Shown: positions 1 through 64,000 of the stretch, piece by piece
Position numbering within the stretch: position 1 is the stretch's first letter
Layout: every line of letters starts with the position of its first letter
Source of the DNA: Candidatus Omnitrophota bacterium
Lineage (GTDB): Bacteria > Omnitrophota > Gorgyraeia > JAHJTE01
Reading direction: 5' to 3'
Assembly: GCA_018830005.1 (NCBI GenBank)
Contig: JAHJTE010000002.1
Location: 73,517-137,516 of the forward strand
DNA: 64,000 nt
Position numbers and translations under genes: made by a program
Notes under the pieces: generated by a model
What the model saw: the letters and a program-made list of their open reading frames with translations, nothing else
What the model was told of the DNA's origin: nothing
The model's database searches: none

Positions 1-11
1 AGGAGAACAAG

Positions 12-584
12 ATGCTTAAAGCGCTAATATCATCAAAGATTAGAAGATTGATTTTAAAGGTGTTCCTAACTAATCCCGAAAATAAATACTACGTACGCCA
101 GCTTTCCAAGCTGATTTCTGTATCTGTAGGTAGCCTACATAGAGAACTAATTAACTTAGAAAATGAAGGCATTCTAATATCTAATTATTTAGGCAACCTA
201 AGGCAATTTTACGTTAATAAAGAGCATCCTTTGTATAAAGAAATAAAGCAGATAATTTCCAAGACCGAAGGCATAGAAGGGAGGCTAAAGGATTACCTTA
301 AAGACACCCCGGGCCTAAAGACAATTTTTATTTATGGCTCTTTTGCGGAAGGTAAAGAAAGAGCTGATAGCGATATTGACCTATTCTTATTGGGCCAGCC
401 AAGCGAAGATAAACTTATTAATAAAATTTCTGATTTAGAGAAAGAGTTTACTCGTGAAATCAACTATACTATTTACACTAAATCCGATTTCAAAAGAGAA
501 AAAAAGAAAAGAAACTCTTTTATTCTGGATTTAATGAAGCATCCCAAGGTTTTTATAAAAGGCAAAGAAAGTGACCTGCGATAA
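12..584 (+). CDS. Minimal nucleotidyltransferase (MNT-type, antitoxin-like) with N-terminal winged-helix DNA-binding domain
   Basis: RBS aggaga upstream of ATG at 12; NTase-fold motif GSFAEGKERADSDIDLFLLG; N-terminal wHTH-like segment; 14-nt overlap with downstream HEPN gene. Confidence 0.6.
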   Translation: MLKALISSKIRRLILKVFLTNPENKYYVRQLSKLISVSVGSLHRELINLENEGILISNYLGNLRQFYVNKEHPLYKEIKQIISKTEGIEGRLKDYLKDTPGLKTIFIYGSFAEGKERADSDIDLFLLGQPSEDKLINKISDLEKEFTREINYTIYTKSDFKREKKKRNSFILDLMKHPKVFIKGKESDLR

Positions 585-1038
585 ATTCATAGATGATTAT
601 ATAAATAAAGGGCTTTTGAAACGCCAAAAGGTCGGCTTTGATCAGATTGATAAATTAATTATCAGAGCTAGGAAAGACCTAGAAAGTGCACACCTTATGT
701 TAAAAAATGACCCACCTTGGGCATATAATTGCGCTTATTCAGCAATGCTTCATTCGGCAAGGGCATTTATCTTTACGAAAGGCTTCAGGCCCACGACAAA
801 TTTTCAGCATAAAACTGTTGTAGAGTTTATAGGGCATTATTTTGGTCAAAAATTTACCACATTAGTTGAAAAATTTAACCGTATGCGTAAAAACCGCAAT
901 CTCTTTATGTATGAACCCTGGAAAATCAATATATCAAAGACCGATGCGGAAAATGCCTTGAAAACTACCACTGAATTTATCGAGCTCATTGCGGAAGAAA
1001 TCAAGAAAGAACATCCCCAAAAAAACCTCAATTTCTAA
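571..1038 (+). CDS. HEPN-domain protein (partner of MNT; toxin-like)
   Basis: Overlaps upstream MNT gene; all-helical composition; R-x6-H stretch (RPTTNFQH) compatible with HEPN Rx4-6H motif; typical HEPN/MNT gene order. Confidence 0.45.
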   Translation: MTCDKFIDDYINKGLLKRQKVGFDQIDKLIIRARKDLESAHLMLKNDPPWAYNCAYSAMLHSARAFIFTKGFRPTTNFQHKTVVEFIGHYFGQKFTTLVEKFNRMRKNRNLFMYEPWKINISKTDAENALKTTTEFIELIAEEIKKEHPQKNLNF

Positions 1039-1124
1039 TCACTAATTAACCTATGCTCCAGCCTTCCTACTTAACCCTATACCAATCCAACTTCCAAGTA
1101 TTAAATCTAAGGAGAAAAAAATAA

Positions 1125-1907
1125 ATGAGTAGATTTGGGTGCATAAAAGATAAGTTTGATGATCGGGATTATTTAATGCGGGCGTATCTACCCTTGGTAA
1201 AACTTCCCAGGAAGATTGACTTGACTCTTAAGATGTCGCCGGTCAGGGACCAAGGAGAAGAAGGAACTTGTGTTAGTTTTGCCACAGCTACTGGTATGAA
1301 AGAGTATCAAGAATTACTTGATTACGAAAAATTGGTGATACTTTCCCCGCGTTTTGTCTATAGTGAATGTAGGAAGATTGACGGTATGTCTGAATTGGAA
1401 GGCACGACCATCCGCGCAGCAATGCAGGTGCTTGGAGAAAAAGGTGTCTGCCGGGAAAAATTTTGGCCATATCAAGCTCACCAGAAAGACAAAGCCAAAG
1501 AAGGAACTGTTCAAGATGCCAAAAAATTTCGTATTATAACTTACGCCCGTATACTTAACCTAAATGAGCTGCGTTTGAACCTTGTTACTAAAGGTTCCTG
1601 CGTTATTGGCATTCAGGTCTTCAAGGGGATAATGGAGACAAAAACAGGTCTTGTGCCTTTGCCAAAGAAAAATGAAACTACCTTGGGCGGCCATGCTATT
1701 TGCGCAATAGGATATGACGATAGAAAGAAAGTCATCAAATTTAAAAACTCTTGGTCTGATAAATGGGGGCAGAATGGTTACGGATTCTTACCCTATGCCT
1801 ATGTTGAGCGCTACATGATGGACGCGTGGAGCTCGGTTGATATTGAGGATCCTAACCCGCTTACTCTGGCGATTGTATTGAAGTATAGAAAGCGGGCTTT
1901 AGCTTGA
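1125..1907 (+). CDS. Papain-like cysteine peptidase, family C1, no signal peptide (cytoplasmic)
   Basis: Catalytic triad contexts: QGEEGTCVSFA (Cys), GGHAICAIGYDD (His), NSWSDKWGQNGYGF (Asn-Ser-Trp); strong RBS aaggagaaaaaaataa upstream. Confidence 0.75.
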   Translation: MSRFGCIKDKFDDRDYLMRAYLPLVKLPRKIDLTLKMSPVRDQGEEGTCVSFATATGMKEYQELLDYEKLVILSPRFVYSECRKIDGMSELEGTTIRAAMQVLGEKGVCREKFWPYQAHQKDKAKEGTVQDAKKFRIITYARILNLNELRLNLVTKGSCVIGIQVFKGIMETKTGLVPLPKKNETTLGGHAICAIGYDDRKKVIKFKNSWSDKWGQNGYGFLPYAYVERYMMDAWSSVDIEDPNPLTLAIVLKYRKRALA

Positions 1908-2013
1908 CTCGTTCAATAGGGGACGGTTCTGTTTTTAAGGCGAATTAATTCTAAAAAATAGTCTCTGTCCTTAATTTTAACTGCCAGACAAGATAATATA
2001 GAAAATCCGCCCC

Positions 2014-2042
2014 TTGACAAATGCTGTCAAATAAGGTACACT
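2014..2042 (+). promoter_or_regulatory. Candidate sigma-70 promoter with palindromic operator for the Phd/RelE operon
   Basis: TTGACA (2014-2019), 17-nt spacer, TACACT (2037-2042); -35 lies inside inverted repeat TTGACAaatgcTGTCAA (2014-2030). Confidence 0.35.
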
Positions 2043-2098
2043 TTTAATGTAGATACAGTTGCAACTACATAAATTTAAGGTCAAAAAGGGGTGAAAAC

Positions 2099-2389
2099 AT
2101 GAACATTGCTACAGATCTCGTAAAAGCGACACATATAGGAATCAGAGAATTAAAAGAACATCTATCCAGGGGAAATCTAGACAAACTATTGGTTATAACT
2201 GATAGGGGACAGCCTGTAAGTGTCAACTTGCCTTACGAAGACATCTTAGAATTGCTTGATTTACTTGATGAACTAAGTGATCCTGAAACAATAGCAACTA
2301 TCAAGAAAGGTAGAGCAGCAATAAAAGCTGGCGCTAAGGGCATACCAGTATCAAAACTATTTAAAAAACTAATAAAAAAGGCTGGATGA
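2099..2389 (+). CDS. Type II antitoxin, Phd/YefM-like
   Basis: 96 aa; acidic C-terminal tail (LLDLLDELSDPE); 4-nt ATGA overlap with downstream RelE-family toxin gene. Confidence 0.6.
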   Translation: MNIATDLVKATHIGIRELKEHLSRGNLDKLLVITDRGQPVSVNLPYEDILELLDLLDELSDPETIATIKKGRAAIKAGAKGIPVSKLFKKLIKKAG

Positions 2390-2688
2390 ACTACAAGGTT
2401 CGCTTTCCTAATAATTCTATCCAAAAGAGGCTTGAAAAAGTTCTATCAAAAATCCACAAAAGCCTCCAAAGCGAAATTATAGAAGCGATAGAGCACCTTG
2501 CTAATGACCCGCGTCCCTTTGGTAGAACTCCATTCAAGAAGCTAAGACCGCCTGTTCAATTCTATCAACTAACTGCTCAATATCGCATCAGAATAGAAAA
2601 CTACCGAGTACTTTACGATATAGATGATAAGAAAAAAATCGTATGGGTTCTTGCCTTGCGAAAAAGAAGCGAAACTACCTATAAATAA
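2386..2688 (+). CDS. Type II toxin, RelE/ParE family
   Basis: 100 aa; C-terminal signature YRIRIENYRVLYDIDDKKKIVWVLALRKR typical of RelE/ParE. Confidence 0.7.
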   Translation: MNYKVRFPNNSIQKRLEKVLSKIHKSLQSEIIEAIEHLANDPRPFGRTPFKKLRPPVQFYQLTAQYRIRIENYRVLYDIDDKKKIVWVLALRKRSETTYK

Positions 2689-2711
2689 AGCCTTCCAACC
2701 TTTCTAAGACC

Positions 2712-3683
2712 ATGCTTAAGTCATCCTATTTAGAATTATACCAAACAAACTCTCAAGCCTTCCAGGCCAAGGTAGAGAAGGCCTACAAAACCCTAGAATC
2801 CTGCACCCTATGTCCCCATAACTGTAAGGTCAACCGGTTGGAGGGACAGATTGGAACGTGTAAGACAGGAGCAAAGGCTGAGGTTTACAGCTTCATGGCA
2901 CATCATGGTGAAGAGCCACCAATTTCAGGATCCAGGGGCTCTGGAACAATATTCTTTTCAAACTGCAATCTCCATTGCTGTTATTGTCAAAATTATGAAT
3001 TTAGTCAGATGGGAGGAGGCCGCGAAGTTGAGCCTGAAGAACTGGCAAAGATAATGTTAGAGCTTCAAACTAGAGGTTGTCACAATATAAATTTTGTTAG
3101 CCCAACGCATGTTGCGAGCCAAATTCTGCAAGGAATTTGGCGAGCAATACCCATGGGTTTAGAGATCCCGTTGGTTTACAATACTGGTGGTTATGACAAT
3201 GTTGAAATCTTGAAGCTTTTTGATGGGATTATAGATATTTACCTACCTGATATGCGCTATAATGATGCTGAGATTGCGCTAAAATTATCAGGTGCTAAGG
3301 AATACCCTAAATACAACAGACTTGCCATAAAAGAAATGTGGAGACAAGTCCCAAAGGCCGAATTTGACCAAAATAAGGTCATTTTAAGAGGTATGATTAT
3401 AAGACATTTAGTGCTTCCAAATGGCCTTTCTGGGACCTCCGGAATCATGAAGTTTCTAGCAAATGAAGTGTCTAAAGAAGTCCATGTAGCTCTCATGAGC
3501 CAGTATTTTCCCTGTTTTAAGGCCTCTAAGGAGCCCAAATTGGCACGAAGAATCACTCTCCAGGAGTATGAGTCAGCGAAAGGGGAGATGTCTAAAAATG
3601 GGCTTAAAAACGGCTGGTTCCAAGATGAGCATGGCTTGGATAGATTCCAAGGTATCAATATCAAACCCAATATCACTCCGTAA
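2712..3683 (+). CDS. Radical SAM protein, PflX/COG1313-like
   Basis: CX3CX2C motif CNLHCCYC; additional N-terminal Cys cluster CTLCPHNC...C. Confidence 0.6.
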   Translation: MLKSSYLELYQTNSQAFQAKVEKAYKTLESCTLCPHNCKVNRLEGQIGTCKTGAKAEVYSFMAHHGEEPPISGSRGSGTIFFSNCNLHCCYCQNYEFSQMGGGREVEPEELAKIMLELQTRGCHNINFVSPTHVASQILQGIWRAIPMGLEIPLVYNTGGYDNVEILKLFDGIIDIYLPDMRYNDAEIALKLSGAKEYPKYNRLAIKEMWRQVPKAEFDQNKVILRGMIIRHLVLPNGLSGTSGIMKFLANEVSKEVHVALMSQYFPCFKASKEPKLARRITLQEYESAKGEMSKNGLKNGWFQDEHGLDRFQGINIKPNITP

Positions 3684-3930
3684 TACCTTAAAACAACCCA
3701 AATCTAAACAAAAGTAACCCAAAGTAAGACCCGGTAAGTTTGCCAGAGGTTTTGCACAGGTTATTTTGAACTCTCCGCAAGCCTTTGAGCCCTATATACT
3801 TATATTTGATTTGATTAAGTTCACGAAGTTAACATAAGATATATTATAAGCACTAGTGCGACATCTAGACGAATTTGAATAATTATCAAGTTTATAAAGA
3901 AATAGGTAATTCTGGCGGGATTTTTATGTT

Positions 3931-4143
3931 TTATTCTAAACCACTTTGATCAGATTTTTGTTTCTCTAAATACCTCTTAATAAGTTTTAATTGTTCTTCC
4001 CCTGGCTTAGTCTTTTCTTTCAACCATCTCTGAATTGTCCTGGTACTAACACCTAAATACCTAGCCAGATCCTTTGTCTGGTAAGAATTTGTATAAAAAT
4101 AGAATTTATGCAACTTATACCATTCTTGTAGCTCTTTTTCCAT
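3931..4143 (-). CDS. Small helix-turn-helix DNA-binding protein
   Basis: 70 aa; HTH segment DLARYLGVSTRTIQRWL; stop abuts start of upstream LAGLIDADG gene. Confidence 0.4.
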   Translation of the reverse strand: MEKELQEWYKLHKFYFYTNSYQTKDLARYLGVSTRTIQRWLKEKTKPGEEQLKLIKRYLEKQKSDQSGLE

Positions 4144-4144
4144 G

Positions 4145-5026
4145 TTAAGTCCCTACCTTTAGACCTTCTAAAAACCGCTCATACTTACGCTCTAAAAATA
4201 GCCTATTTTGGTTATTTTTATATAAAATTTCAAATAATTTAGAGCTGTCTTTGTGAGCATATATGAACATGTAGCTGTATGCATTTTTGGTCTTCTGTTT
4301 GTATATTGTCCTTTTAGGCATATCTAAAAATTCAAGACATTTTTGCAATTTCTCTATAAAATTCTCAGAGCTGCTTACAAATTTAGATCTTAATGGAAAT
4401 TTTGGCCTACGTTTATCAAAGAAAACACTGCCGTCCCCATCAAACACTCCTCGAATAAAATCTGGCAGATACTCTTGAGGTACATTTGGAAATCTTACCG
4501 TCAAGCTTTTTTTAGACCCTATTCCCAACTTTCTTAAATCCTTAATCATGCCTTCCCGGGCAAAGCGAAAAATATACAGACCTTTTTGGTATTTGGATTG
4601 CTCGATTTTGTGTGACGCTCTTAAAGCCTCCTTCACCTTTTCAAGCAACTCCCTATCATTCATACTAAGTAAAATTGTCCCCGTCTTAGAAACACATCCA
4701 TCCGTAATAACTAAACCCAGCACATATGCCATTTCATGTGACCATTTGCCAAAAAAATGTTCATTTATATCAAAGAATTCTTGTGGCGCTTTCCCTTGTT
4801 TTTGTGCCTCAATTCTAGCCTGGGATTTAGAGCGTTGCTTTATTCCATATTTCTTGAGCTTCTTAAAGATAGCTACCCGAGAAACATTGTACAATAGGGC
4901 TATCTCTTGCAACGACTTACTATCCCTTAAATACAGACTAATTAGCTTATCTTTAGTTAGTTTATTTAACTTCATTGCTATATTCAGATTAGCTAGCCTT
5001 AGATTTACCTTTAAATTTTGTGGCAA
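4145..5026 (-). CDS. LAGLIDADG-type homing-endonuclease-like protein with N-terminal sigma-70-region-4-like HTH
   Basis: Two dodecapeptide-like motifs LGLVITDGCV and IRGVFDGDGSV; N-terminal HTH SLQEIALLYNVSRVAIFKKL; true start may be internal Met near 4978. Confidence 0.55.
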   Translation of the reverse strand: MPQNLKVNLRLANLNIAMKLNKLTKDKLISLYLRDSKSLQEIALLYNVSRVAIFKKLKKYGIKQRSKSQARIEAQKQGKAPQEFFDINEHFFGKWSHEMAYVLGLVITDGCVSKTGTILLSMNDRELLEKVKEALRASHKIEQSKYQKGLYIFRFAREGMIKDLRKLGIGSKKSLTVRFPNVPQEYLPDFIRGVFDGDGSVFFDKRRPKFPLRSKFVSSSENFIEKLQKCLEFLDMPKRTIYKQKTKNAYSYMFIYAHKDSSKLFEILYKNNQNRLFLERKYERFLEGLKVGT

Positions 5027-5372
5027 GCTCTAAAAGAATTGTACGATCTTTTTCAGTTCTAGTGCCTTCAATAGCCAACTTGTATGTTCCTCCAATAACC
5101 CTAATCCTCTTACCGCATACAAGCGCCTCAGAAACATCCTTCCTGGCCTTTCTTAGTATCCTGCTGAAGGTCTGCTGGCTTATACCCATAAATAATGCCG
5201 CATCTACCTGGTTTTTGCCCTCAAAATCAGCCAATCTTATCGCCTCTAATCCTTCCAGGCTTAATTCTACTTCATCTGGCCTGCCGGCCTTGCCTCTTGG
5301 GCTAAATTGGTTAATTTCCGGGATCCCTTTAATAAGCCTTGCTTTTTTTGGTCTTCCGCGATTTTTCATCAT
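4989..5372 (-). CDS. DUF134/UPF0251 family predicted DNA-binding protein
   Basis: N-terminal GRPKKARLIKGIPEINQFSP and HTH-like MGISQQTFSRILRKARK characteristic of DUF134. Confidence 0.6.
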   Translation of the reverse strand: MMKNRGRPKKARLIKGIPEINQFSPRGKAGRPDEVELSLEGLEAIRLADFEGKNQVDAALFMGISQQTFSRILRKARKDVSEALVCGKRIRVIGGTYKLAIEGTRTEKDRTILLELATKFKGKSKAS

Positions 5373-5543
5373 AATTTAAGTATATGTTGTATTGAGTAAA
5401 TCTATAATAATAACCAGCTATTTATTTCGAGTATATACCCAATATTATATTTTACACACAAAAATTATTTTGTCAATAATAAAATAAATCGTAATCAAAT
5501 TCTTGTGTTAAAGCAATCTTTTTATGTTATAATTTAACTAACC

Positions 5544-6929
5544 ATGCAAATCAAACAATCGCAAGAACTAAAAAGACTACTAGCTCCGCAATTACAGCAA
5601 TCGCTTAAGATTCTTACTCTTCCCTTATCTGAACTTAAGAATCTTGTTTCGCAAGAACTAGAAGCAAATCCAATCCTGGAAGAATCTCGGCCAAAGGACA
5701 CTGTAATAGTAAAAATCGACTCTCAGGAACCTCCGGAAAAACCATCAGACCCCCCTTCTACCCTGGATGCCATAGATGGCTACTTTTACCATGATTCCAA
5801 ATATGTATCCAAAGACGACACCACTACCACAGACCTGCGCGCCACAGTAATTACCAAAAAAATGAACCTGCAAGAGGTCTTGCTAAGGCAACTGGGTATA
5901 TTTTCTAGTTCTGAAGATGACCTCAAGATTGGTCAGGAAATCATTGGTAATATTGATGAAAACGGTTATTTGAAGGCTACAATCCCTGAAATTGCCCAAA
6001 CCCTTAATACAACAAGCGAAAAAGTGGAAAATACGCTTAAATTGATTCAGGGATTTGAACCAAATGGGGTTGCTGCAAGGTCGATTTCTGAATGCCTCCT
6101 AAACCAGCTTAAACTAGCCAAAAAGAAAGATCTACTACTTGAAAAAATCGTGGTATGCCACTTGGATGATGTAGCAAAAAAGCGATTTCAGAAAATCGCT
6201 AAATCCCTTGATCAGCCACTTGAAGCCATAGCACCTTTAGTTGAAAAATTATCAAAACTAGACCCCAAGCCAGGCCGAAATTACAGCCTAGATTATGCCC
6301 AGCACATTGTCCCTGATGTGATAATCGATCAGGATGATAATGATTTAGCTATCACAATAAACAATGAATATATGCCCAGCTTACGAATCAACAAGATCTA
6401 TATAAGGATGCTTAAACAAAAAAACCTTGATAAAAAAACCAGGGAATTTTTAACTCAAAAACTAAAGAATGCCCTAGAATTAATCCGCGCCATAACAAGA
6501 CGTCAGTCTACTCTACGCAGGATTGTCAACTTAATAGCTCAAATTCAGAATGAAGCAATCAAAAGGAACCTTTCACATCTGAAGCCATTAACATTTCAGG
6601 ATGTGGCCCGCAACCTCAATATCCACGAAACAACAGTCTGTAGGGCAATAATGAATAAATATGCCAAGCTGCCTTACGGCATCGTTGCCCTAAAAGACTT
6701 CTTCCCCTCCTCTATTGCTAATCGCAATGGCGAAAACGTCTCCTCAACCTATGTAAAAAAGATCATTAAGGATTGTATTGATGCTGAAGACAGAAAACAT
6801 CCTCTAAGTGACAAGAAGATCTTTGAGATCCTAACAAAGGATAAGAATCTTAACATCTCAAGGCGCACTGTAGCTAAATACAGGGAAGAACTGAAAATCC
6901 TCTCATCCTCATTCCGAAAAGAACGCTAA
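5544..6929 (+). CDS. rpoN: RNA polymerase sigma-54 factor
   Basis: Gln/Leu-rich N-terminal region I; C-terminal RpoN box ARRTVAKYRE; 461 aa. Confidence 0.9.
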   Translation: MQIKQSQELKRLLAPQLQQSLKILTLPLSELKNLVSQELEANPILEESRPKDTVIVKIDSQEPPEKPSDPPSTLDAIDGYFYHDSKYVSKDDTTTTDLRATVITKKMNLQEVLLRQLGIFSSSEDDLKIGQEIIGNIDENGYLKATIPEIAQTLNTTSEKVENTLKLIQGFEPNGVAARSISECLLNQLKLAKKKDLLLEKIVVCHLDDVAKKRFQKIAKSLDQPLEAIAPLVEKLSKLDPKPGRNYSLDYAQHIVPDVIIDQDDNDLAITINNEYMPSLRINKIYIRMLKQKNLDKKTREFLTQKLKNALELIRAITRRQSTLRRIVNLIAQIQNEAIKRNLSHLKPLTFQDVARNLNIHETTVCRAIMNKYAKLPYGIVALKDFFPSSIANRNGENVSSTYVKKIIKDCIDAEDRKHPLSDKKIFEILTKDKNLNISRRTVAKYREELKILSSSFRKER

Positions 6930-6979
6930 TCATATCAAGGCGCTAAAATTTTTAGATTAGAAAATAGGTTGGACTTATA

Positions 6980-7969
6980 CTATCTGGAGGGGTTAATAAC
7001 TACAGTCGCCAAATCAATTAGTTTGTTCATTAACCTTACGTTACTGGTATCGAATTTTACAGGTGAACTTCTTAAAACACCAAGATTCATAATACCAACT
7101 ACCCTATTTTGGGAATTTATGGGAAGAACCATTGCAGATTTTAATTTAGGCCGATTAAGGCGGGATTTTATTCTATTGTCGCTCAAATCGTCATCTATTA
7201 AAAGAGGCCTGTTTTCTTGCGCAACCATACCGGAAATACCCTCTCCTAACCTAACCTTCGTAGCATTTGCGATATCAAGAGGTATACCTTTGGATGACTG
7301 AATAGTTAGAATATCTCCACTCTTTTTGAAAAACATTATTGAACCAACATCTGCATTGCTTATCTGAAAGGCTACATCTAATAAGACATTCAAAATCTTA
7401 TTTAGTTGAGATGATACTTCCAACTCTTTCTCTTTCCTTATTGCTTTATAAGCGTATTTCAAAGTAACTCCGGCAACACCAGTAATCAATTTAATCAGGG
7501 ATTGGGCATTATAAAACGATGTAACCTTTATCTCTAACAGTGCACTCCAGAGTTCATCTAGATCAATCTTTAGTTCCTCTGCTATTGGCCTATACTCATC
7601 CTTTGGGTTACGGGTAATAAAAAACATCGGACCTAAGATAAGATAGCCTAAAACCTTACCATTATCCGATGTCAAGGGCGCAACGAAGTTATGTAAGCCC
7701 GGCAGACAAACAAAATCCAGATTCCTATTTACCCTTTGCTCTCCTCCCAAAAAAGTAGGCAAGCATTTTCCGCAAATTGTATTTTTAAATTCAGAGGGTT
7801 TGATTAACTCTCTGCACAATCGCGACTCACCGCTTACCGAAGTGATAGGCTCGCCTCTTTCATCTATAGTGCGAAGACCAACACTAGTTACAACAGAAAA
7901 AGTATCCTGGATATTCTGCCACTCTTTAATGTCAATGGTATCTTTTAATGAAGCTCTCCAGAATCTCAC
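6980..7969 (-). CDS. PocR-like sensor domain + GAF domain protein
   Basis: N-terminal PocR-like segment (CLPGLHNFVAPL); C-terminal GAF-like region (EGISGMVAQENRPLLIDD); last gene of the HK/RR operon. Confidence 0.5.
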   Translation of the reverse strand: MRFWRASLKDTIDIKEWQNIQDTFSVVTSVGLRTIDERGEPITSVSGESRLCRELIKPSEFKNTICGKCLPTFLGGEQRVNRNLDFVCLPGLHNFVAPLTSDNGKVLGYLILGPMFFITRNPKDEYRPIAEELKIDLDELWSALLEIKVTSFYNAQSLIKLITGVAGVTLKYAYKAIRKEKELEVSSQLNKILNVLLDVAFQISNADVGSIMFFKKSGDILTIQSSKGIPLDIANATKVRLGEGISGMVAQENRPLLIDDDLSDNRIKSRLNRPKLKSAMVLPINSQNRVVGIMNLGVLRSSPVKFDTSNVRLMNKLIDLATVVINPSR

Positions 7970-7971
7970 TG

Positions 7972-9402
7972 TTAGTTTCTACCCCTATCAGTAGCTTTGT
8001 TCGCCTCTAACAGACCGAACTTGCACATCTTTTTATAAAGTGTAGTTCTATTAATCCCTAATATCTTTGCTGCTTCGTTCCTGCTGCCTCCTACAGATGC
8101 AAGGACATTGACTATGATATCTTTCTCTGGATTAGCCAAGGCCTGCTTTAATTTCAATCTATCACCATTATCCCCGGAAACTGAAGCTGCCAACTTAGGC
8201 TTCTGCAAGTATTCAGGGAAATCATCCGGTGAGATTATCGTTTGTTTGCTTAAAATCACAGCCCTTTCTATTACATTCTCAAGCTCTCTGACGTTTCCTG
8301 GCCAAGGACAATTCGAAAGGACTGCTAGTGCTGCCCGGGAAAAGCCATCAATCTTTTTTCCCAGATGCTTTGAATGCTTCTTTATAAACTCATCAGCCAA
8401 TATTTCAATATCCTCTCTGCGATCCCGTAAAGGCGGAACCTCAATTGAGATAATATTCAAACGATAATATAGGTCCTGGCGGAATTTGCCCTGGGCTATT
8501 AATTCCTCTAGATTATGGTTTGTGGCAGCGATTACGCGCACATCTACTTTGATTGTATTGGTATCCCCTACCTTCTCAAGTTCACCCTCCTGCAACACTC
8601 TTAGTAACTTCACCTGAAGCGCAGGTGAAAATGCATCAATCTCATCTAAAAATATAGAGCCGCCATCAGCCAGCTCAAAACGGCCAATCCTATCTTTGAT
8701 TGCTCCGGTATAAGCGCCTTTTACATGGCCAAAAAGCTCACTTTCAAGCAATGTCTCGCTTAATGCACCGCAGCTAACCTCAACAAATGGCTTATTACGT
8801 TCTTTTTCGTTGTATTTATGAATAGCATGGGCAATCAGATGTTTTCCAGTTCCGCTTTCACCATGAATTAAAACCGTAGCCCTTGTTGTGGCAATCGCCT
8901 CAACGAGCGTATAAATCTTTTGCATCTTCAGGCTTTTACCAACGATGTCGTGAAAACGCTCTTTATGAGTAAGGGATAATTCTTCTTTTAATTTTATATT
9001 TTCATCAATTAGTCTACGCTGCTGCATTATACGTTCGATGATAATCTTGACTTCACTATCCACTATCGGCTTTGTTATATAATCATACGCACCGTTTTTC
9101 ATGGCCTCAACTGCATTTTCAATTGAACCAAAGCCAGTCATTAATATAACGGGGGTATCGGGTGAGATGATCTTTACATTCTTTAAAAGATGGACACCGT
9201 CCATTTTCGGCATCTTGATATCAGTAATGACTACATCCATAGTGTATTTCTTCAATAGCTCAAGCGCATCTTCGCTATTAGAGGCAGTACTTACAGTGTA
9301 GCCTGAGAGGGTCAATACCTCACTGAGTGAGCGCATTACCAAAGGCTCATCATCAACAACTAAGATATGCGTTCCGTTAGAATCTACTTTAGGTCTAAAC
9401 AT
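7972..9402 (-). CDS. Sigma-54-dependent response regulator (NtrC family; PrsR-like candidate)
   Basis: Receiver domain (VVDDEP...D); AAA+ sigma-54 interaction domain GESGTGKHLIAHAIH with GAYTGA; C-terminal Fis-type HTH. Confidence 0.9.
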   Translation of the reverse strand: MFRPKVDSNGTHILVVDDEPLVMRSLSEVLTLSGYTVSTASNSEDALELLKKYTMDVVITDIKMPKMDGVHLLKNVKIISPDTPVILMTGFGSIENAVEAMKNGAYDYITKPIVDSEVKIIIERIMQQRRLIDENIKLKEELSLTHKERFHDIVGKSLKMQKIYTLVEAIATTRATVLIHGESGTGKHLIAHAIHKYNEKERNKPFVEVSCGALSETLLESELFGHVKGAYTGAIKDRIGRFELADGGSIFLDEIDAFSPALQVKLLRVLQEGELEKVGDTNTIKVDVRVIAATNHNLEELIAQGKFRQDLYYRLNIISIEVPPLRDRREDIEILADEFIKKHSKHLGKKIDGFSRAALAVLSNCPWPGNVRELENVIERAVILSKQTIISPDDFPEYLQKPKLAASVSGDNGDRLKLKQALANPEKDIIVNVLASVGGSRNEAAKILGINRTTLYKKMCKFGLLEANKATDRGRN

Positions 9403-10600
9403 TCTCTAAATATTTTTGAGGTATGCTAATCGTAAATACAGTGCCTTTCTCAAAACAGCTGGCTACATTAATTGCTCCCTCATATTTATTTACTATCTCT
9501 CTTGAAATTGCAAGGCCTAATCCTGTACCTTTGCCCTTTTCCTTCGTAGAGAAGAAAGGTTCAAATATGGCCTGCTGGATGTCACTAGGAATGCCAGTGC
9601 CTGTATCTCTAAAGCTTATTTCAACAACTGAGTCCTTTAACCCTGTAGAGATCTCAAAGTCGCCTCCCTCAGGCATAACATCTAAGGCATTCTTTATAAT
9701 ATTGATGAATACACGCGAAAGTCCGATATCATCTATGCGCGGTAAATGTTTTGAGTAATTCCTGCTAACTCTAATGCCAGCATGAATCTTATCTTTTAGG
9801 CACACGAGTGAATCATCCAAAAGTGCATTAATATCTACAAAGCTCTTAACGCTTCTTTGTCTAGAATTTACAAGTTGAGAAAACTCAACAAGCGACTTTG
9901 TGATATTTGCAATCCGGTTTAATCCCTTCTTAGCCTCTGTCAAATACTCTCTGGCAACGCTATCTGATTCCATCTTCTCAAGCAGAAAGAGCGCCATATT
10001 TGTATAGCGGATTACACCATCTAAAGGATTGTTTATTTCATGTACCAGGTTAGCTGCTAATTTTCCCACAGAGGCATATTTTTCCAATAGGGTTGGCTGA
10101 TCTTCCCTTCCATTCTCCAAGGCCTTATCTATATTGCCAGAGTCAATTGCCATGCAGGCATATTTAACCATTGTTTCTGCACATTTCAGATCCTGTTCTG
10201 TAAAAGATTCCCCTGAAGACTTATCTGCAACATTAATTAAAGCAAGAAGCCCCTCTGATGCAAACACAGGTATAGAAATAAATGACTTTGTGCGATAATG
10301 ACTAAAGCCATTCTGTCGAAAACGTTCATCTGTTCCGATGTCTTTAACCAGAACCGCAGTCTTTATATCAACCACCTTTCCCGTAATGCCCTCTCCTATT
10401 CTGCGCCTTAGGCCCTTAAAGTTCAAATCCTGTGAATTATGGAATGAATCCAAAACTAATTCTTTATTCTCAGAATCAAATATAAACAAGGAACCGCATT
10501 CAGCGCTCAAAACCGACATTATGTCTTTAAGCGCACTGTTTAGAAAATCGCTCACAGAATTATTTGTTGCTTTAGTCACTGCTAATTTCGCACTATTCAT
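9395..10600 (-). CDS. GAF-sensor histidine kinase
   Basis: N-terminal GAF; H-box LVHEINNPLDGV; HATPase_c motifs (GTGLGLAISREIV); overlaps RR gene by 8 nt. Confidence 0.85.
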   Translation of the reverse strand: MNSAKLAVTKATNNSVSDFLNSALKDIMSVLSAECGSLFIFDSENKELVLDSFHNSQDLNFKGLRRRIGEGITGKVVDIKTAVLVKDIGTDERFRQNGFSHYRTKSFISIPVFASEGLLALINVADKSSGESFTEQDLKCAETMVKYACMAIDSGNIDKALENGREDQPTLLEKYASVGKLAANLVHEINNPLDGVIRYTNMALFLLEKMESDSVAREYLTEAKKGLNRIANITKSLVEFSQLVNSRQRSVKSFVDINALLDDSLVCLKDKIHAGIRVSRNYSKHLPRIDDIGLSRVFINIIKNALDVMPEGGDFEISTGLKDSVVEISFRDTGTGIPSDIQQAIFEPFFSTKEKGKGTGLGLAISREIVNKYEGAINVASCFEKGTVFTISIPQKYLENV

Positions 10601-11450
10601 CTTTATTACTCACCCCGCTTAATTCCTCTAAAAGCTTCTTTGAATAATTAACAAACCTGCTTTCAGGGTAGATCTTAATTAATTGCTGTAGAGATTCTTT
10701 CGCCTTATCATTATCTTTTAATTTATCTTTGTAAATCCTTGCCTTGTCTATAAATAGAGTGTCTATCTTTACAGTGTCTTTATAATTTACGATTATAGTA
10801 TCGATTGTCTTAACCGCATTGATCCAGTCCTGGAGTTCAAGATAACATCTTACTGCCAAACTATAAGCATTAAGGCCTAAAGGAGTATCCGGATGTCTTA
10901 CTGCCAAAACCTTATAATGAATAGCAGCCTCATTAAAAGCTGAGTTCATTTGGGCAGTTTGATTCTTTACCTTATAATGCTCTGCTATATAAATAGGCAT
11001 TCCTAAGCCCCTAATTGTTACCGGGTAATCTTTGATGATTAGATTGTATTTTCTCAAGGCCTCATTCCAATTACCTTCTATTTCATAGGTATTGCCAAAC
11101 AGATATAGTGCTTCTGAGGCAATCAATTTATCAGTCTTGTATTTGGCGGCTAGTTTAGTTAGATAGTCTCTACCCCTAATATAGTCTTCTTTAACAATAA
11201 AAAGCCGAGGTATGGTAAACTCGGCTTTAAGAGAAAGATTATTGTTCGGGTATTTATTTATAAACTTCTGTAGTTTATCAACTGCGGCTTGTAATTCTTT
11301 AGGGGGTGAGGCATGAGGATTCTTGAAAATCTTATCTGTTAACCTCTGTGCCCGCCAATATTCCCTCTCAATGCTATATTGATCAGCAGTACAACTTGCC
11401 AAGGAAAAGCAAAAACCGACTAAGATTATTAGAATAAAGAGTTTTTTCAT
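10593..11450 (-). CDS. TPR-repeat lipoprotein
   Basis: Signal peptide with lipobox LASC; Tyr/Ala-rich TPR-like repeats; co-operonic with HK/RR. Confidence 0.6.
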   Translation of the reverse strand: MKKLFILIILVGFCFSLASCTADQYSIEREYWRAQRLTDKIFKNPHASPPKELQAAVDKLQKFINKYPNNNLSLKAEFTIPRLFIVKEDYIRGRDYLTKLAAKYKTDKLIASEALYLFGNTYEIEGNWNEALRKYNLIIKDYPVTIRGLGMPIYIAEHYKVKNQTAQMNSAFNEAAIHYKVLAVRHPDTPLGLNAYSLAVRCYLELQDWINAVKTIDTIIVNYKDTVKIDTLFIDKARIYKDKLKDNDKAKESLQQLIKIYPESRFVNYSKKLLEELSGVSNKDE

Positions 11451-12331
11451 CTATCTTGAGACTTTTTATGCCCTAAGTACAACAAGGTCGTTGACATGAT
11501 AATCAGTGGGTCTATGATTAAAGAGCCTATTATTATACTTATACCTACAACAAAAAGAATGAATTCTGGGAAAAATTTATTGATTAAGAATAGCTTATTG
11601 GCATTTAAGATAATTATCGGGATATATAAAAGCATGGGCAAACCAACCAAAATAAGCGTAGCAATGAACTTCTTTAGGAAAAATACAATTGAATTACCAA
11701 TTGCCTTAAACAGGTTTTTATTATCTATAATTATTCCGGGGATAGCGTAAATGAATAGCGCCTGCAACAATACCGCAACTACGAAATTTAAAATTATAAA
11801 GATAGGGCCGATCCAGACTTTAGCACTAAGAAAGAGTAATCTTTCATGGCCAGCTACGAAATACTTAGCTAAACTAACGGTTAGTATCTTTGTAAACACA
11901 TAGTAGCCAAGAGTAAAGATTAAAACAACAGTAAAAAGAGAAAGATATTTCTTAATCGCTACATTAAAACACTTAGCTAAATTTATATGTTTATTTTTAT
12001 AAATATCGAAGATTATGGCAACCGCCATACCGGTCAATAAAGAGCCTATAAGGATAGTAAGCCCCATCCTTGCGTTGGAGACTATTTTAGGCAACAATAA
12101 GAAATTAAACGGGTAATGAAGAAATTTCTCACCCCAAAGGGTTCTTATTGGCGGGCCAAGTACAGCTACCAGAGGTACTCTTGGAGCTAGAGATAGAATA
12201 ATGAAGGAAAGATATTCAAAACTTATAAAAAGTATAAAGGGGATAAAAACAAGAGGGGCGCTTTTAAAAATTTGAAAAGACCTAACATAGGATTGTTTTA
12301 CTAAAGATACAGGGGAATCCTGAGAGCTCAT
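11447..12331 (-). CDS. Polytopic membrane protein (unknown function), first gene of regulator operon
   Basis: At least 7 hydrophobic segments; 4-nt overlap with downstream gene. Confidence 0.4.
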   Translation of the reverse strand: MSSQDSPVSLVKQSYVRSFQIFKSAPLVFIPFILFISFEYLSFIILSLAPRVPLVAVLGPPIRTLWGEKFLHYPFNFLLLPKIVSNARMGLTILIGSLLTGMAVAIIFDIYKNKHINLAKCFNVAIKKYLSLFTVVLIFTLGYYVFTKILTVSLAKYFVAGHERLLFLSAKVWIGPIFIILNFVVAVLLQALFIYAIPGIIIDNKNLFKAIGNSIVFFLKKFIATLILVGLPMLLYIPIIILNANKLFLINKFFPEFILFVVGISIIIGSLIIDPLIIMSTTLLYLGHKKSQDR

Positions 12332-12377
12332 ATATGCCTATTTTTCTAATGGGTATTTTGTTTACTGAAAGAAACAT

Positions 12378-12407
12378 TATTCTAACAGGCAAAAGTAATT
12401 GTGTCAA
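12378..12407 (-). promoter_or_regulatory. Candidate sigma-70 promoter for membrane-protein/TPR/HK/RR operon
   Basis: Minus-strand TTGACA (12407-12402), 17-nt spacer, TAGAAT (12383-12378), about 47 nt upstream of ATG at 12331. Confidence 0.5.
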
Positions 12408-12458
12408 GAACAAAATTCGTTGATTTTATTAAACTTACGAAAATTTGCCTTGACTGAA

Positions 12459-12743
12459 TTAGCTCCTCTTCTTTCTTCTAGAAAGCACTAGTCCTAACAA
12501 TCCGCTGCCTAAAAGCAACATAGAGCTCGGTTCCGGATTAACCACTGCCTGATCATAGCCAGGAGAATCATCACTTATATCATCGACTATGATATCATCT
12601 ACAGTGATACCATCACTGACTATGCTACTACTGGCAAAGGTATCAGTACTACCACTGGAAGAGCTACCACCTCCGCCTCCATTACAGCCAGAAAGAACTA
12701 GCCCAAAAAACAACACTAAAACTAAACTAACTGATTTTTTCAT
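12459..12743 (-). CDS. PEP-CTERM sorting-domain protein (small, Gly/Ser- and Asp-rich)
   Basis: Signal peptide; C-terminus VNPEPSSMLLLGSGLLGLVLSRRKKRS (PEP motif + TM + basic tail). Confidence 0.8.
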   Translation of the reverse strand: MKKSVSLVLVLFFGLVLSGCNGGGGGSSSSGSTDTFASSSIVSDGITVDDIIVDDISDDSPGYDQAVVNPEPSSMLLLGSGLLGLVLSRRKKRS

Positions 12744-12872
12744 TTTTACCCTTTTGTTGTAATTTTAAGACTTGTGGGGCAAACCCTTTTCAAGATTTGC
12801 CCCCTTATCTTTTGCAGTTTCGAAAATGCACCATCAGGGGGCATTTCTAAGAATTATTCTAAAAGAAAAAAC

Positions 12873-13526
12873 CTAGGATTTTTTCCTTTTTAAACCGAAT
12901 AAACCTAGAACACCCATTCCTAATAACGACATAGTTGCTGGTTCAGGAACTACTCCTACAGAAACGTCACTAAAAGTTCCCCAAGATGGAAGAGAACTAT
13001 CATAAGATGTTCTCAACACTATATTCAGATAATAATCTGATCCTGGAGTAACCATAACTGTAGACTGTTTCTTCCAACCACCACTTATACCCTCCAAGCC
13101 GTCTTCTGTGGCTCCACCCCAAGTAAGTCCTCCAATAATTGAAGCGCCATTCCAAAGATAATCTCCTTGAGTTATAACTGCATAGAACTCATCATAATAA
13201 GCAGAGTCATAACTGTTAAAGACCTTATCGAAATAGAGCTCGTAACCGTCAGGCGTTCCTAATGGAGCTAGAGATAGTCCTACGCCTTTCCAGCCTGCAG
13301 ATTGCGAATCACCTTCTTGTGGTAGAGTATCAAAATCTCCAATTGTAACAGATCCTGAAGTAGCAAGGATAACTGTTGTTAGTGAATCTCCGCTAATATT
13401 CGAATCTGGTGCGTAAACCACAGTAAAGATTGGATTGGAAATTTCAATATAGGCTGCTTCGGCATTTTGAAGCAATGCAAAACTTCCTAACGCCAAGATT
13501 GCCATACATAGCAAGATTTTCTTCAT
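12873..13526 (-). CDS. PEP-CTERM sorting-domain protein
   Basis: Signal peptide; C-terminus VVPEPATMSLLGMGVLGLFGLKRKKS. Confidence 0.8.
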   Translation of the reverse strand: MKKILLCMAILALGSFALLQNAEAAYIEISNPIFTVVYAPDSNISGDSLTTVILATSGSVTIGDFDTLPQEGDSQSAGWKGVGLSLAPLGTPDGYELYFDKVFNSYDSAYYDEFYAVITQGDYLWNGASIIGGLTWGGATEDGLEGISGGWKKQSTVMVTPGSDYYLNIVLRTSYDSSLPSWGTFSDVSVGVVPEPATMSLLGMGVLGLFGLKRKKS

Positions 13527-13657
13527 TCTATTTTCACCTCCTTTTTGTTAATTTTATCTATTAATCGCGTCCGTGGCTTTTAACGCGTTAATATTCTCCT
13601 CTTTATGAAATTAATAAACACAGAAACAACAATATATTTTTTAGTCTTCTCTTCATT

Positions 13658-14269
13658 TTATTTAAGCTTCTTTCTCTTTATACCAGCCAATCCTAACAAT
13701 CCTAATCCTAAAAGAGATAAGGTAGCAGGTTCTGGAATTGTAGACGTTTCAATAGTAAAATAAATACCGTCGTTATAATAATGACAATCCGGGTCAATAC
13801 CAAAACCAAAATTGCCATCACTAAGCCAAGCAAAATTGGCTGCAGGTATAGAGTAGGTTAAATTAACCTTATGGTTTGAATCTCCATAAGGGTCGTGCCA
13901 AACGCCTAACAAAAGTCCTTGAGTGGAAAAATTATCGCCGCCACCTTCATTATCCGTGCCTACAGTAACCGTACCAGTATATGTTCCGGCACCAGGCGCT
14001 ACATAAGCCGAGTCCAAAAGATGAGTGTAAAGACTATCATCCTCACCCCATAGGTGATCCCACATTTGTTGATAAGTCAAAGTTGCACTGGTTATGGTTT
14101 CTCCTGAAGGCACATACCAATCTATCCCCCAAGTATAGAATTCCTGATGAACTAAATCATAAAGGTCAGAGGGGCTCGGCGAAAAGGTGTAGGTATTGGC
14201 GAAAGCAAAATTCTGACAAAGCAGCATTATTGCTGCTGCTATTAGTAAAACTAAACATTTTCTTTTCAT
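13658..14269 (-). CDS. PEP-CTERM sorting-domain protein (start trimmed to internal Met MKRKCLVLL)
   Basis: Signal peptide after internal Met; C-terminus TIPEPATLSLLGLGLLGLAGIKRKKLK. Confidence 0.8.
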   Translation of the reverse strand: MKRKCLVLLIAAAIMLLCQNFAFANTYTFSPSPSDLYDLVHQEFYTWGIDWYVPSGETITSATLTYQQMWDHLWGEDDSLYTHLLDSAYVAPGAGTYTGTVTVGTDNEGGGDNFSTQGLLLGVWHDPYGDSNHKVNLTYSIPAANFAWLSDGNFGFGIDPDCHYYNDGIYFTIETSTIPEPATLSLLGLGLLGLAGIKRKKLK

Positions 14270-14271
14270 TT

Positions 14272-15156
14272 TTACCTCGCTCCCCTTCCGGTTAAAACTA
14301 TTACAACCGTATTGGCTAAAATTCTTAAATCTACTAATAAGCACATTTTTTTAATATATAAAATGTCGTATTTAATTTTCTTCTTTACGTCCTCAATTGT
14401 CTCATCATATTTATGCCAAACCTGCGCCAGTCCGGTTATCCCTGGCTTTACTACTAGACGTTGCTCATAATCACGAATTAATGTCCTTAAATCTCTAACT
14501 AGTTCCGGTCTCTCAGGCCTAGGTCCAACAATACTCATCTCACCCTTCAAAACATTAATTAACTGTGGAATCTCATCTATGTGGAGTTTTCTTAAGATTC
14601 TACCAACTGGAGTAATGCGTGGATCGTCTTTTCTGGCCCAAATTGCACCAGTAGCATTTTCTGCATCAAAGTACATAGTTCGCAATTTATAAATTTTAAA
14701 AAGTTCACCAAACCTTCCCATCCTATCCTGCTTATATACAATAGGACCTTTTGAGGTTAGCTTTATAATAGTGCCTGCAACTAAAAGAAATGGGAACGAT
14801 AGGACTAATCCAGTGCTAGCAAGCATAATGTCCATTATCCTCTTAAGTCTTTCAAAGCTTCTACGGACAAAACGAACTATAAGTCCGGTAACCCCGCTTA
14901 AAAGTAGAAACAAGGTGTTAAACTCAGGAGCGCGTGATTTCTCTGGAGTTTTAGCTGAAATGACAGGCTTACTATAATCAACAGTGCCTACTATATCCTG
15001 GGAGGAAATCTCTGAAGAGTCTAAATAAGTAACAGCAAAGGTCTGGCTTTCATCAAAACTTGATAAGAATAGAAAAAGACCAATTACGCAAATAAACGCA
15101 ACTAGTATCTTCTTAAAATTTGCTGTTGTCCTTAATTGTCCTGTATTTTGATTCAT
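14272..15156 (-). CDS. Polyprenyl-phosphate sugar phosphotransferase (bacterial sugar transferase, EpsB/WbaP-like priming enzyme)
   Basis: C-terminal Bac_transf signature DEIPQLINVLKGEMSIVGPRPERPE and KPGITGLAQV; N-terminal TM segments. Confidence 0.85.
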   Translation of the reverse strand: MNQNTGQLRTTANFKKILVAFICVIGLFLFLSSFDESQTFAVTYLDSSEISSQDIVGTVDYSKPVISAKTPEKSRAPEFNTLFLLLSGVTGLIVRFVRRSFERLKRIMDIMLASTGLVLSFPFLLVAGTIIKLTSKGPIVYKQDRMGRFGELFKIYKLRTMYFDAENATGAIWARKDDPRITPVGRILRKLHIDEIPQLINVLKGEMSIVGPRPERPELVRDLRTLIRDYEQRLVVKPGITGLAQVWHKYDETIEDVKKKIKYDILYIKKMCLLVDLRILANTVVIVLTGRGAR

Positions 15157-15183
15157 ATTTCTGCCTTTGTATCTTATATAAGA

Positions 15184-15199
15184 GCATTTTTTATGCCAA
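15184..15199 (-). promoter_or_regulatory. Candidate sigma-54 (-24/-12) promoter upstream of priming sugar transferase/PEP-CTERM genes
   Basis: Minus-strand TTGGCATAAAAAATGC: GG-N10-GC spacing, TGGCAt / aTGCt vs consensus TGGCAC-N5-TTGCW; about 28 nt upstream of ATG at 15156. Confidence 0.4.
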
Positions 15200-15480
15200 C
15201 TTTGCCTTATTGGTAAAAACTTTTTTTATGTTTTTTAACTTATTACTTTTCAATGGGTTATGAAAATAAAATTTTAAAAAAAATACATGCCAAATTTATG
15301 TTTTGGTCTTAGTATATGTTTTTGTTCCCAAAAGGAAACACAGATTAGATAAATTTTAAGATAAATACCATAACTTATTATTTAACAATATGTTATGAAA
15401 ATTTAATTTAAAATATGTATATATACATAAGGTGTTCATTTTTAAACAATTCTTAACAAAAATAAAGAGGAAATTGGATT

Positions 15481-16101
15481 TTAAGGGATGTATTTAGCGA
15501 GCAAGGGACTAATCTCATTACTAAAGGACTTAAGTAGCTTAAAGGCCTCTTCCTTATCATTTGTCTTCAAGTCTGTTGAAATTCTAATCATTGCACCAGC
15601 AGTTCTTTTTCCCAACATGCGATCGATAACTATTTTCATCTGTTGCTTTATATAATTATCAGTATAAACATTTCCAGCCTTGAACCAATAAATATACATC
15701 TGTGGAATCTTCTCTTTTTCAACAATCAACTTCATTGCCTTAATAGGACTGGTTAGCTGGATAGAATCCTTCTCTACTATTGTCATTCCGCTGCCTAAGA
15801 GACAAATCTCAGGTGGATGACTTACCTTACGATTATCTTCTGAATAGATTAAATAAAGATACACAGATTGACCTTGTTTATTTTTATATTCTCTTACGAA
15901 GAGATTTCGTGTTTCTAAAATCGCATAGTCATTTTCAGAAATTGGAATGTCTGTTGATGTCCACTCACCAAATTCCTTTGGGAAATCAGATACCTTAATA
16001 TTTGAAGTAGCATCTGTTCTTGTTGGTAAATAAGAGGCAAGGCTCAAATAAACAACAAGGATTAGAATTAAAACTATGATAATGAAGTTTCTATTATTCA
16101 T
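15481..16101 (-). CDS. epsI: EpsI-family exosortase-associated protein
   Basis: N-terminal TM anchor; HPPEICLLGSG motif characteristic of EpsI; immediately downstream of exosortase. Confidence 0.7.
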   Translation of the reverse strand: MNNRNFIIIVLILILVVYLSLASYLPTRTDATSNIKVSDFPKEFGEWTSTDIPISENDYAILETRNLFVREYKNKQGQSVYLYLIYSEDNRKVSHPPEICLLGSGMTIVEKDSIQLTSPIKAMKLIVEKEKIPQMYIYWFKAGNVYTDNYIKQQMKIVIDRMLGKRTAGAMIRISTDLKTNDKEEAFKLLKSFSNEISPLLAKYIP

Positions 16102-16122
16102 TTTGTATCCTTTCTTAAGATA

Positions 16123-16935
16123 TTATTTTAAGGTATTTTCTACAATCAATAGTCCAATAAATGCAAACACAAATACAAATAAACCCATTGCCGTATGGAA
16201 CATACCTGTTGCCCATTTAGCACCGTATATCTCACTAACTAAAGACAAAGAAACTATACGTATTACATTTGTAGAAATAGCAATTGGGATTGAAGAAGCA
16301 AACAAAATCATCCTTTTGGAACGAGAAAGATTGCTCAAGTATCCCATAAGTGCACCTAGGGCAATTAAGGCGATTAAACTTCTTATTCCTGAACATGGAT
16401 CCTCAACAATAAGATAAGAATTTGCTGTCTTTATAATGCTGCCCTCCCTTATTGCTCTAATGCCTAGATTATTTATGATAAATGTTGAAATCTTTGCAGC
16501 AAAGATCTTCAGCTGAAAGCTCAAATTTGCAATTGCAACCAAAGGCAGTGGAATCATAAATATTAAAAATGATATAGGGAAAAATAACTTTTTTAGATAG
16601 TCTTTACCAAAAAATAATAAAGCTATTCCAATAATAGTTAGGATTAGAGAAAATCCCGACGAGAAATATACCCTCCAAACTGCACTTATGAGATGGATTA
16701 ATAACCCTGCACCAAGAAATAACCAGCCCATATTTGAAGGATTAATCTTTATACTTTTTAATTTATCCCTCATCTGCCAAATAAGAAAGATGCTTATAAA
16801 TGGCACTAGAAAACCATGGTTGTAATAGCTATCCTTAGCATTCCACCTATCATACATCCAAATAAAGGTTGGAATGTAGGCGATAATTATTAAAGCTGCT
16901 AAGGTAGCTAGCTTAATCAAATCCTGCTTCTTCAT
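16123..16935 (-). CDS. Exosortase (XrtA-like transpeptidase)
   Basis: 8-TM protein; YNHGFLVP near N-terminus; catalytic-Cys context EDPCSGIRSL; conserved NVIRI Arg region. Confidence 0.75.
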   Translation of the reverse strand: MKKQDLIKLATLAALIIIAYIPTFIWMYDRWNAKDSYYNHGFLVPFISIFLIWQMRDKLKSIKINPSNMGWLFLGAGLLIHLISAVWRVYFSSGFSLILTIIGIALLFFGKDYLKKLFFPISFLIFMIPLPLVAIANLSFQLKIFAAKISTFIINNLGIRAIREGSIIKTANSYLIVEDPCSGIRSLIALIALGALMGYLSNLSRSKRMILFASSIPIAISTNVIRIVSLSLVSEIYGAKWATGMFHTAMGLFVFVFAFIGLLIVENTLK

Positions 16936-16982
16936 ATTCTCTCCTTATTTTGAACTATAAGTAGCCTTCTGCCTAATTCTAC

Positions 16983-18134
16983 TTACCTTTCCGTTCTCGC
17001 CCAGGCAACGCTTTGTCGTCCCGTGATATACCGCACGAAGCCTATTAATAGCGACAAATTCATTGAGACAAAATAATAACATAGATTAATCGGTTTTATG
17101 TTTATGCCAGACCAACTTAGAATCTGCCCAACAACTGCGCATATATAAAAAATGCATTGCATAGCGAATACCAATTTATATAAAGGATCCATCAACAAAA
17201 ATAGATTCAAAAAGACTGCAAAAATCAGGAAAAACGGCGCAAGCCATCTTAAGACCTTATGGGACCAGAACGAAAAAGACGAAAACCCCTTCAAGGGATT
17301 CAACATAGGCAACAGCCGGAAAAGAGCTTGAAAATCTCCAGCTCCGATGCGAATTCGTCTTTGTTTTTCCTGAATGATATGCTTTGTCGTCTCCTCGATA
17401 GCCACAGCCTCTTTCTCGTAAAAAACTTTATAACCTTTTTCTAAAATCTTCATAGGAATAAAAAAATCTTCGACAATGGTATCCGAAGGACACGGGATAA
17501 AAAGTTCCTTTCTGATTGCATAAATAGGGCCATTCGCCCCTAAAAGAGAACCTCGAGCTCCTTCAATTTTCTTAAGGAATGTTTCGTATCGCCAATAAAA
17601 ATTTTCTAATTCAGCGCTGTCGCTTCCTTGCGCATTGACAAATTTTAACAAACCGCATACACAGCCGATACGAGAATCATCAAAATAACAGACCAGTTTT
17701 TTTATAGCATCTGGTTCAAAAAAAGCATTGGCATCACTAAAAATAATAATGCCATGCTTGGTGCGCGGGAGTGTTTCATTGAGAACGTTGGCTTTTCCTT
17801 GCCTTTTGGAGTAATCAAACAAAATGACGCCATCTAAGTTGTACCTTCTTACAATTTCATTGGTACGGTCATCCGATCCATCAGAAGCAATAATTATCTC
17901 TAGGCGATCTTTAGGGTAGTCGAGTTCGAGGCAATTTTTTATTCGCTTTTCTATAACCTTCTCTTCATTATACGCTGCAATAATCAGCGATACTTTTGGA
18001 AGATTTTCAGTGGTTGTAAACTTCGGCCGCTGGATAAATTTATCAAATAAAAACAATAGCATCGGATATAAAATATAGGCATATCCGATTAAAAAAATAG
18101 ATAGCCAAAATGAAAATTTGATTATGCTATACAT
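16983..18134 (-). CDS. Family 2 glycosyltransferase with C-terminal TM segments
   Basis: GT2 motifs SLIIAAYNEE, SDGSDDRT, DAN; C-terminal hydrophobic helices. Confidence 0.8.
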   Translation of the reverse strand: MYSIIKFSFWLSIFLIGYAYILYPMLLFLFDKFIQRPKFTTTENLPKVSLIIAAYNEEKVIEKRIKNCLELDYPKDRLEIIIASDGSDDRTNEIVRRYNLDGVILFDYSKRQGKANVLNETLPRTKHGIIIFSDANAFFEPDAIKKLVCYFDDSRIGCVCGLLKFVNAQGSDSAELENFYWRYETFLKKIEGARGSLLGANGPIYAIRKELFIPCPSDTIVEDFFIPMKILEKGYKVFYEKEAVAIEETTKHIIQEKQRRIRIGAGDFQALFRLLPMLNPLKGFSSFSFWSHKVLRWLAPFFLIFAVFLNLFLLMDPLYKLVFAMQCIFYICAVVGQILSWSGINIKPINLCYYFVSMNLSLLIGFVRYITGRQSVAWARTER

Positions 18135-19053
18135 CGACTTGACATCCTTTTTTATGTCTTATCATTGTTCGGAGTGATTTTATAATCCTTTTTAAGCTCG
18201 GATCAAACAGCTGGCTTTTAATGATACATCTAACAAACAATCTATAATCCTTCTTTTCCATACATAGAATTTGTCGGGCAATACTCCAGAGTTTTTCGGC
18301 GTAGATTTCTCGATAAGAAGAATGCAGAGCAAAGGCTTCCGGTGCATAACTACACACAATCTTGTATTCGTATATGAATTTAGCAATTGGATTTGATTTT
18401 GTCGTACTATTTTTTCGAACTTTATAAATATACAAGGGTTCTTCAACTTTGCATATTTTAAATCCATGTTTTGCTAATCTTATCCACATTTCCCAATCCT
18501 CGCGAATACGAAAATCTTTATGGAATCCGCCTACTTTTTTAAAACACTCCTTCATTATGACAACTTTTGATGGACCCCCAATCACATCTTCCCTAAGAAC
18601 AGCAGAATATAAATTTTCATTAGCGCCAATCGCAACAGGTGCTTTAAAAAAATCTTTTTTTATGGTGGCCTCACTTGCATCTAACTCTAGCCGGTAGGCG
18701 TTTGTATATACCCATTGGCAGGCATTTGCAACCATGGCTTCGGTAGTCTTCTGCAGGAATTCTGGCAGCCATTCATCATCTGCATCTAAAAAGGCAACAT
18801 ATTGGCCTCTGGCCTCAGTAATTCCTTTATTTCGAGCAGCAGACGGCCCTTTATTTGCCTGCGAAAAATATCTTATGACCGAAGGATGTTGACGAATAAA
18901 TCTTTCAGCCACTTCACGGGTATTGTCGGTTGATCCGTCATCCACAATAATTATTTCAAAATCCTTATATGACTGATTAAGTACACTGTTGACGGCATCC
19001 GGCAAATATTGAGCCCGGTTGTATATAGGGATAATAACGCTAACGTTCGGCAT
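18127..19053 (-). CDS. Family 2 glycosyltransferase
   Basis: VSVIIPIYNRAQYLPDAVNSVLNQSY...IIVDDGSTD; DAD motif. Confidence 0.8.
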   Translation of the reverse strand: MPNVSVIIPIYNRAQYLPDAVNSVLNQSYKDFEIIIVDDGSTDNTREVAERFIRQHPSVIRYFSQANKGPSAARNKGITEARGQYVAFLDADDEWLPEFLQKTTEAMVANACQWVYTNAYRLELDASEATIKKDFFKAPVAIGANENLYSAVLREDVIGGPSKVVIMKECFKKVGGFHKDFRIREDWEMWIRLAKHGFKICKVEEPLYIYKVRKNSTTKSNPIAKFIYEYKIVCSYAPEAFALHSSYREIYAEKLWSIARQILCMEKKDYRLFVRCIIKSQLFDPSLKRIIKSLRTMIRHKKGCQVDV

Positions 19054-19064
19054 ATTAAAAACCC

Positions 19065-21041
19065 TTATGTTCTTACTTTACAGTTGTATTCCAATGATTG
19101 ATAAAGGCACTCAGTACTTTTAACCATCCTATCAATGGAAAAATGCCGACGCACCCGTTTATGTCCGGTCTCTCCCATCTTTTTGGCCAAGACTGGATCT
19201 TTGATTAATTTTTCCATTGTATCGGCCAAAGCCGTCGCATTATCAGGCGGCACCAAATATCCTGTCTCACCATTTACGACTTGCTCTCCATTGCCACCCA
19301 CATCTGTTGCAATAACAGGAATCCTTTTCTCCATACATTCACAGATAGCAACAGAAAGCCCTTCGGTTATAGAAGAAAGAACCGATATATCCGCTACATC
19401 CAAAATTCTTGGCACATCTTTTCGCAAACCCGTAAATGTTAATTTATGTTTATCAATCAAATCCTGCCCTTGTCTTATAAGAGACTCTTTCAAGGGCCCC
19501 TCCCCGATGATAAAAGCATTAAAATCTATATCCTTAAGATCAAGCATTCTCAATGCCTCAATAAAAATATGATTGGCTTTTTGGGGAACTAACCGTCCAA
19601 TATTGACAATTACAGGATCGGCGTTGCGCATATTCAATTCGTCACGTATTGCTTGGATATGCGTTTTGTTTGTTATTTTTTCGCTTGGCGGAACACAGTT
19701 GTAAATCACTTCCATTTTTGAAATGGGAATCCCAACAATATTTGCGTAAAACTTTTTAACCTCCTTACTAACAACGATAACTTTATCGGTCACGCGCGAT
19801 AAAATCCTATCGAACATTTTTTGATACCATTTTTTCCAGAAATCTACATTTTGCTCTGTCGCAATAGTAACAGGGGTATTTGTCAATTTAGCGGCAATGC
19901 GGCCCCAGAAGTTTCCACCCCACATATGCGTATGAACAATATGAATATCGTTGCCTCTAATAATTTTCATAATTCTTCCAATGATCGAGAAATCTATACC
20001 TCTTTTTTTATTCAGTGCAAATATTTTGACGACTGAATCTCTTACCGAATCAGCAAATTCGCCTTCGTCATTCAGGCAACATAAGAATAATCTGTACTTA
20101 TCTTTATTCGTGCCGCGAATCAAATGGATAAGAGCTTGTTCCCCACCACCCAAGCCGAGACTCCAAATTACATGTAAAATATTAATTTTGGTATTCGCCT
20201 TATGCCTTTTATTATTCGTCTCGCGTTTTAATTCTTTTCGTTTCTGCACTTGCTTATGCATCCATTCAAAAGCTCCGGCTATTTTTTTCCTAAAATCAAA
20301 CAAATTGTCAAAACCGCTTATTTCTATCCGCTGCATTTCCAAAGCTGGAGTTTCTTCAGTATTTATGCCCGGTTTTATAGTAAAAGCGACACCGCACCCT
20401 ATTTCCTTTAAAATCTCTAATGTATCTTGATTGTAATCACCATAAGGATAACAGAATATCTTCTGGTCAATTTCAGAATTAAGATGCTGACGCAATATGG
20501 CAATGCCTTTAAGAATTTCTTCTTTTTGTTGGCTCTTGGTTAGCTGTGACAAATGAAGGTGTGTAGCTGTGTGATTGCCAAACGTAATTTCACCTTCAGC
20601 CATTTTTTTTACTTCTTGCCAATTTAACATATCAGGGTCTGGCATTTGAACAAAGCGCTGGGCTTTATAATTAGTCCCAATTCTATCCGTTGCTAAAAAG
20701 ATACAAGCTGATAAATTTAATTCCTTAAGAATAGGGTGAGCATTCAAATAATTATCACGATAGCCGTCGTCAAAAGTTATAACAACTACGGGTTTTTGCT
20801 GGTTATAAATTAGCTTTATTCTATTTTCCGGGTTAATCAGTTCTGTTACGCTGACAACCTTACAGTGTTTTTTTAAATACTTTGCCTGTGCATGAAAAAT
20901 AGCTACGGGCGTATTGAGCTCGCTGGGGGGTAAATCATCGTTAACCCGATGATATGTCAAGACAATAATACCTTCCCGCTTTTTAAAGAAACTCAATAGA
21001 TAAAAAAATGTGCTCAGTAGTGATCTGGCAATATATTTCAT
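19065..21041 (-). CDS. Fusion: NodB-type polysaccharide deacetylase (N-term) + GT4 glycosyltransferase (C-term)
   Basis: VVITFDDGYRDNY and FGNHTATH (NodB motifs); C-terminal GT4 EX7E (EGLSVAICE) and GETGYLV. Confidence 0.75.
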   Translation of the reverse strand: MKYIARSLLSTFFYLLSFFKKREGIIVLTYHRVNDDLPPSELNTPVAIFHAQAKYLKKHCKVVSVTELINPENRIKLIYNQQKPVVVITFDDGYRDNYLNAHPILKELNLSACIFLATDRIGTNYKAQRFVQMPDPDMLNWQEVKKMAEGEITFGNHTATHLHLSQLTKSQQKEEILKGIAILRQHLNSEIDQKIFCYPYGDYNQDTLEILKEIGCGVAFTIKPGINTEETPALEMQRIEISGFDNLFDFRKKIAGAFEWMHKQVQKRKELKRETNNKRHKANTKINILHVIWSLGLGGGEQALIHLIRGTNKDKYRLFLCCLNDEGEFADSVRDSVVKIFALNKKRGIDFSIIGRIMKIIRGNDIHIVHTHMWGGNFWGRIAAKLTNTPVTIATEQNVDFWKKWYQKMFDRILSRVTDKVIVVSKEVKKFYANIVGIPISKMEVIYNCVPPSEKITNKTHIQAIRDELNMRNADPVIVNIGRLVPQKANHIFIEALRMLDLKDIDFNAFIIGEGPLKESLIRQGQDLIDKHKLTFTGLRKDVPRILDVADISVLSSITEGLSVAICECMEKRIPVIATDVGGNGEQVVNGETGYLVPPDNATALADTMEKLIKDPVLAKKMGETGHKRVRRHFSIDRMVKSTECLYQSLEYNCKVRT

Positions 21042-23362
21042 AAACTACCCATAAACAAATTTCTTAACTGTGCCGCGTTATTTATTACATCGAATTTTTC
21101 TTTTACGATTCTCTGCGCTGAAACTAACAACTTTTCTCTGAGTTTATTGTCATGATATAACTTTTCGATGGCATCGGCAATCATTGCAGAATTCTTTTCA
21201 GGAATAATCAAGCCAGTTTCTCCGTCCTTAATTAATTCCGGAAGAGACGGTAACATCGTACAAATAACCGACGCACCGGCCGCAATGGCCTCCATAAGCA
21301 CATTAGGTATGCCCCAGTGAATTTCGGGAACCATAGACAGTACAAAAACATCAGCTTGTCGATAAATCGGTATAAGCCGTTCCTGAGTTACATAGCCCGT
21401 TATCTCAACATTATCTTTGAGGTTTAGTGAATCGACTTGAGCCTTTAGCTCTTCTTCTAACTTACCACCACCGGCAATCGTACATTTGAATGAGAAACCT
21501 CTCTCTTTTAATATCTTGCATGCGTCAATAAGATACTTAAATCCTTTACATTCAAGTAATGAGCCTACTGATAATATTCTAAAAATTCCGCCATCTTCTT
21601 TAATTTTTTTTCGGGGGACCAATCTACTAATATCAATACCATGATAATTAATGATGATTTTCTTAGGTTCAAAATGACGTTTATTTCGGTTTTGCACCAC
21701 ATCAAGTAGGCGCCTTTTATTATCAGCTGTACATGTTGTTATAAACCTGGCATAATGCATTTTTTCAGCCAGCATAGTTGTATCGAGATAGATATCATGG
21801 GCATGCCCTGTAAAACTAAATAGGATTCGATTTACCTTAGAGATAACAAAGGCAATTGTTGCCGGATATGTAGCCCATTGACCATGAACATGTGTAATTT
21901 TTTGCTTCTTAGTTAACCAAGCAAAACCAATTGTTTTAGGCCAAGCAATCATCGTCTTTAAGAAAAAGTTTGGGCTCGCAATATTGCCAAAGAAGACTAC
22001 TGTAAAAGCAGTAATATATCGAATCGGATAGCGAATGAAATAAAACAGGTTAATGGCGATTACCTTTAAGGATATAAAAGGAAGGTAATGCGTTATGTCT
22101 ATTAAACCTTTTGCTTCTTCATGAATGATTTCGTCTTTCGGCGTTTTGATTGAATAAATGATAAAATTCAATCCGCTTTTTTTTAATTGTGCGAGTTCAC
22201 GCAAAATAAATGTCTCGCTATACCGAGGGAATGAGGAAACGATAAACGCGACCTTGGGTTTTAACAACTGTTGATAAAGATCTTCTGTATTCTGTGCTAA
22301 TTTCTGGGAGCTAAAGTGTTTTCTAACGCGATTGTATCCTGCTTGCCCCATACGTGTTCTTAATTCTTTATTGTTCAATAATTGAATTAACTTTTCAGCC
22401 ATAAATTGAGGATTGGACTCTGGAACAAAAAAACCTGTTTTGTTATTGATAATCAATTCCTGACATCCGTCGACATTAGTAGCCACAACAGGCTTGGAGC
22501 AAGCCATATACTCTAAAATCACATTAGGGCAACCCTCATAATGCGTCGAAAGTACGCCAACGTCTATCATATTACTTAAATCAGGCATATCCTTGCGCAC
22601 ACCTGTGAAAATTATGTTAGGAATTCCTTGTTTCTTTACGTATTGTTCAAGCTCTGCCTTCTTTTTACCGTCTCCTATAGCGAGGAAATAAACATTCTTC
22701 ATGAGCCCAGATACTCCTACAGCCGCGGCAAAAAATGTTTCATAATCCTTTTGCAGACTAAAACGGGCTACCATGCCCACGATAAGCGCATCTTCAGGGA
22801 TACCCAAATCTTTGCGCAATTCCTGTGGATGACTCAAGTGTTCAAAACGCTTTGTATCCATTCCATTGTAGATTGTTACAATTTTTTTCGAATCGAGCTT
22901 TCTTTCACGTATCAAGAATGTTCTAAGCGATTCGGCATTTACCGTAATGACATCCGTAAACCACGATAAAATTCTATCCGCAAATATATGGTGAGGCTTC
23001 ATCCATAAATTCCGGTCCCGAATAGAACAAATAATATTTTTTATACCAGCAATCTTTGCGGCTAAACGACCATAACAATCCGCCGTAAATAAATATGTGT
23101 GGACAATTTGAGGTTTCTCCTTCTTAAACAGACGAATCATATCAATTAACGTCCGCGCATTAAAGAACCCCTTGTGTCGAAAACTGATAATCTCATAACC
23201 TAAATCACTAATTTTATGGCCTAATAAATTGTAAGTCTCGTCTAAATTGACAATTTTAATATCGTACACATTGCGATTAGCAAACTTGAGATACTCAAGA
23301 ATCTGTTGTTGTGCCCCTCCTATCCCCAGATGGTCAATAACGATGATAAGCTTAGTCTTCAC
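21038..23362 (-). CDS. Tandem double GT4 glycosyltransferase
   Basis: Two separate GT4 C-terminal signatures: EGCPNVILE...TGFFV and HWGIPNVLMEAIAAG...GETGLII. Confidence 0.7.
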   Translation of the reverse strand: MKTKLIIVIDHLGIGGAQQQILEYLKFANRNVYDIKIVNLDETYNLLGHKISDLGYEIISFRHKGFFNARTLIDMIRLFKKEKPQIVHTYLFTADCYGRLAAKIAGIKNIICSIRDRNLWMKPHHIFADRILSWFTDVITVNAESLRTFLIRERKLDSKKIVTIYNGMDTKRFEHLSHPQELRKDLGIPEDALIVGMVARFSLQKDYETFFAAAVGVSGLMKNVYFLAIGDGKKKAELEQYVKKQGIPNIIFTGVRKDMPDLSNMIDVGVLSTHYEGCPNVILEYMACSKPVVATNVDGCQELIINNKTGFFVPESNPQFMAEKLIQLLNNKELRTRMGQAGYNRVRKHFSSQKLAQNTEDLYQQLLKPKVAFIVSSFPRYSETFILRELAQLKKSGLNFIIYSIKTPKDEIIHEEAKGLIDITHYLPFISLKVIAINLFYFIRYPIRYITAFTVVFFGNIASPNFFLKTMIAWPKTIGFAWLTKKQKITHVHGQWATYPATIAFVISKVNRILFSFTGHAHDIYLDTTMLAEKMHYARFITTCTADNKRRLLDVVQNRNKRHFEPKKIIINYHGIDISRLVPRKKIKEDGGIFRILSVGSLLECKGFKYLIDACKILKERGFSFKCTIAGGGKLEEELKAQVDSLNLKDNVEITGYVTQERLIPIYRQADVFVLSMVPEIHWGIPNVLMEAIAAGASVICTMLPSLPELIKDGETGLIIPEKNSAMIADAIEKLYHDNKLREKLLVSAQRIVKEKFDVINNAAQLRNLFMGSL

Positions 23363-23415
23363 AATTTACTCCCATGAACGATAGGCCCCGCCTTCTTTTA
23401 ATCCGCAAATGCCAC

Positions 23416-26400
23416 TCATTGATTTACCTTATCCTTCTTAATAAACTCAAAAGCCCCGATATCCGGGAATCCGTCACTCCGAAGATTATTATCATAATCA
23501 TTGGTGATGCTGTTAATAATAACACCGGCATCAATTGCCTTAGAATTCACTGTAAGCTTAAGACCACCGTCCGTAAAAGTATCATCGTTGGCAAATCCCG
23601 GCTCAGCAAACTTACTCCCCTTCTCTTGCTCTGGATAATCCACCTTTTTTAACCATGTTTTAAAATCAATATCATTCGCCCTAAACCATTTAGAGCCAAG
23701 ATGAAAGGGCTTTTTCTTACTGGAATGATACCAAAGGTTATGATCAAAAGACAAACCAAGAAAAGGCTCGCGTCTCCCTAATGGATCGGTCTTTATGTGT
23801 AGCAGATAAGTACTTGAATGCTTGGCAGAGACAATATTATTAAAAATGGAAACATTTTCATTGTTTCCACCATTATATGGAATCTTAATTCCTATAAAGT
23901 CTTCACCATTACCTTTTGCGTTCGGAAGGACAATGGTATTGTGGGCAATGAGAATATTTTTCATAGCGGAACCCCTAACGGCACCATAATGCGTTATTCC
24001 TCTGCGACAATTGACAATAATATTATTAGTAATCCTTATATTAGAGGTAACAGCTGGAGATTTTTCGTCGGCTGTCATGATACCCTCCGCTCTAAGACGC
24101 CGAAAACATTTTCCATCACGCGAGTTCTTGTCACCGTTGTTATATAAATCTCGCATATTAGGTTCATGACAGAAAATAAGATTCCCCTCGACAAGCACAT
24201 CTTTCCTCTTATTTATGTAGATATTGACGCTCCAATTATCAGAAACTATGTTATCTTTAATAATAGCGCCGTCCCCAGGCGCACCTATACCTTCACCGCC
24301 GTTTTGACTGATGATATTACCGATAATTTTTACATCTTTAGCATAAAAACCATCAATACCTTTACCCCAGCCACTGTCTTTCCATCTTCCTCTTGGCCAA
24401 TTACGCATGAAGTTATAATAAATGCGATTCTTAATAATTTCTGTGCCGTGGGAGACCTTTTTCCCATAATTAAACATGCTAATACCACTGTTACCGTTAA
24501 AGAGAATATTGCATCGTTCGATTCGGTTATGGTCGCCCAATATCTCAATGCCTTTGCCTCCGGCATACTTTATCGTTAAACCATAGAGCGTAACATACTG
24601 AGCCCCGCTTAAGAATATGGCATGCTGTTTTTTACTATCCTCAATAACCCCAACTTCAGAATCATTGGGGTTGGTTCCGTTTGGCGCGTAAACATAGAGA
24701 ACTTTTTCTTTCCAGCTGTAATACCATGTTTCTTCCTTTACATCCCTTAAGGAAAATTCTGGGAAAAGTGGCGTTTCATTAATAACAACAGCAACCGGTT
24801 TATCCAAACATTCGGTTTTATAGATATTTCGTTTATACGGTAACCATTTGCCGATATTCATCGATGCATCAATAACGACTTCCCCGTCTCCAAAAGGGCC
24901 AATCATTATTCGGTTCTCAGGGCTTCCCTTCTGGTAAATAGTAATTCGATTTATTTTATATCGACCGGATTTTATAAGAATTATGTCGCCCCCTTTTAAT
25001 TCTTTAAGGGCTCTCTCGATGGTTTTGAACGCATGATCTAGAGAATTACCGATGTTTCCATCATTTCCATTTTTCCCATCAACATAATAGTCTCTGCCGA
25101 TTGGAGTATGCGAAAAATCGTTATAAACACTAAGTGCTTTTGTGCCGCTGGAATTCCACCAACGACTATCGGTTTGCGCATATGCTGATGGAACAATAAA
25201 GAAAATAAATGCTATTACGCCGAGCAGGGCGACATTATGCCTTTTATTGTTTTTTCTATTCGACACTACCTGTTTCCCTTGGGCAACAAATCCTTTGCTA
25301 GCAGCTAATAACCCCAATATTATCCAAAAACTACCTACGACATTATCTCGGAAAAAATTAGAGTAAAATATGTTAACAACCATTAATGCCGTTAAACAGC
25401 CGATAAAACCTGCACCTAAATAATTAAATTCAGATTTTATTAGTGTTTTTGCTTCAAAGAATATGCACCATAACAACCACAAAAAGGCCAAAAGCCCCAA
25501 ACTGCCCATCTCCGCCATAATTTGAATAAAGCCATTGTGCGGATCAAAATTGCGCTCATAAGAAATCCGATAGTCCAACTGATTAAAGCCTATTCCCATT
25601 ATAGGATGTGCATAAAACAAATCCAATGCCACTTGCCATTTGAAAATGCGGCCTTGTGAACCTACATCAAGACTGGAAATATCAAGACTCTCTTCGGATT
25701 GCTGCTCATCGACCGTAACCGTGTCATCAATGCGATTAATGAGTGATTGAGGCATCCAATAGCGCCATTTTATTATTCCCAAGGAACCGACGATACACAG
25801 CATAACAATCAAAATTTTTGAGCGCTTCAAAAGAAATTTAAATGAAGAAAAAAACGTAATCGCGCTTCCGAGAATAATCGCGAGTAACGAACCTCTGGAA
25901 TAAGTAGACAACACGCCAGCAAAAATAGCAATAAATCCAATTCCACTAATCAACTTTAATATTTTCTGCTTAGCAAAAAGAAAATAAGAAAATAAAAAAG
26001 GGCCGAACATAGCTAAAAATGCTCCTGCGATATCCGAAGCCCTCCATGATTCACCGAAGGGACCAAATCCTCTTTTGTGGTCGGCAAAACTGGGCCCTTC
26101 CAATATTCCGGTGCGAAATGTATAAAAACCAATAATAGCAAGACTAATTAAAAAAACATTAAAAAGTAATCGCGATTCTTTTTTTGTCTTTACGCAGTAA
26201 GTAAAAACAAAATACCCGATTGGCAAAGTAATAAGCCTTTTAAAGTTCGTGGCTAGTACTATTACCGGCGTTCCCACGGATTGTATGGTTTGAAACACTG
26301 CATAAAAAAAAGACACTGTCCAAATAAACAAAAAAAAGAATAATGGAAGTTCAAATTTTGGACGTATCCTCAGGTGTTTTCTTCCGGAGATGAGCATTCC

Positions 26401-26508
26401 TAAAAAAATTACATTAAATATATCCACAATCGCTCCCACAGGAAGCTGCGGAATCTTAAGTCGAAACGGGAGATAAAACATATAAAGAATGAATATAAAA
26501 GTTTTCAT
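23416..26508 (-). CDS. Fusion: Wzy/O-antigen-ligase-like polytopic membrane domain + periplasmic right-handed parallel beta-helix domain
   Basis: N-terminal about 430 aa with more than 10 TM and Wzy_C signature HNGFIQIMAEMGSLGLL; C-terminal about 580 aa with YYVDGKNGNDGNIG...GDIILIKSGRY and repeated NxxxxN/G-rich beta-helix rungs. Confidence 0.65.
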   Translation of the reverse strand: MKTFIFILYMFYLPFRLKIPQLPVGAIVDIFNVIFLGMLISGRKHLRIRPKFELPLFFFLFIWTVSFFYAVFQTIQSVGTPVIVLATNFKRLITLPIGYFVFTYCVKTKKESRLLFNVFLISLAIIGFYTFRTGILEGPSFADHKRGFGPFGESWRASDIAGAFLAMFGPFLFSYFLFAKQKILKLISGIGFIAIFAGVLSTYSRGSLLAIILGSAITFFSSFKFLLKRSKILIVMLCIVGSLGIIKWRYWMPQSLINRIDDTVTVDEQQSEESLDISSLDVGSQGRIFKWQVALDLFYAHPIMGIGFNQLDYRISYERNFDPHNGFIQIMAEMGSLGLLAFLWLLWCIFFEAKTLIKSEFNYLGAGFIGCLTALMVVNIFYSNFFRDNVVGSFWIILGLLAASKGFVAQGKQVVSNRKNNKRHNVALLGVIAFIFFIVPSAYAQTDSRWWNSSGTKALSVYNDFSHTPIGRDYYVDGKNGNDGNIGNSLDHAFKTIERALKELKGGDIILIKSGRYKINRITIYQKGSPENRIMIGPFGDGEVVIDASMNIGKWLPYKRNIYKTECLDKPVAVVINETPLFPEFSLRDVKEETWYYSWKEKVLYVYAPNGTNPNDSEVGVIEDSKKQHAIFLSGAQYVTLYGLTIKYAGGKGIEILGDHNRIERCNILFNGNSGISMFNYGKKVSHGTEIIKNRIYYNFMRNWPRGRWKDSGWGKGIDGFYAKDVKIIGNIISQNGGEGIGAPGDGAIIKDNIVSDNWSVNIYINKRKDVLVEGNLIFCHEPNMRDLYNNGDKNSRDGKCFRRLRAEGIMTADEKSPAVTSNIRITNNIIVNCRRGITHYGAVRGSAMKNILIAHNTIVLPNAKGNGEDFIGIKIPYNGGNNENVSIFNNIVSAKHSSTYLLHIKTDPLGRREPFLGLSFDHNLWYHSSKKKPFHLGSKWFRANDIDFKTWLKKVDYPEQEKGSKFAEPGFANDDTFTDGGLKLTVNSKAIDAGVIINSITNDYDNNLRSDGFPDIGAFEFIKKDKVNQ

Positions 26509-26512
26509 CGGT

Positions 26513-27682
26513 TTAGCTTCTCGACAATGCCCTTCGATATATCTCTTCTATTTTCCGAGCCTCATCCGTTACATTAAAAACTTCTTCGGCCCTTTTACGT
26601 CCCCTCACGCCCATTGTTTTAGCCACATCGGGGTTTTTTAGAAGATACATCATTTTTTCTACCATAGCTTCAATGTCTCCGGGAGGCACGATAAATCCGG
26701 TATCGCTATCAACAACAACCTCAGATGGCCCCGGGATATTCGTCACAATGACTGGTTTTTGTAATGCCATAGCTTCAATAATTACATTTGGCATGCCTTC
26801 GGGAAACGTTGTTGACGCCAAAACCATAATATCCAAACCGGATATAATATCTTTTATATCGTTTCGCCAGCCCGTGAAAATCACGTTTTCTGTTAGCCCG
26901 TTTTTTTCAGTCAATTTTTTTACTTCAGAAAAATATTGTTTATCTCCACCTTTCGAATCACCAACGACGACAAACTTCACATCCGGCATATTCTCTATAA
27001 CGCACTTTGCCGCCAAGATAAATTCTTTTTGGCCTTTTCCTTCAACAATTCTTCCTACCATACCCACGAGCCGAGAAGAATTTAGTTCAAATTCATTCTT
27101 GAACTTTTCCGGATGAACATCATTGAATTCTCCTAAATCAATTCCATCATACACAATATTAATTTTGTTTTGTGGAATATCATTCTGATAAGTCTTAAGC
27201 GCTGCTTTATTTAAAATAAGAAATTGATTGATGAATCTGACAAAAAAACTTTCGCGCCTAATAAGCTTTCGCGTTTGCCTAACATGACAAAAAACCTTTC
27301 TGTTTGACAATCTCCCTGCGATAATCATAGGAATGCCAGAAATAATATTGGTATTTATGTGGATTAATTTTATGTTTTCCCTCCAAATAAAAAATAACAG
27401 TTTAAACGAAAGCGGTATCACGCGAAAAATAAATAAGAATAAAAAAAGTAATTTTCCGGCATTATCAATATCTTCTGCATTTTTAAACGGTATTTCTATA
27501 ACCCGAAACCCAGCTGATTCTATCCGCTTGAATTGAGGCCCTCTGTTATGAATAACAACAATTGGGAAGAATGTATCTATATCCAAGTTTTTTAAAATAT
27601 GGTACAAATTACTTCCTGAACCTCCAAAACCAGAGCTTGCTTCATAGAATAGAACGTTTAATTTTGCCACAATTGTCTCCAA
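26513..27682 (-). CDS. GT4 glycosyltransferase
   Basis: EX7E EGMPNVIIEAMAL and DTGFIV. Confidence 0.8.
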   Translation of the reverse strand: METIVAKLNVLFYEASSGFGGSGSNLYHILKNLDIDTFFPIVVIHNRGPQFKRIESAGFRVIEIPFKNAEDIDNAGKLLFLFLFIFRVIPLSFKLLFFIWRENIKLIHINTNIISGIPMIIAGRLSNRKVFCHVRQTRKLIRRESFFVRFINQFLILNKAALKTYQNDIPQNKINIVYDGIDLGEFNDVHPEKFKNEFELNSSRLVGMVGRIVEGKGQKEFILAAKCVIENMPDVKFVVVGDSKGGDKQYFSEVKKLTEKNGLTENVIFTGWRNDIKDIISGLDIMVLASTTFPEGMPNVIIEAMALQKPVIVTNIPGPSEVVVDSDTGFIVPPGDIEAMVEKMMYLLKNPDVAKTMGVRGRKRAEEVFNVTDEARKIEEIYRRALSRS

Positions 27683-27725
27683 TTTCGTAAATAAATATAT
27701 AAATCCATGATTTCATTATTAAACT

Positions 27726-28814
27726 TTAAACATTAATAGCCGCAGAGATAAAATTGCTTCTTTTTCGTTGAATATCTTTATAATAACTAACACGATCAAA
27801 TATTTTCTTCTGAATTATTTCTGTATTGTCGTATAGCTCATTTATATTATCTATTATTAAATCTAGCGATAAATTATCCGTCCGCATGTTAAATTTCTCA
27901 AGCCCCATAGACATCATAAAATCAAGACATTTAGGTCTGTATTCAAGCATAATCGAAGGAGTATATGAACACATAGCTAAGATAACAGAATGCATTTTTT
28001 CTCCTACAAACAAATCGCATGTCTCGAAAAATTGCATAATTTTACGCATTGATTTATATTCATTGAATACCGATACACCCCTACCAATTTTTCTTGCTGC
28101 TGTTTTAATAAACAATAAATCTTTTTCGCAAACTGGCATGAATTTGATATTCCATTTTTTACTGAGCATAATATTAGCGAATTTAACAATAAACTCTAGA
28201 ATATCGTCGTCTCTTCCCCATTGTCCAGAATCAGATACGCCAATATTGATGCCAATAACTTTCCTCCTTTTTTTCGCAATAATACCCGGCTTTGCTAACG
28301 ATAATGAAATGTCGCCAATGACTTCTGCTTTATCAAATCCTCGCTCGCATAATAATTGTTGTGATATCGGGCCTCTTACTCCTACAAATATTGATTTATT
28401 TAAAATTTCTAACCATTCATTTAGTGAATCTTGCCAATTTTTGACTCTATTCCAAAAAATCGGATTCCTAACACCTGTCCCAAAAACGAAAGTTTTACCA
28501 TATCTTTCTTGGGCTATTCTGTATTTTTCATGATATCCTTTAGCATTAATCAGTGTACCGCCGCCTTGACATACAGCTTGAAACATTTCCCTTTTTTTAA
28601 TTTTTTCGAATAATTCAATTTTGTGGGTAAATTTAAACGGCAATACGTCAAACTGACAAAAAAGTCTTTTAAATGCTTCGAACATTATCTCATCACCGAG
28701 ATTACCAAAGCCTACCCATCCAATATACCCTATTCGCCTTTTAAATGGCAATAGATACCGCCAATTCCTTCCTGCTGAGTTAATAATTGATAAAAAAGAT
28801 GCCATGTTATCCAA
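27726..28814 (-). CDS. Polysaccharide pyruvyl transferase (CsaB/WcaK family)
   Basis: IGYIGWVGFGNLGDEIMFEAF N-terminal signature of PS_pyruv_trans. Confidence 0.65.
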   Translation of the reverse strand: MDNMASFLSIINSAGRNWRYLLPFKRRIGYIGWVGFGNLGDEIMFEAFKRLFCQFDVLPFKFTHKIELFEKIKKREMFQAVCQGGGTLINAKGYHEKYRIAQERYGKTFVFGTGVRNPIFWNRVKNWQDSLNEWLEILNKSIFVGVRGPISQQLLCERGFDKAEVIGDISLSLAKPGIIAKKRRKVIGINIGVSDSGQWGRDDDILEFIVKFANIMLSKKWNIKFMPVCEKDLLFIKTAARKIGRGVSVFNEYKSMRKIMQFFETCDLFVGEKMHSVILAMCSYTPSIMLEYRPKCLDFMMSMGLEKFNMRTDNLSLDLIIDNINELYDNTEIIQKKIFDRVSYYKDIQRKRSNFISAAINV

Positions 28815-28824
28815 TATAAATCAT

Positions 28825-30063
28825 TTAATTGATATTGAAATTTAACTTAACGCTGTGAGCAACTTTAAGAAAAAATGAATATAATTTAGCAAGTTTCCCA
28901 CCAAGACATTGCTCATCAAACCTACGTATATTCCCTTTAGCCCCGGCATCATCAAGAATAGCCCGGGCAAGATCGTAGCGTTTTTGCGCTTCAAGCAGGT
29001 CTACAAGCGCTAGGTAATTAATCTTAAAATCAATTTGATTTTGGTGCCTGAAAGCTCTTTTGAGTTCCTGAGGAGATAGATCATGAATAGGAAAAGCCTC
29101 TGCATATTTTAATTTGCCTATTGCTAACAGCATAGCCATTGTTTTAATACATTTAATACATCTACCGCAATTTAAGAATTTATCATGATTGATAGTGCAA
29201 ACTCTTAAATTCTGTAAAGCAATATCCCAATCAGCAATTATTTTAATCTTTTCAATCCTAGCAGATAATTTATCATGAATTATTTTTAAATCTAAGCTGC
29301 TATAATTGCGATCTAATGAAGGGTGGGATCCCCATGGTTGCAAATTTCTCGGAGAATCTGTAGAAGCAATATACATCATACTTATTCTTGAAGTAAAACA
29401 ATGTGCAACTGAGGAAAGAGCGGCGCCATGAAACCATTTAATCCAAAAGTCGACATCACTATACAAATGTCTAACATTAGTAAAAACTGGTATCAGATTA
29501 ACCTGCGCTTCTTTAGCAACTTCTGCGGCGCTCTTCATTGCTCTATCAAAGATGTCAAACTTTTTTTCTGAATTCTCATCATGGTAGATATCGAACCCAT
29601 GAACGAGAAAGCAATCTTTAATAGAAGAGGGGTGATTTAGGGGGTAAGTAAGGCGGTTATTGCGTAAAGAAAAAATTGAATCCACTCCTCCTGAAAAAAA
29701 TAGTCCAGCCCGATTTCTCCGATTCGTAGACGTTGAACTTGCCTTTATATTTGCATCAATTTGAATGGGCCTATATTGAGAACCATACCATTTTCTGAAG
29801 GTCTGTATATTGGTCACTATGCCCTTATGCAGAATCGAACAAACTTCTCCCTCTATTTTTATCCTTTTTTCTCCCAAATACATAGCTGGTAAACAACAAC
29901 CAACCAAAAAAGCATTGGGGTTGACTACCAAATCATCTCTAAATTCATCACTTGTTTCAAAATAAATATCAAGGCTTGCCTTGTCTACATCTTCCCAGAC
30001 AACGGTGGCAACTGCTCGACTTAAACCATCTCTTGTTTCTTCTCTTATATTTTTGATTTCCAC
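28825..30063 (-). CDS. PP-loop ATP pyrophosphatase (WbuX / QueC-like N-acetyl-sugar amidotransferase candidate)
   Basis: SGGVDS PP-loop; C-terminal Cys cluster C-x8-CGRCxKC resembling QueC/WbuX zinc site. Confidence 0.5.
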   Translation of the reverse strand: MEIKNIREETRDGLSRAVATVVWEDVDKASLDIYFETSDEFRDDLVVNPNAFLVGCCLPAMYLGEKRIKIEGEVCSILHKGIVTNIQTFRKWYGSQYRPIQIDANIKASSTSTNRRNRAGLFFSGGVDSIFSLRNNRLTYPLNHPSSIKDCFLVHGFDIYHDENSEKKFDIFDRAMKSAAEVAKEAQVNLIPVFTNVRHLYSDVDFWIKWFHGAALSSVAHCFTSRISMMYIASTDSPRNLQPWGSHPSLDRNYSSLDLKIIHDKLSARIEKIKIIADWDIALQNLRVCTINHDKFLNCGRCIKCIKTMAMLLAIGKLKYAEAFPIHDLSPQELKRAFRHQNQIDFKINYLALVDLLEAQKRYDLARAILDDAGAKGNIRRFDEQCLGGKLAKLYSFFLKVAHSVKLNFNIN

Positions 30064-30081
30064 TTTTCGTACCTCAGCTAA

Positions 30082-30813
30082 CTAAAGTTTGATTGGTTTT
30101 CTCCCAAAAAGCTTTAGTGTTAACAAGCCTCGAATCATATTCTTAAACCATTTAAATTTATGCCATTTCATTAAAAATTGTTCAAAAACTATGATTCTTG
30201 CATATTTTTCGTATCCTAGTTTTGTCAATATATGTATACTACGATTATTGCTGGGATCTATAGCTCCTACCAGGTATCTATATCCTTGTCTACGACAAAA
30301 ATCAGTAATGTACGATTTAAGAAAAAAGCCTAATCCATTCCCCCTATATTCAGGTACTACGTAGAATTGAAATAAGTAGGCTTGATCTTCTTTAAAAATA
30401 ATCTCCAAATCAAAACCTCCCCGCAAGGGAATCTTCTTAAGAACTAAGCAAATAGCTCCGATAATACGAGCATCCCGAATAGCTAGGAAATAACGAGATT
30501 CCAAATTTAAAACATCTTCCAAATCACTTCTTTTAACTAAAATATCTTTACGCAATTCAAGATATTCATCAAAATATGTCCTATCGTTTTTAGACAGAGT
30601 TTTAATCTGGATTTTTTCCTGCCATAAACGTAGTTTTTTTTCATCAGCCTCTTTAGAAGACAGAGACTTATCCCAAAGATTCAAAATGTAAATATCAATT
30701 GCTTTTTGCTGTCGAGTTGATAAAGCTTTTATTGAACGTAGAATACTAAAAATATCTTTTCGCCATACATTCTTTAATTTTTCTTTAACCCCTTCCTCTT
30801 GAACTTGAATCAT
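30082..30813 (-). CDS. GNAT-family N-acetyltransferase
   Basis: Motif A VVPEYRGNGLGFFL. Confidence 0.6.
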   Translation of the reverse strand: MIQVQEEGVKEKLKNVWRKDIFSILRSIKALSTRQQKAIDIYILNLWDKSLSSKEADEKKLRLWQEKIQIKTLSKNDRTYFDEYLELRKDILVKRSDLEDVLNLESRYFLAIRDARIIGAICLVLKKIPLRGGFDLEIIFKEDQAYLFQFYVVPEYRGNGLGFFLKSYITDFCRRQGYRYLVGAIDPSNNRSIHILTKLGYEKYARIIVFEQFLMKWHKFKWFKNMIRGLLTLKLFGRKPIKL

Positions 30814-30851
30814 TCTGTAAATCTCCCAATAAAGATTGCTACTTGGATATA

Positions 30852-32696
30852 TTATGAATTAAAAGTTTTTGCAGCAAAAATTACAGTAACCAACGACCTA
30901 AGAACACTGCCGGAAAAGATATGATCATCACCACTCGGTAATTCCTTTTTCATTAACCTCTCAACGCTCTTAATATCCAATATTCCCTCTACGCAGGGTG
31001 CTATAGTTAAAGCCTCTGACATCAGTTTTTGAAAAGATTTGTTGCGCAGAGAAAATGTATCAACATAAAACTGCGAAGTTACAACCGGCAAATAACCGGA
31101 TAATCGCATAATGGGGAATCGCACTTTTTCATTATAGTTTTTCCACAGTTTGTATTTAACCTCGGCTTTTAATCCCCTCACTAAACCCTCAGCATATTTT
31201 GCATTTTGCTCTAAAGGAATCGCTGCAAGCTGCGGACTTTTTTTGATCAAAAGAAGATCAGTAATAAGACGACTAAACAATAAAGCCGGAGGAAGCGAAA
31301 AGACGAAATCCATTAAATCATTGTCTATGGGAGGCATCCTAAGACAATCGGCCGTAGCCAGTGCTCTAACTGATCCCCCTACTTTGAAACGGCCGTTCGT
31401 CCGTAACCACAAACCCCACATTTGATGGTAAGGATAATTCGCGATGCGTTGAATAAGGGCGACGAGTTCGTTTTTATAATCATTTACATAATCGTCAACA
31501 TCTCCCAAAAAACACTGTCGTAGTTCCTCAAGAGAGAGAAGCGACGATCCCGGAAAATTTAAGTAGTAAGCTGCCTTTTCTTGCTCGCTATTGAAGGATT
31601 TCATCTTATTGGGAAGATGCCCGCCACCGATGATTTGATCCGCTAGGTAACTTGACGTTACATAATCACAACCCTGAGAGAGTTTATTTATAGTTTCAAA
31701 AGTGTCAAGAGGAAATATGCGACGAGAAAAACTATCCAAACCTAAATATGCCCAAGCAGAATTGATATTGAAATCCCGGCAAATGGGCGAACGTTGCCAG
31801 GTGAAGCCCTGTACACGACTTACCTCTCGCGCCAGGAAGACTTCACTGTGATGCGGTTCGCCAAAAGTGACACATTCCGGCGAAATTCTAGCTTTTTTCA
31901 AGATATAACTATAGAGTCGGGAATCTTTCCCTCCAGACTGAAGATAACGTACCTTATCTCCGGGCTTAAATAGGCGTTTAACCGCATGGGTATATCTATA
32001 TTCAAGCTCATCAAGCAATAGTAGCTGGCTAGTCCCCCAATTTTTTTCTGAGAAAGGCAAAGCTTTCTCTTCAATCAGTTTCAGTTCGCCCTTATTTATC
32101 CGGTAGCTTGAATTCGGCAACAAACGAACAACATTCTCCAAAATTGTGCGTTCCTCGAATGCTATCCCCATATACAACAAATCAAACAGGCCTCTCTTAC
32201 TCAATTTTGGGGAATAACCGGGAATGAGCTTCAAAGTCATAATAGACGACGTTAAAACAAAACTATCATGGCCTACAACTACAAAAAATACCTGGTAAAT
32301 TCCCAGCCGATCCAAGGCTACTTCTGCGAATTGTTCTTTAGGGCTCAAAACAAAAAAGTTATACATGCCGTTTAAGCCGATACACGCTGATATACCCGAT
32401 TTCTTGTAAAGCATATAAAGCGATTGGGCATTGGCTTTTTGGTAAGTATCTTTCGAATTCTCCATAGATACCTTTTCACCCACATACCCGTTTAAGATGG
32501 CGATTTGATTTGAATCTCGGTCGACAAAAATATCAAGCGTATCATTCTTGTTTTGCGTATAGACAACATGGGCATTATCGAATTGGTATTTTGAAGTCGT
32601 AAGCCATGAAAAGAACTTCAATTTCGCAGCTATGCTTTTGAGAGCACTCTCACTTAAGGGTTTATTATTATGGAAATGAATGAAAAAATGACTCAT
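30852..32696 (-). CDS. Asparagine-synthase-like PP-loop protein lacking N-terminal Cys nucleophile
   Basis: SGGKDS PP-loop and AsnB-like N-domain traces (LNGMYNFFV); no Cys at position 2. Confidence 0.55.
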   Translation of the reverse strand: MSHFFIHFHNNKPLSESALKSIAAKLKFFSWLTTSKYQFDNAHVVYTQNKNDTLDIFVDRDSNQIAILNGYVGEKVSMENSKDTYQKANAQSLYMLYKKSGISACIGLNGMYNFFVLSPKEQFAEVALDRLGIYQVFFVVVGHDSFVLTSSIMTLKLIPGYSPKLSKRGLFDLLYMGIAFEERTILENVVRLLPNSSYRINKGELKLIEEKALPFSEKNWGTSQLLLLDELEYRYTHAVKRLFKPGDKVRYLQSGGKDSRLYSYILKKARISPECVTFGEPHHSEVFLAREVSRVQGFTWQRSPICRDFNINSAWAYLGLDSFSRRIFPLDTFETINKLSQGCDYVTSSYLADQIIGGGHLPNKMKSFNSEQEKAAYYLNFPGSSLLSLEELRQCFLGDVDDYVNDYKNELVALIQRIANYPYHQMWGLWLRTNGRFKVGGSVRALATADCLRMPPIDNDLMDFVFSLPPALLFSRLITDLLLIKKSPQLAAIPLEQNAKYAEGLVRGLKAEVKYKLWKNYNEKVRFPIMRLSGYLPVVTSQFYVDTFSLRNKSFQKLMSEALTIAPCVEGILDIKSVERLMKKELPSGDDHIFSGSVLRSLVTVIFAAKTFNS

Positions 32697-32876
32697 ATGC
32701 CAGCCTTCTTATTATTTATTAAGTTGCCATTCGATTTTTGCTAAGAATACCAGATTGTCGCTACCCGACATTTCAGCAGCTGCAATTCGGAATATATCAT
32801 TTTTTCTAAACGAATTAATAATTCCTGTATTCTTTAATTGCATTTTTCAATTTGTTAAGACTGCTGTTTATAGCCT

Positions 32877-34322
32877 TTACTGGGACAATACTAGCTTCTT
32901 CATTTCTATAATAAAGTTTCTTTCGATTCTGTGTAGCGAGTAAACATATACTGCTATAGCAAAAGAGAATAAGATTAAAAATCTTAATGAAATAAGCAAA
33001 TTATATGGCATAATAAAATTCTTAATCAAAATTAAACTTAATGCCATAATTAAAGATGAAATCAAGGCTGGTTTGAGGTTTAGGTAAACTTGTTTTAAAC
33101 CAAAATTCAATATTTTCATTTGAAAGCTTAAGCTAACAATAAAAGCAATAAAACTTGATGCTCCTACAACTATTCCTACTCCATTTATTCCAAATAATTT
33201 TGCCATAGGCACAATGAATATGAGAAAAATGGTTACCTGCATTGCAGTTATCCAAAAGACAATTTTTGGCTTACCACAAGCCAAAAAAACACCACCCAAA
33301 CCGGAAGATAGACTATTAAAAACACCTGCGACTGCTAAAATTTTTAAAACGCTTATTGCGCCTATCCACTTCTGTCCATAAACAAAGCTTAATAATTCTT
33401 CTGCCAAAAAAATTAGCCCTACTCCAAAAGGAAGGGCAATTAAACTAACATGCTTAAAAACTTTAAAGGATGCCCTTTTTAAATCATCTAAATTTCCTTG
33501 AAGTTTGGAATAAGCTGGAAAAATAACGCGCTGGACCTTCCCTCCAAAATAATCTCTAGCAAAATTAGCCAAATTAAAAGCGATTGCATATAGTCCTAAG
33601 GCAGCGACCCCCAAAAGCTTTCCCACTAAAAGATTATCTAAATTCATTTTTAAAAACCAAACTACTCCACCCAGAAAAAGGAACTTGCCGAAATGAAACA
33701 TTTCAAAGGCGATTTTCCTGTCAAATTCAAGTCTTGGATGCCATTTGCTAAAAACCCAAAACATTATATTTTGACAGAAAGTCTTTAATACATAAGCAAA
33801 CACTAAACTCCATATTCCTACCCCAGATATCGCCAAAATAATAGCAGTTATAGAATAAATAATTCCTGTGCTAATCTCAATCTTTGATATGTTTTTAAAC
33901 TGCATACTCTTCTCTAGCAGGGCTCTGGGAACATTTCCAAAACAACTGATAATAAAGATTACGCCTAAGGCTCTTACAACCCCCACTACTTCCTGATTAT
34001 TTAGGAATTTACCAATCACCGGTGCTGAAATTGCTAAAATCAGATATATGCTCACGCCCAACACGGGAATAATAAAAAAGGCAGTGTTTGCTGCCTTTTC
34101 TACATCGTCTTTTCTACGTATTAGTGCTGAATCAAAGCCCATGCTCTTAAATAGACCTAAGGTATCAATAGCTATAAAGGCAAGGGAAAATAAACCAAAA
34201 GTAGCTGGATTTAAAATTCGCGCTAAAACAATCGTTGTACCAAGAGAAATAATCCTACTAATAAAACTCAAACCCACAAGCCACTTTATTCCATTAACCG
34301 TTTGTTTCTTTAGGGAAGTCAT
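32877..34322 (-). CDS. Polysaccharide biosynthesis flippase (Wzx/MOP superfamily)
   Basis: About 12-14 TM; N-terminal KxxxxNxxW-type start typical of Polysacc_synt. Confidence 0.8.
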   Translation of the reverse strand: MTSLKKQTVNGIKWLVGLSFISRIISLGTTIVLARILNPATFGLFSLAFIAIDTLGLFKSMGFDSALIRRKDDVEKAANTAFFIIPVLGVSIYLILAISAPVIGKFLNNQEVVGVVRALGVIFIISCFGNVPRALLEKSMQFKNISKIEISTGIIYSITAIILAISGVGIWSLVFAYVLKTFCQNIMFWVFSKWHPRLEFDRKIAFEMFHFGKFLFLGGVVWFLKMNLDNLLVGKLLGVAALGLYAIAFNLANFARDYFGGKVQRVIFPAYSKLQGNLDDLKRASFKVFKHVSLIALPFGVGLIFLAEELLSFVYGQKWIGAISVLKILAVAGVFNSLSSGLGGVFLACGKPKIVFWITAMQVTIFLIFIVPMAKLFGINGVGIVVGASSFIAFIVSLSFQMKILNFGLKQVYLNLKPALISSLIMALSLILIKNFIMPYNLLISLRFLILFSFAIAVYVYSLHRIERNFIIEMKKLVLSQ

Positions 34323-34397
34323 TTTTATATTTCGCTTTGTATTATACGTATTTGTTTTTATTTATGAATTTTTCTATAAAATTTGATAGACATTTTG

Positions 34398-35051
34398 TTA
34401 GCTTGAGTTAACGATAACGCAATATAGTTGACCAATTTTTTTAAAATCGTATTTTTTAAATCCTGCCTTTTTTAACAAATTTTCAATACTTGTTTTTGTG
34501 TAAAAATAAACATTACAACCTTTTAATGCTAATCTTAACATTCTTAAGACAGATCGCCACGTCTTAGCTCGTGGAAAACTCATAATGGCCTTATCTCGGA
34601 TTAAAGTTTTCATTTTTGCTAAAACTGGAAGTGGCTCTTTAATATAATCAAATAATCCAATACCAATACAAACATCAAATTTCTCAACCGGCATATAATT
34701 TATAAGGTCGGTTTGAATAAATAAGCATTTTCCATTTAAACCTTCTTGATTTGCCCGGTTCTGACATATTTTAATCATCGTTTCTGAAATATCTATACCT
34801 ACTACTTTTTGCGCATTATCTTTAGCGAGCGATAGCGAATATAGACCAGTCCCGCATCCTACATCAAGAAACATTCTGTTAGAAATGGGCTTAGACGCTT
34901 CCATAGCGTACTCATAACGCTTATACATATCCCATCTAAATATCGAATCCAGTAAGTTTTTTATTTTATTTTTTTCGTGTGAATAGATTGAATCAAAATT
35001 TTTTGCTTCTCTATTCCAAAACTTTTTTTGTTTAATGAACTCTTCATTCAT
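34398..35051 (-). CDS. Class I SAM-dependent methyltransferase
   Basis: Motif I LDVGCGTGLYSLSLA. Confidence 0.75.
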   Translation of the reverse strand: MNEEFIKQKKFWNREAKNFDSIYSHEKNKIKNLLDSIFRWDMYKRYEYAMEASKPISNRMFLDVGCGTGLYSLSLAKDNAQKVVGIDISETMIKICQNRANQEGLNGKCLFIQTDLINYMPVEKFDVCIGIGLFDYIKEPLPVLAKMKTLIRDKAIMSFPRAKTWRSVLRMLRLALKGCNVYFYTKTSIENLLKKAGFKKYDFKKIGQLYCVIVNSS

Positions 35052-35869
35052 AAAGATAAGATCTCCTTTATTGAAGTAAATTCAAAATCACTTAATAATT
35101 TATTAAGCCTTTTAAATGTTTTACCCAAATTATAATAATGCCTGAACCGTTTAAAGCCCCCTACCTTTACTCGTGGCTGCTTACTATCTATCTCCCATGG
35201 ATGTAAATAGAAAATAACAGGACGACCTTGCTTCATACAATGTTTTATGAAGAATTTAGTTAAAGGATACGGAAAAAGTCGGAAATATCCGCCACCACTG
35301 CAAGGCACTCTTCTGCCATAAAACTCTGCACAACTTAAAGGAACTTCAATAAGTGAGTTATCAAATTCATAAATAGATAGTTGGGAATTTGGTATTCCAT
35401 AATCTGGATGAAAACTAATGGGAAAAATTGAAGAATCATACCGAATGCCATTTTTTATAAGAATATCCAGAGCCCACAATGTATCTTTTTTGATTGTAAA
35501 AGACGGTGCTCGAAATCCTAGAATTTCATCATGCTTTATGCATCTTTTTGTGACATATAGAGCTTTTTTCAAATCTTCTTCAAAACCAATTGGTGTCATT
35601 TCGGTAATCAAGGTATGAGAGTATCCGTGAGTGGCTATTTCGTGACCTCTTTCTTCAATTTCACTAATTAAATCAGGAACTCGCTCGGCTATCCAACCAA
35701 GAATAAAAAAAGTTGCTTTGGTGTTATATTTGACAAATAGATCAAGAATTTGTCTCGTATTTTTTACTAGTCGTAGTTCGCATTTTCCCCAATCCTCCTT
35801 CTTGATAACTGAGCTTAAATTTTCAACACAAAACCAATCTTCTAAATCAACAGATATAGCATTTTTCAT
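35048..35869 (-). CDS. XrtA/PEP-CTERM-system polysaccharide deacetylase
   Basis: N-terminal NAISVDLEDWF and overall match to PEP-CTERM locus deacetylase subfamily. Confidence 0.75.
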   Translation of the reverse strand: MKNAISVDLEDWFCVENLSSVIKKEDWGKCELRLVKNTRQILDLFVKYNTKATFFILGWIAERVPDLISEIEERGHEIATHGYSHTLITEMTPIGFEEDLKKALYVTKRCIKHDEILGFRAPSFTIKKDTLWALDILIKNGIRYDSSIFPISFHPDYGIPNSQLSIYEFDNSLIEVPLSCAEFYGRRVPCSGGGYFRLFPYPLTKFFIKHCMKQGRPVIFYLHPWEIDSKQPRVKVGGFKRFRHYYNLGKTFKRLNKLLSDFEFTSIKEILSL

Positions 35870-35949
35870 TTCCTCTATTCCCTTCTCGTTAACTTTGATA
35901 AATTAATCGTTTACTTGTTTAGTGCTTTTTCTTATGTTGATACCTTTGC

Positions 35950-36804
35950 TTATTTCTCCGCGACAACCCGTATTCCTAAAAATGCCTTAAATGGTGCTGT
36001 ATTAGCTATATCTACCTTTAGTTTCGGTGGAAGTAGATCCAAGCCATTTTCAAGCCATCCAACTAAGTATGCGGGACACCGCATATAAACCCCCTTCCCT
36101 CCAATATATATCGTTACTTTTGAAAAACCGGCTTCTTTAAAAAGCTGACTAAGTTCCTTCACACTATACTCTTTCAAATGAAAGCCTGTCGCAGAATTGT
36201 CAAAATATTTTGAGATATCATGAGGACCTGATAGACGGCTTGGAGTAATACAGATATATTTTCCACCCCGAGATAAAGTCCTATAAATTTCCCTAAGTTG
36301 CTCAAAGGCATCTTCTGGATGAAGATGTTCCATAAGCTGGTAACTATAGGCAATATTTATACTTTCTGACTCAATAGGAATATGACATCCATCGGAAATG
36401 ATGACTTTTAGCTTTTTGGAAAAATCACTGTTTTTTGTTATGACCTCTGATACATCAACAGCGTAGACATTCTTGACATATCGAGAAACCTCAGACGATA
36501 AGCTACAATCGCCGGCTCCGATTTCAAGAAATACAGCCTCAGGATACAAAAATCGTTTAAGAAGCCTCATTTGCCTTCGGACAGCAGCGTTTCTTGCTTC
36601 GTGACTATGCTTACGAGCTAAAAGAGAATGTCCAGGAACACGATGAAATAGTTCATCATAAAGAACATTATACAATTCAATCCTCTCTTCTTTGTGGGCA
36701 TTACGAAGCCTATTAGATAACTCTTTTTCAACCTCATAATGTTGCCTTAGTTGTTCGTGCGTCCTTTTTTCCCACTCAGGAGGCTTAATGCGTAAGATTT
36801 TCAT
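35950..36804 (-). CDS. Class I SAM-dependent methyltransferase
   Basis: Motif I FLEIGAGDCSL; acidic motif II AVDVSE. Confidence 0.65.
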   Translation of the reverse strand: MKILRIKPPEWEKRTHEQLRQHYEVEKELSNRLRNAHKEERIELYNVLYDELFHRVPGHSLLARKHSHEARNAAVRRQMRLLKRFLYPEAVFLEIGAGDCSLSSEVSRYVKNVYAVDVSEVITKNSDFSKKLKVIISDGCHIPIESESINIAYSYQLMEHLHPEDAFEQLREIYRTLSRGGKYICITPSRLSGPHDISKYFDNSATGFHLKEYSVKELSQLFKEAGFSKVTIYIGGKGVYMRCPAYLVGWLENGLDLLPPKLKVDIANTAPFKAFLGIRVVAEK

Positions 36805-36859
36805 GTATTTATCATCTATTTAACTCTGAATACTGACATCTGATAACCAACAACTACTA

Positions 36860-37648
36860 TCAGAGGTAGCGATAAAGATACCCAGGTATATGATACTGAA
36901 GATTAGTAAGGATATATCCTAGAATCTTGGCTTGGGCCTGCCTTAACAACCCTTCCCCATGCTTAAGCACACCTTTCTGAGTTCTGTTTGTCTGCACTAC
37001 CATTATTACGCCATCAGTTTGAGCCCCTAGGAGACCAGCATCTGTTACTGGAATAATAGGTGGTGCATCAAAGATGATATAATCATACTTTGACTTGAGG
37101 ACTTTAATGAAGTTTTTTGACTGAGGTGAGCCCAGGAGTTCGGCAGGATTATGGGGGGATTTGCCTGACGGTAAAACGGTGAGATTAGCAATGCCTATAT
37201 CAACTAACGCATCATCTACATTTGCGCCATTGCTCAATAAATCTGAAAGTCCAACTTCCTCTTTAAATCCTAAATACTTGCTAATCCTTCCTCTGCGCAT
37301 ATCCGCATCTACCAGTATAATCTTTTTATTATGCAGATCATGTGCCATGGAGATTGCTAAGTTTATGGCAGTAATTGTCTTTCCTTCTCCATGAGTAGAG
37401 CTGGTAATAGTAATCGCCTTAATCGGGTACTTTGAATCAATTGCCTGGATATTAGTGCGAAGTTTCTTATATTGCTCTGCCACAGATGAAGATGGTTCGT
37501 GTAAACTTACGATCCTAGGGTCGATCTTTGAATCAAGGCGTTTTTTGACTACAAACTCAAACTTCATGCCTGCTTTTTCCTCAAACTTTTCAATCTTTTG
37601 CAGTCTTTCTTCAGCTGCCTTTTTTAATGCATTGGTGATTTTACCCAT
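36860..37648 (-). CDS. Exopolysaccharide tyrosine autokinase (BY-kinase, cytoplasmic catalytic subunit)
   Basis: Walker A HGEGKTITAINLA, Walker A' DADMRRG, C-terminal Tyr cluster YHIPGYLYRYL. Confidence 0.75.
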   Translation of the reverse strand: MGKITNALKKAAEERLQKIEKFEEKAGMKFEFVVKKRLDSKIDPRIVSLHEPSSSVAEQYKKLRTNIQAIDSKYPIKAITITSSTHGEGKTITAINLAISMAHDLHNKKIILVDADMRRGRISKYLGFKEEVGLSDLLSNGANVDDALVDIGIANLTVLPSGKSPHNPAELLGSPQSKNFIKVLKSKYDYIIFDAPPIIPVTDAGLLGAQTDGVIMVVQTNRTQKGVLKHGEGLLRQAQAKILGYILTNLQYHIPGYLYRYL

Positions 37649-38468
37649 TGTCTTTTCTCCTAGTTAGAAAATTCCATTCTTTTATTGATTCATCTATAAA
37701 TTTCTTTGTTATTGTTTTCATTTCGTAAACGTATCCGGAAAGAAGCGCGCTATCACAAACAAGGTTAATTAACCTGGGGACTCCTTTTGAGTAAGTATAG
37801 ATTGAATCTAAGGCGCCTTGACTAAATATGTCAACTCCATTTGAACTTGCTACCTTTAGCCTATGACGGATATAATCCTGGGCCTCATTTTTATCTAACG
37901 CTTCTAAGTGATAATAGACAGAGATTCTCTGTTTAAATTGTTCTAAGCGAGGATGCTCTAATTTTGTCCGTAATTGTGGCTGGCCAATAAGTATGATCTG
38001 AATCATCTTATCAGTTTCAGTTTCTAAATTAGAGAGCATCCTCACCTCTTCTAATACCTTTGGGGTCAAATTCTGTGCTTCATCAATTATCAATACGACA
38101 TTTATATCATTACTGAGTTGTTTTATAAGGTAGGCATTAAGTTGAGATAATAGCTTTTGTTTACTTCCTGATTTGAAATCAATTTCTAGCTCTTCTAGAA
38201 TTTGTGCAATCAACTCCTTGCAAGTCAGATGGCTATTGGTAATAAGGGCTACTTTGGTAGCACAATCAAGTTTATTAAGGAGTGTTCTGCAGATAGTAGT
38301 CTTACCTGCCCCAATCTCACCTGTTATCACGACAAAGCCCTTTCTTTCGCTTATAGCATAGATCAGGCTATTTAAGGCCTCTGTATGCTTAGAGCTAGGG
38401 AAGAAAAACCTTGAATCTGGTGTTGTGTTAAAGGGTTTATCAGTGAACTGATAGAATTTTTCGTACAT
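37641..38468 (-). CDS. PEP-CTERM-locus AAA ATPase (ExeA/GspA-like, TIGR03015-type)
   Basis: P-loop GEIGAGKTT; N-terminal FxxxPF; 8-nt overlap with BY-kinase gene. Confidence 0.75.
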   Translation of the reverse strand: MYEKFYQFTDKPFNTTPDSRFFFPSSKHTEALNSLIYAISERKGFVVITGEIGAGKTTICRTLLNKLDCATKVALITNSHLTCKELIAQILEELEIDFKSGSKQKLLSQLNAYLIKQLSNDINVVLIIDEAQNLTPKVLEEVRMLSNLETETDKMIQIILIGQPQLRTKLEHPRLEQFKQRISVYYHLEALDKNEAQDYIRHRLKVASSNGVDIFSQGALDSIYTYSKGVPRLINLVCDSALLSGYVYEMKTITKKFIDESIKEWNFLTRRKDNG

Positions 38469-38477
38469 AATTTACCT

Positions 38478-39794
38478 CTAGCTTCTAAAGAAAGCCATAA
38501 ACATTGAAATGATAATAAGCAATGCGCTGACTACTAAACCAATAATAATTATCATCTTTTTCTTTCTTTTTTCCTTATCAATCTCTTCCTGGGTAGTAAG
38601 CCGGGAAATCGCTCCTAATATAGGGAGCTCTAAATTACTTTTTGCATCTTCTATATCCAGGAAAGACTTATCCATAAATTCCCTGCCTAAGACCAGACCA
38701 GTACCAGCCATACCTCCAAAGAAAAGACCTAAGAATATAACTAGTATTTTCTTAGGCTTAGAAGGCTGTAAGGGTAATCTGGGAGGGTCTAAAATAGTAT
38801 AACGAGTCCCTTCTTTTGATACTTCCAGGCGCTGGGTAATCTTTGCAGTTTCAAGCTTTTGTAAGAGCATATTGTAAATATTCTCATTTACTCTTATATC
38901 CCGGGCTAAGACAGAGTCAATCTTATCCATTAACAGCAATTTATAAATAGAGTCTCTTGCGCTTTCGCCCTCATTAGCAGCATCATTGGAAGCATAAGCT
39001 GTTGCGCCAATTGAAGACAAGCTATCTCCTGTAACCTTGTCTATCTCTTCTTTTAAAGCCTCATATACTGGATTTGTTACTGGCTTCTCAATATCTCCTA
39101 CCTCGTATCCTCCAGAATTAAGCTCCTGATTTAGGGCCTGTATTTTCTGCCTTAAGTCCTTAACCATGGGGTGCTGTTCAGTAGAATCACCGAGAAGCTT
39201 CTTAAGCTGATCTTCTAATGATGCAATCTCTGTTTCCTTTATCTTTCTCTTATAGATCCTTAGCTGGTCTTTAATAAATTCTATGGCTACATCTGTTTCT
39301 TTACTCTGGGACTGAACGTTCTTTTCAATAAATACATCAGTTATAGTCTTTGCAATAAGCTGGGTCTCTTCAGGTTCTTTGCCAAAATAAGCTAATCTTA
39401 TAATATTAGGTCCACGCATCTGAACTAGGATATTATTTCTTAAGCTTTTTATAAGATTTTCATATTCTAACTGGTTTTTTACATTCTTTGCTAAATCCAG
39501 CTTTTTAGCTAACTCTACCAGACTGCTCCAGCTTAATATCTGCTCCCGTAGGGTGCGCATCCTCTGTGCAACTGAAGTAGATACAGCCAGGCCTTGAATT
39601 AAAGGATTAATAATCTTCTCTTCCTCAACCAAAATCACAGTTGAAGATTCATATGTTGGCGGTAAAGTAAAGGCAAGAGTAATGCTTATCACCAACCCCG
39701 CAAATATCGGAGTTATAAACAGCCATTTTCTTCTAAAGAGTATCTTTAGATAATCTGCCGGGTTTCTTTGTTTAGCGTTTTCATAATTTTCCAT
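38478..39794 (-). CDS. Polysaccharide chain-length determinant (Wzz-like)
   Basis: N- and C-terminal TM helices flanking coiled-coil periplasmic region. Confidence 0.7.
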   Translation of the reverse strand: MENYENAKQRNPADYLKILFRRKWLFITPIFAGLVISITLAFTLPPTYESSTVILVEEEKIINPLIQGLAVSTSVAQRMRTLREQILSWSSLVELAKKLDLAKNVKNQLEYENLIKSLRNNILVQMRGPNIIRLAYFGKEPEETQLIAKTITDVFIEKNVQSQSKETDVAIEFIKDQLRIYKRKIKETEIASLEDQLKKLLGDSTEQHPMVKDLRQKIQALNQELNSGGYEVGDIEKPVTNPVYEALKEEIDKVTGDSLSSIGATAYASNDAANEGESARDSIYKLLLMDKIDSVLARDIRVNENIYNMLLQKLETAKITQRLEVSKEGTRYTILDPPRLPLQPSKPKKILVIFLGLFFGGMAGTGLVLGREFMDKSFLDIEDAKSNLELPILGAISRLTTQEEIDKEKRKKKMIIIIGLVVSALLIIISMFMAFFRS

Positions 39795-39808
39795 TTTTTC
39801 CTCTTTTT

Positions 39809-40633
39809 TTATGGGGTCATGGTTGTTGCTGAACGAACACCAGAAGCAGCTGTTCCAACTGGTGCAACAACCGGATTAATTACTCTCATAATCTTTGCCA
39901 TTACCGTAGCCGGAACGTAAAATACATCACCCGGTTTCATCTCTATATTCTTTTTTAGTTCTCCACCGTAAAGGATCGAATACAAATCAACCTTCTTTTT
40001 CTTTCCCTTGCCGTTTTCAGAAGGGGTTATCAACTCGCATTTACGCATAGCAGCAGCTAAGGTAGGCAGACCTGCCTGAACTACAGCCTCTCTTACGGGT
40101 ATATTCTCTGAGCGCATATAATATTTCCCAGGTCTTGCTACCTCTCCAAGTACATAGATAACCTTGCTTTTATAATCTAAAATGGTTATGTTTATTTCAG
40201 GGCTTATGATGAAATTAGCAACAAGCTCCTTAATTTTTTCTTCCAGCTCCTTTTTGGTAAGACCTGTAACCTCTATATCTCCTACAAATTTATACTGTAT
40301 CTTTCCTTCTAGATTTATAGGATAAACTCCGCTAAACTCGGGGTGGCGCATTACAGTTATCTCTACCACATCCTCAGGTCCTAATGTGTATTTTAATGGA
40401 TCAAAGTAGTTGGCATTAGCAGGAATTGAACTAGCAAAATCTAAGGCTGGAACACTGGCTGCTTGACTGTCCTTAGGTATCACCTCAACAGCTCGCATGG
40501 TCCTGCCATCCTTGGAGATGATCTCTGTTGCCCTTATGGTCTTGTCCTGGGCAAATGCCGGAACTAAAAACAGACCAATTACTAAAACAATAGTAAAAAT
40601 CTTAATTATCTTATTCATCGCCATCCTCCCCAA
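39809..40633 (-). CDS. Polysaccharide export protein (Wza-like, Poly_export + SLBB)
   Basis: Signal peptide; ...KFVGDIEVTGLTKKELEEKIK... and YVLGEVARPGKY; probable start at internal Met around 40618. Confidence 0.8.
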   Translation of the reverse strand: MGRMAMNKIIKIFTIVLVIGLFLVPAFAQDKTIRATEIISKDGRTMRAVEVIPKDSQAASVPALDFASSIPANANYFDPLKYTLGPEDVVEITVMRHPEFSGVYPINLEGKIQYKFVGDIEVTGLTKKELEEKIKELVANFIISPEINITILDYKSKVIYVLGEVARPGKYYMRSENIPVREAVVQAGLPTLAAAMRKCELITPSENGKGKKKKVDLYSILYGGELKKNIEMKPGDVFYVPATVMAKIMRVINPVVAPVGTAASGVRSATTMTP

Positions 40634-40853
40634 AATAAATAATCGTTTCCTTAAAATCTCTCAATTTTTTAAGGTCCTTCTTGTCATAGACCCTCCAACC
40701 ACGCCAATCACGCTTGGAACGAGTAACCTTGCCAGATTTCTCCCAACGCACAATTGTCTTGGGTGTTACTCCAATGCGATCGGCTATGTCGGTTATAGTC
40801 ATTCTTTTATGTTCATGATTATTAGCCAATTTTAACCTCCTGTTTTTTAACAT
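40611..40853 (-). CDS. MerR/excisionase-type HTH DNA-binding protein
   Basis: MTITDIADRIGVTPKTIVRWEKSG; heads the Wza...exosortase gene string. Confidence 0.5.
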   Translation of the reverse strand: MLKNRRLKLANNHEHKRMTITDIADRIGVTPKTIVRWEKSGKVTRSKRDWRGWRVYDKKDLKKLRDFKETIIYFGEDGDE

Positions 40854-40885
40854 TTAATTTATGATTACGTTTTCTGGTCTGTCTG

Positions 40886-40905
40886 AGTATGTCCTAGTAT
40901 GTCCT
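40886..40905. repeat. Perfect tandem 10-mer AGTATGTCCT x2, with degenerate flanking copies from about 40876 to 40917
   Basis: Read directly: agtatgtcct agtatgtcct gtattgtctt; 33-64 nt upstream of HTH gene start. Confidence 0.6.
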
Positions 40906-41211
40906 GTATTGTCTTATATATACTAATACAGCATTATCTATGCCAATTAACACCATTAAAAAATATATATTAATCAGATATTGTAACTCTTTTATTTACA
41001 ATAGGTAATGAATTGAAATTATTTTGGGTTGGAATTACTTTTCGGCTAGGTATTACTGGAGAATGTTGCTAAATTTAAACGAAGAGAATTTATACTTAAA
41101 AAAATACTAAAAATGATTGCTCTAACATGTTGCTATACAATGAGATATCCATGATGTGTATTAATATAAACAGAAAATCTAAATAAACATCAAAATTATA
41201 AATTTTAAAAC

Positions 41212-41568
41212 TTAGAAGAGATCTTCAGAAATGCCTACCTTCCTCCTAAGGACCTTCTTCTGGGAATGGATCTTTTTCTTCTCTAATCTCTTCTCATGCT
41301 TTGCGCGGGATACATTGGTGGGAATACGCGGTTTTGGCTTCTTGCTTAATTGCTTTAGTTTATCCTTTAAGCGATGAAAGGCGAGTTCTAGATTAGCAGA
41401 CTGATAGCGATGCTCTGTAGCAACGCTGGTAACTCCAGTAGGCCGATGATGCAGGCGGACGGCTGTCTCTCTCTTATTCTTTCTCTGGCCGCCTGGACCT
41501 GAGCTCCTATAAAAAGTAACAGTTGTCTGTTTCTTTAAATCGCTTAAATGTAAACTAAGCTTATACAT
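41212..41568 (-). CDS. arfB: Peptidyl-tRNA hydrolase ArfB-like (RF-1 domain, GGQ)
   Basis: SGPGGQRKNK motif; basic C-terminal tail. Confidence 0.65.
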   Translation of the reverse strand: MYKLSLHLSDLKKQTTVTFYRSSGPGGQRKNKRETAVRLHHRPTGVTSVATEHRYQSANLELAFHRLKDKLKQLSKKPKPRIPTNVSRAKHEKRLEKKKIHSQKKVLRRKVGISEDLF

Positions 41569-41581
41569 CCCTAGGCTTCAG

Positions 41582-41944
41582 CTATTTCTTGAAATGAGCC
41601 GCTATTTTTTTGAATGTGCTAGTTAAATCCTTCGAAACATCACCCAGCCCGACTTTTAAGTCCCCTAATGCCCCTTCGGAAGCCTTCTTATAAACATTGA
41701 ATTTCTTAACCAATTCTTTCTCTTTGACCTGGTATTCTTTTAAGAGTTTGCGAAAATTAGCCCTTGCCTCAATACCAGTATCAATTGCCTCAGTCTTAAA
41801 TTTTTCTATCCCGGGCTTCCATTTCTTAAGCTGGGCCTTGCTTTTTGTTTCTAATTTCTTTAGTTCTCTCTTTACCTTCTTTATCTTTGGTTCTAATTCT
41901 TTAAGTTGTTTTTTGATCTGCTTTTCGATATTCTTTTTCTTCAT
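41582..41944 (-). CDS. Lys-rich coiled-coil protein of unknown function
   Basis: Heptad-like KKxLKELE repeats; no known motif recognised. Confidence 0.3.
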   Translation of the reverse strand: MKKKNIEKQIKKQLKELEPKIKKVKRELKKLETKSKAQLKKWKPGIEKFKTEAIDTGIEARANFRKLLKEYQVKEKELVKKFNVYKKASEGALGDLKVGLGDVSKDLTSTFKKIAAHFKK

Positions 41945-41969
41945 CTCTGCCTCCTTTATTAGCTAAGGA

Positions 41970-42239
41970 TTATTCGAAATTAAAATGTTTTCTTATTTTT
42001 TCACTTATTTTCCATTTACACTTCAATCCTTTGGGGAATTCAACAAAGTCACCTTTGCCGAATTCTACGCTCTGATCAGCGCATTCCACCTTTGCCTTGC
42101 CTTCTAAAATAAAGCACTTTTCAATCTGATCATACTCCCAGTCAAAAGAAGATGGTTCTTTCTCCCATATTGGCCAACCATCTACACCCTGTTGTTTTAA
42201 CATCTCCTGAGTAGGTTTCTCAACCTTTATCTTATCCAT
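41970..42239 (-). CDS. Small cupin-fold protein
   Basis: 89 aa; cupin-like beta-strand pattern (ILEGKAKVE...GDFVEFPKG). Confidence 0.45.
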   Translation of the reverse strand: MDKIKVEKPTQEMLKQQGVDGWPIWEKEPSSFDWEYDQIEKCFILEGKAKVECADQSVEFGKGDFVEFPKGLKCKWKISEKIRKHFNFE

Positions 42240-42259
42240 AACAACACCTCCCTATGTAA

Positions 42260-43066
42260 TCAACGTCCTTTTATTAAGCTGAGTACGTTTTCCTTTGTGA
42301 AAATATCCATATCAGAAGGATTTTCCAGAAAATTCTCTACATCCTGCCTTACCTTCTGCCAATCTGTTGTTTTAACAACCTCAAAGATAAAATCCTGCCA
42401 GGTATTCTCTGATGGCATTTCCTTCTTCCACCCAGTTTGCTTAAGGGCGTTTTGTAAGAGGGTAATATTGGGCGAGATATCTCTCCAGCGCGAAAGATAC
42501 CATCCCAGGTCAAAAAAATCTCTGCCCTTGGTATATTTCCTGCTCAACAGTGCACTAAACTTACCGGCAAAAAGCGAAGAAACATCATAGGATAAAAAAG
42601 AAATTGGGAAATACTTATTAACGATATCTGTCTTTAATACTGCTCCTTTTGGCGGATTTGTATCAATCTCAAGCTTTACTGAAAACTTTTGCTCTTTATA
42701 AGGAGAAATTCCAGCCTCATGCATTAATCTCTCGAACTTAACCATTGCATTTTGAACAGTTTTCTCATGTTTATAGGAAATAGAAATATCGTAACCAGCC
42801 AGTTTTAATTCCTGCTTTATTTTCGCCACCAGTTCAACAAACTCATACTCCTTTTCTCTTGTCAGAGAAAAATCTAAGTCTTCTGAGAAGCGTGGCAGAT
42901 TATATAGAAAGCGTAATGCCGTACCGCCTAAAAATGCGGTAGAACGAAATACCCCTTCATCATGCATAATCCTTAAGATATATGCCTGCAGGTATTCACG
43001 CATAATATTCAATTTTGCGTTAAAACCATTCTTTGCCCCTACTAATTCTAAGCAGTAATCCTTCAC
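42260..43066 (-). CDS. AbiEii-family nucleotidyltransferase toxin (type IV TA)
   Basis: STAFLGGTALRFLYNLPRFSEDLDFSL signature. Confidence 0.75.
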   Translation of the reverse strand: MKDYCLELVGAKNGFNAKLNIMREYLQAYILRIMHDEGVFRSTAFLGGTALRFLYNLPRFSEDLDFSLTREKEYEFVELVAKIKQELKLAGYDISISYKHEKTVQNAMVKFERLMHEAGISPYKEQKFSVKLEIDTNPPKGAVLKTDIVNKYFPISFLSYDVSSLFAGKFSALLSRKYTKGRDFFDLGWYLSRWRDISPNITLLQNALKQTGWKKEMPSENTWQDFIFEVVKTTDWQKVRQDVENFLENPSDMDIFTKENVLSLIKGR

Positions 43067-43701
43067 AACACCTTTTCTCCCTTCTTGCTAGCGACCCTAT
43101 ATTCCTTGATTGCCTTGGCTACCTTTAACATCTTTGGTTTCTTAAATCGCTGCGCATATTCCAATAGTTTCTTAACATTTACTTTCTCTAGATTCTGAAG
43201 CCTTAATCCCTTTAGATAATCTAAAGAGACCTTTAGTCTCTTTACATAGAAAAAATCAAGAAGCGCTTTCTCGCAAGATGCAATAAAGGCTGTCTGTTTA
43301 TTAACAGTAACGGAGCTATAGCCCCAAAAAAGAGACTCTTTAATATGCCTATAATCAAAAATCCCTGCTTTGGATACAAACCTTGCTTCTCTTTTTGTAG
43401 TAACTGATGTAAATACAGTTGTTGCCTCAGGAATCAAATTATGGTACTCAAATGCTTTTTCTAAACTAATATATGAAGGTGTTTTTAAAACAGCAGCCAG
43501 ATAAGGTTCGTAAACCTCGATCTTGCGATACGGCTCTGCCAATAAATACATACCTTTTTTAAGCTGGATAATCTTGCCTGCCTTTTTCCAACGACTAATT
43601 TGCACTTCGACCAAAGCAGGGTTAGATACGCCTGCAAGCAAAGCTTCGGGATTAATTACTGGTAATTTACTTGTAATCTTTAAGAATTCTTCCCAATCCA
43701 T
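43063..43701 (-). CDS. AbiEi-family antitoxin/transcriptional regulator
   Basis: N-terminal AbiEi_4-like segment; 4-nt overlap with AbiEii gene. Confidence 0.7.
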   Translation of the reverse strand: MDWEEFLKITSKLPVINPEALLAGVSNPALVEVQISRWKKAGKIIQLKKGMYLLAEPYRKIEVYEPYLAAVLKTPSYISLEKAFEYHNLIPEATTVFTSVTTKREARFVSKAGIFDYRHIKESLFWGYSSVTVNKQTAFIASCEKALLDFFYVKRLKVSLDYLKGLRLQNLEKVNVKKLLEYAQRFKKPKMLKVAKAIKEYRVASKKGEKVL

Positions 43702-43747
43702 AACAATAACATAACATATTTGTTAAGTAAATGCAATAGAAATAGTA

Positions 43748-44320
43748 TTAAAATTTATTCTTATGAACTACCTGCTTAAGGGACCTTTTGGGAACATGCA
43801 AAGTACCCTGCTCATCCTTCCAATACTTAACATCTCCCTTGCATTCTTCTATAACCGAGCTCTCTTCAGGAAAGCCTAAGGCAAGCACAAACTCAACGCT
43901 ATAATTATCCGGGACTTTAAAAATTTGTCTTATCTTTTCTTTATCAATTGCCCCTAACCAACAAGAAGCCACGCCTTCACTCCAGGCCGTAAGTATCATA
44001 TTCTCTATTGCGCTGCTAGCATCTACTATACCCCAGGAGCTTTTCTTAGTATCAGTAATGACTATTATATAGGTAAGAGGCCTTTCATCCTTGCCTGGAT
44101 TTCCCTTTGGAGCAATATATCCAGCCCATTTTAAAGCATTAAACAACTCATCTCTTAACTTTGGCTCATTAACAACTATAAATTCACAAGGCTGCAAGTT
44201 TGAAGCACTTGGAGCAAGCCTTGCGCTTTCCAATATTTTCTCTAAGAGCGACTCTCCTATCGACTCTTGTTTAAATTTACGAATTGTCCTGCGTGAGATT
44301 ATGGTTTTATAAACGTCCAT
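43748..44320 (-). CDS. Nitroreductase-family protein (start trimmed to MDVYKT)
   Basis: RRTIRKF...LAPSASNLQPCEFIVV. Confidence 0.7.
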   Translation of the reverse strand: MDVYKTIISRRTIRKFKQESIGESLLEKILESARLAPSASNLQPCEFIVVNEPKLRDELFNALKWAGYIAPKGNPGKDERPLTYIIVITDTKKSSWGIVDASSAIENMILTAWSEGVASCWLGAIDKEKIRQIFKVPDNYSVEFVLALGFPEESSVIEECKGDVKYWKDEQGTLHVPKRSLKQVVHKNKF

Positions 44321-44321
44321 T

Positions 44322-45212
44322 TTAGATACCACTAGATAAGCAATATGCACTATGAGCCTTATTATATGTCTCTTTTGCGCGCCAGGAGCTTCTGGCAAGA
44401 GGCTCAGAAACAACCACTCTAAAGCCTAAAGACTCTGCACTCTTTTTAAGTTTAGCAAACTCCTCTGGTTTATAATACTTTTTAACCGGCCAATGAGCTT
44501 TTGAGGGTGAAAGATATTGGCCCAGATAAAGGATATCAACACTTACTTGCCTCAAATCATTCATAGTTTTAACAATCTGCGTTTGATTTTCTCCTAGTCC
44601 AATCAAGAGAGCGCTCTTTGTAATAATCGCATGATTAAAATCCTTTAGAGATTTCAACACCTCTAAGGACTTATCATAACTAGAGTCAGGTCTGATTTCA
44701 GGATAGAGCCCTCTTACAGTCTCTATATCATGACCAATAACCTCAGCCCCAGAATAAGCGATCCTCTCAAGAAGTTGAGGCGAATTTGCAAAATCAGGTA
44801 TTAATAGCTCTATTTTTACGTGTGGGCTTTGCTGCTTAATCAGAAATACAGTTTGAATAAATCCTGAGAGACCCTTATCCTTCAAATCATCCCGCGTAAC
44901 AGAGGTTAGAACAACATAATCAAGGCCTAGTTCTCTAATAGCCTGGGCAACCCTTTCAGGCTCATTAGGATCTGGCACATCCAAATCAGCCTTTGAGACA
45001 TTACAGAACTTACAGCTGCGAGAACAGTTCTTACCTAGTAATATATAGGTAAGAGCAAGTCCAGACCAACAAGTGCCTATATTAGGACAAGCTGCCTCCT
45101 GGCATACAGTCCTAAGATTTAAGCGCTGATTTAGCTCTTTTATGCGCTTAAAAGAACTATTGGTGCTTAACTTAACCTTTAACCAGTCTGGTCTCTGACT
45201 TGAATTATCCAT
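44322..45212 (-). CDS. lipA: Lipoyl synthase (start placed at internal Met to avoid 89-nt overlap with lpd)
   Basis: Cys motifs CEEAACPNIGTC and CSRSCKFC; DELHV-like core. Confidence 0.85.
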   Translation of the reverse strand: MDNSSQRPDWLKVKLSTNSSFKRIKELNQRLNLRTVCQEAACPNIGTCWSGLALTYILLGKNCSRSCKFCNVSKADLDVPDPNEPERVAQAIRELGLDYVVLTSVTRDDLKDKGLSGFIQTVFLIKQQSPHVKIELLIPDFANSPQLLERIAYSGAEVIGHDIETVRGLYPEIRPDSSYDKSLEVLKSLKDFNHAIITKSALLIGLGENQTQIVKTMNDLRQVSVDILYLGQYLSPSKAHWPVKKYYKPEEFAKLKKSAESLGFRVVVSEPLARSSWRAKETYNKAHSAYCLSSGI

Positions 45213-46602
45213 GGATTGGCTTATCAAATACTGCCTTTGCTGCATCAACAGCAAGTTCGGAGAGTGTTGGGTGGGCATGAACGGTATGGGCAATATCCTG
45301 AACGCGTAAATTATTACTTTTAGCTACTACAAACTCATGTATTAGCTCACTTGCCTCATGGCCTGCAATATGTACTCCCAGGATTTTACCGCTTCTTTTC
45401 TCAGCGATGATCTTGATAAAGCCGTCTTGCTTATGTAAAAGAATGGCCTTTCCGCAAGACCTATAAAAATGCTTAACTACTACAATATCTAGCCCTTTAT
45501 CCCCTGCATTCTTTTCAGTCAAACCAACGCTTGCTGCCTGAAACTCTGAATATACAGCAGACGGTATGGATGAATAATCAATCGGCTTAGGCCTTTTTCC
45601 TGAAATCACATCAGCTGCCAGGATGCCTTCAGCTGATGCCACGTGGGCTAACATAGGAGAGTTTATGCAATCACCAATAGCATAGATATTCTTTATATTG
45701 GTCTGCATTTTTTCATTTACAACAATGCAGCCTTTTTCCAGCAAAACTGCTATTTTCTCCAAACCAAGGCTTTCAGTGTTGGGTGAACGGCCTACACAAA
45801 GAAGCACGTACTCAAACTCCTTATTAATTACCCCGTTAGCAGTCTTGATCTGGGCAATAGAAGAATGGGTTTTTCTCTCTAAGTTAACTACAGAACTCTC
45901 AAGTAAAATTTCAATCCCTGTTCTTTTGAGGTATTTGCTAATTTCCTGGGCAATATCAATATCCTCAAGCGGTAACAACTGGCCTGTAAGCTCAACTATG
46001 CACACCTCAGAGCCTAGGCTTTTAAATAATGAGCCGAATTCTACTCCTATAGCACCGCCGCCAATAACAAGTAGACTCTTTGGTATTTCCTTGAGCCTAA
46101 ATACACCCTCACTTGTAATTACATTTTTATCATCTGGCTCAAGACCAGAGAATACTTTCGGCCGCGAACCTGTGGCAATAATAAAGTTGGAGGCATTGAC
46201 CTCTGTCTCATTGTCGCCACTTATAACCAAAACAGATGTCTTGGAGGAAAAGCGTGCTTGGCCAATAATCAAATCAATATTATTCTTTTTGAATAAATAC
46301 TCAATTCCGCTGCGAAGCTGAGCAGAACTTGATAGAGCGCAAGAGACTAGCCTAGAAAAATCCACCTCTTTAGCTTCCAGGTCTATACCAGCCTTGGCTG
46401 CTTCCTTTGGAATATCATAAAGGTGAGCACTGTTTAATAAGGCCTTGGTGGGAATACAGCCTTCGTTCAAACACACTCCACCTAAGTGTTCCTTGGCATT
46501 CTCTATAACACATACAGATTTTCCTAATTGGGCCAGCCTTATAGCTGCAACATAACCGCCAGGTCCAGCTCCAATTACAACAACATCATATGTCTTTGGC
46601 AT
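45205..46602 (-). CDS. lpd: Dihydrolipoyl dehydrogenase (start trimmed to MPKTYDVVV)
   Basis: GAGPGG FAD motif; redox disulfide GGVCLNEGCIPTK; C-terminal HAHPTLSE. Confidence 0.9.
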   Translation of the reverse strand: MPKTYDVVVIGAGPGGYVAAIRLAQLGKSVCVIENAKEHLGGVCLNEGCIPTKALLNSAHLYDIPKEAAKAGIDLEAKEVDFSRLVSCALSSSAQLRSGIEYLFKKNNIDLIIGQARFSSKTSVLVISGDNETEVNASNFIIATGSRPKVFSGLEPDDKNVITSEGVFRLKEIPKSLLVIGGGAIGVEFGSLFKSLGSEVCIVELTGQLLPLEDIDIAQEISKYLKRTGIEILLESSVVNLERKTHSSIAQIKTANGVINKEFEYVLLCVGRSPNTESLGLEKIAVLLEKGCIVVNEKMQTNIKNIYAIGDCINSPMLAHVASAEGILAADVISGKRPKPIDYSSIPSAVYSEFQAASVGLTEKNAGDKGLDIVVVKHFYRSCGKAILLHKQDGFIKIIAEKRSGKILGVHIAGHEASELIHEFVVAKSNNLRVQDIAHTVHAHPTLSELAVDAAKAVFDKPIHG

Positions 46603-46673
46603 ATTTAACTCCAATCTTTCCCAGTTAAACCTATTGCTTATTCTACCATTTACAGAAAAAAATGGCAATACAC

Positions 46674-46702
46674 AAAAAAAGGCGCCCCTTTTTAGGGACG
46701 CC
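46674..46702 (-). terminator. Rho-independent terminator (minus strand)
   Basis: Minus strand GGCGUCCC-UAAAAA-GGGGCGCC (8-bp stem incl. one G.U) followed by UUUUUUU. Confidence 0.65.
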
Positions 46703-46719
46703 TGTATAATATTCCTGAG

Positions 46720-46917
46720 CCGACAAAGGTTAACTTACCTTACCTCTCTCTTCGGTAACCCAACCACCATACTATGGACCTTCCCCCACTAAAAGTGAGG
46801 TTTCGGGTCGCTATAGCTATAGGTTTGCGGCTTTGTCCTGAACGAATTGCTCAGGATCCCTCAAGGAAATAATCCCTGAAAGATGTCCCTAGATTTCTCT
46901 AGGTTTACCCTTATCGG
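46720..46917 (-). ncRNA. Candidate structured RNA (about 200 nt, GC-enriched; riboswitch-like leader of lpd-lipA or 6S-like sRNA)
   Basis: No ORF in any frame; long-range 18-bp helix (16 pairs incl. 2 G.U) between 46900-46917 and 46720-46737; internal hairpins CCUCAC-UUUUA-GUGGGG, CCUAG-AGAAAU-CUAGG, AAGGU-AAGUUA-ACCUU; terminator immediately 3'. Confidence 0.35.
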
Positions 46918-46976
46918 CTTAAATAAAAGAACACTTAACGTAAAGTATACCCTATAGATAAGGAAAATTCAAGATC

Positions 46977-47159
46977 CTATACCTCAGAATCCTTTATGAG
47001 GCGACGATAATATTCCAGGCATTTCTTACAAGTTGGATTCTTCTCGTGCCACTCAGGGTGATCCTTCAGTATCAGATTCATCAAGTATTCTTCTGCCTTA
47101 ATATGAGAAATAGCAGCAACCTCATCAATCTCACGTTGGCAAATTTGGCATCTGTACAT
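46977..47159 (-). CDS. Small C4 zinc-ribbon protein
   Basis: CQICQ...CKKC pairs in 60 aa. Confidence 0.3.
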   Translation of the reverse strand: MYRCQICQREIDEVAAISHIKAEEYLMNLILKDHPEWHEKNPTCKKCLEYYRRLIKDSEV

Positions 47160-47227
47160 AAGTTAGCATCCTTTTTTTGTTAATACTAACATAAAAAGCA
47201 TGCTATGTCAACGTGATATGATCTATA

Positions 47228-48856
47228 TTAAATATATTTATTCTTATTAATCAAACTAACGAAAACAGGTACAATCTTAGGGTCAAATTGCAAACCAGCA
47301 TTAACCCTCAGTTCCTTAATTGCATCCTTGACTGTCATTTTCTTCAATCTGTATGGCCTGTCACTTGTCATCGCATCAAAGGAATCTGCACAGGCAAGAA
47401 TCCTGGCACTTAAGGGTATTTCAGTTTCGGCAATGCGATCAGGATAACCATCGCCATCAAAGCGCTCATGATGATTCCTAACTAAAGGTATGCATTGTTT
47501 CATAAATTTAAGCGGTTGGAGTACTTTTGCGCCCTTAATCGGATGAAGCTCGATAATCGAGCGCTCAACTGCAGTCAATCTTCCTGGTTTATTCAAAATC
47601 AAATCTGATATTCCTACCTTTCCAACATCATGAACAGTGCCGCCATAATGGATTATCCTAAGCATATTATCAGGTAGTTTTAACTTGCGAGCAATATCCA
47701 ATGCATACATTGTAACCCGCTCTGAATGACCTCTTGTATAAGGGTCTCTGGCTTCCATTGCCAAAACCAATGCCCTCAATGTACTGAAATAGTTCTTATG
47801 CACATCATCATAGTTTTTATTTTCCTGAATGGCGACAGCAATCTGATTGGAAAATGCCTTAATCAATTCAATCTCTTCATCACTAAACTGCTTCACATGG
47901 CGATAAAACACGCTAAATACAGCAAGATTTTGCTGTTTGAAAGCTGCTGGAACAACAAGTGCTGAACGCAGATGCTCCTCTTTAGCCTTATCAGGATACA
48001 AGACGCGATCATCATGCTGCATGTCATTGCAAATAAAGACCTTACCACTTGCTGCTGCCCTACCCTCTATACCTTCACCTATCTTAAGAGGAGTCTCCAT
48101 AAGCATGTTTTTACCCAAACCAATGGCAGTCTTTGGAACAAGCATTCTAGACTCATTATCTACATAACGAACTGAAGCAGCATCAGCATGCAATAAGTCT
48201 TTGGCTAATTTTGCAATCAACGAAACAGCCTTTGCAGTATCTCCGTTTGAACAAACTAACTTATTGGCAATAACTAAATCATGCAACTCTTCCTGTTTAT
48301 AGTTTAATCTCTTCAGCAATGTCCTGTATCTTTTATTCAAGGTATCGTTGCCACTAGACACCTTCTTGCTAACAGAACGCATGCGCTTAATCTCAACATT
48401 AAGTTTTTTATTTGAACTCTTAAGTTTACCACAAATACTTTTAAGACTGGTAATCTTACTAGAGTGTTGCTTGCTGAGTCTAACCCGATCAGTGACCTCG
48501 TAAACTAACTCTAATACTTGAATAACATTACCCTTTTTATCTTTAATAGGATTAGCAATAACTTGAAATAATCCTTTCCTGCCATCCTCCAAGATTCCAG
48601 GACGTAATGCCTTATATGTCTTGCCAGTTTTAAATGATCTTCTACATGGACATCCCACACAGATATCATTTCTTCCTTCGTATATTTTATAACAATGTTT
48701 ACCTATGATATTCCTTGTTTTTGCAAACCATTTAATATGCGTAGCATTAACCCAAACAATACGAAAGTCGCGGTCAATTAGTGAAAAACCAGCCGCGACT
48801 TCATCTACGACATGCAATCTTTTAATTAAACTTTTTAGTTGATTTACCTTTAGCAT
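47228..48856 (-). CDS. PAS (4-Cys) - GAF - HD-GYP c-di-GMP phosphodiesterase
   Basis: HD-GYP motifs HDVGK and HHERFDGDGYP; central GAF; N-terminal PAS with C-x8-C-x2-C-x-C cluster. Confidence 0.8.
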   Translation of the reverse strand: MLKVNQLKSLIKRLHVVDEVAAGFSLIDRDFRIVWVNATHIKWFAKTRNIIGKHCYKIYEGRNDICVGCPCRRSFKTGKTYKALRPGILEDGRKGLFQVIANPIKDKKGNVIQVLELVYEVTDRVRLSKQHSSKITSLKSICGKLKSSNKKLNVEIKRMRSVSKKVSSGNDTLNKRYRTLLKRLNYKQEELHDLVIANKLVCSNGDTAKAVSLIAKLAKDLLHADAASVRYVDNESRMLVPKTAIGLGKNMLMETPLKIGEGIEGRAAASGKVFICNDMQHDDRVLYPDKAKEEHLRSALVVPAAFKQQNLAVFSVFYRHVKQFSDEEIELIKAFSNQIAVAIQENKNYDDVHKNYFSTLRALVLAMEARDPYTRGHSERVTMYALDIARKLKLPDNMLRIIHYGGTVHDVGKVGISDLILNKPGRLTAVERSIIELHPIKGAKVLQPLKFMKQCIPLVRNHHERFDGDGYPDRIAETEIPLSARILACADSFDAMTSDRPYRLKKMTVKDAIKELRVNAGLQFDPKIVPVFVSLINKNKYI

Positions 48857-48877
48857 ATTCTCTTTACCTATATATCA

Positions 48878-48908
48878 AAATAAAAAACCGCCACTGTTTT
48901 AGCGGCGG
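48878..48908 (-). terminator. Rho-independent terminator (minus strand)
   Basis: Minus strand CCGCCGC-UAAAACA-GUGGCGG followed by UUUUUUAUUUUG. Confidence 0.5.
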
Positions 48909-49119
48909 CAATTATAGACTTTCAACATTATGTCATTTCCCGGTTCCTTATTAAACCATGGCTTTTGCTAACTTAATAAATACCTCCTAAAAGCGCTTTC
49001 TCAATAGATAGTACTGTTTATAAAAGTATACATGACTTTCCTAGCTTTTTCAAGACTATGAAAAAGTTTATCAAAAAAGATTTAACTTACTTTAAAATAA
49101 GGGATTATGTCGAAATTTG

Positions 49120-49431
49120 CTATTTTTTGAAGAAATTTTCTGCCTGAGAGCGGTCTGAGGCATGCTTAAAATCAGCATAGTCAATAAGCTCTAATTCCGG
49201 CCGCATCTGCCCTATTCGCTTTATAAGATGAGGAGGAAATCTTCCCTGATTTTGGCGGGTAGCAATAAATTTAAACTCGGAGTTGCATTCTGGACACTTT
49301 TTAGCCTTTAGGTAATCTATTCCTATTGCTCTGCAGTTTGCACAATCGGCACTCAACTGGCCAACAATAACAAGATGTTCCTTTACTTCATTAATATCAA
49401 AATGTTTCCATACCCTTAGTCGAACACGCAT
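49120..49431 (-). CDS. Zinc-ribbon protein of unknown function
   Basis: CANC...CPEC pairs. Confidence 0.3.
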   Translation of the reverse strand: MRVRLRVWKHFDINEVKEHLVIVGQLSADCANCRAIGIDYLKAKKCPECNSEFKFIATRQNQGRFPPHLIKRIGQMRPELELIDYADFKHASDRSQAENFFKK

Positions 49432-49476
49432 TTTTTGTATTCTACAAAAAGATTTAAATTACAATTAACATAATTC

Positions 49477-50004
49477 TTAGACTAGTTTATAAACTCTATC
49501 CTGTATGCGAACCCGCTTTGAAACCTTCAGGCCCACCTCATCTCCTTTTACTGCTGTCTGTATGGAGACATGGTTTATTTGGATAGATTTAACGCGCTGT
49601 TTGAGATTTGTAGTAGAGCCGATAATCCTAATAGTATCTCCAACCTTTAAATTTCCACTGGTTACAGTAAGAACACAAACTGATATCTGCGGAAAAAAGT
49701 GAGTAATAACTCCAATCAGCTCTTCTCTAGCTGTCTGGATATATGTTTGCTTCTTAGTTACCTTAACCCTTACTATTTTCTTTTTTCTTGGTTTCTTTGG
49801 CCTGGACTTGCGAGAGACTAATTTAGATTTTAACTTTTTTCTTTTCTTGAGAGGGGATTTTTTCTTTAATCTAACTTTTTTTCTAGCTGTTTTCCTTTTG
49901 GTTTTAATTTTCTTCACGGTAACCATTGTTTTTGGTTCCATGCTTTGCTTTATTCTTTTGATAAGGCCGAAAATCATTTTTCTTCCTATTTGAACCTCTC
50001 CCAA
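49477..50004 (-). CDS. Lys/Arg-rich N-terminal tail + IF2-C2/EF-Tu-domain-2-like beta-barrel protein
   Basis: About 70-aa K/R-rich low-complexity region; C-terminal GVITHFF...NLKVGDTIRI...VKGDEVGLKV resembles translation-factor beta-barrel. Confidence 0.3.
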   Translation of the reverse strand: MGEVQIGRKMIFGLIKRIKQSMEPKTMVTVKKIKTKRKTARKKVRLKKKSPLKKRKKLKSKLVSRKSRPKKPRKKKIVRVKVTKKQTYIQTAREELIGVITHFFPQISVCVLTVTSGNLKVGDTIRIIGSTTNLKQRVKSIQINHVSIQTAVKGDEVGLKVSKRVRIQDRVYKLV

Positions 50005-50483
50005 TGGACTAGATGATCTAAAGATTTTTTGGGTGCAATTTCGTTCTTCTCTTTCGAATATCCCAAGGCGATCATACTCACTAACTTATATTTATAAGGC
50101 ACTTTTAGGATATCCAGGACATTTACACAATAGTCTTTCTTATCTCCTGCTACCCAACAGGCTGCGAGCCCAAGATCAACAGCCGCAAGCAGTAAATTCT
50201 GCGTTGCAGCAGAGCCATCCTCAAGATAATACTTAGTATCCTCAGATACTATCGCAATGCAAACCGGAGCATCTTTGATAAAATTACCATTGGGAGCTAG
50301 ATCAGAGATTTTCTTTTTGGTCTGTTTATCTGTTATCACAATAAATTGCCAGGCCTGAATATTCCTTGCAGTAGGCGCAAAACGGGCACAATCCAGCAAT
50401 TCTTTAATTATATCCTTAGAAACAGCTCTTGATTCAAATGTCCTTATACTTCTTCTCTTTTTGATCGTCTGAATGGTTTCCAT
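49986..50483 (-). CDS. Nitroreductase-family protein
   Basis: KKRRSIRTF...FAPTARNIQAWQFIV. Confidence 0.7.
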   Translation of the reverse strand: METIQTIKKRRSIRTFESRAVSKDIIKELLDCARFAPTARNIQAWQFIVITDKQTKKKISDLAPNGNFIKDAPVCIAIVSEDTKYYLEDGSAATQNLLLAAVDLGLAACWVAGDKKDYCVNVLDILKVPYKYKLVSMIALGYSKEKNEIAPKKSLDHLVHWERFK

Positions 50484-50499
50484 GGTTCTTATGAGGAGG

Positions 50500-51570
50500 C
50501 TATCTTAAATCTAACAACGAATCAATTTCGCCAAAATGATTCTTTTCACTTACTGGGTTATTGGGATCTTCGCACCATTTCCCATCAACAACAAAGCGAT
50601 AGCGATAGCGGCCGGGTTTCAGGTTTAGGTGTTTTTTCCAAATGCCGTTTTCTTCTTTAGTAAACATTGACTTCTTATTTGGCGACCATTGATTAAAATC
50701 ACCTGCTAAATAAACCTCCTTTGCCTCAGGTGCATGAAGTCTGAACTCTGCCTTAATAAAGCGCTCTATTTCCTTCTTAATTACCTCTTTAACATCATCA
50801 AGACGTACATCACTAGCTTCGGCTGCGCTTATGATTTCCCGCGCCAGAGAAAAGTAATCTTTGCTGCCTCGGCAGTATTTATTGAAATCAAAAACAGCAA
50901 CACCGCTATTTGCTGCTTCTTTCAGCTTAACATTGACATGGATAATGCTGTTGAATATCTTTTCTTTAAATTTCTCGCTTATGTCTGCAAGCATATTATG
51001 CGAATATTGTAATCGAGAATCAAACATCGTAACCAAGACCTTGAAGTCTACGGTGTGTTTTAGACGCTGACGAATCAACTCAGCAATACATAGAAGCCGA
51101 TCTAAGCCTTCAAATGAAAAACGACTCATCTCTACAGGAATAATAAGCTCATCAGAAGAACAAATCGCATTAACAGTTAATATACCAAGATTAGGAGGAC
51201 AATCCATAATACAGTAGTCATAATCATCTATTTCTGAAAGTGCTGCCTTAAGCCGGCCCTCGCGGCCTATTTCAGTTGACATCTCCTGCTCAAGTGTACT
51301 CATAAGCAGACTAGAAGGTGCGATAGAAAAATTATTCTTAACTTTTAAAACAACCTCTTTTATCTTCAATTTTGGCTTGGAAAAATTACTTAAACAATCA
51401 TACATACTCTTCTCGCTCTCTATACCTAAGCCTATGCTGGCATGCGCTTGAGGGTCTAAATCAATCAACAGGGTCTTTTTGTTGTTCATAGAAAGCGCTG
51501 CAGCTAAATTAATAGCTGTTGTTGTCTTGCCGCAGCCGCCTTTTTGATTTGTAATGGAAATTATTTTCAT
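50500..51570 (-). CDS. ParA/MinD-family ATPase fused to C-terminal CBM48 (AMPK-beta / glycogen-binding) domain
   Basis: Deviant Walker A KGGCGKTT; C-terminal VYLAGDFNQW...GIWKKHLNLKPGRYRYRFVVDGKWCEDPNNP. Confidence 0.7.
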   Translation of the reverse strand: MKIISITNQKGGCGKTTTAINLAAALSMNNKKTLLIDLDPQAHASIGLGIESEKSMYDCLSNFSKPKLKIKEVVLKVKNNFSIAPSSLLMSTLEQEMSTEIGREGRLKAALSEIDDYDYCIMDCPPNLGILTVNAICSSDELIIPVEMSRFSFEGLDRLLCIAELIRQRLKHTVDFKVLVTMFDSRLQYSHNMLADISEKFKEKIFNSIIHVNVKLKEAANSGVAVFDFNKYCRGSKDYFSLAREIISAAEASDVRLDDVKEVIKKEIERFIKAEFRLHAPEAKEVYLAGDFNQWSPNKKSMFTKEENGIWKKHLNLKPGRYRYRFVVDGKWCEDPNNPVSEKNHFGEIDSLLDLR

Positions 51571-52160
51571 TCTTTTTTAGTAAATTTGATTTTATCTATA
51601 AATATACGCCCTTGTTCTTTTTCAATATTCCAGCCCTCGACAATAAAACTAATACCGCTAAGGTCAGAGAAGCTCTTCAGCTCAGAGATCTCAAGCGGAA
51701 TCTTGAATGTCTTCCAGCGTGATTCTATGCCTCTAATATAAATTGATTTCTTCTCGCGGCGCGAACTCTCAAGGCCCACCTTAATCAAGCTGCTAAATCC
51801 TTCTTGCGGATCACCCCGCAGGGCAAACTCCAATACATCATAATCAACCAAATTTATCTTAGGTAAATCAAGACTAATGCTCTTTATCTTTTCATGAGTC
51901 TGGGAAAAGTTATAATTAAGCTTTAGAGGCAGGATATTAGCCAAAACCGAAAGGCTCTTTTTTTGCGCCTTAACAGTGTTGGCTTTCTTAAAAATATTCC
52001 CTGAAAATAACAAGACGCCAATAAGGACAATAAGACTTACAATGCCGATACCGATAAAGAGATTGGGTCTATTTTTAGAATTAATGTTGCCTCTTGAAAC
52101 CTCTTCCCTTCTTGTAAAATAGGTGTCAGCAATTCGATTGTAAAGGTGTGTATATTTCAT
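51567..52160 (-). CDS. Single-pass membrane protein, translationally coupled to ParA-CBM48 gene
   Basis: TM helix LFIGIGIVSLIVLIGVLLF; stop overlaps ParA start (ATGA). Confidence 0.35.
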   Translation of the reverse strand: MKYTHLYNRIADTYFTRREEVSRGNINSKNRPNLFIGIGIVSLIVLIGVLLFSGNIFKKANTVKAQKKSLSVLANILPLKLNYNFSQTHEKIKSISLDLPKINLVDYDVLEFALRGDPQEGFSSLIKVGLESSRREKKSIYIRGIESRWKTFKIPLEISELKSFSDLSGISFIVEGWNIEKEQGRIFIDKIKFTKKE

Positions 52161-52253
52161 AAGTTAAAGCTATATTCTAAAACCTTCCAGGCCTATATAC
52201 TCATTTATTATATAACAAAATTTTACTAAAATAAATATTTTATGCAAAAAAAA

Positions 52254-52290
52254 TCCCCGGTTCAATTAAGAACCGGGGATTCAAAGCTAC
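52254..52290 (-). terminator. Rho-independent terminator after porin gene
   Basis: Minus strand AUCCCCGGUUC-UUAAUU-GAACCGGGGAU followed by UUUUUUUU. Confidence 0.65.
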
Positions 52291-52304
52291 CTACTAAACA
52301 ACTC

Positions 52305-53672
52305 TTAGAAGGAAACCTTCATTGAACCAACAGCCTGACTTGCTGTAGAGTTAGTTGAACTATCAAATGCATTACCAGGTATAAATGCACCTAGCTTCAG
52401 ACCGAACTGTACATCTTCCGTATAGTCATAAAGCAAACTTAGATCGATTTCCTGACCTACAAAAGATTTATCAGTCAAGTCTACGCTCTGTGGCAATGTT
52501 TCATGATTAGTTGCAGTTAAAGTACTGTCAAAACCATATGCCTCAGCCCACCAGTATAAATAGCCGCCAAGTTCTACATTGATGTCATCAGCAAGTTCTG
52601 CAGTGGCAACTAAACCAGCGAGGTGAATATTGGTCTGATCCAATAGAGCACAAGCAATATCACCAAATGTCTGATTTTCATACAATGGATCCCATGCATG
52701 GTAACTAGGATGTTCTGCGTTTACTGGATCCCAACCATCATCATTACCGCTAAAGTATGCATAAAGAGCAGTCAGAGTTGGAGAATATCTTACTTCTGGC
52801 CAAGCATAAGTAGCAGCTGTTTCAATAGCTACTGCTTCTCTATCAACTGTCCTATCATCCCTATCAACAGCAACATCATTTATGTAGGTACCAAGCTGAT
52901 AAGCGCCTTCTAAGCTGTAAGTCAAATTTTCAATCGGATGAGTTACAACTCTTGCACCAAAGACCTGCGTTGCTTCACCATTTCTAATCTCAGCAGAAAC
53001 CTCTGTATCTTTAATTCGATCATAGAAATAAGCTTCTAAGATTGAACTCCAATCATCACCTAAATCATAATTAGCTGAAATACCATATAGAGTCTGATCA
53101 TCAGCAGCGCCAGCAGTAGTTTCAGCAATCTTTGCATAGAGTAAATCAACAATTAAAGGCGAATAATCTAGGGTTGCTCTCATAGCATCAAATGCTTTTT
53201 GCTTGCTTAAATCTGGCTGGGTAGTTGCAACTGTAGTTGTTACTGCACTATTGTTATCATCAGGATCACCAACAATCATTTCAGAACCCATATGAAGTTC
53301 CTGACGACCTAGCGTTAACGTTAAAGGAGAATATAAAAACTCCTTTAAAGTTACGTAAGCCAAATCAAGCTGGATATCTTCTGCATCTGTTGCGTCAGTA
53401 TCCCATTCTCTTTCGTTAAGGAGCCTGGCTGTAACTGAAACATTGTCAGTTAAATCAGCATTAATCCCTAACCTCAAAAATCCCAGAATAGCACGTTCTT
53501 GGTTATCAGTAGCGGTTTGAGATTGAGTAACCAAATCCCAGCAATCACGAGCCAAAGGTACAATCTCTAGATCACCGCTTACTTTTACGTTCTGGACAGC
53601 AGCAAATGCCGGAGTAGCAATAAATGCTACAACTGCGGCTGCTAGCAGAACTAGTGTTAAGCGTTTACTCAT
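52305..53672 (-). CDS. Outer-membrane beta-barrel porin-like protein
   Basis: Signal peptide ...ATPAFA; alternating beta-strand pattern; C-terminal ...SMKVSF (terminal Phe). Confidence 0.5.
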   Translation of the reverse strand: MSKRLTLVLLAAAVVAFIATPAFAAVQNVKVSGDLEIVPLARDCWDLVTQSQTATDNQERAILGFLRLGINADLTDNVSVTARLLNEREWDTDATDAEDIQLDLAYVTLKEFLYSPLTLTLGRQELHMGSEMIVGDPDDNNSAVTTTVATTQPDLSKQKAFDAMRATLDYSPLIVDLLYAKIAETTAGAADDQTLYGISANYDLGDDWSSILEAYFYDRIKDTEVSAEIRNGEATQVFGARVVTHPIENLTYSLEGAYQLGTYINDVAVDRDDRTVDREAVAIETAATYAWPEVRYSPTLTALYAYFSGNDDGWDPVNAEHPSYHAWDPLYENQTFGDIACALLDQTNIHLAGLVATAELADDINVELGGYLYWWAEAYGFDSTLTATNHETLPQSVDLTDKSFVGQEIDLSLLYDYTEDVQFGLKLGAFIPGNAFDSSTNSTASQAVGSMKVSF

Positions 53673-53869
53673 TTGTTTTTCCTCCTTAAGGAACATTTAA
53701 TTTTATATAATGAACAGCTAGATCTTTTTCTAGCAACGTTGTTTCACTTATATGTATATCATCAGACTTTTTGATAACCTTTGGGCGTCTTTTTCCTCAC
53801 GCTCCTTTCTGCCCAGATTTAAAGCCATCACTGATGGTATAACCTATATAACTAGTTATATCTAAAGTA

Positions 53870-54523
53870 TCAAATAACCTTATATTTGTCAAGGATTTTT
53901 TGATAATTTTCATAGATTTTTTCAACGTCTTTTTGGCTAAGTCCCGCACCATAAGCAACGTCCCTAAGTTGTTCTGGTGCAATTATATCGTACGGTATGT
54001 GCGCGTCGTTATTCAGGCTAAGTTCCGCACCAAATTGAAGAGCTTTTTTTGCAACATAGCCATTGGTAAGACTATGGCCCTTGCGAGATGTTAATTCAAG
54101 AGAAACGCCTTTTTTGGCTGCTAATTTAAGCTCTGAATCAGAGATAAACCCGGGATGAGCCAATATATCAATATCAGCTTCTAAGGCTGCTTTATTGGTT
54201 CCTTTTCTGACTGGTTCAACAATGGTCTGGCCATGTGCGACAATAATCTTGATTCCTCTTTTTCGAGCCAGGCTTGCAAGGGGCGCAAAATCCTCTAAGT
54301 TTAAATGAGTCAACTCTATACCGGGCAGAATTTTTAATTTTGCATTTTTTGGCCAGCCTTTACAAAATTTTAGAATTGCATCAATTACAAAGTCAATATT
54401 TGAAATATCTACGTGGTCTGTTATGGCAATTGCTTTATAGCCAGCTACTTCATAACGTCTAGCAAGTTCTGCTGGTAGGAGCTCGCCGTCGCTTAATAAA
54501 GAATGGCAGTGAAAATCATACAT
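53870..54523 (-). CDS. PHP-domain metal-dependent phosphoesterase
   Basis: MYDFHCHSLLSDG...ITDH PHP motifs. Confidence 0.65.
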   Translation of the reverse strand: MYDFHCHSLLSDGELLPAELARRYEVAGYKAIAITDHVDISNIDFVIDAILKFCKGWPKNAKLKILPGIELTHLNLEDFAPLASLARKRGIKIIVAHGQTIVEPVRKGTNKAALEADIDILAHPGFISDSELKLAAKKGVSLELTSRKGHSLTNGYVAKKALQFGAELSLNNDAHIPYDIIAPEQLRDVAYGAGLSQKDVEKIYENYQKILDKYKVI

Positions 54524-54550
54524 AATGTTTATAGCTTCTTCTGGCCCGAT

Positions 54551-54626
54551 TTATAGATTATGCGCCTGGGTGGATTCGAACCACCCCAAGACGGGCCTTA
54601 GGAGAGCCCCGCTCTATCCAAATGAG
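54551..54626 (-). tRNA. tRNA-Arg (anticodon CCU)
   Basis: Minus strand GCGCCUG-UA-GCUC...GAGC-G-GGGCU-CUCCUAA-GGCCC-(GUCUUGG)-GGUGG-UUCGAAU-CCACC-CAGGCGC-A; cloverleaf with UUCGAAU T-loop; CCA not encoded; apparent 7-nt variable region. Confidence 0.8.
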
Positions 54627-54641
54627 CTACAGGCGCTTTTT

Positions 54642-55163
54642 TTAATATTTAATCAGGGAAAAGACTGGTAAATCACCTAACTTTTCTCTTCCCTTTAACT
54701 CAGTAAGCTCGATTAAAAAACAGATGTCGATAATATTTCCTGCAAGTTTTGCTACTAAATCGCAAACTGCCTTAACTGTTCCACCTGTGGCAAGAAGATC
54801 ATCTATGATCAATATGTTAGCTCCGGGCTTAAATGCATCCTCATGGATAGTAAGCGTATCCTGACCATACTCAAGATCATAAGTAACCTCGAGCGTTTTG
54901 TAAGGCAACTTCCCTTTTTTTCTTACTGGGACAAAGCTGGTTCCTAGCTTGTAAGCAAGGGCGCCTCCAAAAATAAATCCGCGTGCCTCAACAGCAACTA
55001 TAGCATCGATTTTTTTATGCTTATAGTTTTGCGCCATTAAATCAATACTTGCAGAAAAGGCATCCTTATCAGCTAAAAGTGTCGTTATATCCTTGAAGAG
55101 TATTCCTGCCTTTGGAAAATCAGGGATGGAACGGATATATTTAGCGAGATCCTGTTTCTTCAT
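54642..55163 (-). CDS. apt: Adenine phosphoribosyltransferase (start trimmed to MKKQDLAKY)
   Basis: PRPP motif ILIIDDLLATGGT; VAVEARGFIFG. Confidence 0.85.
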   Translation of the reverse strand: MKKQDLAKYIRSIPDFPKAGILFKDITTLLADKDAFSASIDLMAQNYKHKKIDAIVAVEARGFIFGGALAYKLGTSFVPVRKKGKLPYKTLEVTYDLEYGQDTLTIHEDAFKPGANILIIDDLLATGGTVKAVCDLVAKLAGNIIDICFLIELTELKGREKLGDLPVFSLIKY

Positions 55164-55968
55164 TCGTCTTCTCCTCTTCTGATGTAAACCGGCGAATCTT
55201 CTTAATCGCCTGTGCCTCAATCTGCCTGACCCTTTCACGCGAGACCTTTAATTTCCTGGCAATCATCGCCAAGGTATGGATTTTTCCGTCTCTGAGACCA
55301 AAACGTAAATCCAAAACTTCTTTTTCTCGACGATTTGTTATGTGGAGTAAATTTTCAATATCATCGTGGTCCAATGCCTGTTTTAGGCCTTGTTTTGAAG
55401 TCGAGGTTGTATCCTCTATCAAATCCATAACCTGACTCTCATCTGCCTCTCCAATCGGAGCCTCCAGAGAGGACATCTTGGTTATCCAGTTTTCTATATC
55501 ATTTACCTTATCCACGTGTAATTTCATTTTTTTTGCTACTTCTTCCTGTGAAGGATTACGTTTTAATTTCTGGCGCAGGGCCTCTTGCGTCCTTTTCCAT
55601 TTGGCAATAAGTTCATTCATATAAACAGGAATTCTGATAGTACGTGATTGCTCAAAGATTGCGCGAGTAATTGCCTGCTTAATCCACCAGGCAGCATAAG
55701 TGGAAAACCTAAAGCCCTTCCTATAATCAAATTTATCAACCGCCCGCATAAGCCCAACATTGCCTTCTTCAATCAAATCAATTAAAGGCAGTCCAAAATG
55801 AGCATAGCGCTTTGCCATGCTAATCACAAGGCGTAAATTTGAACGAATGAGTTTACGCCTCGCCTCTTTATTGCCACGCAAAACTTCTTTAGCTACTGCT
55901 GCTTCCTGCTTGGCTGTCAGAAGCGGGATATCGTGAATATCTCTTAAATAAGTTTTAATGGCTTCCAT
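55141..55968 (-). CDS. Sigma-70-family RNA polymerase sigma factor (compact RpoD/RpoS-like)
   Basis: Region 2 DLIEEGNVGLMRAVDKFD and TYAAWWIKQAITRAI; region 4 HTH near C-terminus. Confidence 0.85.
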   Translation of the reverse strand: MEAIKTYLRDIHDIPLLTAKQEAAVAKEVLRGNKEARRKLIRSNLRLVISMAKRYAHFGLPLIDLIEEGNVGLMRAVDKFDYRKGFRFSTYAAWWIKQAITRAIFEQSRTIRIPVYMNELIAKWKRTQEALRQKLKRNPSQEEVAKKMKLHVDKVNDIENWITKMSSLEAPIGEADESQVMDLIEDTTSTSKQGLKQALDHDDIENLLHITNRREKEVLDLRFGLRDGKIHTLAMIARKLKVSRERVRQIEAQAIKKIRRFTSEEEKTNEETGSR

Positions 55969-55988
55969 GATCTAATAATTAATAAAGG

Positions 55989-58745
55989 TTATTTCTTTGC
56001 CTTTCTAGCTTTGCCTTGAGCATTATTAAGCGCTGCTTGGGCAGCGGCAAGTCTTGCAATCGGAACCCTAAAAGGAGAGCAACTAACATAATCCATGCCC
56101 ACCTTATGACAAAACTCTATAGAAGCAGGATCGCCTCCGTGCTCGCCACAGATACCTACCTTGAGCCCAGGCCTTGTGCTTCTACCCCGCTCTATTCCCA
56201 TTGTTATTAACTCTCCCACGCCAGTTACGTCAACTGTCTTGAATGGATCGTCTTCTAAAATAGATTTCTGTAAATAATCCTGCAGAAATCCTCCGATATC
56301 ATCGCGTGAAAACCCAAAGCTCATCTGAGTAAGATCATTCGTGCCGAATGAAAAGAATTGAGCAACCTTGGCAATTTCATCAGCAATGAGTGCTGCGCGC
56401 GGAATCTCAATCATCGTACCCGCAAGAAACGACAATTTTCTTAAATTATATTTTTTTAAAACCTGTTTATAAACCTCATTTATCAAATTAAACTGATTAT
56501 CTAGTTCGCGAGAAGCGCAAACTACAGGAATCATTATCTCTGGTTTAACCTTAACGCCTTCCTGCGTCAACTCTGCAGCTGCCTCAAGGATAGCACGTAC
56601 CTGCATCTTTGTTACTTCTGGATAAGTAACTCCCAAGCGCACTCCGCGATGACCCATCATCGGATTGCTCTCATGCAAGGCCTCAGCACGTTTCTTTACT
56701 TCAGCAACGCTAATAGATAAACTATTTGCCAAGGCATCTAGCTGCTCCTCTTGTTTAGGAACGAATTCATGCAACGGCGGATCAAGAAGCCTTATAGTAA
56801 CTGGTAGGCCTTCCATTGCGCGCAATGTACCTTTAAAATCATTCTTAACGTGGCCAAAAAGCTCATCAAGCGCTTTCTTCCTTTCAAGGCTTGAATTTGC
56901 CATTATCATCTTGCGCAGCTTAAACAAAGGCTCTGCGCAATTCTTGCCATAGAACATATGTTCGGTTCTAAACAGACCAATACCTTCAGCGCCAAAACTA
57001 CGTGCGCGTTTTGCATCCTCTGGCGTATCAGCATTAGTCCTGATATTAAGCTTGCGTAAAGAATCACAATGTGTGAGAAATGAAAATAACAGCTTATTTT
57101 CCTCACCAGCATCTATCATTCCAAGCTTTCCACCATAGATGTTGCCTTTAGTGCCATTGAGTGTTATCCAGTCTCCTTCTTTAACAACCTCAGAGCCTAC
57201 ATTAATTATCTTTTCCTCAGCATTAATCTCTAAAACAGAGCAGCCAACAATACAACATTTACCCCAGCCCCTAGCAACCAATGCTGCATGGCTTGTCATG
57301 CCACCGCGAGCAGTAAGTACTGCCTTGGCAGCACGCATGCCTTCAACATCTTCCGGACTTGTCTCTTCTCGTACCAAAATCACTTCTTTGCCTTCATTTG
57401 CCCATTTCACAGCATCGCCTGAAGTAAAGACAACTTGACCCACTGCTCCTCCTGGACCAGCAGGAAGGCCTTTAGCAAGAGGTTTTGTAGCCATCTCTTC
57501 TTTGGGGTCAACGATTGGATGTAGTAACTCATCTAGCTGATTAGGAGTAACCCGCATCACTAAAGTCTTTTTATCAATCAGCTTTTCCTTATACATATCC
57601 ATAGCCATACGTAAGGCTGCCGGACCATTTCTTTTGCCAACCCGGCACTGAAGCATAAACAGCCTGCCTTCTTCTATGGTAAATTCAATATCCTGCATAT
57701 CCTTATAATGTTTCTCTAGTCTCCTCTGGATGCTATCAAGTTGTGAATATATCTTAGGCATTACCTGTTGTAGGGTTTTTAAATCTTTGTTGTGTTCGCT
57801 CTGAGAATAGCTATTGATAGGTGCCGGAGTTCTGATACCAGCAACAACGTCCTCACCCTGGGCATCAATAAGATATTCACCATAAAATTGATTCTCTCCG
57901 TTTCCGGGATTGCGTGTAAATGCTACTCCGGTTGCGCTATTCTTACCCATGTTGCCAAATACCATTGTCTGTACATTAACTGCTGTGCCCCATTCATCAG
58001 GAATATTCTCAATGCGACGATAGGAAATTGCACGCTTGCCATTCCAGGAAGCAAAAACTGCGCCAATACCACCCCAGAGCTGCTTCATCGCATCATCAGG
58101 AAATTCCTTTCCTAAGACTTCTTTTACCTTCAATTTATATTCAGCGCATATCTTCTTTAAATCATCTGCATCCAACTCTGTATCTGATTTAGCGCCCTTT
58201 TGGCCTTTGACTCTTTCCAGTATTGCCTCTAATTGTTTTCTCACACCTAGATTATCGCTTTTAGGCTCAATCCCAGCTGCCTTTTCCATAACTACATCAG
58301 AATACATGGTAATAAGCCTGCGGTACGCATCATAGACAAAACGTTCATTTCCGGTCATATTAACAAGGCCGGGTATTGTCTTTTGCGTCAAGCCGACATT
58401 CAACACAGTGTCCATCATTCCAGGCATTGATTTTCTGGCACCGGAACGAACGCTTACCAAGAGCGGATTACTAGAATCACCGAATTTCTTACCCATAACC
58501 TTCTCCACCTTTGACAAGGCCTTATTTACCTCTTGCATTAACCCAGCTGGGTATTTCTTATTATTTTTATAATAATAGATACAGACATCGGTAGTGATTG
58601 TAAAACCAGCTGGCACTGGTAATCTTAAATCTTTATGGCCTGCCATCTCAGCTAGATTAGCGCCTTTGCCACCTAAGAAATTCTTCATTTTTCCATTTCC
58701 ATCTGCCTTGCCTGCTCCAAAGAAGTAGACATTTTTCTTCGCCAT
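55989..58745 (-). CDS. ppdK: Pyruvate, phosphate dikinase
   Basis: 918 aa; N-terminal ...LLGGKGANLAEM; phospho-His region GGMTSHAALVARGWG; C-terminal PEP-utilising TIM barrel. Confidence 0.95.
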   Translation of the reverse strand: MAKKNVYFFGAGKADGNGKMKNFLGGKGANLAEMAGHKDLRLPVPAGFTITTDVCIYYYKNNKKYPAGLMQEVNKALSKVEKVMGKKFGDSSNPLLVSVRSGARKSMPGMMDTVLNVGLTQKTIPGLVNMTGNERFVYDAYRRLITMYSDVVMEKAAGIEPKSDNLGVRKQLEAILERVKGQKGAKSDTELDADDLKKICAEYKLKVKEVLGKEFPDDAMKQLWGGIGAVFASWNGKRAISYRRIENIPDEWGTAVNVQTMVFGNMGKNSATGVAFTRNPGNGENQFYGEYLIDAQGEDVVAGIRTPAPINSYSQSEHNKDLKTLQQVMPKIYSQLDSIQRRLEKHYKDMQDIEFTIEEGRLFMLQCRVGKRNGPAALRMAMDMYKEKLIDKKTLVMRVTPNQLDELLHPIVDPKEEMATKPLAKGLPAGPGGAVGQVVFTSGDAVKWANEGKEVILVREETSPEDVEGMRAAKAVLTARGGMTSHAALVARGWGKCCIVGCSVLEINAEEKIINVGSEVVKEGDWITLNGTKGNIYGGKLGMIDAGEENKLLFSFLTHCDSLRKLNIRTNADTPEDAKRARSFGAEGIGLFRTEHMFYGKNCAEPLFKLRKMIMANSSLERKKALDELFGHVKNDFKGTLRAMEGLPVTIRLLDPPLHEFVPKQEEQLDALANSLSISVAEVKKRAEALHESNPMMGHRGVRLGVTYPEVTKMQVRAILEAAAELTQEGVKVKPEIMIPVVCASRELDNQFNLINEVYKQVLKKYNLRKLSFLAGTMIEIPRAALIADEIAKVAQFFSFGTNDLTQMSFGFSRDDIGGFLQDYLQKSILEDDPFKTVDVTGVGELITMGIERGRSTRPGLKVGICGEHGGDPASIEFCHKVGMDYVSCSPFRVPIARLAAAQAALNNAQGKARKAKK

Positions 58746-58777
58746 TACCTAAAACTCCTTTCCTGTTGTATAAAAAA

Positions 58778-60085
58778 TTAACCTAAATTGTCTTTTAAAT
58801 ATTGCCCTACGTTACCAACATCTATCCTGTCTTGTTTCATTGAGTCTCTGTCGCGAACAGTAACCTTAGAATCCCCTAAACTCTCTACATCAACTGTAAC
58901 GCAATAACAGGTACCAATCTCATCCTGTCGACGATAAAGTCTTCCGATACTTGCTGTATCATCATAAGCACAGAAAAAAGACCTTTCTAAATCAGCTGCT
59001 ATTCTCTTACATAAGTCGACTATTTCCTTATTCTTTTTAAGAAGCGGCAATACTGCTACCTTTATAGGCGCAAGTTGTTTTCCGAGGCCTAGGACGACTC
59101 TTTGCTGGCCACGTACCTCTTCTTCCCTATAGGCATCCACAAGAAAAGCCAAGATTGCCCTGTCAACGCCTCCGGAAGGCTCAATAATAAAAGGTAAGCT
59201 CTTTTCGTAGGATAGATCTTTCTTAGAACAATCCTGATGTTGCCTTAAATCAAAATCTCCTCTGTTGGCAATGCCCTCAAGTTCACTCCAGCCAAAAGGA
59301 AACTTATATTCAATGTCAGTGCAGGCCAAGGCGTAATGCGCCAACTCCTCTTTTTTGTGTTCGCGCTTTTTTAGATTCTCTTCCTTCATACCGAGTTTTA
59401 AATACCAATCGAATCTATCATTAATCCACTGCTTGTAGAATTTATCAGCCTCGTTCGGCAAGACAAAATATTCTATCTCCATCTGTTCGAATTCTCTGGT
59501 CCTGAAGGTAAAGTTTCCCGGCGTGACTTCGTTACGAAATGCCTTACCGATCTGGGCAACGCCAAATGGTAATTTTTTACGCGTAGTATTCAGGATATTG
59601 GAGAAATTGACAAATATTCCTTGGGCAGTCTCAGGGCGCAGATAGGTTTCTGCTCCACCAACTCCTAACGCACCCAAGGTAGTCCTAAGCATTAGATTAA
59701 ATTCTCTGGCGTCTGTCAAGCCAACGCCGTCATTACCGCATTCTGGGCACTTATTTGGTTTTTTAGGATTCCAGCGCGGATCATCCGCTTTTATTCTTTT
59801 TTTGCAAACCAAGCAATCTTTGTATTTATCGATAAAGCTTTTCACATGCCCTGACGCCTTCCAAACCTCAGGATGCATAAGTATGGCAGCATCTAGACCC
59901 ACCATGTCTGAACGCATCTGCACGTTCTCTTTCCACCAGGCATCTTTAACATTTCTCTTTAACTCTACACCTAAAGGACCGTAATCCCAGGTATTTGCCA
60001 GGCCGCCATAAATCTCAGAACCCTGGAATATAAATCCACGCCGCTTACAGAGTGAAACTATTTTATCCATTAAGTTATCAGACAT
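58778..60085 (-). CDS. glyQS: Glycine--tRNA ligase (class II, alpha2 type)
   Basis: CKRRGFIFQGSEIYGGLANTWDYGPLGVELK N-terminal signature. Confidence 0.9.
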   Translation of the reverse strand: MSDNLMDKIVSLCKRRGFIFQGSEIYGGLANTWDYGPLGVELKRNVKDAWWKENVQMRSDMVGLDAAILMHPEVWKASGHVKSFIDKYKDCLVCKKRIKADDPRWNPKKPNKCPECGNDGVGLTDAREFNLMLRTTLGALGVGGAETYLRPETAQGIFVNFSNILNTTRKKLPFGVAQIGKAFRNEVTPGNFTFRTREFEQMEIEYFVLPNEADKFYKQWINDRFDWYLKLGMKEENLKKREHKKEELAHYALACTDIEYKFPFGWSELEGIANRGDFDLRQHQDCSKKDLSYEKSLPFIIEPSGGVDRAILAFLVDAYREEEVRGQQRVVLGLGKQLAPIKVAVLPLLKKNKEIVDLCKRIAADLERSFFCAYDDTASIGRLYRRQDEIGTCYCVTVDVESLGDSKVTVRDRDSMKQDRIDVGNVGQYLKDNLG

Positions 60086-60095
60086 CTTTTAGCGA

Positions 60096-60929
60096 TTATA
60101 ATTTCTTCAACTCTTCTTCTTTGATTGAAAAACTATGCTCTTTCGTCGGGAACTTAGCTTCGATAACCTCTTTTTTATATTCCTGGACAGCTGTCTTGAT
60201 TGCTCTTGAGAGATCTACATACTGCTTTATGAATTTTGGCCGAAAGCGCTGAAAAAGCCCCAACAAATCATGGGTAACTAATACCTGGCCATCGCAATGA
60301 ATACCAGCGCCAATGCCAATAGTAGGGATTTTAAGTTCTTCTGTTATTCTTTTGGAAATCATATCCGGTACGCACTCCAGTACGATAGAAAAACAACCCA
60401 AGTCTTCTAGGAGGTGAGCCTGTTCTATTAATTTGGCTGCCGTAGCAGCATCTTTACCCTGGACCTTAAATCCACCTATCTTTTCTGCGGTCTGGGGCGT
60501 AAGGCCAATATGGCCCATAACTGAAATTCCGGCCTTTATTATTGATTCTGTTACTTCAAGACAACGATCAAACCACTCAAGCTTAACGCAATCACAACCT
60601 GCCTCATCCAAAAACCTACGGGCATTTTTTACTGAATCCTTAATATCAACCTGGTAGGATTCATAAGGCATATCTCCAATAACTAAAGAGTATTTAACAG
60701 CGCGCCTTACTGCCTTGGCATGATGAAGCATTTCAGCCATTCCTACCTTAGTTGTTGAATCCAGACCCAATACAACATTGGCCACAGAATCCCCTACTAA
60801 GATCATATCAATACCACACTCATCAATTATAGAAGCAAGAGGAAAATCATAGGCAGTAAGCATGGTGATTTTTTCACGCCTTTTCTTCTTCTCCAGAATC
60901 TGGGGGATTGTAATTTTCTCTCTGGTCAT
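60096..60929 (-). CDS. panB: 3-methyl-2-oxobutanoate hydroxymethyltransferase
   Basis: MLTAYD...VGDS...GHIGLTPQ signature. Confidence 0.9.
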   Translation of the reverse strand: MTREKITIPQILEKKKRREKITMLTAYDFPLASIIDECGIDMILVGDSVANVVLGLDSTTKVGMAEMLHHAKAVRRAVKYSLVIGDMPYESYQVDIKDSVKNARRFLDEAGCDCVKLEWFDRCLEVTESIIKAGISVMGHIGLTPQTAEKIGGFKVQGKDAATAAKLIEQAHLLEDLGCFSIVLECVPDMISKRITEELKIPTIGIGAGIHCDGQVLVTHDLLGLFQRFRPKFIKQYVDLSRAIKTAVQEYKKEVIEAKFPTKEHSFSIKEEELKKL

Positions 60930-60988
60930 AAGAGTCCTCTGCTATTACAAAAATTCTATTTTAGCAAGCTATAAACATACTGTCAAGG

Positions 60989-61927
60989 TCAGCGGCTTAT
61001 TATCTTAACCTCTATACCTTCAAATTTATCTGCCAATGCTAAACCCTTTTTCTCACCCAGGATGAAAATTGCTGTTGCCAACGCATCAGAAGTCATGGCG
61101 CGATCTGAAACAACAGTTACCGAGCTAATCCTTGAATCTATGGGATAACCAGTGCGGGGGTCAACAATATGACTGTAACGCTTTCCTCCCAGAGTAAAGA
61201 ATTGCTCATAATCTCCACTTGTAGCAACCGCCCTATCAACCAAAGAAAATACCTGACTAAATTTTCCTTCTTTTTCTGGATGCCTCACTGCAATCTTCCA
61301 GGGTCTATTAAATTTTTTTCCCAAACAATAGATGTCACCGCCGGCATTAATTAAAGCAGAGCTAATGCCTGCTGCCTTTAATTTTTCTACGGCAATATCT
61401 ACAGCAAAACCTTTAGCAATTGCACCTAAATCGATTTTCATACCTGCTTTTTTAAATTTGATTAAGCCATTTTCCCTATCAACAGAAACCTGCTTCCAGT
61501 CCACTAATTCCCTGGCCTTTTTTATTTCCTTATGAGGCGGCAATTCTTTACCCTTAATCGCCTTCTTCCAGATATCACTCAAAGGGCCGATAGTAATATC
61601 AAATGTCCCTGAGGATTCCTCTGATATCCTTAAAGACTCAACTATTAAATCCAGCAATTCTTTATCAGCGCTAACTATACCATCTCTATTCAACTCAGCT
61701 ACAGGACTTGAGCTTTTAAAATGACTTAATTTTTCATCAAGGCGCTTAAAGGTATCGAAGACAATCTTTGCTGCCTGATCCGAGTTAGAGGTGACCTCGA
61801 CAATCGTGCCCATAAGAAACTTTCTCTGAAGCGTAAAGGCCTCTTCTGAATCGCGATAAGAGCATCCAGAAAAAATCAGAGAAATAAAAACTATAATTAA
61901 TAATTTAGATAAAAATTGTGGTTTCAT
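60989..61927 (-). CDS. apbE: FAD:protein FMN transferase (ApbE family) lipoprotein
   Basis: Lipobox FSGC; ...INAGGDIY... and TSGDYEQFF ApbE motifs. Confidence 0.8.
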   Translation of the reverse strand: MKPQFLSKLLIIVFISLIFSGCSYRDSEEAFTLQRKFLMGTIVEVTSNSDQAAKIVFDTFKRLDEKLSHFKSSSPVAELNRDGIVSADKELLDLIVESLRISEESSGTFDITIGPLSDIWKKAIKGKELPPHKEIKKARELVDWKQVSVDRENGLIKFKKAGMKIDLGAIAKGFAVDIAVEKLKAAGISSALINAGGDIYCLGKKFNRPWKIAVRHPEKEGKFSQVFSLVDRAVATSGDYEQFFTLGGKRYSHIVDPRTGYPIDSRISSVTVVSDRAMTSDALATAIFILGEKKGLALADKFEGIEVKIISR

Positions 61928-63645
61928 TTCTTTAAAATCCTCATTAACTCCTTCAAGCCTTTAGTGTTAATACAATCCTTTTTCTCTATCCATCCCCGAC
62001 GAGCAGTGGCAACGCCCAAACGCATAAAATCCAGATGGTTAAGATTGTGGGCATCGGTATTTATAGCCAGATTAACGCCGTGCGCCTTTGCCTGGCGAGA
62101 ATTAATATCATTTAAATCAAGCCTATCTGGAAATGAATTTATTTCCAATGCGGTGTTAGTGCTAGCTGCTACTTTGTAGATCTCTTTAAAATCAATGTCG
62201 TAGGACTCGCGCACACCCCAAAGCCGGCCTGTAGGATGGGCAATAATATTAACGTATTTATTCTTGCATGCCTTTATAATCCGCTGCGTGAGTTCCTTCT
62301 TTGGCTGCTTAAAACCAGAGTGAATTGCAGCAACAACAACGTCAAATTCAGCCAAAAGATCTGCCGGGTAATCAAGCTCCCCATGCGAATCAATGTCAAC
62401 TTCAGCAGCGTATAAAATACGAATTGAGGAAAATTCCTTATTCAATCTTTCGATCTCCTGTTTCTTTTTCTTCAATGCCTCCTTATCCAGGCCACTTGCA
62501 ATCTTTAAACTTTGAGAATGATCAGCAATAGCTATATATTCATAACCCTTATTTTTTGCCCTAGAGGCAATATCGGAAATAGAATTTAGGCCATCTGAAT
62601 AATTTGAATGAACATGCAAATCGCCTTTTATGTCTGATAGCTCTAATAACTTTGGCAATCTATTTTTAATAGCTAATTCCACTTCACCCCTGTCTTCCCT
62701 TAATTCTGGCTGAAGAAAAGATAGGCCTAAAGATTTAAAGATGCCCTCTTCTGTTTTTCCAGCCAATAACTTCTCTTTTTTACCTTTAACAGAAAACAGG
62801 CCGTATTCGTTTATCTTCATTTTCTTCTTAAGCGCGAGCTGCCTTAGTCTAATATTGAAATCCTTTGAACCAGTAAAATAAAGCAAGGCCGCACCAAAGC
62901 TCATCACAGGTACAACCCTCAAATCAACCTGAATGCCGCTGGCTGCAATTATACTTGCCCTTGTCTGACCCTTAGCAAGTATCCTTTTTACGCCTCCTAA
63001 ATTGATAAAGCTATCAATAATCTTTTTAGCGTTATTTGAAGCTGCAAGGATATCAATGTCTCTTACAGTCTCTTTCATGCGTCGTGCTGAACCAGCATAC
63101 ATAAGCTTCTTAGCCTGCTTGTTGCAAGAGAGATTATTCAGGATGCCCTCAGCAATCTGAAGTGCCTTAGCCAAAGAGATCCTTTCTCTCCCCTTTTTAA
63201 AGATGTCTATGCCTGCTAAGATATTGGAAACCGTCTTTTCCCTAATCCCTTCTAACTTATGAAGCCTGCCTCTTTTTGCGCATATCTGGAGTTCTGTAAC
63301 AGATTTGACTCCCAGTTTTTTGTATAACAAACCTACGGTCTTAGGACCTAAACCAGGGACCTCAAGTATATCCAGAAGGCCCAGAGGAATGGTCTTTTTT
63401 AGATCCTCATGAAATTTAAGACTTCCGGTTAAGGCTATTTCCTTAATCTTTGCTGCTAAGTCTTTCCCTATGCCTGGAATGGTTTCTAATTGATCTTCCC
63501 TGATAAGTGTGTTAATGCCCTCATTTAAGGATTCGATTGTTGCTGCAGCACGCGCATAAGCACGTATGCGAAATGGATTATCGTTTTTAATCTCTAGAAT
63601 TTTACTTATCTGCCTGAAGATTTGAGAAATCTCAAGATTATCCAT
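61924..63645 (-). CDS. DNA polymerase X family protein with C-terminal PHP domain
   Basis: N-terminal NxxIAxxLxxIAxLLE-like segment (ISQIFRQISKILE), pol-beta-like core GSARR...DIDIL, C-terminal PHP (HVHSNYSDG). Confidence 0.85.
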   Translation of the reverse strand: MDNLEISQIFRQISKILEIKNDNPFRIRAYARAAATIESLNEGINTLIREDQLETIPGIGKDLAAKIKEIALTGSLKFHEDLKKTIPLGLLDILEVPGLGPKTVGLLYKKLGVKSVTELQICAKRGRLHKLEGIREKTVSNILAGIDIFKKGRERISLAKALQIAEGILNNLSCNKQAKKLMYAGSARRMKETVRDIDILAASNNAKKIIDSFINLGGVKRILAKGQTRASIIAASGIQVDLRVVPVMSFGAALLYFTGSKDFNIRLRQLALKKKMKINEYGLFSVKGKKEKLLAGKTEEGIFKSLGLSFLQPELREDRGEVELAIKNRLPKLLELSDIKGDLHVHSNYSDGLNSISDIASRAKNKGYEYIAIADHSQSLKIASGLDKEALKKKKQEIERLNKEFSSIRILYAAEVDIDSHGELDYPADLLAEFDVVVAAIHSGFKQPKKELTQRIIKACKNKYVNIIAHPTGRLWGVRESYDIDFKEIYKVAASTNTALEINSFPDRLDLNDINSRQAKAHGVNLAINTDAHNLNHLDFMRLGVATARRGWIEKKDCINTKGLKELMRILKK

Positions 63646-63693
63646 TAATTTTTTCCCTGTTTTTTCCTCTTAAGTGAAAAAATCTAAAATAAA

Positions 63694-63963
63694 CTAACTC
63701 TTGGGTATTTTGAATAATAAACTTCCCTTAAATCCTCTAGATAACCTATAGAGGAAAAAATATGCACCTGGCGAGGCTATGGGATTTCTAAATAAATCAA
63801 AGACCAGATGCATGGTTATGCCTATTGCAAAAGCTGTCCAAAACAAATTAAACTCAAACAAAAGAATCATCAACCACAATAAGAATACTAATTCAAAAGA
63901 ATGAAAGACAATGTAGATTCTTTCCTTGTCCTTAACTATATTAGAATAATACAATGCCTTCAA
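63694..63963 (-). CDS. Small hydrophobic hypothetical protein
   Basis: ORF only; two hydrophobic segments. Confidence 0.2.
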   Translation of the reverse strand: MKALYYSNIVKDKERIYIVFHSFELVFLLWLMILLFEFNLFWTAFAIGITMHLVFDLFRNPIASPGAYFFLYRLSRGFKGSLLFKIPKS

Positions 63964-64000
63964 ACTAAACTCTCTATTTTTTATAGACAGGTATTCCGGA

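Follow-up and report, generated by a model that had tools for sequence, protein, structure and literature searches.

A two-gene LAGLIDADG/HTH cassette tied to dif at the replication terminus of an Omnitrophota chromosome

Introduction

The dif site is where joined sister chromosomes get separated. A precedent for genes packed against it is found in E. coli K-12, in which only 76 nt separate the end of the toxin-antitoxin operon hipBA from dif, whose XerC arm faces the operon. Xer sites of plasmids employ accessory proteins next to the core site, and XerD is activated by XafT (PMC9226527). Furthermore, the linkage of xerS and difSL in streptococci was interpreted as a functional module (PMC1914069).

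Here, a 64-kb stretch of DNA from a Candidatus Omnitrophota bacterium (contig JAHJTE010000002.1; hereafter the window) was analyzed, with emphasis on positions 1-5400. All nine genes listed in the original prediction were confirmed at their coordinates. That prediction took the region for a defence and addiction island gained by horizontal transfer, and missed both its location at the terminus and the tie of a LAGLIDADG gene and a small HTH gene to dif. No description of this linkage was found in the literature.

Results and discussion

Replication terminus and dif site

The replication terminus of this Omnitrophota chromosome falls within positions 1-5400. A 28-bp dif site lies at 3827-3854 on the minus strand, with a XerC arm (AGTGCTTATAA), a TATATC centre and a XerD arm (TTATGTTAACT). 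It was identical to E. coli dif at 22 of 28 positions and to B. subtilis dif also at 22 of 28, based on the reference sequences quoted in PMC3025954, and its XerD arm matched the references at 10 of 11 positions. A search allowing up to 3 mismatches found it as a single copy across the window, with a chance expectation of 0. The cumulative GC skew reached its maximum in the bin containing dif (3012-4011), and the mean GC skew was +0.094 over the 13 kb left of the dif region and -0.153 over the 59 kb to its right. Gene orientation switches at dif, where the genes converge. The site was conserved in all 29 related loci, and in 24 of 25 other loci GC skew was greater on the side of dif where the LAGLIDADG gene lies.

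The spacer at 3684-3930, previously noted as ORF-free, is therefore not featureless, since it houses dif and conserved flanking DNA. The XerD-side DNA is semi-conserved at 3704-3760 (minus strand) and contains CCTGTGCAAAA at 3750-3760 and four yTTAC/G motifs at an exact 10-nt spacing (3704-3738). The blocks CTGTG.A.AA and TTAC...TTAC were kept across loci, including two (L088 and L089) that carry no LAGLIDADG and small HTH genes. For this DNA, consensus RNA structure prediction gave 0 pairs and comparison with Rfam gave no credible match.

A cassette tied to dif

The minus-strand trio of the original description is transcribed towards dif: a DUF134 DNA-binding protein (4989-5372; DUF134, E 1e-23), an HTH-LAGLIDADG endonuclease-family protein of 276 aa (4145-4975) and a small HTH protein of 70 aa (3931-4143; HTH_23, HTH_3 and HTH_17 matches). 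The closest sigma-70-like promoter sequence for the trio (TTGACA-16-TAAAAT, 5449-5476, minus strand), a candidate by consensus match only, agrees at 11 of 12 hexamer positions and precedes the DUF134 start by about 77 nt.

Together, the LAGLIDADG gene and that of its small DNA-binding partner make up a two-gene cassette physically tied to dif. In all 29 non-redundant Omnitrophota-type loci, the LAGLIDADG stop codon lay 198-345 nt from dif on the same strand, and the cassette was placed outside the XerC arm with transcription towards dif. The outer flanks differed and have been reshuffled many times, whereas this interval and orientation were never broken. The same geometry was detected in two anammox-type loci (Scalindua L034, 44 nt, and L256, 65 nt) and in one Bacteroidales locus (L075), and the adjacency in other phyla comes with different dif sequences. 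Among further anammox-type homologues, two of three (L254 and L257) had no recognisable dif alongside.

The surrounding genes were less constant. In 17 of the 29 loci, DUF134 immediately preceded the LAGLIDADG gene, and in L088 and L089 it adjoins dif itself. On the other side, a radical SAM enzyme, originally annotated as such (2712-3683, plus strand; Radical_SAM/Fer4_12), is convergent on dif. Its orthologues occurred downstream in 6 of 29 loci; those in L002, L013, L017, L029 and L036 (E ~1e-121) were 0.9-4.3 kb beyond dif, and the gene was also near dif in L088 and L089. The latter two loci lack the cassette but hold the radical SAM gene, DUF134 and dif together with its XerD-side DNA. A cluster of rpoN and a sigma-54 activator was nearby in 7 of 29 loci.

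The LAGLIDADG protein

The LAGLIDADG motifs were supported by HMM (LAGLIDADG_3, E 5e-15, two stretches), and the N-terminal HTH is YlxM-like. A free-standing LAGLIDADG protein with its own HTH had been considered uncommon. This view did not hold, as the phage endonuclease family phrog_4645 covers the protein over its full length (E 2e-48) and relatives were present in 153 phage records. An AlphaFold2 model (pLDDT 85.6) gave I-Tsp061I (E 4e-10), I-DmoI and intein endonucleases as top Foldseek matches. The catalytic residues D92, K156 and D181 were invariant among homologues, and both Asp of this Asp/Asp/Lys set were retained even in relatives of only 25-45% identity. The cassette is derived from phage-type HTH-LAGLIDADG homing endonucleases and has an intact catalytic set; its LAGLIDADG protein appears to be a functional endonuclease.

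The most probable start of the gene is the ATG at 4975, in agreement with the deposited protein (P0001) and all homologues, and a TTG at 5026 is an unlikely one. Therefore, the gene does not overlap that of DUF134.

Across the same genomes, the LAGLIDADG protein showed 56-71% identity, compared to 39-53% for RpoN. Near-identical copies across species were absent, with the closest at 74%. Together, these values are more in line with a gene long inherited vertically under selection than with one that spread recently. Distances between pairs of LAGLIDADG proteins also tracked those of the neighbouring DUF134 (Mantel r 0.70), which, along with the presence of DUF134 at cassette-free sites, suggests vertical descent.

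The small HTH partner and an invariant 9-mer

The small HTH gene follows the LAGLIDADG gene in at least 22 loci, and natural fusions carry it at the LAGLIDADG C-terminus (P0071, P0075, P0110, P0112 and L032). One nucleotide from the XerC arm is an invariant 9-mer, ATGTCGCAC (3856-3864, minus strand), a putative binding site of the small HTH protein. All 22 loci with a canonical small HTH gene had it with 0-1 mismatch, against 0 of 7 others, in which the partner is replaced or diverged and this position has 2-8 mismatches. Its 8-mer core was at -9 from dif in 21 of the 22 loci and occurred elsewhere just 3 times in 253 kb of loci; the 9-mer is single-copy in the window. The key case is L010, which has a LAGLIDADG protein of 71% identity but a different partner and no 9-mer. 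By sequence inspection, the ORFs at the partner position looked RHH-like in L021, L023 and L031 and Xre-like in L010. Such partner swapping resembles that of antitoxin or controller proteins.

Possible roles of the cassette

As a whole, the evidence is best explained, though only tentatively, by a cassette that acts in cis on the dif flank, most likely as a selfish homing or addiction element. The small HTH protein would bind the 9-mer abutting the XerC arm and, alone or as a natural fusion, would position the LAGLIDADG nuclease on the dif flank; the cassette would then persist through this cis action. Targets of the nuclease would be dif flanks without the cassette, or cells losing it, with the partner serving to protect or regulate an occupied allele. 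In dif, the one intergenic site that is indispensable to a circular chromosome, the cassette may thereby have a target and a safe harbour at once. The signs of vertical descent described above, and the two anammox-type homologues away from a recognisable dif (L254 and L257), speak against this reading. Occupied and empty sites showed no difference in their dif cores; therefore, a putative dif-cutting enzyme would need protection of its own allele. The empty sites in L088 and L089 could be losses rather than never-invaded alleles.

A possible but somewhat less probable role is that of an accessory recruited by the host for the dif/Xer system or for terminus processing, with the small HTH protein, bound at the 9-mer next to XerC, and the LAGLIDADG protein both in the dif nucleoprotein complex. 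They might set when or in which order XerC and XerD exchange strands, stand in for activation by FtsK, keep foreign elements from integrating at dif or act on DNA where forks fuse, and selection for cis-linkage would keep the genes beside their site, as for xerS-difSL, a linkage read as a functional module on like evidence (PMC1914069). The strong purifying selection on the LAGLIDADG protein (56-74% identity, above RpoN) and its congruence with the neighbouring host gene DUF134 argue for such a role. The 9-mer lies past the operon end and not at a promoter, which is what an accessory site would require, and the XerD-side DNA is conserved even without the cassette. Plasmid Xer sites and XafT provide parallels (PMC9226527), and the small HTH protein matched the VC1465/XafT family at E 0.002. 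However, this match reached 18 bits against a cut-off of 70, no better than many generic HTH matches. L088 and L089, from related genomes, do without the cassette, the partner is exchanged for unrelated folds, and degraded copies were found (an internal deletion in L036, fragments in L035). A purely architectural role would need no retained catalytic residues, and the window contains no Xer or FtsK gene.

It is improbable that the trio is a conserved operon of transcription regulators with a domesticated, WhiA-like LAGLIDADG protein, lying near dif through inherited synteny without function. WhiA shows that LAGLIDADG folds can turn regulator and appeared at rank 25 of the Foldseek search, all three proteins have HTH modules, and the rpoN cluster adjoins in 7 loci. 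However, WhiA is generally described as lacking catalytic residues, which are retained here, and LAGLIDADG_WhiA remained below threshold (17.6 vs 23.2 bits). Inherited synteny also fits poorly with a cassette-dif order unbroken despite reshuffled flanks, with its recurrence in other phyla beside different dif sequences, and with a 9-mer directly beside dif whose presence follows that of the small HTH gene.

The reading of 1-5400 as one acquired defence/addiction island, with the C1 peptidase at 1125-1907 working with an MNT/HEPN pair, is very unlikely. The MNT/HEPN match to a PADLOC defence candidate, the Phd-like/ParE pair, the lack of both pairs in the dif regions of relatives and the polymorphism of an IS in a sister MAG are in its favour. 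The left part, 1 to ~2700, proved variable. For 2712-5400 the island reading is largely refuted: neither the trio nor the radical SAM gene belongs to an acquired block, because the radical SAM gene (6/29), DUF134 (17/29) and rpoN (7/29) are syntenic in relatives. Moreover, no compositional anomaly was present, as no gene of 1-5400 deviated by more than ~2 SD in GC or GC3, and the region is not bounded by an integrase gene, by att sites or by another dif-like site. The proposed partnership of the peptidase with HEPN/MNT was not borne out either, since its homologues stand alone in unrelated gene contexts and never consistently beside MNT/HEPN.

An Xer-site-based element at dif is likewise very unlikely despite its fitting position and the weak excisionase-like and XafT-like matches of the small HTH protein, because each locus has a single dif-like site (no second one above 12 bits, true sites 25-45), no consistent half-site occurs within 4 kb, and replication or phage genes are missing.

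Accessory genes left of dif

The genes of 1 to ~2700 were absent from the 6 to 10 kb on either side of every related locus outside the species, and a same-species MAG has an additional IS in this part. The MNT/HEPN and Phd-like/ParE pairs and this IS are ordinary accessory genes accumulated in the terminus region, whereas the radical SAM gene and the C1 peptidase are conserved, unrelated genes.

The MNT/HEPN pair was recovered as predicted, with its 14-nt overlap. The MNT-type nucleotidyltransferase, an antitoxin-like partner of HEPN (12-584, plus strand; Pfam Polbeta/NTP_transf_2), matched PDC-M05A (E 8e-50) of the PADLOC defence candidate PDC-M05A/B and scored 33 bits against NCBIfam MntA, under the 60-bit cut-off. 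The HEPN-domain protein (571-1038, plus strand; Pfam HEPN, E 2e-12) matched PDC-M05B (E 2e-17).

For the Phd-RelE pair, the toxin and the palindromes were substantiated and the antitoxin less so. The toxin (2386-2688, plus strand) belongs to the ParE/RelE superfamily (ParE_toxin, E 2e-10; TIGR02385 RelE_StbE, E 2e-4) and its gene overlaps by 4 nt that of a Phd/YefM-like antitoxin (2099-2389, plus strand) of weak, below-threshold similarity (PF02604, E 0.026). Inverted repeats upstream (2014-2073, plus strand), with TTGACA-N5-TGTCAA at 2014-2030 and 14-nt arms at 2044-2073, form a plausible operator, and a sigma-70-like hexamer pair is present at 2014-2042.

The C1 peptidase (260 aa, plus strand; Peptidase_C1, E 7e-21) had no hydrophobic signal peptide on inspection and kept its catalytic contexts, as originally stated, with Q43, C49, H190 and N208 invariant in 10 homologues. 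Identity was 71-88% among the best 120 of 443 homologues. This stand-alone C1A cysteine peptidase is xylellain-like, with xylellain as the nearest solved structure (PDB 3OIS, E 4e-31).

A dif site at the replication terminus

The window derives from an Omnitrophota MAG. Its region around 3.8 kb carries the signature of a replication terminus, because the maximum of the cumulative GC skew (bin 3012–4011) coincides with a convergence of genes. L006, the corresponding locus of a MAG of the same species, extends 10 kb further to the left, and all genes in this extra sequence lie on the plus strand. From about 7 kb to 64 kb of the window, nearly all long ORFs are carried by the minus strand. The genes therefore converge near 3.8 kb. 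The mean GC skew was +0.094 over the 13 kb to the left of this point and −0.153 over the 59 kb to its right. Among 25 other loci with enough flanking sequence, 24 showed a higher skew on the side of the LAGLIDADG gene and its small HTH partner than beyond dif.

A 36-nt element lies 3' of the small HTH gene, and a comparison of related loci showed that it is conserved far above the surrounding proteins. Its last 28 nt (3827–3854, minus strand) form a dif site, AGTGCTTATAA-TATATC-TTATGTTAACT, in which two 11-nt arms flank a 6-nt centre. The XerD arm is of the TTATGTnAAnT type, and the inner part of the XerC arm is ATAA. The site is identical at 22 of 28 positions to the dif of E. coli and, equally, at 22 of 28 to that of B. 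subtilis, including 10 of 11 positions in the XerD arm; both reference sequences were defined experimentally (Kono et al. 2011, PMC3025954). At three or fewer mismatches it occurs once in the 64 kb, where 0 chance matches are expected. Across loci, the XerD arm and the inner XerC arm were nearly invariant and the outer XerC arm was variable, as is usual for dif sites. Among intergenic sites, dif alone is indispensable to almost every circular bacterial chromosome. A promoter and a DnaA-box region at the origin were also considered for this spacer element and were dropped because the element matches dif and the skew changes in the direction of a terminus, not of an origin. A motif search for Xer-like recombinases found none in the 64-kb window.

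The 71-kb contig of the sister MAG (JBDRIX010000002.1, which holds L006) ends inside dif, at window position 3849, and the Logan assembly of SRR6514730 is likewise interrupted nearby, at about 1.9–2.0 kb. Population heterogeneity at dif or close to it may account for these breaks. Elsewhere in the window, a marked AT-rich stretch lies between long ORFs at 15001–15750, with a GC content of 0.25–0.28 compared to a window mean of 0.377.

Linkage of the LAGLIDADG cassette to dif across genomes

Beside dif stand an HTH-LAGLIDADG gene (4145–4975, minus strand) and the gene of a 70-aa HTH protein (3931–4143, minus strand), together called the cassette here. For the LAGLIDADG gene, the most probable start codon is the ATG at 4975, which gives a product of 276 aa. 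The deposited protein P0001 from a Candidatus Omnitrophica MAG, 100% identical to this product, has the same length, as do all homologues. An exact-protein look-up found this deposited 276-aa protein and no record for the 293-aa ORF or for the C1 peptidase ORF.

The LAGLIDADG protein has 491 homologues, the best 120 of which show 63–74% identity to it and a length of about 276 aa. One genome per GTDB species was scanned, and together with context look-ups this gave 29 non-redundant Omnitrophota-type loci. In all 29, a dif-like site follows the LAGLIDADG stop codon at 198–345 nt, on the same strand and with the XerC arm first, and no rearrangement breakpoint falls between cassette and dif in these loci. 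The outer flanks vary. A DUF134 gene, located at 4989–5372 on the minus strand of the window, is directly upstream in 17 of the 29 loci, rpoN with a sigma-54 activator cluster is upstream in 7, and other genes occupy the upstream position in the remaining loci. Across dif, a radical SAM orthologue lies 0.9–4.3 kb away in five loci; in the window the radical SAM gene (2712–3683, plus strand) is directly adjacent.

The same geometry, with different dif sequences, was found at three loci outside the Omnitrophota. The gap between gene and dif is 44 nt in Candidatus Scalindua arabica (L034) and 65 nt in an anammox-type metagenome contig (L256), and dif follows the gene immediately in a Bacteroidales MAG (L075). 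The linkage in fixed orientation is present in dozens of species from at least two phyla. At a further locus, L033, the dif-like site is inverted and 1.5 kb away, and adjacency to dif was not seen in L254 and L257, nor in distant Firmicutes and phage relatives. An HTH-LAGLIDADG paralogue of 25% identity (L070), in the same MAG as locus L025 and elsewhere in that genome, has no adjoining dif-like site; the dif linkage is therefore specific to one subfamily.

A metagenome search with the radical SAM protein returned no close relative (best match 57%) and yielded two loci, L088 and L089, that keep DUF134, the radical SAM gene, and dif with its conserved XerD-side DNA. Both are devoid of the LAGLIDADG gene, the small HTH gene and the 9-mer described below. 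Their radical SAM proteins are 55–57% identical to that of the window, as are those of cassette-bearing relatives. Viral contigs and phage and plasmid records contained only distant relatives (at most 35% identity) and no Omnitrophota copy of the cassette.

Several features of the flanks were recorded in addition. In three loci that have no DUF134 gene upstream (L019, L022 and L035), an ORF of about 140 aa directly precedes the LAGLIDADG gene, and its receiver domain matches the NtrC query at E = 1e-12 to 1e-15. A similar receiver-type ORF lies about 1.7 kb upstream of the DUF134, LAGLIDADG and small HTH trio in L008, before the DUF134 gene. At 430–520 of the Bacteroidales locus L075, a tandem array of the 7-mers CTGTCAA and CCGTCAA is found about 60 nt past the dif-like site. 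In the window, the stretch 5544–12331 contains rpoN and, beside it, a conserved opposite-strand run that encodes a PocR/GAF protein, a sigma-54 activator, a GAF histidine kinase and TPR proteins. This cluster is followed by PEP-CTERM-domain genes, and it is syntenic in several Omnitrophota (L001, L002, L012–L014 and L018).

A 9-mer beside the XerC arm covaries with the small HTH partner

One nucleotide outside the XerC arm of dif lies the 9-mer ATGTCGCAC (3856–3864, minus strand). A small HTH partner was counted as canonical at a phmmer E of 2e-16 or better. The 9-mer is present at 0–1 mismatch in exactly the 22 loci with a canonical partner, and it shows 2–8 mismatches in the 7 loci in which the partner is absent, strongly diverged or replaced. 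With the loci taken as independent, the probability of such a 22/7 split is about 1 in 1.6 million (1/C(29,7)); their kinship makes the true significance weaker. The 8-mer core stands at −9 from dif in 21 of the 22 loci and has three further occurrences in 253 kb of locus sequence.

The replacement ORFs are located between the LAGLIDADG gene and dif. By inspection, they are Xre-like in L010 (115 aa, 4044–4388) and RHH-like in L021 (about 6850–7042), L023 (about 6850–7021) and L031 (1168–1365). The 9-mer next to dif is missing from all four. The L010 locus is the telling case for covariation, as its LAGLIDADG protein is 71% identical to that of the window, yet partner and 9-mer both differ. Because it covaries with the canonical partner gene, the 9-mer is best read as a putative binding site of the small HTH protein, placed beside XerC rather than at the operon promoter. 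In addition, four homologues (P0071, P0075, P0110 and P0112) and locus L032 have the small HTH as a C-terminal extension of the LAGLIDADG protein. These natural fusions therefore link the two proteins functionally.

The LAGLIDADG protein is a predicted nuclease

The chain contains two LAGLIDADG motifs, YVLGLVITDGC and FIRGVFDGDGS, and their assignment in the original prediction is backed by the Pfam model LAGLIDADG_3, which matches two stretches at E = 5e-15. The phage family PHROG 4645, annotated 'endonuclease', matches the whole chain (residues 4–269, E = 2e-48). A tblastn search found relatives in 153 phage records, with the listed matches 27–33% identical over more than 90% of the length. 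The annotations of the phage hits read intron, intein or homing endonuclease, and 104 of the matches cover at least 80% of the protein. A free-standing LAGLIDADG protein with its own HTH had been regarded as uncommon in bacteria; the phage matches show that the architecture is common in phages.

An AlphaFold2 model was obtained with a pLDDT of 85.6. The model and its Foldseek matches indicate a pseudo-dimeric alpha-beta-beta-alpha-beta-beta-alpha fold. The matches were I-Tsp061I (E = 4e-10), I-DmoI (about 1e-6), PI-PfuI and PI-SceI, and WhiA (3HYI) ranked 25th; I-Tsp061I was also the best PDB match by sequence. The last acidic residue of each motif, D92 and D181, is invariant in 25 sequences, in agreement with the expected conservation of the catalytic acidic residues, and both are retained in relatives of 25–45% identity. 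K156, 25 residues before D181, is likewise invariant in the 25 sequences, and we take it to be the counterpart of Lys301 of PI-SceI. WhiA is generally described as devoid of these acidic residues, and the maturases have likewise lost them. Their retention here suggests a nuclease that would still be catalytic.

Conserved DNA on the XerD side of dif

Semi-conserved blocks lie about 65–150 nt beyond the XerD arm. In the window they comprise the block CCTGTGCAAAA (3750–3760, minus strand), semi-conserved across loci, and four yTTAC/G motifs (3704–3738, minus strand) at a spacing of exactly 10 nt. The first block reads CCTGTGGATAAG in many relatives, and the consensus of the box is CCTGTG(G/C)A(T/A)AA(G). 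The blocks are kept with or without the cassette, including at the cassette-free loci L088 and L089. They look like phased protein-binding sites that would belong to the dif region itself.

An RNA gene in the spacer 3684–3930 was rejected, with no Rfam match and no conserved structure. RNAalifold over 16 loci predicted 0 pairs in the XerD-side DNA. At the Rfam gathering threshold only a tRNA at 54561 was found in the window, and a relaxed search gave one match at chance level.

Comparison with known systems

The nearest conceptual precedent is xerS-difSL of streptococci and lactococci, in which the linkage of gene and site persists amid changing surroundings and which its authors read as a single genetic module (PMC1914069). 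There, as here, the gene of a DNA-acting protein stays linked to the dimer-resolution site. However, the linked gene of xerS-difSL is the tyrosine recombinase itself, whereas here it encodes a protein of a LAGLIDADG nuclease family accompanied by an HTH protein, and the site is a classical XerCD-type dif of 28 bp.

Small factors that bind DNA or protein, such as XafT of TLC-phi, and ArgR/PepA or ArcA at plasmid cer and psi, alter the action of XerC and XerD beside the core site (PMC9226527). The 9-mer likewise lies beside a core site, at 1 nt from the XerC arm. Unlike XafT, the small HTH protein has no significant match to the VC1465 family (E = 0.002, 18 bits versus a 70-bit cut-off). We know of no nuclease partner in these accessory and activation systems.

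The hipBA operon of E. coli K-12 encodes a toxin and a DNA-binding antitoxin near dif, with the XerC arm proximal and thus in the same geometry. The proteins are unrelated, HipA being a kinase. Neither a conserved site abutting dif nor a cross-phylum conservation of the linkage is known to us for hipBA.

Phage HTH-LAGLIDADG endonucleases, for example that of Brevibacillus phage Jenst and the 'DOD homing endonucleases' of staphylococcal phages, have the same N-terminal HTH and double LAGLIDADG core with catalytic Asp residues. The phage counterparts are encoded within phage genes, for example recA or DNA polymerase, or in the gaps between them. In contrast, the members of this clade are chromosomal and occur once in each fetched locus. 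They are 56–74% conserved between species, are coupled with a small DNA-binding partner and have a fixed place next to dif.

WhiA, a domesticated transcription factor of Gram-positive bacteria, also combines a free-standing bacterial LAGLIDADG fold with an HTH, and its domain order, with a C-terminal HTH, is reproduced by the natural fusions of LAGLIDADG and small HTH proteins. An identity with WhiA was rejected, as PF14527 scored 17.6 bits against a cut-off of 23.2 bits and D92, D181 and K156 are retained. A linkage of WhiA to dif is not known to us.

A selfish element or a host function

The firmest inference is a cis action of the cassette at the dif flank. Tentatively, it may be a selfish homing or addiction element. 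The origin of its family among phage homing endonucleases and the retention of the catalytic residues favor this reading, and so do the degraded copies in L036 (internal deletion) and L035 (fragmented). The loci L088 and L089, syntenic and free of the cassette, also fit the presence/absence polymorphism expected of homing at one site, although these empty sites may be losses. By inspection, the partner has been swapped between HTH and apparent RHH folds, which would resemble the behavior of antitoxins and controller proteins. In E. coli K-12, the hipBA operon stops 76 nt short of dif and is oriented likewise, which may offer a further analogy.

A host function as an accessory of Xer or the terminus is somewhat less likely. 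In favor of such a function, the LAGLIDADG protein exceeds RpoN of the same genomes in conservation (56–71% versus 39–53%), and no near-identical copies were shared between species among the best 120 of the 491 homologues. Its pairwise distances are correlated with those of DUF134 (Mantel r 0.70), and DUF134 is present at the empty sites as well. The Mantel correlations with DUF134 and with the small HTH protein were significant and are compatible with a vertical or a horizontal history. Those with RpoN, the radical SAM protein and NtrC were non-significant, with only 5–7 taxa.

A specific form of host function, in which the LAGLIDADG protein and its partner are a cis-acting component of dimer resolution or the terminus in Omnitrophota and anammox Planctomycetes, is unlikely. 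A dedicated HTH protein would dock the still-catalytic former homing endonuclease beside the XerC arm, and the docked nuclease would control, partly replace or police Xer recombination. Possible modes could include FtsK-independent activation, blocking of foreign integration at dif, and nuclease processing of unresolved termini.

[quoted passage not shown]

Each of the parts, namely dif, a homing-endonuclease family and HTH partners, is of a known kind. Known exploiters of dif, such as IMEX phages and islands and plasmid dif modules, work through the Xer recombinases themselves. So far, no description seems to exist of such a cassette that is linked to dif in a fixed manner across phyla and has a site of its own next to the XerC arm. 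In a full-text literature search, LAGLIDADG was not combined with Omnitrophota, XerC or chromosome dimer resolution, and 'homing endonuclease', 'dif site' and XerD co-occurred only in an unrelated review. The search on DUF134 matched only unrelated DUF13xx work.

If the cassette is selfish, homing or addiction at an indispensable site would be a new strategy; if it is a host accessory, it would add a new layer to Xer recombination. The Omnitrophota and anammox bacteria are lineages with poorly understood cell division and chromosome segregation. Either reading offers a candidate 9-bp operator, natural empty sites and natural fusion proteins, together with a 21-bp candidate target that consists of the 9-mer, one T and the XerC arm. 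The cassette is also a practical marker for the terminus and dif in fragmented Omnitrophota MAGs.

Other genes of the 1–5400 region

ORF listing and Pfam/NCBIfam scans recovered all nine genes claimed for the region. Its interpretation as a horizontally acquired island was largely not borne out. A composition test for horizontal transfer over 1–5400 found no gene beyond about 2 SD.

The MNT nucleotidyltransferase gene (12–584) overlaps the HEPN gene (571–1038) by 14 nt. This adjacent pair fits the family models of the HEPN/MNT module, a type VII toxin-antitoxin system, and matches the PADLOC candidate PDC-M05 (PDC-M05A for MNT, E = 8e-50; PDC-M05B for HEPN, E = 2e-17). MNT scored below the cut-off of the NCBIfam MntA equivalog. 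The RNase activity of the HEPN protein is uncertain because, by inspection, RNLFMY stands at the usual C-terminal position of the Rx4-6H motif.

The second pair consists of a small Phd-like gene (2099–2389) and a ParE/RelE-type toxin gene (2386–2688), which overlap by 4 nt. It had been described as a Phd-RelE pair with a palindromic operator. The toxin (ParE_toxin, E = 2e-10), the overlap and inverted repeats at 2014–2073 were all confirmed, and the Phd assignment is weak (PF02604, E = 0.026). An ordinary type II toxin-antitoxin module appears to be present here.

Neither toxin-antitoxin pair was found in the dif regions of relatives, and in a synteny comparison for 1–2700, no relative had the left-flank genes near its cassette. 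The same-species MAG GCA_043815545.1 contains an IS of about 1 kb after window position 1928 (L006 11918–12940), between the C1 peptidase and Phd-like genes, which the window does not have. The IS encodes a 319-aa rve transposase, its ends carry the terminal inverted repeats TGTACTAGCTCA, and the apparent target duplication is ACGGT(T). Apart from the IS, the two sequences differ by one SNP over 3.8 kb. The absence of the toxin-antitoxin pairs from relatives and the IS polymorphism indicate, therefore, that this side of the terminus collects accessory DNA.

The Peptidase_C1 gene (1125–1907) encodes a protein that matches PF00112 (E = 7e-21) and also the phage family phrog_16701 (E = 2e-23). 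Q43, C49, H190 and N208, the Gln-Cys-His-Asn catalytic set, are invariant. The peptidase had been proposed as a partner of HEPN/MNT, and the genomic contexts gave no link between them. It has 443 homologues, of which the best 120 are 71–88% identical and nearly all about 260 aa, and its gene always stands alone in unrelated contexts (five loci, L168–L172) of MAGs labeled Omnitrophota, Elusimicrobia, Zixibacteria and Nitrospirae. Strong constraint, recent transfer across phyla and mis-binning are possible causes of this uniformity and distribution.

The closest solved structure is xylellain, a C1A enzyme of Xylella fastidiosa (PDB 3OIS, E = 4e-31, residues 2–231). Both are bacterial C1A enzymes with a short N-terminal extension and the same catalytic Gln/Cys/His/Asn set. 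The aligned stretch is only moderately similar, roughly 35–40% identical by eye, and, compared to xylellain, the Omnitrophota C1 family is a very uniform 260-aa protein.

What the first reader, a model, noticed from the sequence alone, without database searches (positions are those of the whole stretch)
23416..26508. 1030-aa fusion of Wzy/O-antigen-ligase-like membrane domain with a periplasmic parallel beta-helix domain
Seen: the N-terminal about 430 aa has more than 10 TM helices and the Wzy_C signature HNGFIQIMAEMGSLGLL. A further TM helix follows, then about 580 aa with a pectate-lyase-fold start (YYVDGKNGNDGNIG...GDIILIKSGRYKI) and many Asn/Gly-rich rung repeats (NIISQNGGEGIG, IIKDNIVSDN...).

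Inference: a polymerase or ligase physically coupled to a polysaccharide-modifying beta-helix module (lyase, hydrolase, or AlgG-like epimerase/chain-trimming). This could couple polymerisation with processing, or attach glycan to PEP-CTERM proteins. The canonical PEP-CTERM-locus O-antigen-ligase-like protein is not normally fused to such a domain.
Basis: partly seen in the sequence, partly recalled or inferred. Interest (0 to 1): 0.5.

Follow-up and report, generated by a model that had tools for sequence, protein, structure and literature searches.

The report
Wzy-like polymerase fused to periplasmic beta-helix enzyme
A real but rare single gene in an uncultured Omnitrophota bacterium joins the membrane enzyme that builds a slime polysaccharide to a secreted sugar-cutting-type beta-helix protein; in most relatives these are two neighbouring genes, which points to the two working together.

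Summary

It is not an assembly artefact. Five other fused orthologues (40-49% identity, independent samples) exist, all in exosortase-type or closely similar EPS loci of Candidatus Omnitrophota.

The fusion is rare: 3 of 201 strong cluster representatives among 1.84 billion. In most relatives the two halves are separate genes, adjacent (13-21 bp apart) or one to three genes apart. TM13 is the former signal peptide of the beta-helix protein, and it keeps a signal-peptidase -3/-1 motif at a conserved position before an 'RWW' motif.

Best reading: the locus's only candidate repeat-unit polymerase is fused to a periplasmic glycanase-like enzyme that trims or releases nascent EPS. The closest analogues are WceF and RbmB. 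An AlgG-type epimerase is disfavoured because the family has no conserved His. Hydrolase versus lyase, polymerase versus ligase, and whether the protein is cleaved all remain open.

It is a new variant of known kinds, of moderate interest.

The parts
23416..26508 (-). Whole fused gene, 1030 aa including the stop codon (NCBI MBU2541260.1, Candidatus Omnitrophota MAG)
   Evidence: ORF list; exact-sequence look-up
25273..26508 (-). Residues 1-412: 12-TM Wzy_C / GT-C(B)-type Und-PP-glycan transferase domain, the candidate repeat-unit polymerase
   Evidence: Pfam Wzy_C 67.1 bits. Hydropathy. Profile hit to the WaaL-type protein 7tpg, E 1e-15. It is the only polytopic candidate polymerase in the locus.
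25528..25764 (-). Residues 249-327: large acidic periplasmic loop with family-invariant R259, R287, D322 and H324. Invariant R205 lies just upstream, at the TM7/8 turn.
   Evidence: Alignment A3 invariants. R205, R287 and H324 align with Arg, Arg and His of the 7tpg WaaL-type protein. The role of such Arg/His residues is described in PMC12800693.
25234..25284 (-). Residues 409-425: basic cytoplasmic linker (5 K/R). It corresponds to the former stop codon, intergenic spacer and signal-peptide n-region.
   Evidence: Hydropathy and charge; junction comparison with the unfused gene pairs in L006, L007 and L003
25177..25233 (-). Residues 426-444: TM13, the former signal peptide h- and c-region. It ends in A-Y-A before Q445, which fits the signal peptidase I -3/-1 rule.
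   Evidence: The motif sits 5 residues before the conserved RWW in most fused proteins (7 in L002) and in the close stand-alone proteins P0003, P0011 and P0005 (3 in P0081).
23419..25176 (-). Residues 445-1030: periplasmic right-handed parallel beta-helix domain. It has an N-terminal cap (YYVDGKNG), about 10 rungs with an Asn ladder, and a C-terminal 'choice-of-anchor Q'-like end.
24064..24414 (-). Residues 699-815: family-invariant polar cluster (N703-W-P-R706, W714, N736-G-G-E739-G, D757-N-W-S760, Y764, D814-E815). It lies on or next to PB1 strands of three consecutive rungs and is the putative substrate groove or active site.
   Evidence: 49-sequence alignment A2, mapped on the DSSP of the model
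16123..16935 (-). Context: XrtA-like exosortase (EpsH); EpsI follows at 15481-16101
   Evidence: Pfam; NCBIfam XrtA 195.9 bits against a cut-off of 208
32877..34322 (-). Context: Wzx-type flippase (Polysacc_synt_3)
38478..40633 (-). Context: XrtA-system chain-length determinant (Wzz/GNVR) and OPX export protein
12873..15156 (-). Context: two PEP-CTERM proteins and the initiating sugar transferase (Bac_transf)

Best explanation
This is a genuine gene of a Candidatus Omnitrophota bacterium, inside an XrtA-type exosortase/PEP-CTERM exopolysaccharide locus. It arose by fusing two genes that are separate neighbours in most relatives.

Part 1 (residues 1-412) is a 12-TM Wzy_C-superfamily enzyme. It has the Arg/Arg/His constellation that handles undecaprenyl-pyrophosphate-linked glycans on the periplasmic face. 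The locus has Wzx, a chain-length determinant plus kinase, an OPX exporter and an initiating transferase, but no other candidate polymerase. This domain is therefore most likely the repeat-unit polymerase (inferred).

Part 2 (residues 445-1030) is a secreted right-handed beta-helix of the polysaccharide hydrolase/lyase type. It has an invariant acidic/aromatic groove (R706, E739, D757, Y764, D814, E815). Its former signal peptide now acts as TM13, which places the beta-helix in the periplasm on the same side as the Wzy catalytic loop. The topology is shown by hydropathy, charge and homology.

The beta-helix most likely binds and cleaves the nascent EPS chain, for chain-length trimming, release or quality control. 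EPS-locus glycanases in other systems do this (inferred). The fusion guarantees 1:1 co-synthesis and co-localisation. The conserved -3/-1 motif suggests the beta-helix may then be released by signal peptidase I (inferred, about even odds).
For: - Intact ORF, with both domains above Pfam cut-offs.
- Five further fused orthologues at 40-49% identity: P0002/L001, L002, P0009, P0016/L010 and P0070/L011. They come from independent samples and are conserved through the junction.
- Unfused arrangements: Wzy_C and beta-helix genes lie 21 bp apart (L006) and 13 bp apart (L007). One gene separates them in L003 and L004, two in L008 and three in L009.
- In 11 of the 13 contexts examined the two are fused or lie in the same EPS locus. 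The two exceptions are L005 and P0048.
- TM13 aligns with the signal peptide of stand-alone members, and the -3/-1 small residues keep a fixed distance from RWW.
- Topology: an alternating positive-inside pattern, with 5 K/R in loop 409-425.
- Other members of the beta-helix family carry CBM_4_9, fn3, PKD, Calx-beta and PG-binding add-ons, which are typical of secreted glycan-active enzymes.
- The conserved polar residues line up on PB1 of three consecutive rungs.
- The protein is the only polytopic candidate polymerase in the locus.
- Precedents: WceF, a beta-helix glycosidase encoded in a Wzy-dependent cluster, whose knock-out lengthens chains (PMC7949094); and RbmB (PMC12993940).
Against:
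- Sequence similarity to GH136, GH120 and PL9 is confined to the N-terminal cap and the C-terminal end.
- The best NCBIfam match of the membrane domain is a family named 'putative O-glycosylation ligase' (TIGR03097), though far below its cut-off. A ligase role is therefore not excluded.
- Two more distant family members lie outside EPS loci.
- Signal-peptidase cleavage of an internal TM in a polytopic protein is unusual and is untested here.
Confidence: 0.55

Rival explanations
1. The membrane domain is not a polymerase but a WaaL/PglL-type ligase. It would transfer the finished glycan from Und-PP onto an acceptor such as PEP-CTERM proteins or a lipid anchor. The beta-helix would hold or process the glycan or the acceptor.
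For: - The best NCBIfam match is TIGR03097, 'putative O-glycosylation ligase, exosortase A system-associated', for 15 of 16 family members.
- The closest solved structures are a WaaL-type ligase (7tpg, E 1e-15) and an O-oligosaccharyltransferase (9rmk).
- TfpM O-OTase gives weak hits.
- PEP-CTERM proteins are encoded in the locus.
- O-OTases such as PglS also carry a C-terminal periplasmic domain (PMC12800693).
Against: - TIGR03097 scores 65-68 bits against a cut-off of 188.
- The Wzx/PCP/OPX locus would then lack any polymerase.
- Wzy, WaaL and O-OTases share Wzy_C and the same Arg/His motif, so the hits do not discriminate between them.
- The ligase name of TIGR03097 is itself a hypothesis.
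Confidence: 0.2
2. The beta-helix is a non-catalytic glycan-binding module. It would act as a guide, chaperone or processivity clamp that receives the growing chain from Wzy and hands it to the PCP/OPX export machinery.
For: - WceF shows lectin-like aggregation with its EPS (PMC7949094).
- No catalytic residue could be assigned by homology.
Against: - Invariant carboxylates, Arg and Tyr are concentrated on PB1 of three consecutive rungs, the canonical active-site face.
- The family also occurs with CBM or fn3 modules and outside EPS loci, like free secreted enzymes.
Confidence: 0.15
3. The beta-helix is an AlgG/AlgE-like C5-epimerase that modifies sugars of the polymer after polymerisation.
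Against: - The 49-sequence family alignment has no invariant or near-invariant His or Lys, so the DPH(D/E)-type catalytic motif is absent.
- No uronic-acid synthesis gene was seen among the annotated genes of the window.
Confidence: 0.05
4. Artefact: two separate genes were joined by a sequencing frameshift or an assembly chimera.
For: The source is a metagenome-assembled sequence, and the unfused arrangement with a gap of only 13-21 bp is common in relatives.
Against: - Six fused sequences from independent samples and assemblers (JGI, NCBI, ENA, Logan) fall in two tree clades.
- Their linkers differ in length but all stay in frame and all keep the TM.
Confidence: 0.02

Closest known systems
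WceF (Pantoea stewartii) and its AmsF-type homologues: beta-helix glycosidase encoded inside a Wzy-dependent EPS cluster
   Same: It is a right-handed beta-helix exported across the inner membrane. It is encoded among Wzx/Wzy/Wzc-type EPS genes and cleaves its own EPS. Its loss lengthens chains (PMC7949094). This is the functional model proposed here.
RbmB (Vibrio cholerae VPS lyase, PDB 9ozd) and PL9 Pel9A (1ru4)
   Different: RbmB and PL9 use a catalytic Lys base (K227 in RbmB). The present family has no conserved Lys. They are stand-alone secreted proteins. The present domain is about 200 aa longer.
GH136 lacto-N-biosidases (7v6i, 7v6m, 5gqc), GH120 XylC (3vst) and GH141 BT_1002 (5mqp)
   Same: They give the best Foldseek hits (E 1e-15 to 1e-11) and the best PDB profile hits (E about 1e-14). 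They share the N-terminal cap 'YYV..G.D.N.G' and the C-terminal 'PDIGA.E' end.
   Different: Identity is 10-24%, and sequence matches are confined to the two ends. The catalytic rungs do not align (domain scores about 0 bits). These are catabolic enzymes of gut bacteria, not biosynthetic-locus proteins.
TIGR03097 PEP_O_lig_1 (XrtA-system putative O-glycosylation ligase) and WaaL (7tpg)
   Same: Both have a Wzy_C polytopic domain. The XrtA-type locus context is shared, and R205, R287 and H324 align with the Arg/Arg/His of the WaaL-type structure.
   Different: The score is 65-68 bits against a 188-bit cut-off, so this is not a curated member. Canonical members end after TM12 with no TM13 or beta-helix.
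AlgG (periplasmic alginate C5-epimerase)
   Different: The conserved His-containing catalytic motif is absent. Alginate is made by a synthase-dependent pathway, not a Wzy-dependent one.

Membership tests
Pfam Wzy_C (PF04932) superfamily (Wzy / WaaL / O-OTase) | Profile match above the gathering score | tested here: met
   67.1 bits against 31.7, residues 191-343
Pfam Wzy_C (PF04932) superfamily (Wzy / WaaL / O-OTase) | Polytopic topology with a large periplasmic loop that carries conserved Arg and His | tested here: met
   12 spans with a 79-aa acidic loop at 249-327. R205, R259, R287, D322 and H324 are invariant in 16 relatives and align to 7tpg.
TIGR03097 PEP_O_lig_1 (XrtA-associated putative O-glycosylation ligase) | Score at or above the curated cut-off (188.1 bits) | tested here: not met
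   64.6 bits for the full protein and 67.9 bits for the N-terminal domain
TIGR03097 PEP_O_lig_1 (XrtA-associated putative O-glycosylation ligase) | Encoded in an exosortase A/PEP-CTERM EPS locus | tested here: met
   Exosortase (XrtA model 195.9 bits against 208), EpsI, PEP-CTERM proteins, pepcterm_ChnLen and pepcterm_export are present
Wzy repeat-unit polymerase (functional class) | Polymerises Und-PP-linked repeat units; partners are Wzx, PCP and OPX | not testable with these tools
   The partners are present and no other candidate polymerase is in the locus. The activity itself needs genetics or biochemistry.
Right-handed parallel beta-helix (Pfam Beta_helix PF13229, pectin-lyase-like fold) | Profile match above the cut-off, plus a beta-helix fold in the structure prediction | tested here: met
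AlgG/AlgE mannuronan C5-epimerases | Conserved catalytic His (DPHD / YG(F/I)DPH(D/E) motif, named from established knowledge) | tested here: not met
   No His is conserved at 90% or more in the 49-sequence alignment
PL9 / RbmB-type lyases | Catalytic Lys as the Bronsted base (K227 in RbmB, PMC12993940) | tested here: not met
   No conserved Lys in the family. A structure-based superposition was not possible, so an Arg-base lyase mechanism (R706) is not excluded.
GH136 / GH120 / GH141 beta-helix glycoside hydrolases | Catalytic carboxylate pair at equivalent rungs | tested here: inconclusive
   The fold and the cap/end motifs match. The family has invariant E739 and E815 and near-invariant D757 and D814. 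The central rungs do not align at sequence level.
Sec signal peptide / signal peptidase I substrate (applied to TM13) | n-region with K/R, a hydrophobic h-region, and small residues at -3 and -1 | tested here: met
   Residues NRKNNKRHN / VALLGVIAFIFFIVPS / AYA|Q. The same pattern, at a fixed distance from RWW, occurs in most fused proteins and in the close stand-alone relatives. Actual cleavage is not testable here.

The most novel reading that the evidence does not exclude
The Wzy-like polymerase and the beta-helix glycanase form an obligatory polymerase-depolymerase pair that sets EPS chain length or releases the chain in exosortase-type systems of Omnitrophota. In the fused genes they would be made as a bacterial membrane 'polyprotein' that signal peptidase I cuts at an internal signal peptide (A444|Q445). 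This would give strictly 1:1 Wzy and periplasmic enzyme. The beta-helix family itself would be a new CAZy family, because no catalytic motif is shared with GH120, GH136, GH141 or PL9.
Probability: 0.25. Interest if true: 0.65.

Novelty: new variant of a known kind. Interest (0 to 1): 0.42.

Why it matters
How Wzy polymerases are controlled, and how chains are terminated or released, is still poorly understood. Glycanases encoded in Wzy-dependent clusters, such as WceF, have unclear roles.

A recurrent Wzy/beta-helix gene pair has fused in at least two places in a rough tree. This is 'Rosetta-stone' evidence that the two proteins act together at the periplasmic face of the membrane. It also gives a concrete, testable pair for biochemistry.

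The finding defines an uncharacterised family of about 130 or more clusters of beta-helix proteins, with a distinct conserved groove, as a regular component of Omnitrophota exosortase/PEP-CTERM EPS loci. In GenBank these proteins are annotated only as 'right-handed parallel beta-helix repeat-containing protein' or 'O-antigen ligase family protein'.

Tried and rejected
- A full-length AlphaFold run with a 2-sequence alignment gave an unusable model (pLDDT 31).
- The word-index homologue search with the full-length protein found only 2 proteins. Searching with the C-terminal domain alone was needed.
- The afdb50 fold library was unavailable, so I could not look for the fusion among UniProt models.
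- Literature searches for exosortase plus O-antigen ligase plus beta-helix, for Wzy_C plus Beta_helix, for Omnitrophota plus PEP-CTERM, and for a Wzy fusion found nothing relevant. A search for '7V6M' hit an unrelated paper.
- I checked whether long beta-helix homologues (900-1400 aa) hide divergent Wzy domains. They do not: they carry fn3, FG-GAP, InlB-B, CBM_4_9 or PG-binding modules.
- I looked for a second polymerase candidate and for uronic-acid synthesis genes in the window. None was found.
- The AlgG-like epimerase and Lys-base lyase readings were rejected on missing conserved His and Lys.
- The frameshift or assembly-join reading was rejected.
Full report
**1. Observation**

Window 23416-26508 holds one uninterrupted 1030-aa ORF on the minus strand, starting with ATG.

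- Pfam gives Wzy_C at residues 191-343 (67.1 bits, cut-off 31.7) and Beta_helix at 630-777 (63.1 bits, cut-off 25.9). There are weaker NosD and DUF1565 matches.
- NCBIfam gives TIGR03097, 'putative O-glycosylation ligase, exosortase A system-associated'. The score is only 64.6 bits against a cut-off of 188. A sub-threshold 'choice-of-anchor Q' match lies at the C-terminal end.
- Hydropathy shows 12 spans in residues 1-412, a 79-aa acidic loop (249-327), a basic loop (409-425, 5 K/R) and a 13th span (426-444) ending in A-Y-A|Q.
- The positive-inside pattern alternates consistently. It puts the 249-327 loop and everything after TM13 outside the cytoplasm.

**2. Context**

All neighbours are on the same strand and form a textbook exosortase/PEP-CTERM EPS locus:

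- two PEP-CTERM proteins, Bac_transf, EpsI and an XrtA-like exosortase;
- several GT2 and GT4 genes, a pyruvyl transferase, a GNAT and an AsnB-like protein;
- a Wzx flippase, methyltransferases, a DUF3473 deacetylase and a BY-kinase-like ATPase;
- the XrtA-system ATPase, a chain-length determinant and an OPX exporter.

PrsK/PrsR/PrsT-like regulators and RpoN lie next to it. Apart from Wzx, the exosortase and a TM-anchored GT2, the target is the only polytopic protein in the locus. It is the only Wzy_C protein in the locus.

The exact protein is in GenBank as MBU2541260.1, 'right-handed parallel beta-helix repeat-containing protein [Candidatus Omnitrophota bacterium]'.

**3. The fusion is real and rare, and it joins two habitual neighbours**

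Fused orthologues:

- A word-index search found one fused relative, P0002 (1037 aa, 45-47% identity). It is conserved across the junction and lies in another exosortase locus.
- A genome scan found a fused copy in an Omnitrophota MAG (L002, 1044 aa). Its locus has an exosortase 49% identical to the window's.
- Further fused proteins are P0009 (1018 aa), P0016/P0197 (985/992 aa; L010, followed by deacetylase, GT2, exosortase and EpsI) and P0070 (1056 aa; L011).

An exhaustive HMMER search of 1.84 billion cluster representatives gave 201 hits below 1e-30. Only three of them align over the full length. Other long hits carry fn3, FG-GAP, InlB-B, CBM_4_9 or PG-binding modules, not Wzy.

The C-terminal domain alone retrieves about 65 proteins. 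Most are stand-alone proteins of 600-630 aa with an N-terminal signal or anchor. Those that carry a source name are mainly from Omnitrophota MAGs.

In the unfused relatives the Wzy_C gene and the beta-helix gene are arranged as follows:

| Locus | Arrangement |
|---|---|
| L006 | adjacent, 21 bp apart |
| L007 | adjacent, 13 bp apart, with the same downstream gene order as the window |
| L003 | one GT4 gene between them |
| L004 | one GT4 gene between them |
| L008 | two genes between them |
| L009 | three genes between them |

Two more distant members (L005 and P0048) lie outside EPS loci.

A rough NJ tree without bootstrap puts the fused proteins in two separate clades among stand-alone ones. 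That suggests at least two fusion events, or fissions.

**4. The junction**

Stand-alone Wzy proteins end a few residues after TM12, for example '...LGLLAAGRDLLYGKEKK*' in L006.

Stand-alone beta-helix proteins begin with a classical signal peptide followed by a conserved 'xxxxRWW(N/D/S)' motif. In L006 this reads MSMTKKILLFSLFIGVLSAKQLFA|DDGSQWWN.

In the window the same elements are in frame: NRKNNKRHN-VALLGVIAFIFFIVPSAYA|QTDSRWWN.

Most fused proteins keep small residues at -3/-1 exactly five residues before RWW (seven in L002). So do the stand-alone proteins P0003, P0011 and P0005 (three in P0081).

TM13 is therefore the former signal peptide. Whether it is still cleaved cannot be decided here. 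I put the odds at about even.

**5. The beta-helix**

With a 49-sequence alignment (A2) AlphaFold gives pLDDT 92.7 and pTM 0.93, with about ten three-strand rungs.

- Foldseek against the PDB ranks GH120 XylC, GH136 lacto-N-biosidases, GH141 BT_1002, PL9 Pel9A, GH110 and PL6 enzymes first.
- The fold is thus confirmed, but on its own it does not fix the chemistry.
- Profile hits to PDB sequences are confined to the N-terminal cap and the C-terminal end.

Family-invariant polar residues cluster on or beside PB1 strands of three consecutive rungs: N703-W-P-R706, W714, N736-G-G-E739-G, D757-N-W-S760, Y764 and D814-E815. That is the canonical groove of beta-helix enzymes. The other invariant Asn residues form an Asn ladder.

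No His or Lys is conserved. This argues against AlgG/AlgE-type epimerases and against Lys-base lyases such as RbmB, which uses K227 (PMC12993940). Carboxylate-based hydrolysis, or a Ca/Arg-type lyase mechanism, remains possible.

No uronic-acid synthesis gene was seen in the window. A pyruvyl transferase is present. This mildly favours hydrolysis.

**6. The membrane domain**

In 16 fused and stand-alone relatives, K145-R146, D159, Y203-R205-G206, R259, R287, D322 and H324 are invariant, and N325 is nearly so.

The profile hits the Cupriavidus WaaL-type structure 7tpg (E 1e-15). R205, R287 and H324 align with its Arg, Arg and His. It also hits an O-oligosaccharyltransferase weakly.

In this superfamily such Arg residues are proposed to bind the Und-PP pyrophosphate, and the His is the proposed catalytic base (PMC12800693). 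These features do not separate Wzy from WaaL or O-OTases.

Pathway logic favours a polymerase: Wzx, PCP plus kinase, OPX and an initiating transferase are present, and no other candidate exists. The TIGR03097 'ligase' label is a sub-threshold match to a hypothetical name.

**7. Mechanism proposed**

Shown:

- one gene, two domains;
- the beta-helix lies on the periplasmic side, together with the Wzy catalytic loop;
- a conserved gene partnership.

Inferred:

- the Wzy domain polymerises flipped repeat units;
- the beta-helix binds the emerging chain in its PB1 groove and cleaves it, for chain-length trimming, release or removal of mis-made polymer.

WceF does this in the Wzy-dependent stewartan system, where its knock-out lengthens chains (PMC7949094).

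The fusion enforces stoichiometry and proximity. The retained signal-peptidase motif suggests possible maturation into two polypeptides.

The rivals are a ligase role, a non-catalytic guide, an epimerase and an artefact. They are scored in the structured fields.

**8. Novelty and verdict**

Both domains, and the idea of an EPS-locus glycanase, are known. The covalent Wzy/beta-helix fusion, the conserved Wzy/beta-helix neighbourhood in Omnitrophota exosortase loci, and the family-specific groove are not described in the literature I could search. The proteins carry only generic automatic names.

I rate it a new variant of known kinds, of moderate interest (0.42). Its main value is Rosetta-stone evidence for a polymerase-glycanase partnership, plus a possible internally processed precursor.

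Noticed in passing
window 19065-23362 (-): Two other multi-domain fusions sit directly downstream of the target. One is a 774-aa double GT4. The other is a 658-aa polysaccharide deacetylase plus GT4. The double GT4 recurs in related loci (L006, L007, L008, L010), whereas the deacetylase is a separate gene there. This locus seems prone to gene fusion.
   Followed up: partly
window 28825-30063 (-): A 412-aa soluble protein in the middle of the EPS locus has no Pfam or NCBIfam match at all. A 397-aa gene without hits sits at a comparable place in L010, between the flippase and the pyruvyl transferase.
   Followed up: no
window 30852-32696 (-): A 614-aa AsnB-like protein has only faint matches: GATase_7 at 23 bits and the XrtA-system amidotransferase TIGR03108 at 42 bits against a cut-off of 817. 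It may be a very divergent version of the usual exosortase-locus amidotransferase.
   Followed up: no
window 5544-11450: A regulatory block lies beside the EPS locus. It holds RpoN (sigma-54), a PocR+GAF sensor, a sigma-54-dependent response regulator, a GAF histidine kinase and a TPR lipoprotein. This looks like the PrsK/PrsR/PrsT set of PEP-CTERM systems.
   Followed up: partly
window 4145-5026 (-): A free-standing LAGLIDADG-type homing-endonuclease-like ORF (293 aa) lies between a radical-SAM gene and rpoN.
   Followed up: no
window 42260-43701 (-): An AbiEi-like antitoxin (212 aa) is followed by a 268-aa partner with no NCBIfam hit. This is probably an AbiE-type toxin-antitoxin pair just upstream of the EPS locus.
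   Followed up: no
window 41212-41568 (-): A 118-aa ORF has an 'SGPGGQ' motif and a basic tail. It resembles an ArfB / peptidyl-tRNA hydrolase-type release-factor domain. This was judged from the sequence only.
   Followed up: no
window 50500-53696 (-): An Alginate_exp (AlgE-like) outer-membrane porin (463 aa) lies near a ParA/BcsQ-like ATPase fused to a CBM48 glycogen-binding module. This may be a second polysaccharide-related module about 26 kb from the target.
   Followed up: no
window 16983-18134 (-); also L001, L004, L006, L007, L008, L010: A GT2 of about 370-385 aa with N- and C-terminal TM helices (Glyco_transf_21 / Glyco_tranf_2_3) sits immediately upstream of the exosortase in the window, L001, L004, L007 and L010. 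In L008 one gene separates them, and L006 has the GT2 but no exosortase in the stretch seen. It is a conserved but uncharacterised partner of these exosortases.
   Followed up: no
P0015, P0017, P0018, P0021 (about 820-830 aa); P0027, P0028 (about 750 aa): Some stand-alone members of the beta-helix family carry an extra domain of about 230 aa with no annotation. Others carry a long Ser/Thr/Ala-rich linker between the signal anchor and the beta-helix. These are alternative ways of spacing the enzyme from the membrane.
   Followed up: partly
window 26482-26508: The JGI gene call for the same protein (P0001, 1021 aa) starts 9 codons downstream of the ATG used here and by NCBI (1030 aa). Orthologues align from residue 1, which favours the longer form.
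   Followed up: partly

Follow-up and report, generated by a model that had tools for sequence, protein, structure and literature searches.

The c-di-GMP-I (GEMM-I) aptamers of the tetraloop and receptor type (Rfam RF01051), which belong to a very common second-messenger riboswitch class, are built on a three-helix core (P1, P2 and P3) that combines an AAGG-N-AAACC junction, a 6-bp P2 capped by GAAA and followed by a GAC bulge, a 2-bp helix (G21-C46 and N22-N45) followed by AAA, a P3 receptor CCUA(U)AG/UAUGG and an GGGUUACCGAA tail. Three of their nucleotides, G20, A47 and C92, have been named as likely important for c-di-GMP binding (PMC11218506), for which a Kd of ~1 nM has been quoted (PMC3627812). 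In the Bc1 RNA of the Bacillus cereus group, a type-I GEMM-I aptamer is followed by a long 3′ region with intrinsic terminators; Bc1 lies in the 5′ UTR of mcpE without an intervening promoter, and its terminators rearrange with the ligand (PMC11218506). The merRNA of Bdellovibrio bacteriovorus carries a GEMM-I aptamer on a 445-nt non-coding RNA that is defined by massive attack-phase expression; reports of it are confined to Bdellovibrio, and a role as a store or sponge of c-di-GMP was proposed for it (PMC3627812). A literature search of a limited collection returned no description of an Omnitrophota c-di-GMP riboswitch, of a two-hairpin insertion or of an expanded variant.

Here we describe a locus of Candidatus Omnitrophota encoding a conserved RNA whose core, judged from alignment and predicted fold, is homologous to the c-di-GMP-I aptamer, and which is a structurally expanded relative of it. 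The RNA body occupies positions 46719-46918 (200 nt, multi-helix) on the minus strand of the window, the 64-kb stretch of DNA that was analysed, in which a covariance model of the family (R1, described below) finds a single copy. The Lpd protein encoded beside it matches, at 100% identity, a protein assigned at NCBI to a Candidatus Omnitrophota MAG, and the contig corresponds to k141_556995 of ENA ERZ27247117. It precedes lpd, whose ATG lies at 46602 on the minus strand with GGAG 5′ of it, and no ORF of 40 aa or more is present on this strand between a 60-aa ORF (46977-47159) and the lpd ATG. The GC content of 46719-46918 is 0.47, compared with a window mean of 0.377 (s.d. 0.046), and values of at least 0.47 occur in 1% of 200-nt windows; ORF and GC counts thus bear out the ORF-free, GC-rich stretch that the earlier note had placed before lpd. 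Folded as RNA, positions 46670-46980 have a minimum free energy (MFE) of -113.1 kcal/mol, compared with -83.4 ± 4.7 kcal/mol for dinucleotide shuffles (z = -6.4), and 0 of 100 shuffles folded as well. The MFE fold contains a long-range closing helix, several internal hairpins and a terminal hairpin, so that the long-range helix and the internal hairpins noticed earlier are both present in it. The structured element is real and conserved.

At gathering thresholds, an Rfam scan of the whole window gave nothing at the RNA, its sole report being a tRNA elsewhere in the window. The identification came instead from a search in E-value mode of positions 46550-47250 (701 nt), in which the top match was c-di-GMP-I (RF01051) with 27.8 bits (E = 0.0024 for this 701-nt search), below the gathering score of 35; the alignment spans the full model, positions 1-87, with insertions of 53 and 37 nt. 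A top match over the full model length assigns the RNA to a class that is already known, and not to the novel class that had been considered for it. Relative to the consensus, the 5′ part is ordered AAGG / GU / AAA / CCUAGA-GAAA-UCUAGG / GAC / 48-nt insert / AC / AA, and the 3′ part is ordered AGCC-G-CAAACC-UAUAG-CUAU...AUAG-UAU-GGU-GG-UUGGGUU followed by ACCGAAG. This order is that of a type-I GEMM-I aptamer: P2 bears a GAAA tetraloop, P3 contains a receptor-like CCUAUAG/UAUGG, and the conserved tail follows. Where the consensus has GC/GC as its 2-bp helix, the window RNA has GU/AC. The GNRA tetraloop of P2 (CCUAGA-GAAA-UCUAGG, 46888-46903) is accompanied by the receptor CCUAUAG...UAUGG in P3, which has one base more than CCUAAG, and the six Lpd-derived sequences have GAAA although it was no requirement of the search that yielded them. 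Mapped through the Rfam alignment, the equivalents of G20, A47 and C92 of Vc2 are G46909, A46834 and C46755, and all three are invariant in 10 of 10 members of the family. The string ACCGAAG, which had been likened to the glycine riboswitch, aligns to the tail that is conserved at the 3′ end of c-di-GMP-I aptamers. The homology is reciprocal, because the R1 model was built without Rfam sequences and yet retrieves GEMM-I RNAs that pass Rfam, two of them (L137 and L136) at 78.5 and 51.4 bits, as well as canonical GEMM-I RNAs that lack insertions. The nine homologues of the window RNA give matches to clan CL00126 at 24-31 bits, all of them below the gathering score. Since the core features are present but the Rfam threshold is not reached and an expression platform is not recognisable, we regard the RNA as an expanded variant and not as a plain member, and we infer that it binds c-di-GMP.

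Along the minus strand, the RNA is preceded by a sigma-70-like promoter (46944-46972; TTGAAT, 17-nt spacer, TATACT) found by promoter scan, with an expected start near 46937. The 5′ strand of P1, GCCGAUAAG (46910-46918), pairs with 46719-46727, with 100% of cells paired across 10 sequences. It is followed in the Rfam alignment by the junction GGUAAA (46904-46909), which comprises the equivalents of G20 (46909), G21 and U22 and the AAA bulge, G21 pairing with the C46 equivalent and U22 with the A45 equivalent. Hairpin P2 and the GAC bulge after it (46885-46903) show compensatory changes at 3 of 6 pairs. Two inserted hairpins then separate the halves of the junction. The 12-bp Pa (46856-46884) is absent from the Rfam consensus and shows compensatory changes at 11 of 12 pairs in 10 sequences and at 12 of 12 in 30 sequences; Pb (46837-46855), which has 7 bp in the window, shows them at 11 of 11 model pairs. 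The segment ACAA (46833-46836) supplies the equivalents of A45, C46, A47 (46834) and A48. P3 (46757-46832), delineated by the Rfam alignment, RNAalifold and four helices of the covariation analysis, consists of the basal helices AGCC/GGUU, CAA/UUG and ACC/GGU, the tetraloop-receptor-like element and a distal extension with a conserved internal loop (CCCGAAA/GGAAGG) and a hairpin (CCUCAC/GUGGGG). The tail ACCGAAG (46750-46756), in which the CC that includes the C92 equivalent (46755) is invariant in all ten members, leads into a linker (46731-46749) that varies in length and sequence and forms a hairpin, P4, in most homologues. The body closes with ACC and the 3′ strand of P1, UUUGUCGGC (46719-46730), of which the CC is able to extend P1 onto G20 and G21.

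Across the family, P1 is a 9-bp helix of GCCGAUAA(A/G) with UU(U)(A/G)UCGGC that is nearly invariant in sequence and is set apart from the CCGAAG tail by the variable linker. The 18-bp closing helix of the earlier note therefore stands in part: its first 9-12 bp (GCCGAUAAGGGU with ACCUUUGUCGGC, 46918-46907 with 46730-46719) are supported by the homologues, and the remainder (AAACCUA) belongs to the GEMM-I junction and hairpin P2. Two further pairings proposed there, the hairpin AAGGU/ACCUU and the alternative helix CCUGAGC/GCUCAGG, are not conserved among the homologues. The window RNA differs from RF01051 as follows: GAC is separated from the 2-bp helix by two extra hairpins (48 nt), the P3 tip has ~37 nt as opposed to ~4 nt, the linker that joins the CCGAAG tail to the P1 3′ strand contains a hairpin, and P1 is a nearly invariant helix of 9-12 bp whose top is able to mask G20 and G21. 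Four lineage-specific additions can accordingly be listed, namely Pa and Pb between GGGAC and ACAAAGCC, the longer P3, the linker hairpin P4 and the long P1, and within the aligned sequences they are shown to be held by compensatory base changes. These additions hold the Rfam score of the window RNA to 27.8 bits.

The subfamily comprises ten distinct members of 195-246 nt, the window RNA and nine RNAs from Candidatus Omnitrophota-type metagenome contigs. Six sequences were derived through Lpd, and L097, L104, L142 and L144 were added from a metagenome scan for the pattern 'GEMM-I P2 hairpin, 34-64 nt, RCAAARCC', which gave 80 loci among the matches listed. An alignment of the intergenic regions of the Lpd-derived set displays a conserved promoter, an invariant core and variable hairpins, followed by terminators that differ in sequence and, after the terminator, a second promoter. 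Folded singly, each of the ten members gives P1, P2 with its GAAA, Pa and Pb, and RNAalifold applied to six members predicted 65 pairs, with compensatory changes at 25. The R1 covariance model was built from the same six sequences with a curated GEMM-I-like structure (200 positions, 61 pairs), and alignment to it replaced MAFFT, which misaligned the variable hairpins of distant members. In the model-based alignment of the ten members, 96.8% of cells are paired and 37 of the 61 pairs have changed on both sides; 0 of 500 shuffles scored as high, and partners slid by 1-3 columns pair at 47% at most. The junction helix is paired at 100%, P2 at 98% and the P3 helices at 95-100%, again with no shuffle of 500 as high, and the junction pair 22-45 is CG in four members, UA in four and UG in two. 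Alignments fitted to a model are biased towards its structure; that the covariation signal is nonetheless real is indicated by the slid controls and, independently, by RNAalifold. A check on homologous regions, which the earlier note had proposed, thus found that the helices covary.

The two-hairpin insertion is not unique to the window locus, since it also occurs in RNAs that pass Rfam. Among the matches listed, at least ~25 distinct, genuine GEMM-I RNAs carry it at exactly the same site, on contigs of widely different GC content. In L136, L137, L092, L118 and L105, for example, an insertion of 43-65 nt with two hairpins lies between GGGAC and GCAAAGCC and is supported by compensatory changes. 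Over 30 insertion-bearing GEMM-I RNAs, pairing is satisfied in 93.5% of cells, with changes on both sides at 49 of 61 pairs (0 of 500 shuffles as high). Unlike the window RNA, these RNAs have an ordinary short P3, lack the closing helix GCCGAUAA...UUAUCGGC and, with 38-57 bits, exceed the gathering score of Rfam. The shortfall in score of the window RNA coincides with its large insertions. The next ORF of four of them (L118, L129, L136 and L128) resembles, by eye, a signal-peptide protein, from which we read the insertion-bearing RNAs as behaving like ordinary cis riboswitches. The subfamily of the window RNA is therefore defined by a combination of features: the insertion, the long P3, the linker hairpin, the nearly invariant long P1 and autonomous transcription signals.

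These transcription signals recur across the ten members, with promoter calls that are consensus matches only. A promoter lies 5′ of P1 in 10 of 10, its -10 element ending 7-25 nt before P1. A terminator hairpin follows shortly 3′ of P1 in 9 of 10, and its sequence differs from member to member. In 9 of 10 (all except L097) the terminator is separated from the next gene by a second promoter, which often has an extended -10. At the window locus, the terminator scan found one intrinsic terminator, AGGCGUCCCU-AAAA-AGGGGCGCCU followed by UUUUUU (46671-46703), the hairpin of which (46703-46680) has a stem of 10 bp, 7 of them G-C, and a loop of 4 nt and is followed by the T run. It starts 15 nt after P1 and ends ~70 nt before the lpd ATG, in agreement with the strong terminator noticed before lpd. 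The separate lpd promoter (46640-46668; TTGCCA, 17-nt spacer, TG-n-TAGAAT; 10 of 12 consensus matches with TG) lies 3′ of this terminator.

We consider it probable that the locus encodes a stand-alone RNA with a c-di-GMP-I-homologous core and not a leader that gates lpd-lipA, both ligand binding and autonomy being predicted from sequence comparison. A discrete RNA of ~250-265 nt would be made from its own promoter to its own terminator and would act alone, either buffering or sponging c-di-GMP or acting in trans in a ligand-dependent manner. The promoter, terminator and second-promoter predictions and the flanking genes, which differ outside one close clade, argue for this autonomy, and they agree with the independent sRNA that the earlier note had kept as a fallback. 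Counted against it are the 27.8 bits as compared with the gathering score, promoters called by consensus alone, the co-orientation of the RNA with the downstream gene, the genes downstream of the L104 RNA, the unusually long P1 and the predicted energy of the pocket-open fold, which are taken up below. The nearest functional precedent is merRNA, which likewise has no conserved downstream ORF under its control (for the Omnitrophota RNA a prediction from the promoters and terminator); the two differ in that merRNA is a longer RNA defined by its expression and the Omnitrophota RNA is known from sequence, and we take the likeness no further than the shared aptamer.

The main rival, a classical cis-acting c-di-GMP-I riboswitch in which the ligand would alter stopping at 46680-46703 and read-through would add to lpd-lipA expression on top of the promoter of lpd itself, is in our judgement unlikely, although it has evidence of its own. 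The RNA and its terminator stand 5′ of lpd on the same strand in seven related contigs, and the gene order PAS-GAF-HD-GYP, 61-aa ORF, RNA, lpd, lipA, nitroreductase is kept in contigs whose Lpd proteins are 63-81% identical; in one contig (L084) the RNA is separated from lpd by a 23S_rRNA_IVP gene. The RNA and the gene after it also share one orientation in each of the three independent contexts that have a readable downstream gene, among them L104, where genes for a DPBB_1 secreted protein and PilZ lie downstream (Band_7 genes upstream), and L142, where GH1 lies downstream (a PG_binding lipoprotein gene upstream). DPBB_1 and PilZ are characteristic c-di-GMP regulon genes, in keeping with a cis-acting riboswitch, and Bc1 offers a precedent with a long expression platform and two terminators (PMC11218506).

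Against this reading, the P1 3′ strand and the terminator do not overlap, being separated by the 15-nt spacer, and no antiterminator or anti-antiterminator pairing was found that is conserved or exceeds chance. The AGGGAC/GUCCCU antiterminator that had been suggested is at chance level, with 90 of 200 shuffles doing as well; more generally, the best duplexes between the terminator arms and complements in the RNA body are no better than those of shuffles, and their sites differ from homologue to homologue. We therefore rejected the antiterminator hypothesis. The absence of a promoter before the gene and the ligand-dependent rearrangement of the terminators, both known for Bc1, are not evident in the window RNA, which, unlike RF01051 riboswitches, has no recognisable ligand-responsive expression platform and stands before a gene that, as in nine of the ten members, has a strong conserved promoter after the terminator. 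The downstream genes are unrelated across lineages. Moreover, the R1 model found no RNA at 80 lpd loci of other phyla, which served as a negative control (Lpd relatives of 44% identity or less), or at three distant Omnitrophota lpd loci, where lpd starts less than 40 nt after the previous gene. Only within one close clade does the RNA accompany lpd, and the link is probably positional. Of the earlier aptamer-plus-terminator architecture, a conserved aptamer-type RNA followed by an intrinsic terminator is retained, and the cis control of lpd and lipA is not supported. Overall, the stand-alone RNA is favoured over a classical attenuator.

The order of HD-GYP gene, small ORF and RNA, conserved in the seven contigs, raises a further reading, which we hold to be improbable: that the RNA terminator ends transcripts of the 60-aa Cys4 ORF and perhaps also those of the gene for the HD-GYP phosphodiesterase, with the c-di-GMP-bound aptamer tuning the stability of a hydrolase mRNA as feedback from within its 3′ UTR. 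No terminator was detected between the stop of the small ORF (46977) and the RNA, and the HD-GYP protein has the motifs HDVGK and HHERFDGDGYP. Against it stand the conserved promoter of the RNA itself, the members L104, L142 and L097, which lack an HD-GYP gene or small ORF upstream (in L097, cas1-cas2 are found there), and the small-ORF homologues in other Omnitrophota, which belong to another gene cluster, one that lacks the RNA. A glycine, lipoate or NAD(H) sensor of a novel class, or a 6S-like RNA polymerase-binding RNA, drew on the position upstream of lpd-lipA and on short string resemblances only and is largely refuted, to the point of being negligible in our estimate, by the lack of any match to RF00504 (glycine) or RF00013 (6S) in 46550-47250 even at E <= 10, by a fold that is a multi-branched GEMM-I junction and not a 6S rod with a central bubble, by the correspondence of the glycine-like strings to GEMM-I core elements and by the restriction of the lpd association to one close clade; the glycine or lipoate sensor and the 6S-like alternative are both rejected.

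For the favoured stand-alone RNA, the family alignment suggests a switch that would be internal to the molecule and independent of the terminator. The CC just 5′ of the P1 3′ strand would pair with G20 and G21 and thereby mask the binding pocket, and ligand binding would displace this strand. Pairing of the CC with G20 is possible in 10 of 10 members and with G21 in 9 of 10, and in 8 of 10 the adjacent position also pairs with N22; the competing GEMM-I pairs G21-C46 and N22-N45 can form in 10 of 10. Both pairings fit the data and are mutually exclusive, and the CC pairing would mask a ligand-contacting base. By nearest-neighbour energies, folds in which G20, A47 and C92 are free lie 3.7-9 kcal/mol above the MFE, a range that is a rough pocket-opening cost because the constraint freed these nucleotides without enforcing pairs. 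This is less than the ~12-13 kcal/mol implied, by our own arithmetic, by a Kd of ~1 nM. Taken with the mutually exclusive pairings, an opening cost below the binding energy suggests, within this model, an internal switch. A ligand-independent P1 of 9-12 bp is unusual for GEMM-I, and ligand binding could have been lost.

More tentatively, the RNA may found an Omnitrophota family of free-standing c-di-GMP sRNAs, with an enlarged aptamer of five or more helices that carries its own competitor strand and serves as a trans-acting sensor or buffer; this broader proposal is possible, and we put it forward with reserve. In such a family, either c-di-GMP would flip the internal switch and make the linker region accessible to a partner, be it protein or RNA, or the RNA would do no more than buffer the messenger. 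If so, a riboswitch aptamer would have been re-used as a trans-acting second-messenger sensor instead of a gene leader. If the stand-alone reading is true, the RNA would provide a second, independent case, after the Bdellovibrio merRNA, of a c-di-GMP aptamer as an RNA gene, and would offer a concrete internal-competitor mechanism. The comparison also removes a tempting wrong annotation, that of a glycine- or lipoate-sensing leader of lpd-lipA, and reveals that, in a little-studied, uncultivated phylum, a conserved and enlarged branch of this riboswitch class escapes an Rfam scan at curated thresholds.

The 60-aa Cys4 ORF was also considered as a constant partner of the RNA and was rejected, as its homologues elsewhere in Omnitrophota sit without the RNA in a cluster of GH57, a ParA/MipZ-like gene and small ORFs. 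The protein itself is widespread among Omnitrophota-annotated sequences, with 215 clusters.

The second gene upstream of the window's c-di-GMP-type RNA encodes a PAS-GAF-HD-GYP protein (47228–48856, minus strand), whose HDVGK and HHERFDGDGYP motifs are those of a likely c-di-GMP phosphodiesterase. Seven related contigs share this adjacency of the HD-GYP gene and the RNA, which the more distant family members lack. Between the two, an ORF of 60 amino acids with two CxxC pairs (46977–47159, minus strand) has no Pfam match, and its identity of 75–80% among the relatives exceeds the conservation of Lpd. Homologues of this ORF form 215 clusters, and the organism names on the named clusters are all Omnitrophota or Omnitrophica, except for one that reads only 'bacterium'. 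In other Omnitrophota, the ORF is clustered with GH57, a ParA/MipZ-like gene (with AMPK1_CBM), a MamF-like gene and small ORFs.

Within the RNA, the distal extension of helix P3 (within 46757–46832, minus strand) carries an asymmetric internal loop, CCCGAAA opposite GGAAGG, that is conserved across the close clade but absent from the GEMM-I consensus, and that may serve in a tertiary contact or in protein binding. Directly 3′ of the 3′ strand of the closing helix P1, a U run is found in six of the ten family members (the metagenome loci L083, L084, L085, L086, L097 and L142), as in CGGCUUUUUU, and in these six P1 and its U tract may form a candidate first stop or pause site. L097 lacks a separate simple terminator hairpin. 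In L142, the RNA is followed, at a distance of about 70 nt, by a GH1 gene that starts 8–10 nt past a TATAAT-like −10 element and has no Shine-Dalgarno sequence; together these suggest a leaderless mRNA made from GH1's own promoter.

Small genes of the 23S_rRNA_IVP family, absent from the window, are present in the relatives L084 (2454–2810), L083 (4467–4817) and L086 (4419–4790 and 6338–6703), where they are insertions at differing intergenic sites in an otherwise syntenic lpd–lipA region.

Other GEMM-I aptamers were present among the metagenome matches, with tandem and triple-tandem arrangements in L100, L143, L141, L094, L135 and L139, of which L100 and L143 have three aptamers in a row. The first of the two copies in L141 (4136–4258 and 4400–4559) shares the GCCGAU...AUCGGC closing helix of the window RNA; the two-hairpin insertion is missing from this copy. 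On the minus strand of contig L099, a second GEMM-I match (2921–3032) is canonical, and its 5′ flank, UUCGAUAAAGG, is complementary over 11 positions, by eye only, to CCUUUGUCGAA, which lies about 70 nt downstream, just before an AAGGAG ribosome-binding site. A wider theme of GEMM-I expression platforms may be such distal strands, acting as competitors or resembling P1. A chance pattern match in contig L103 (about 3000–3400) sits inside an apparent CRISPR array with a direct repeat of about 36 nt, ATCTACAAAAGTAGAAATCTTATATAACTTCTAAAC, and unique spacers between the copies.

Elsewhere in the window, the start of an AbiEii-family nucleotidyltransferase toxin gene (42260–43066) overlaps an ORF of 212 amino acids without a Pfam match (43063–43701). 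The two, which together span 42260–43701 on the minus strand and are present in L085 too, are probably a type IV toxin–antitoxin pair. At gathering level, the only Rfam match in the whole window was a tRNA (54561–54636, minus strand; 53.3 bits).
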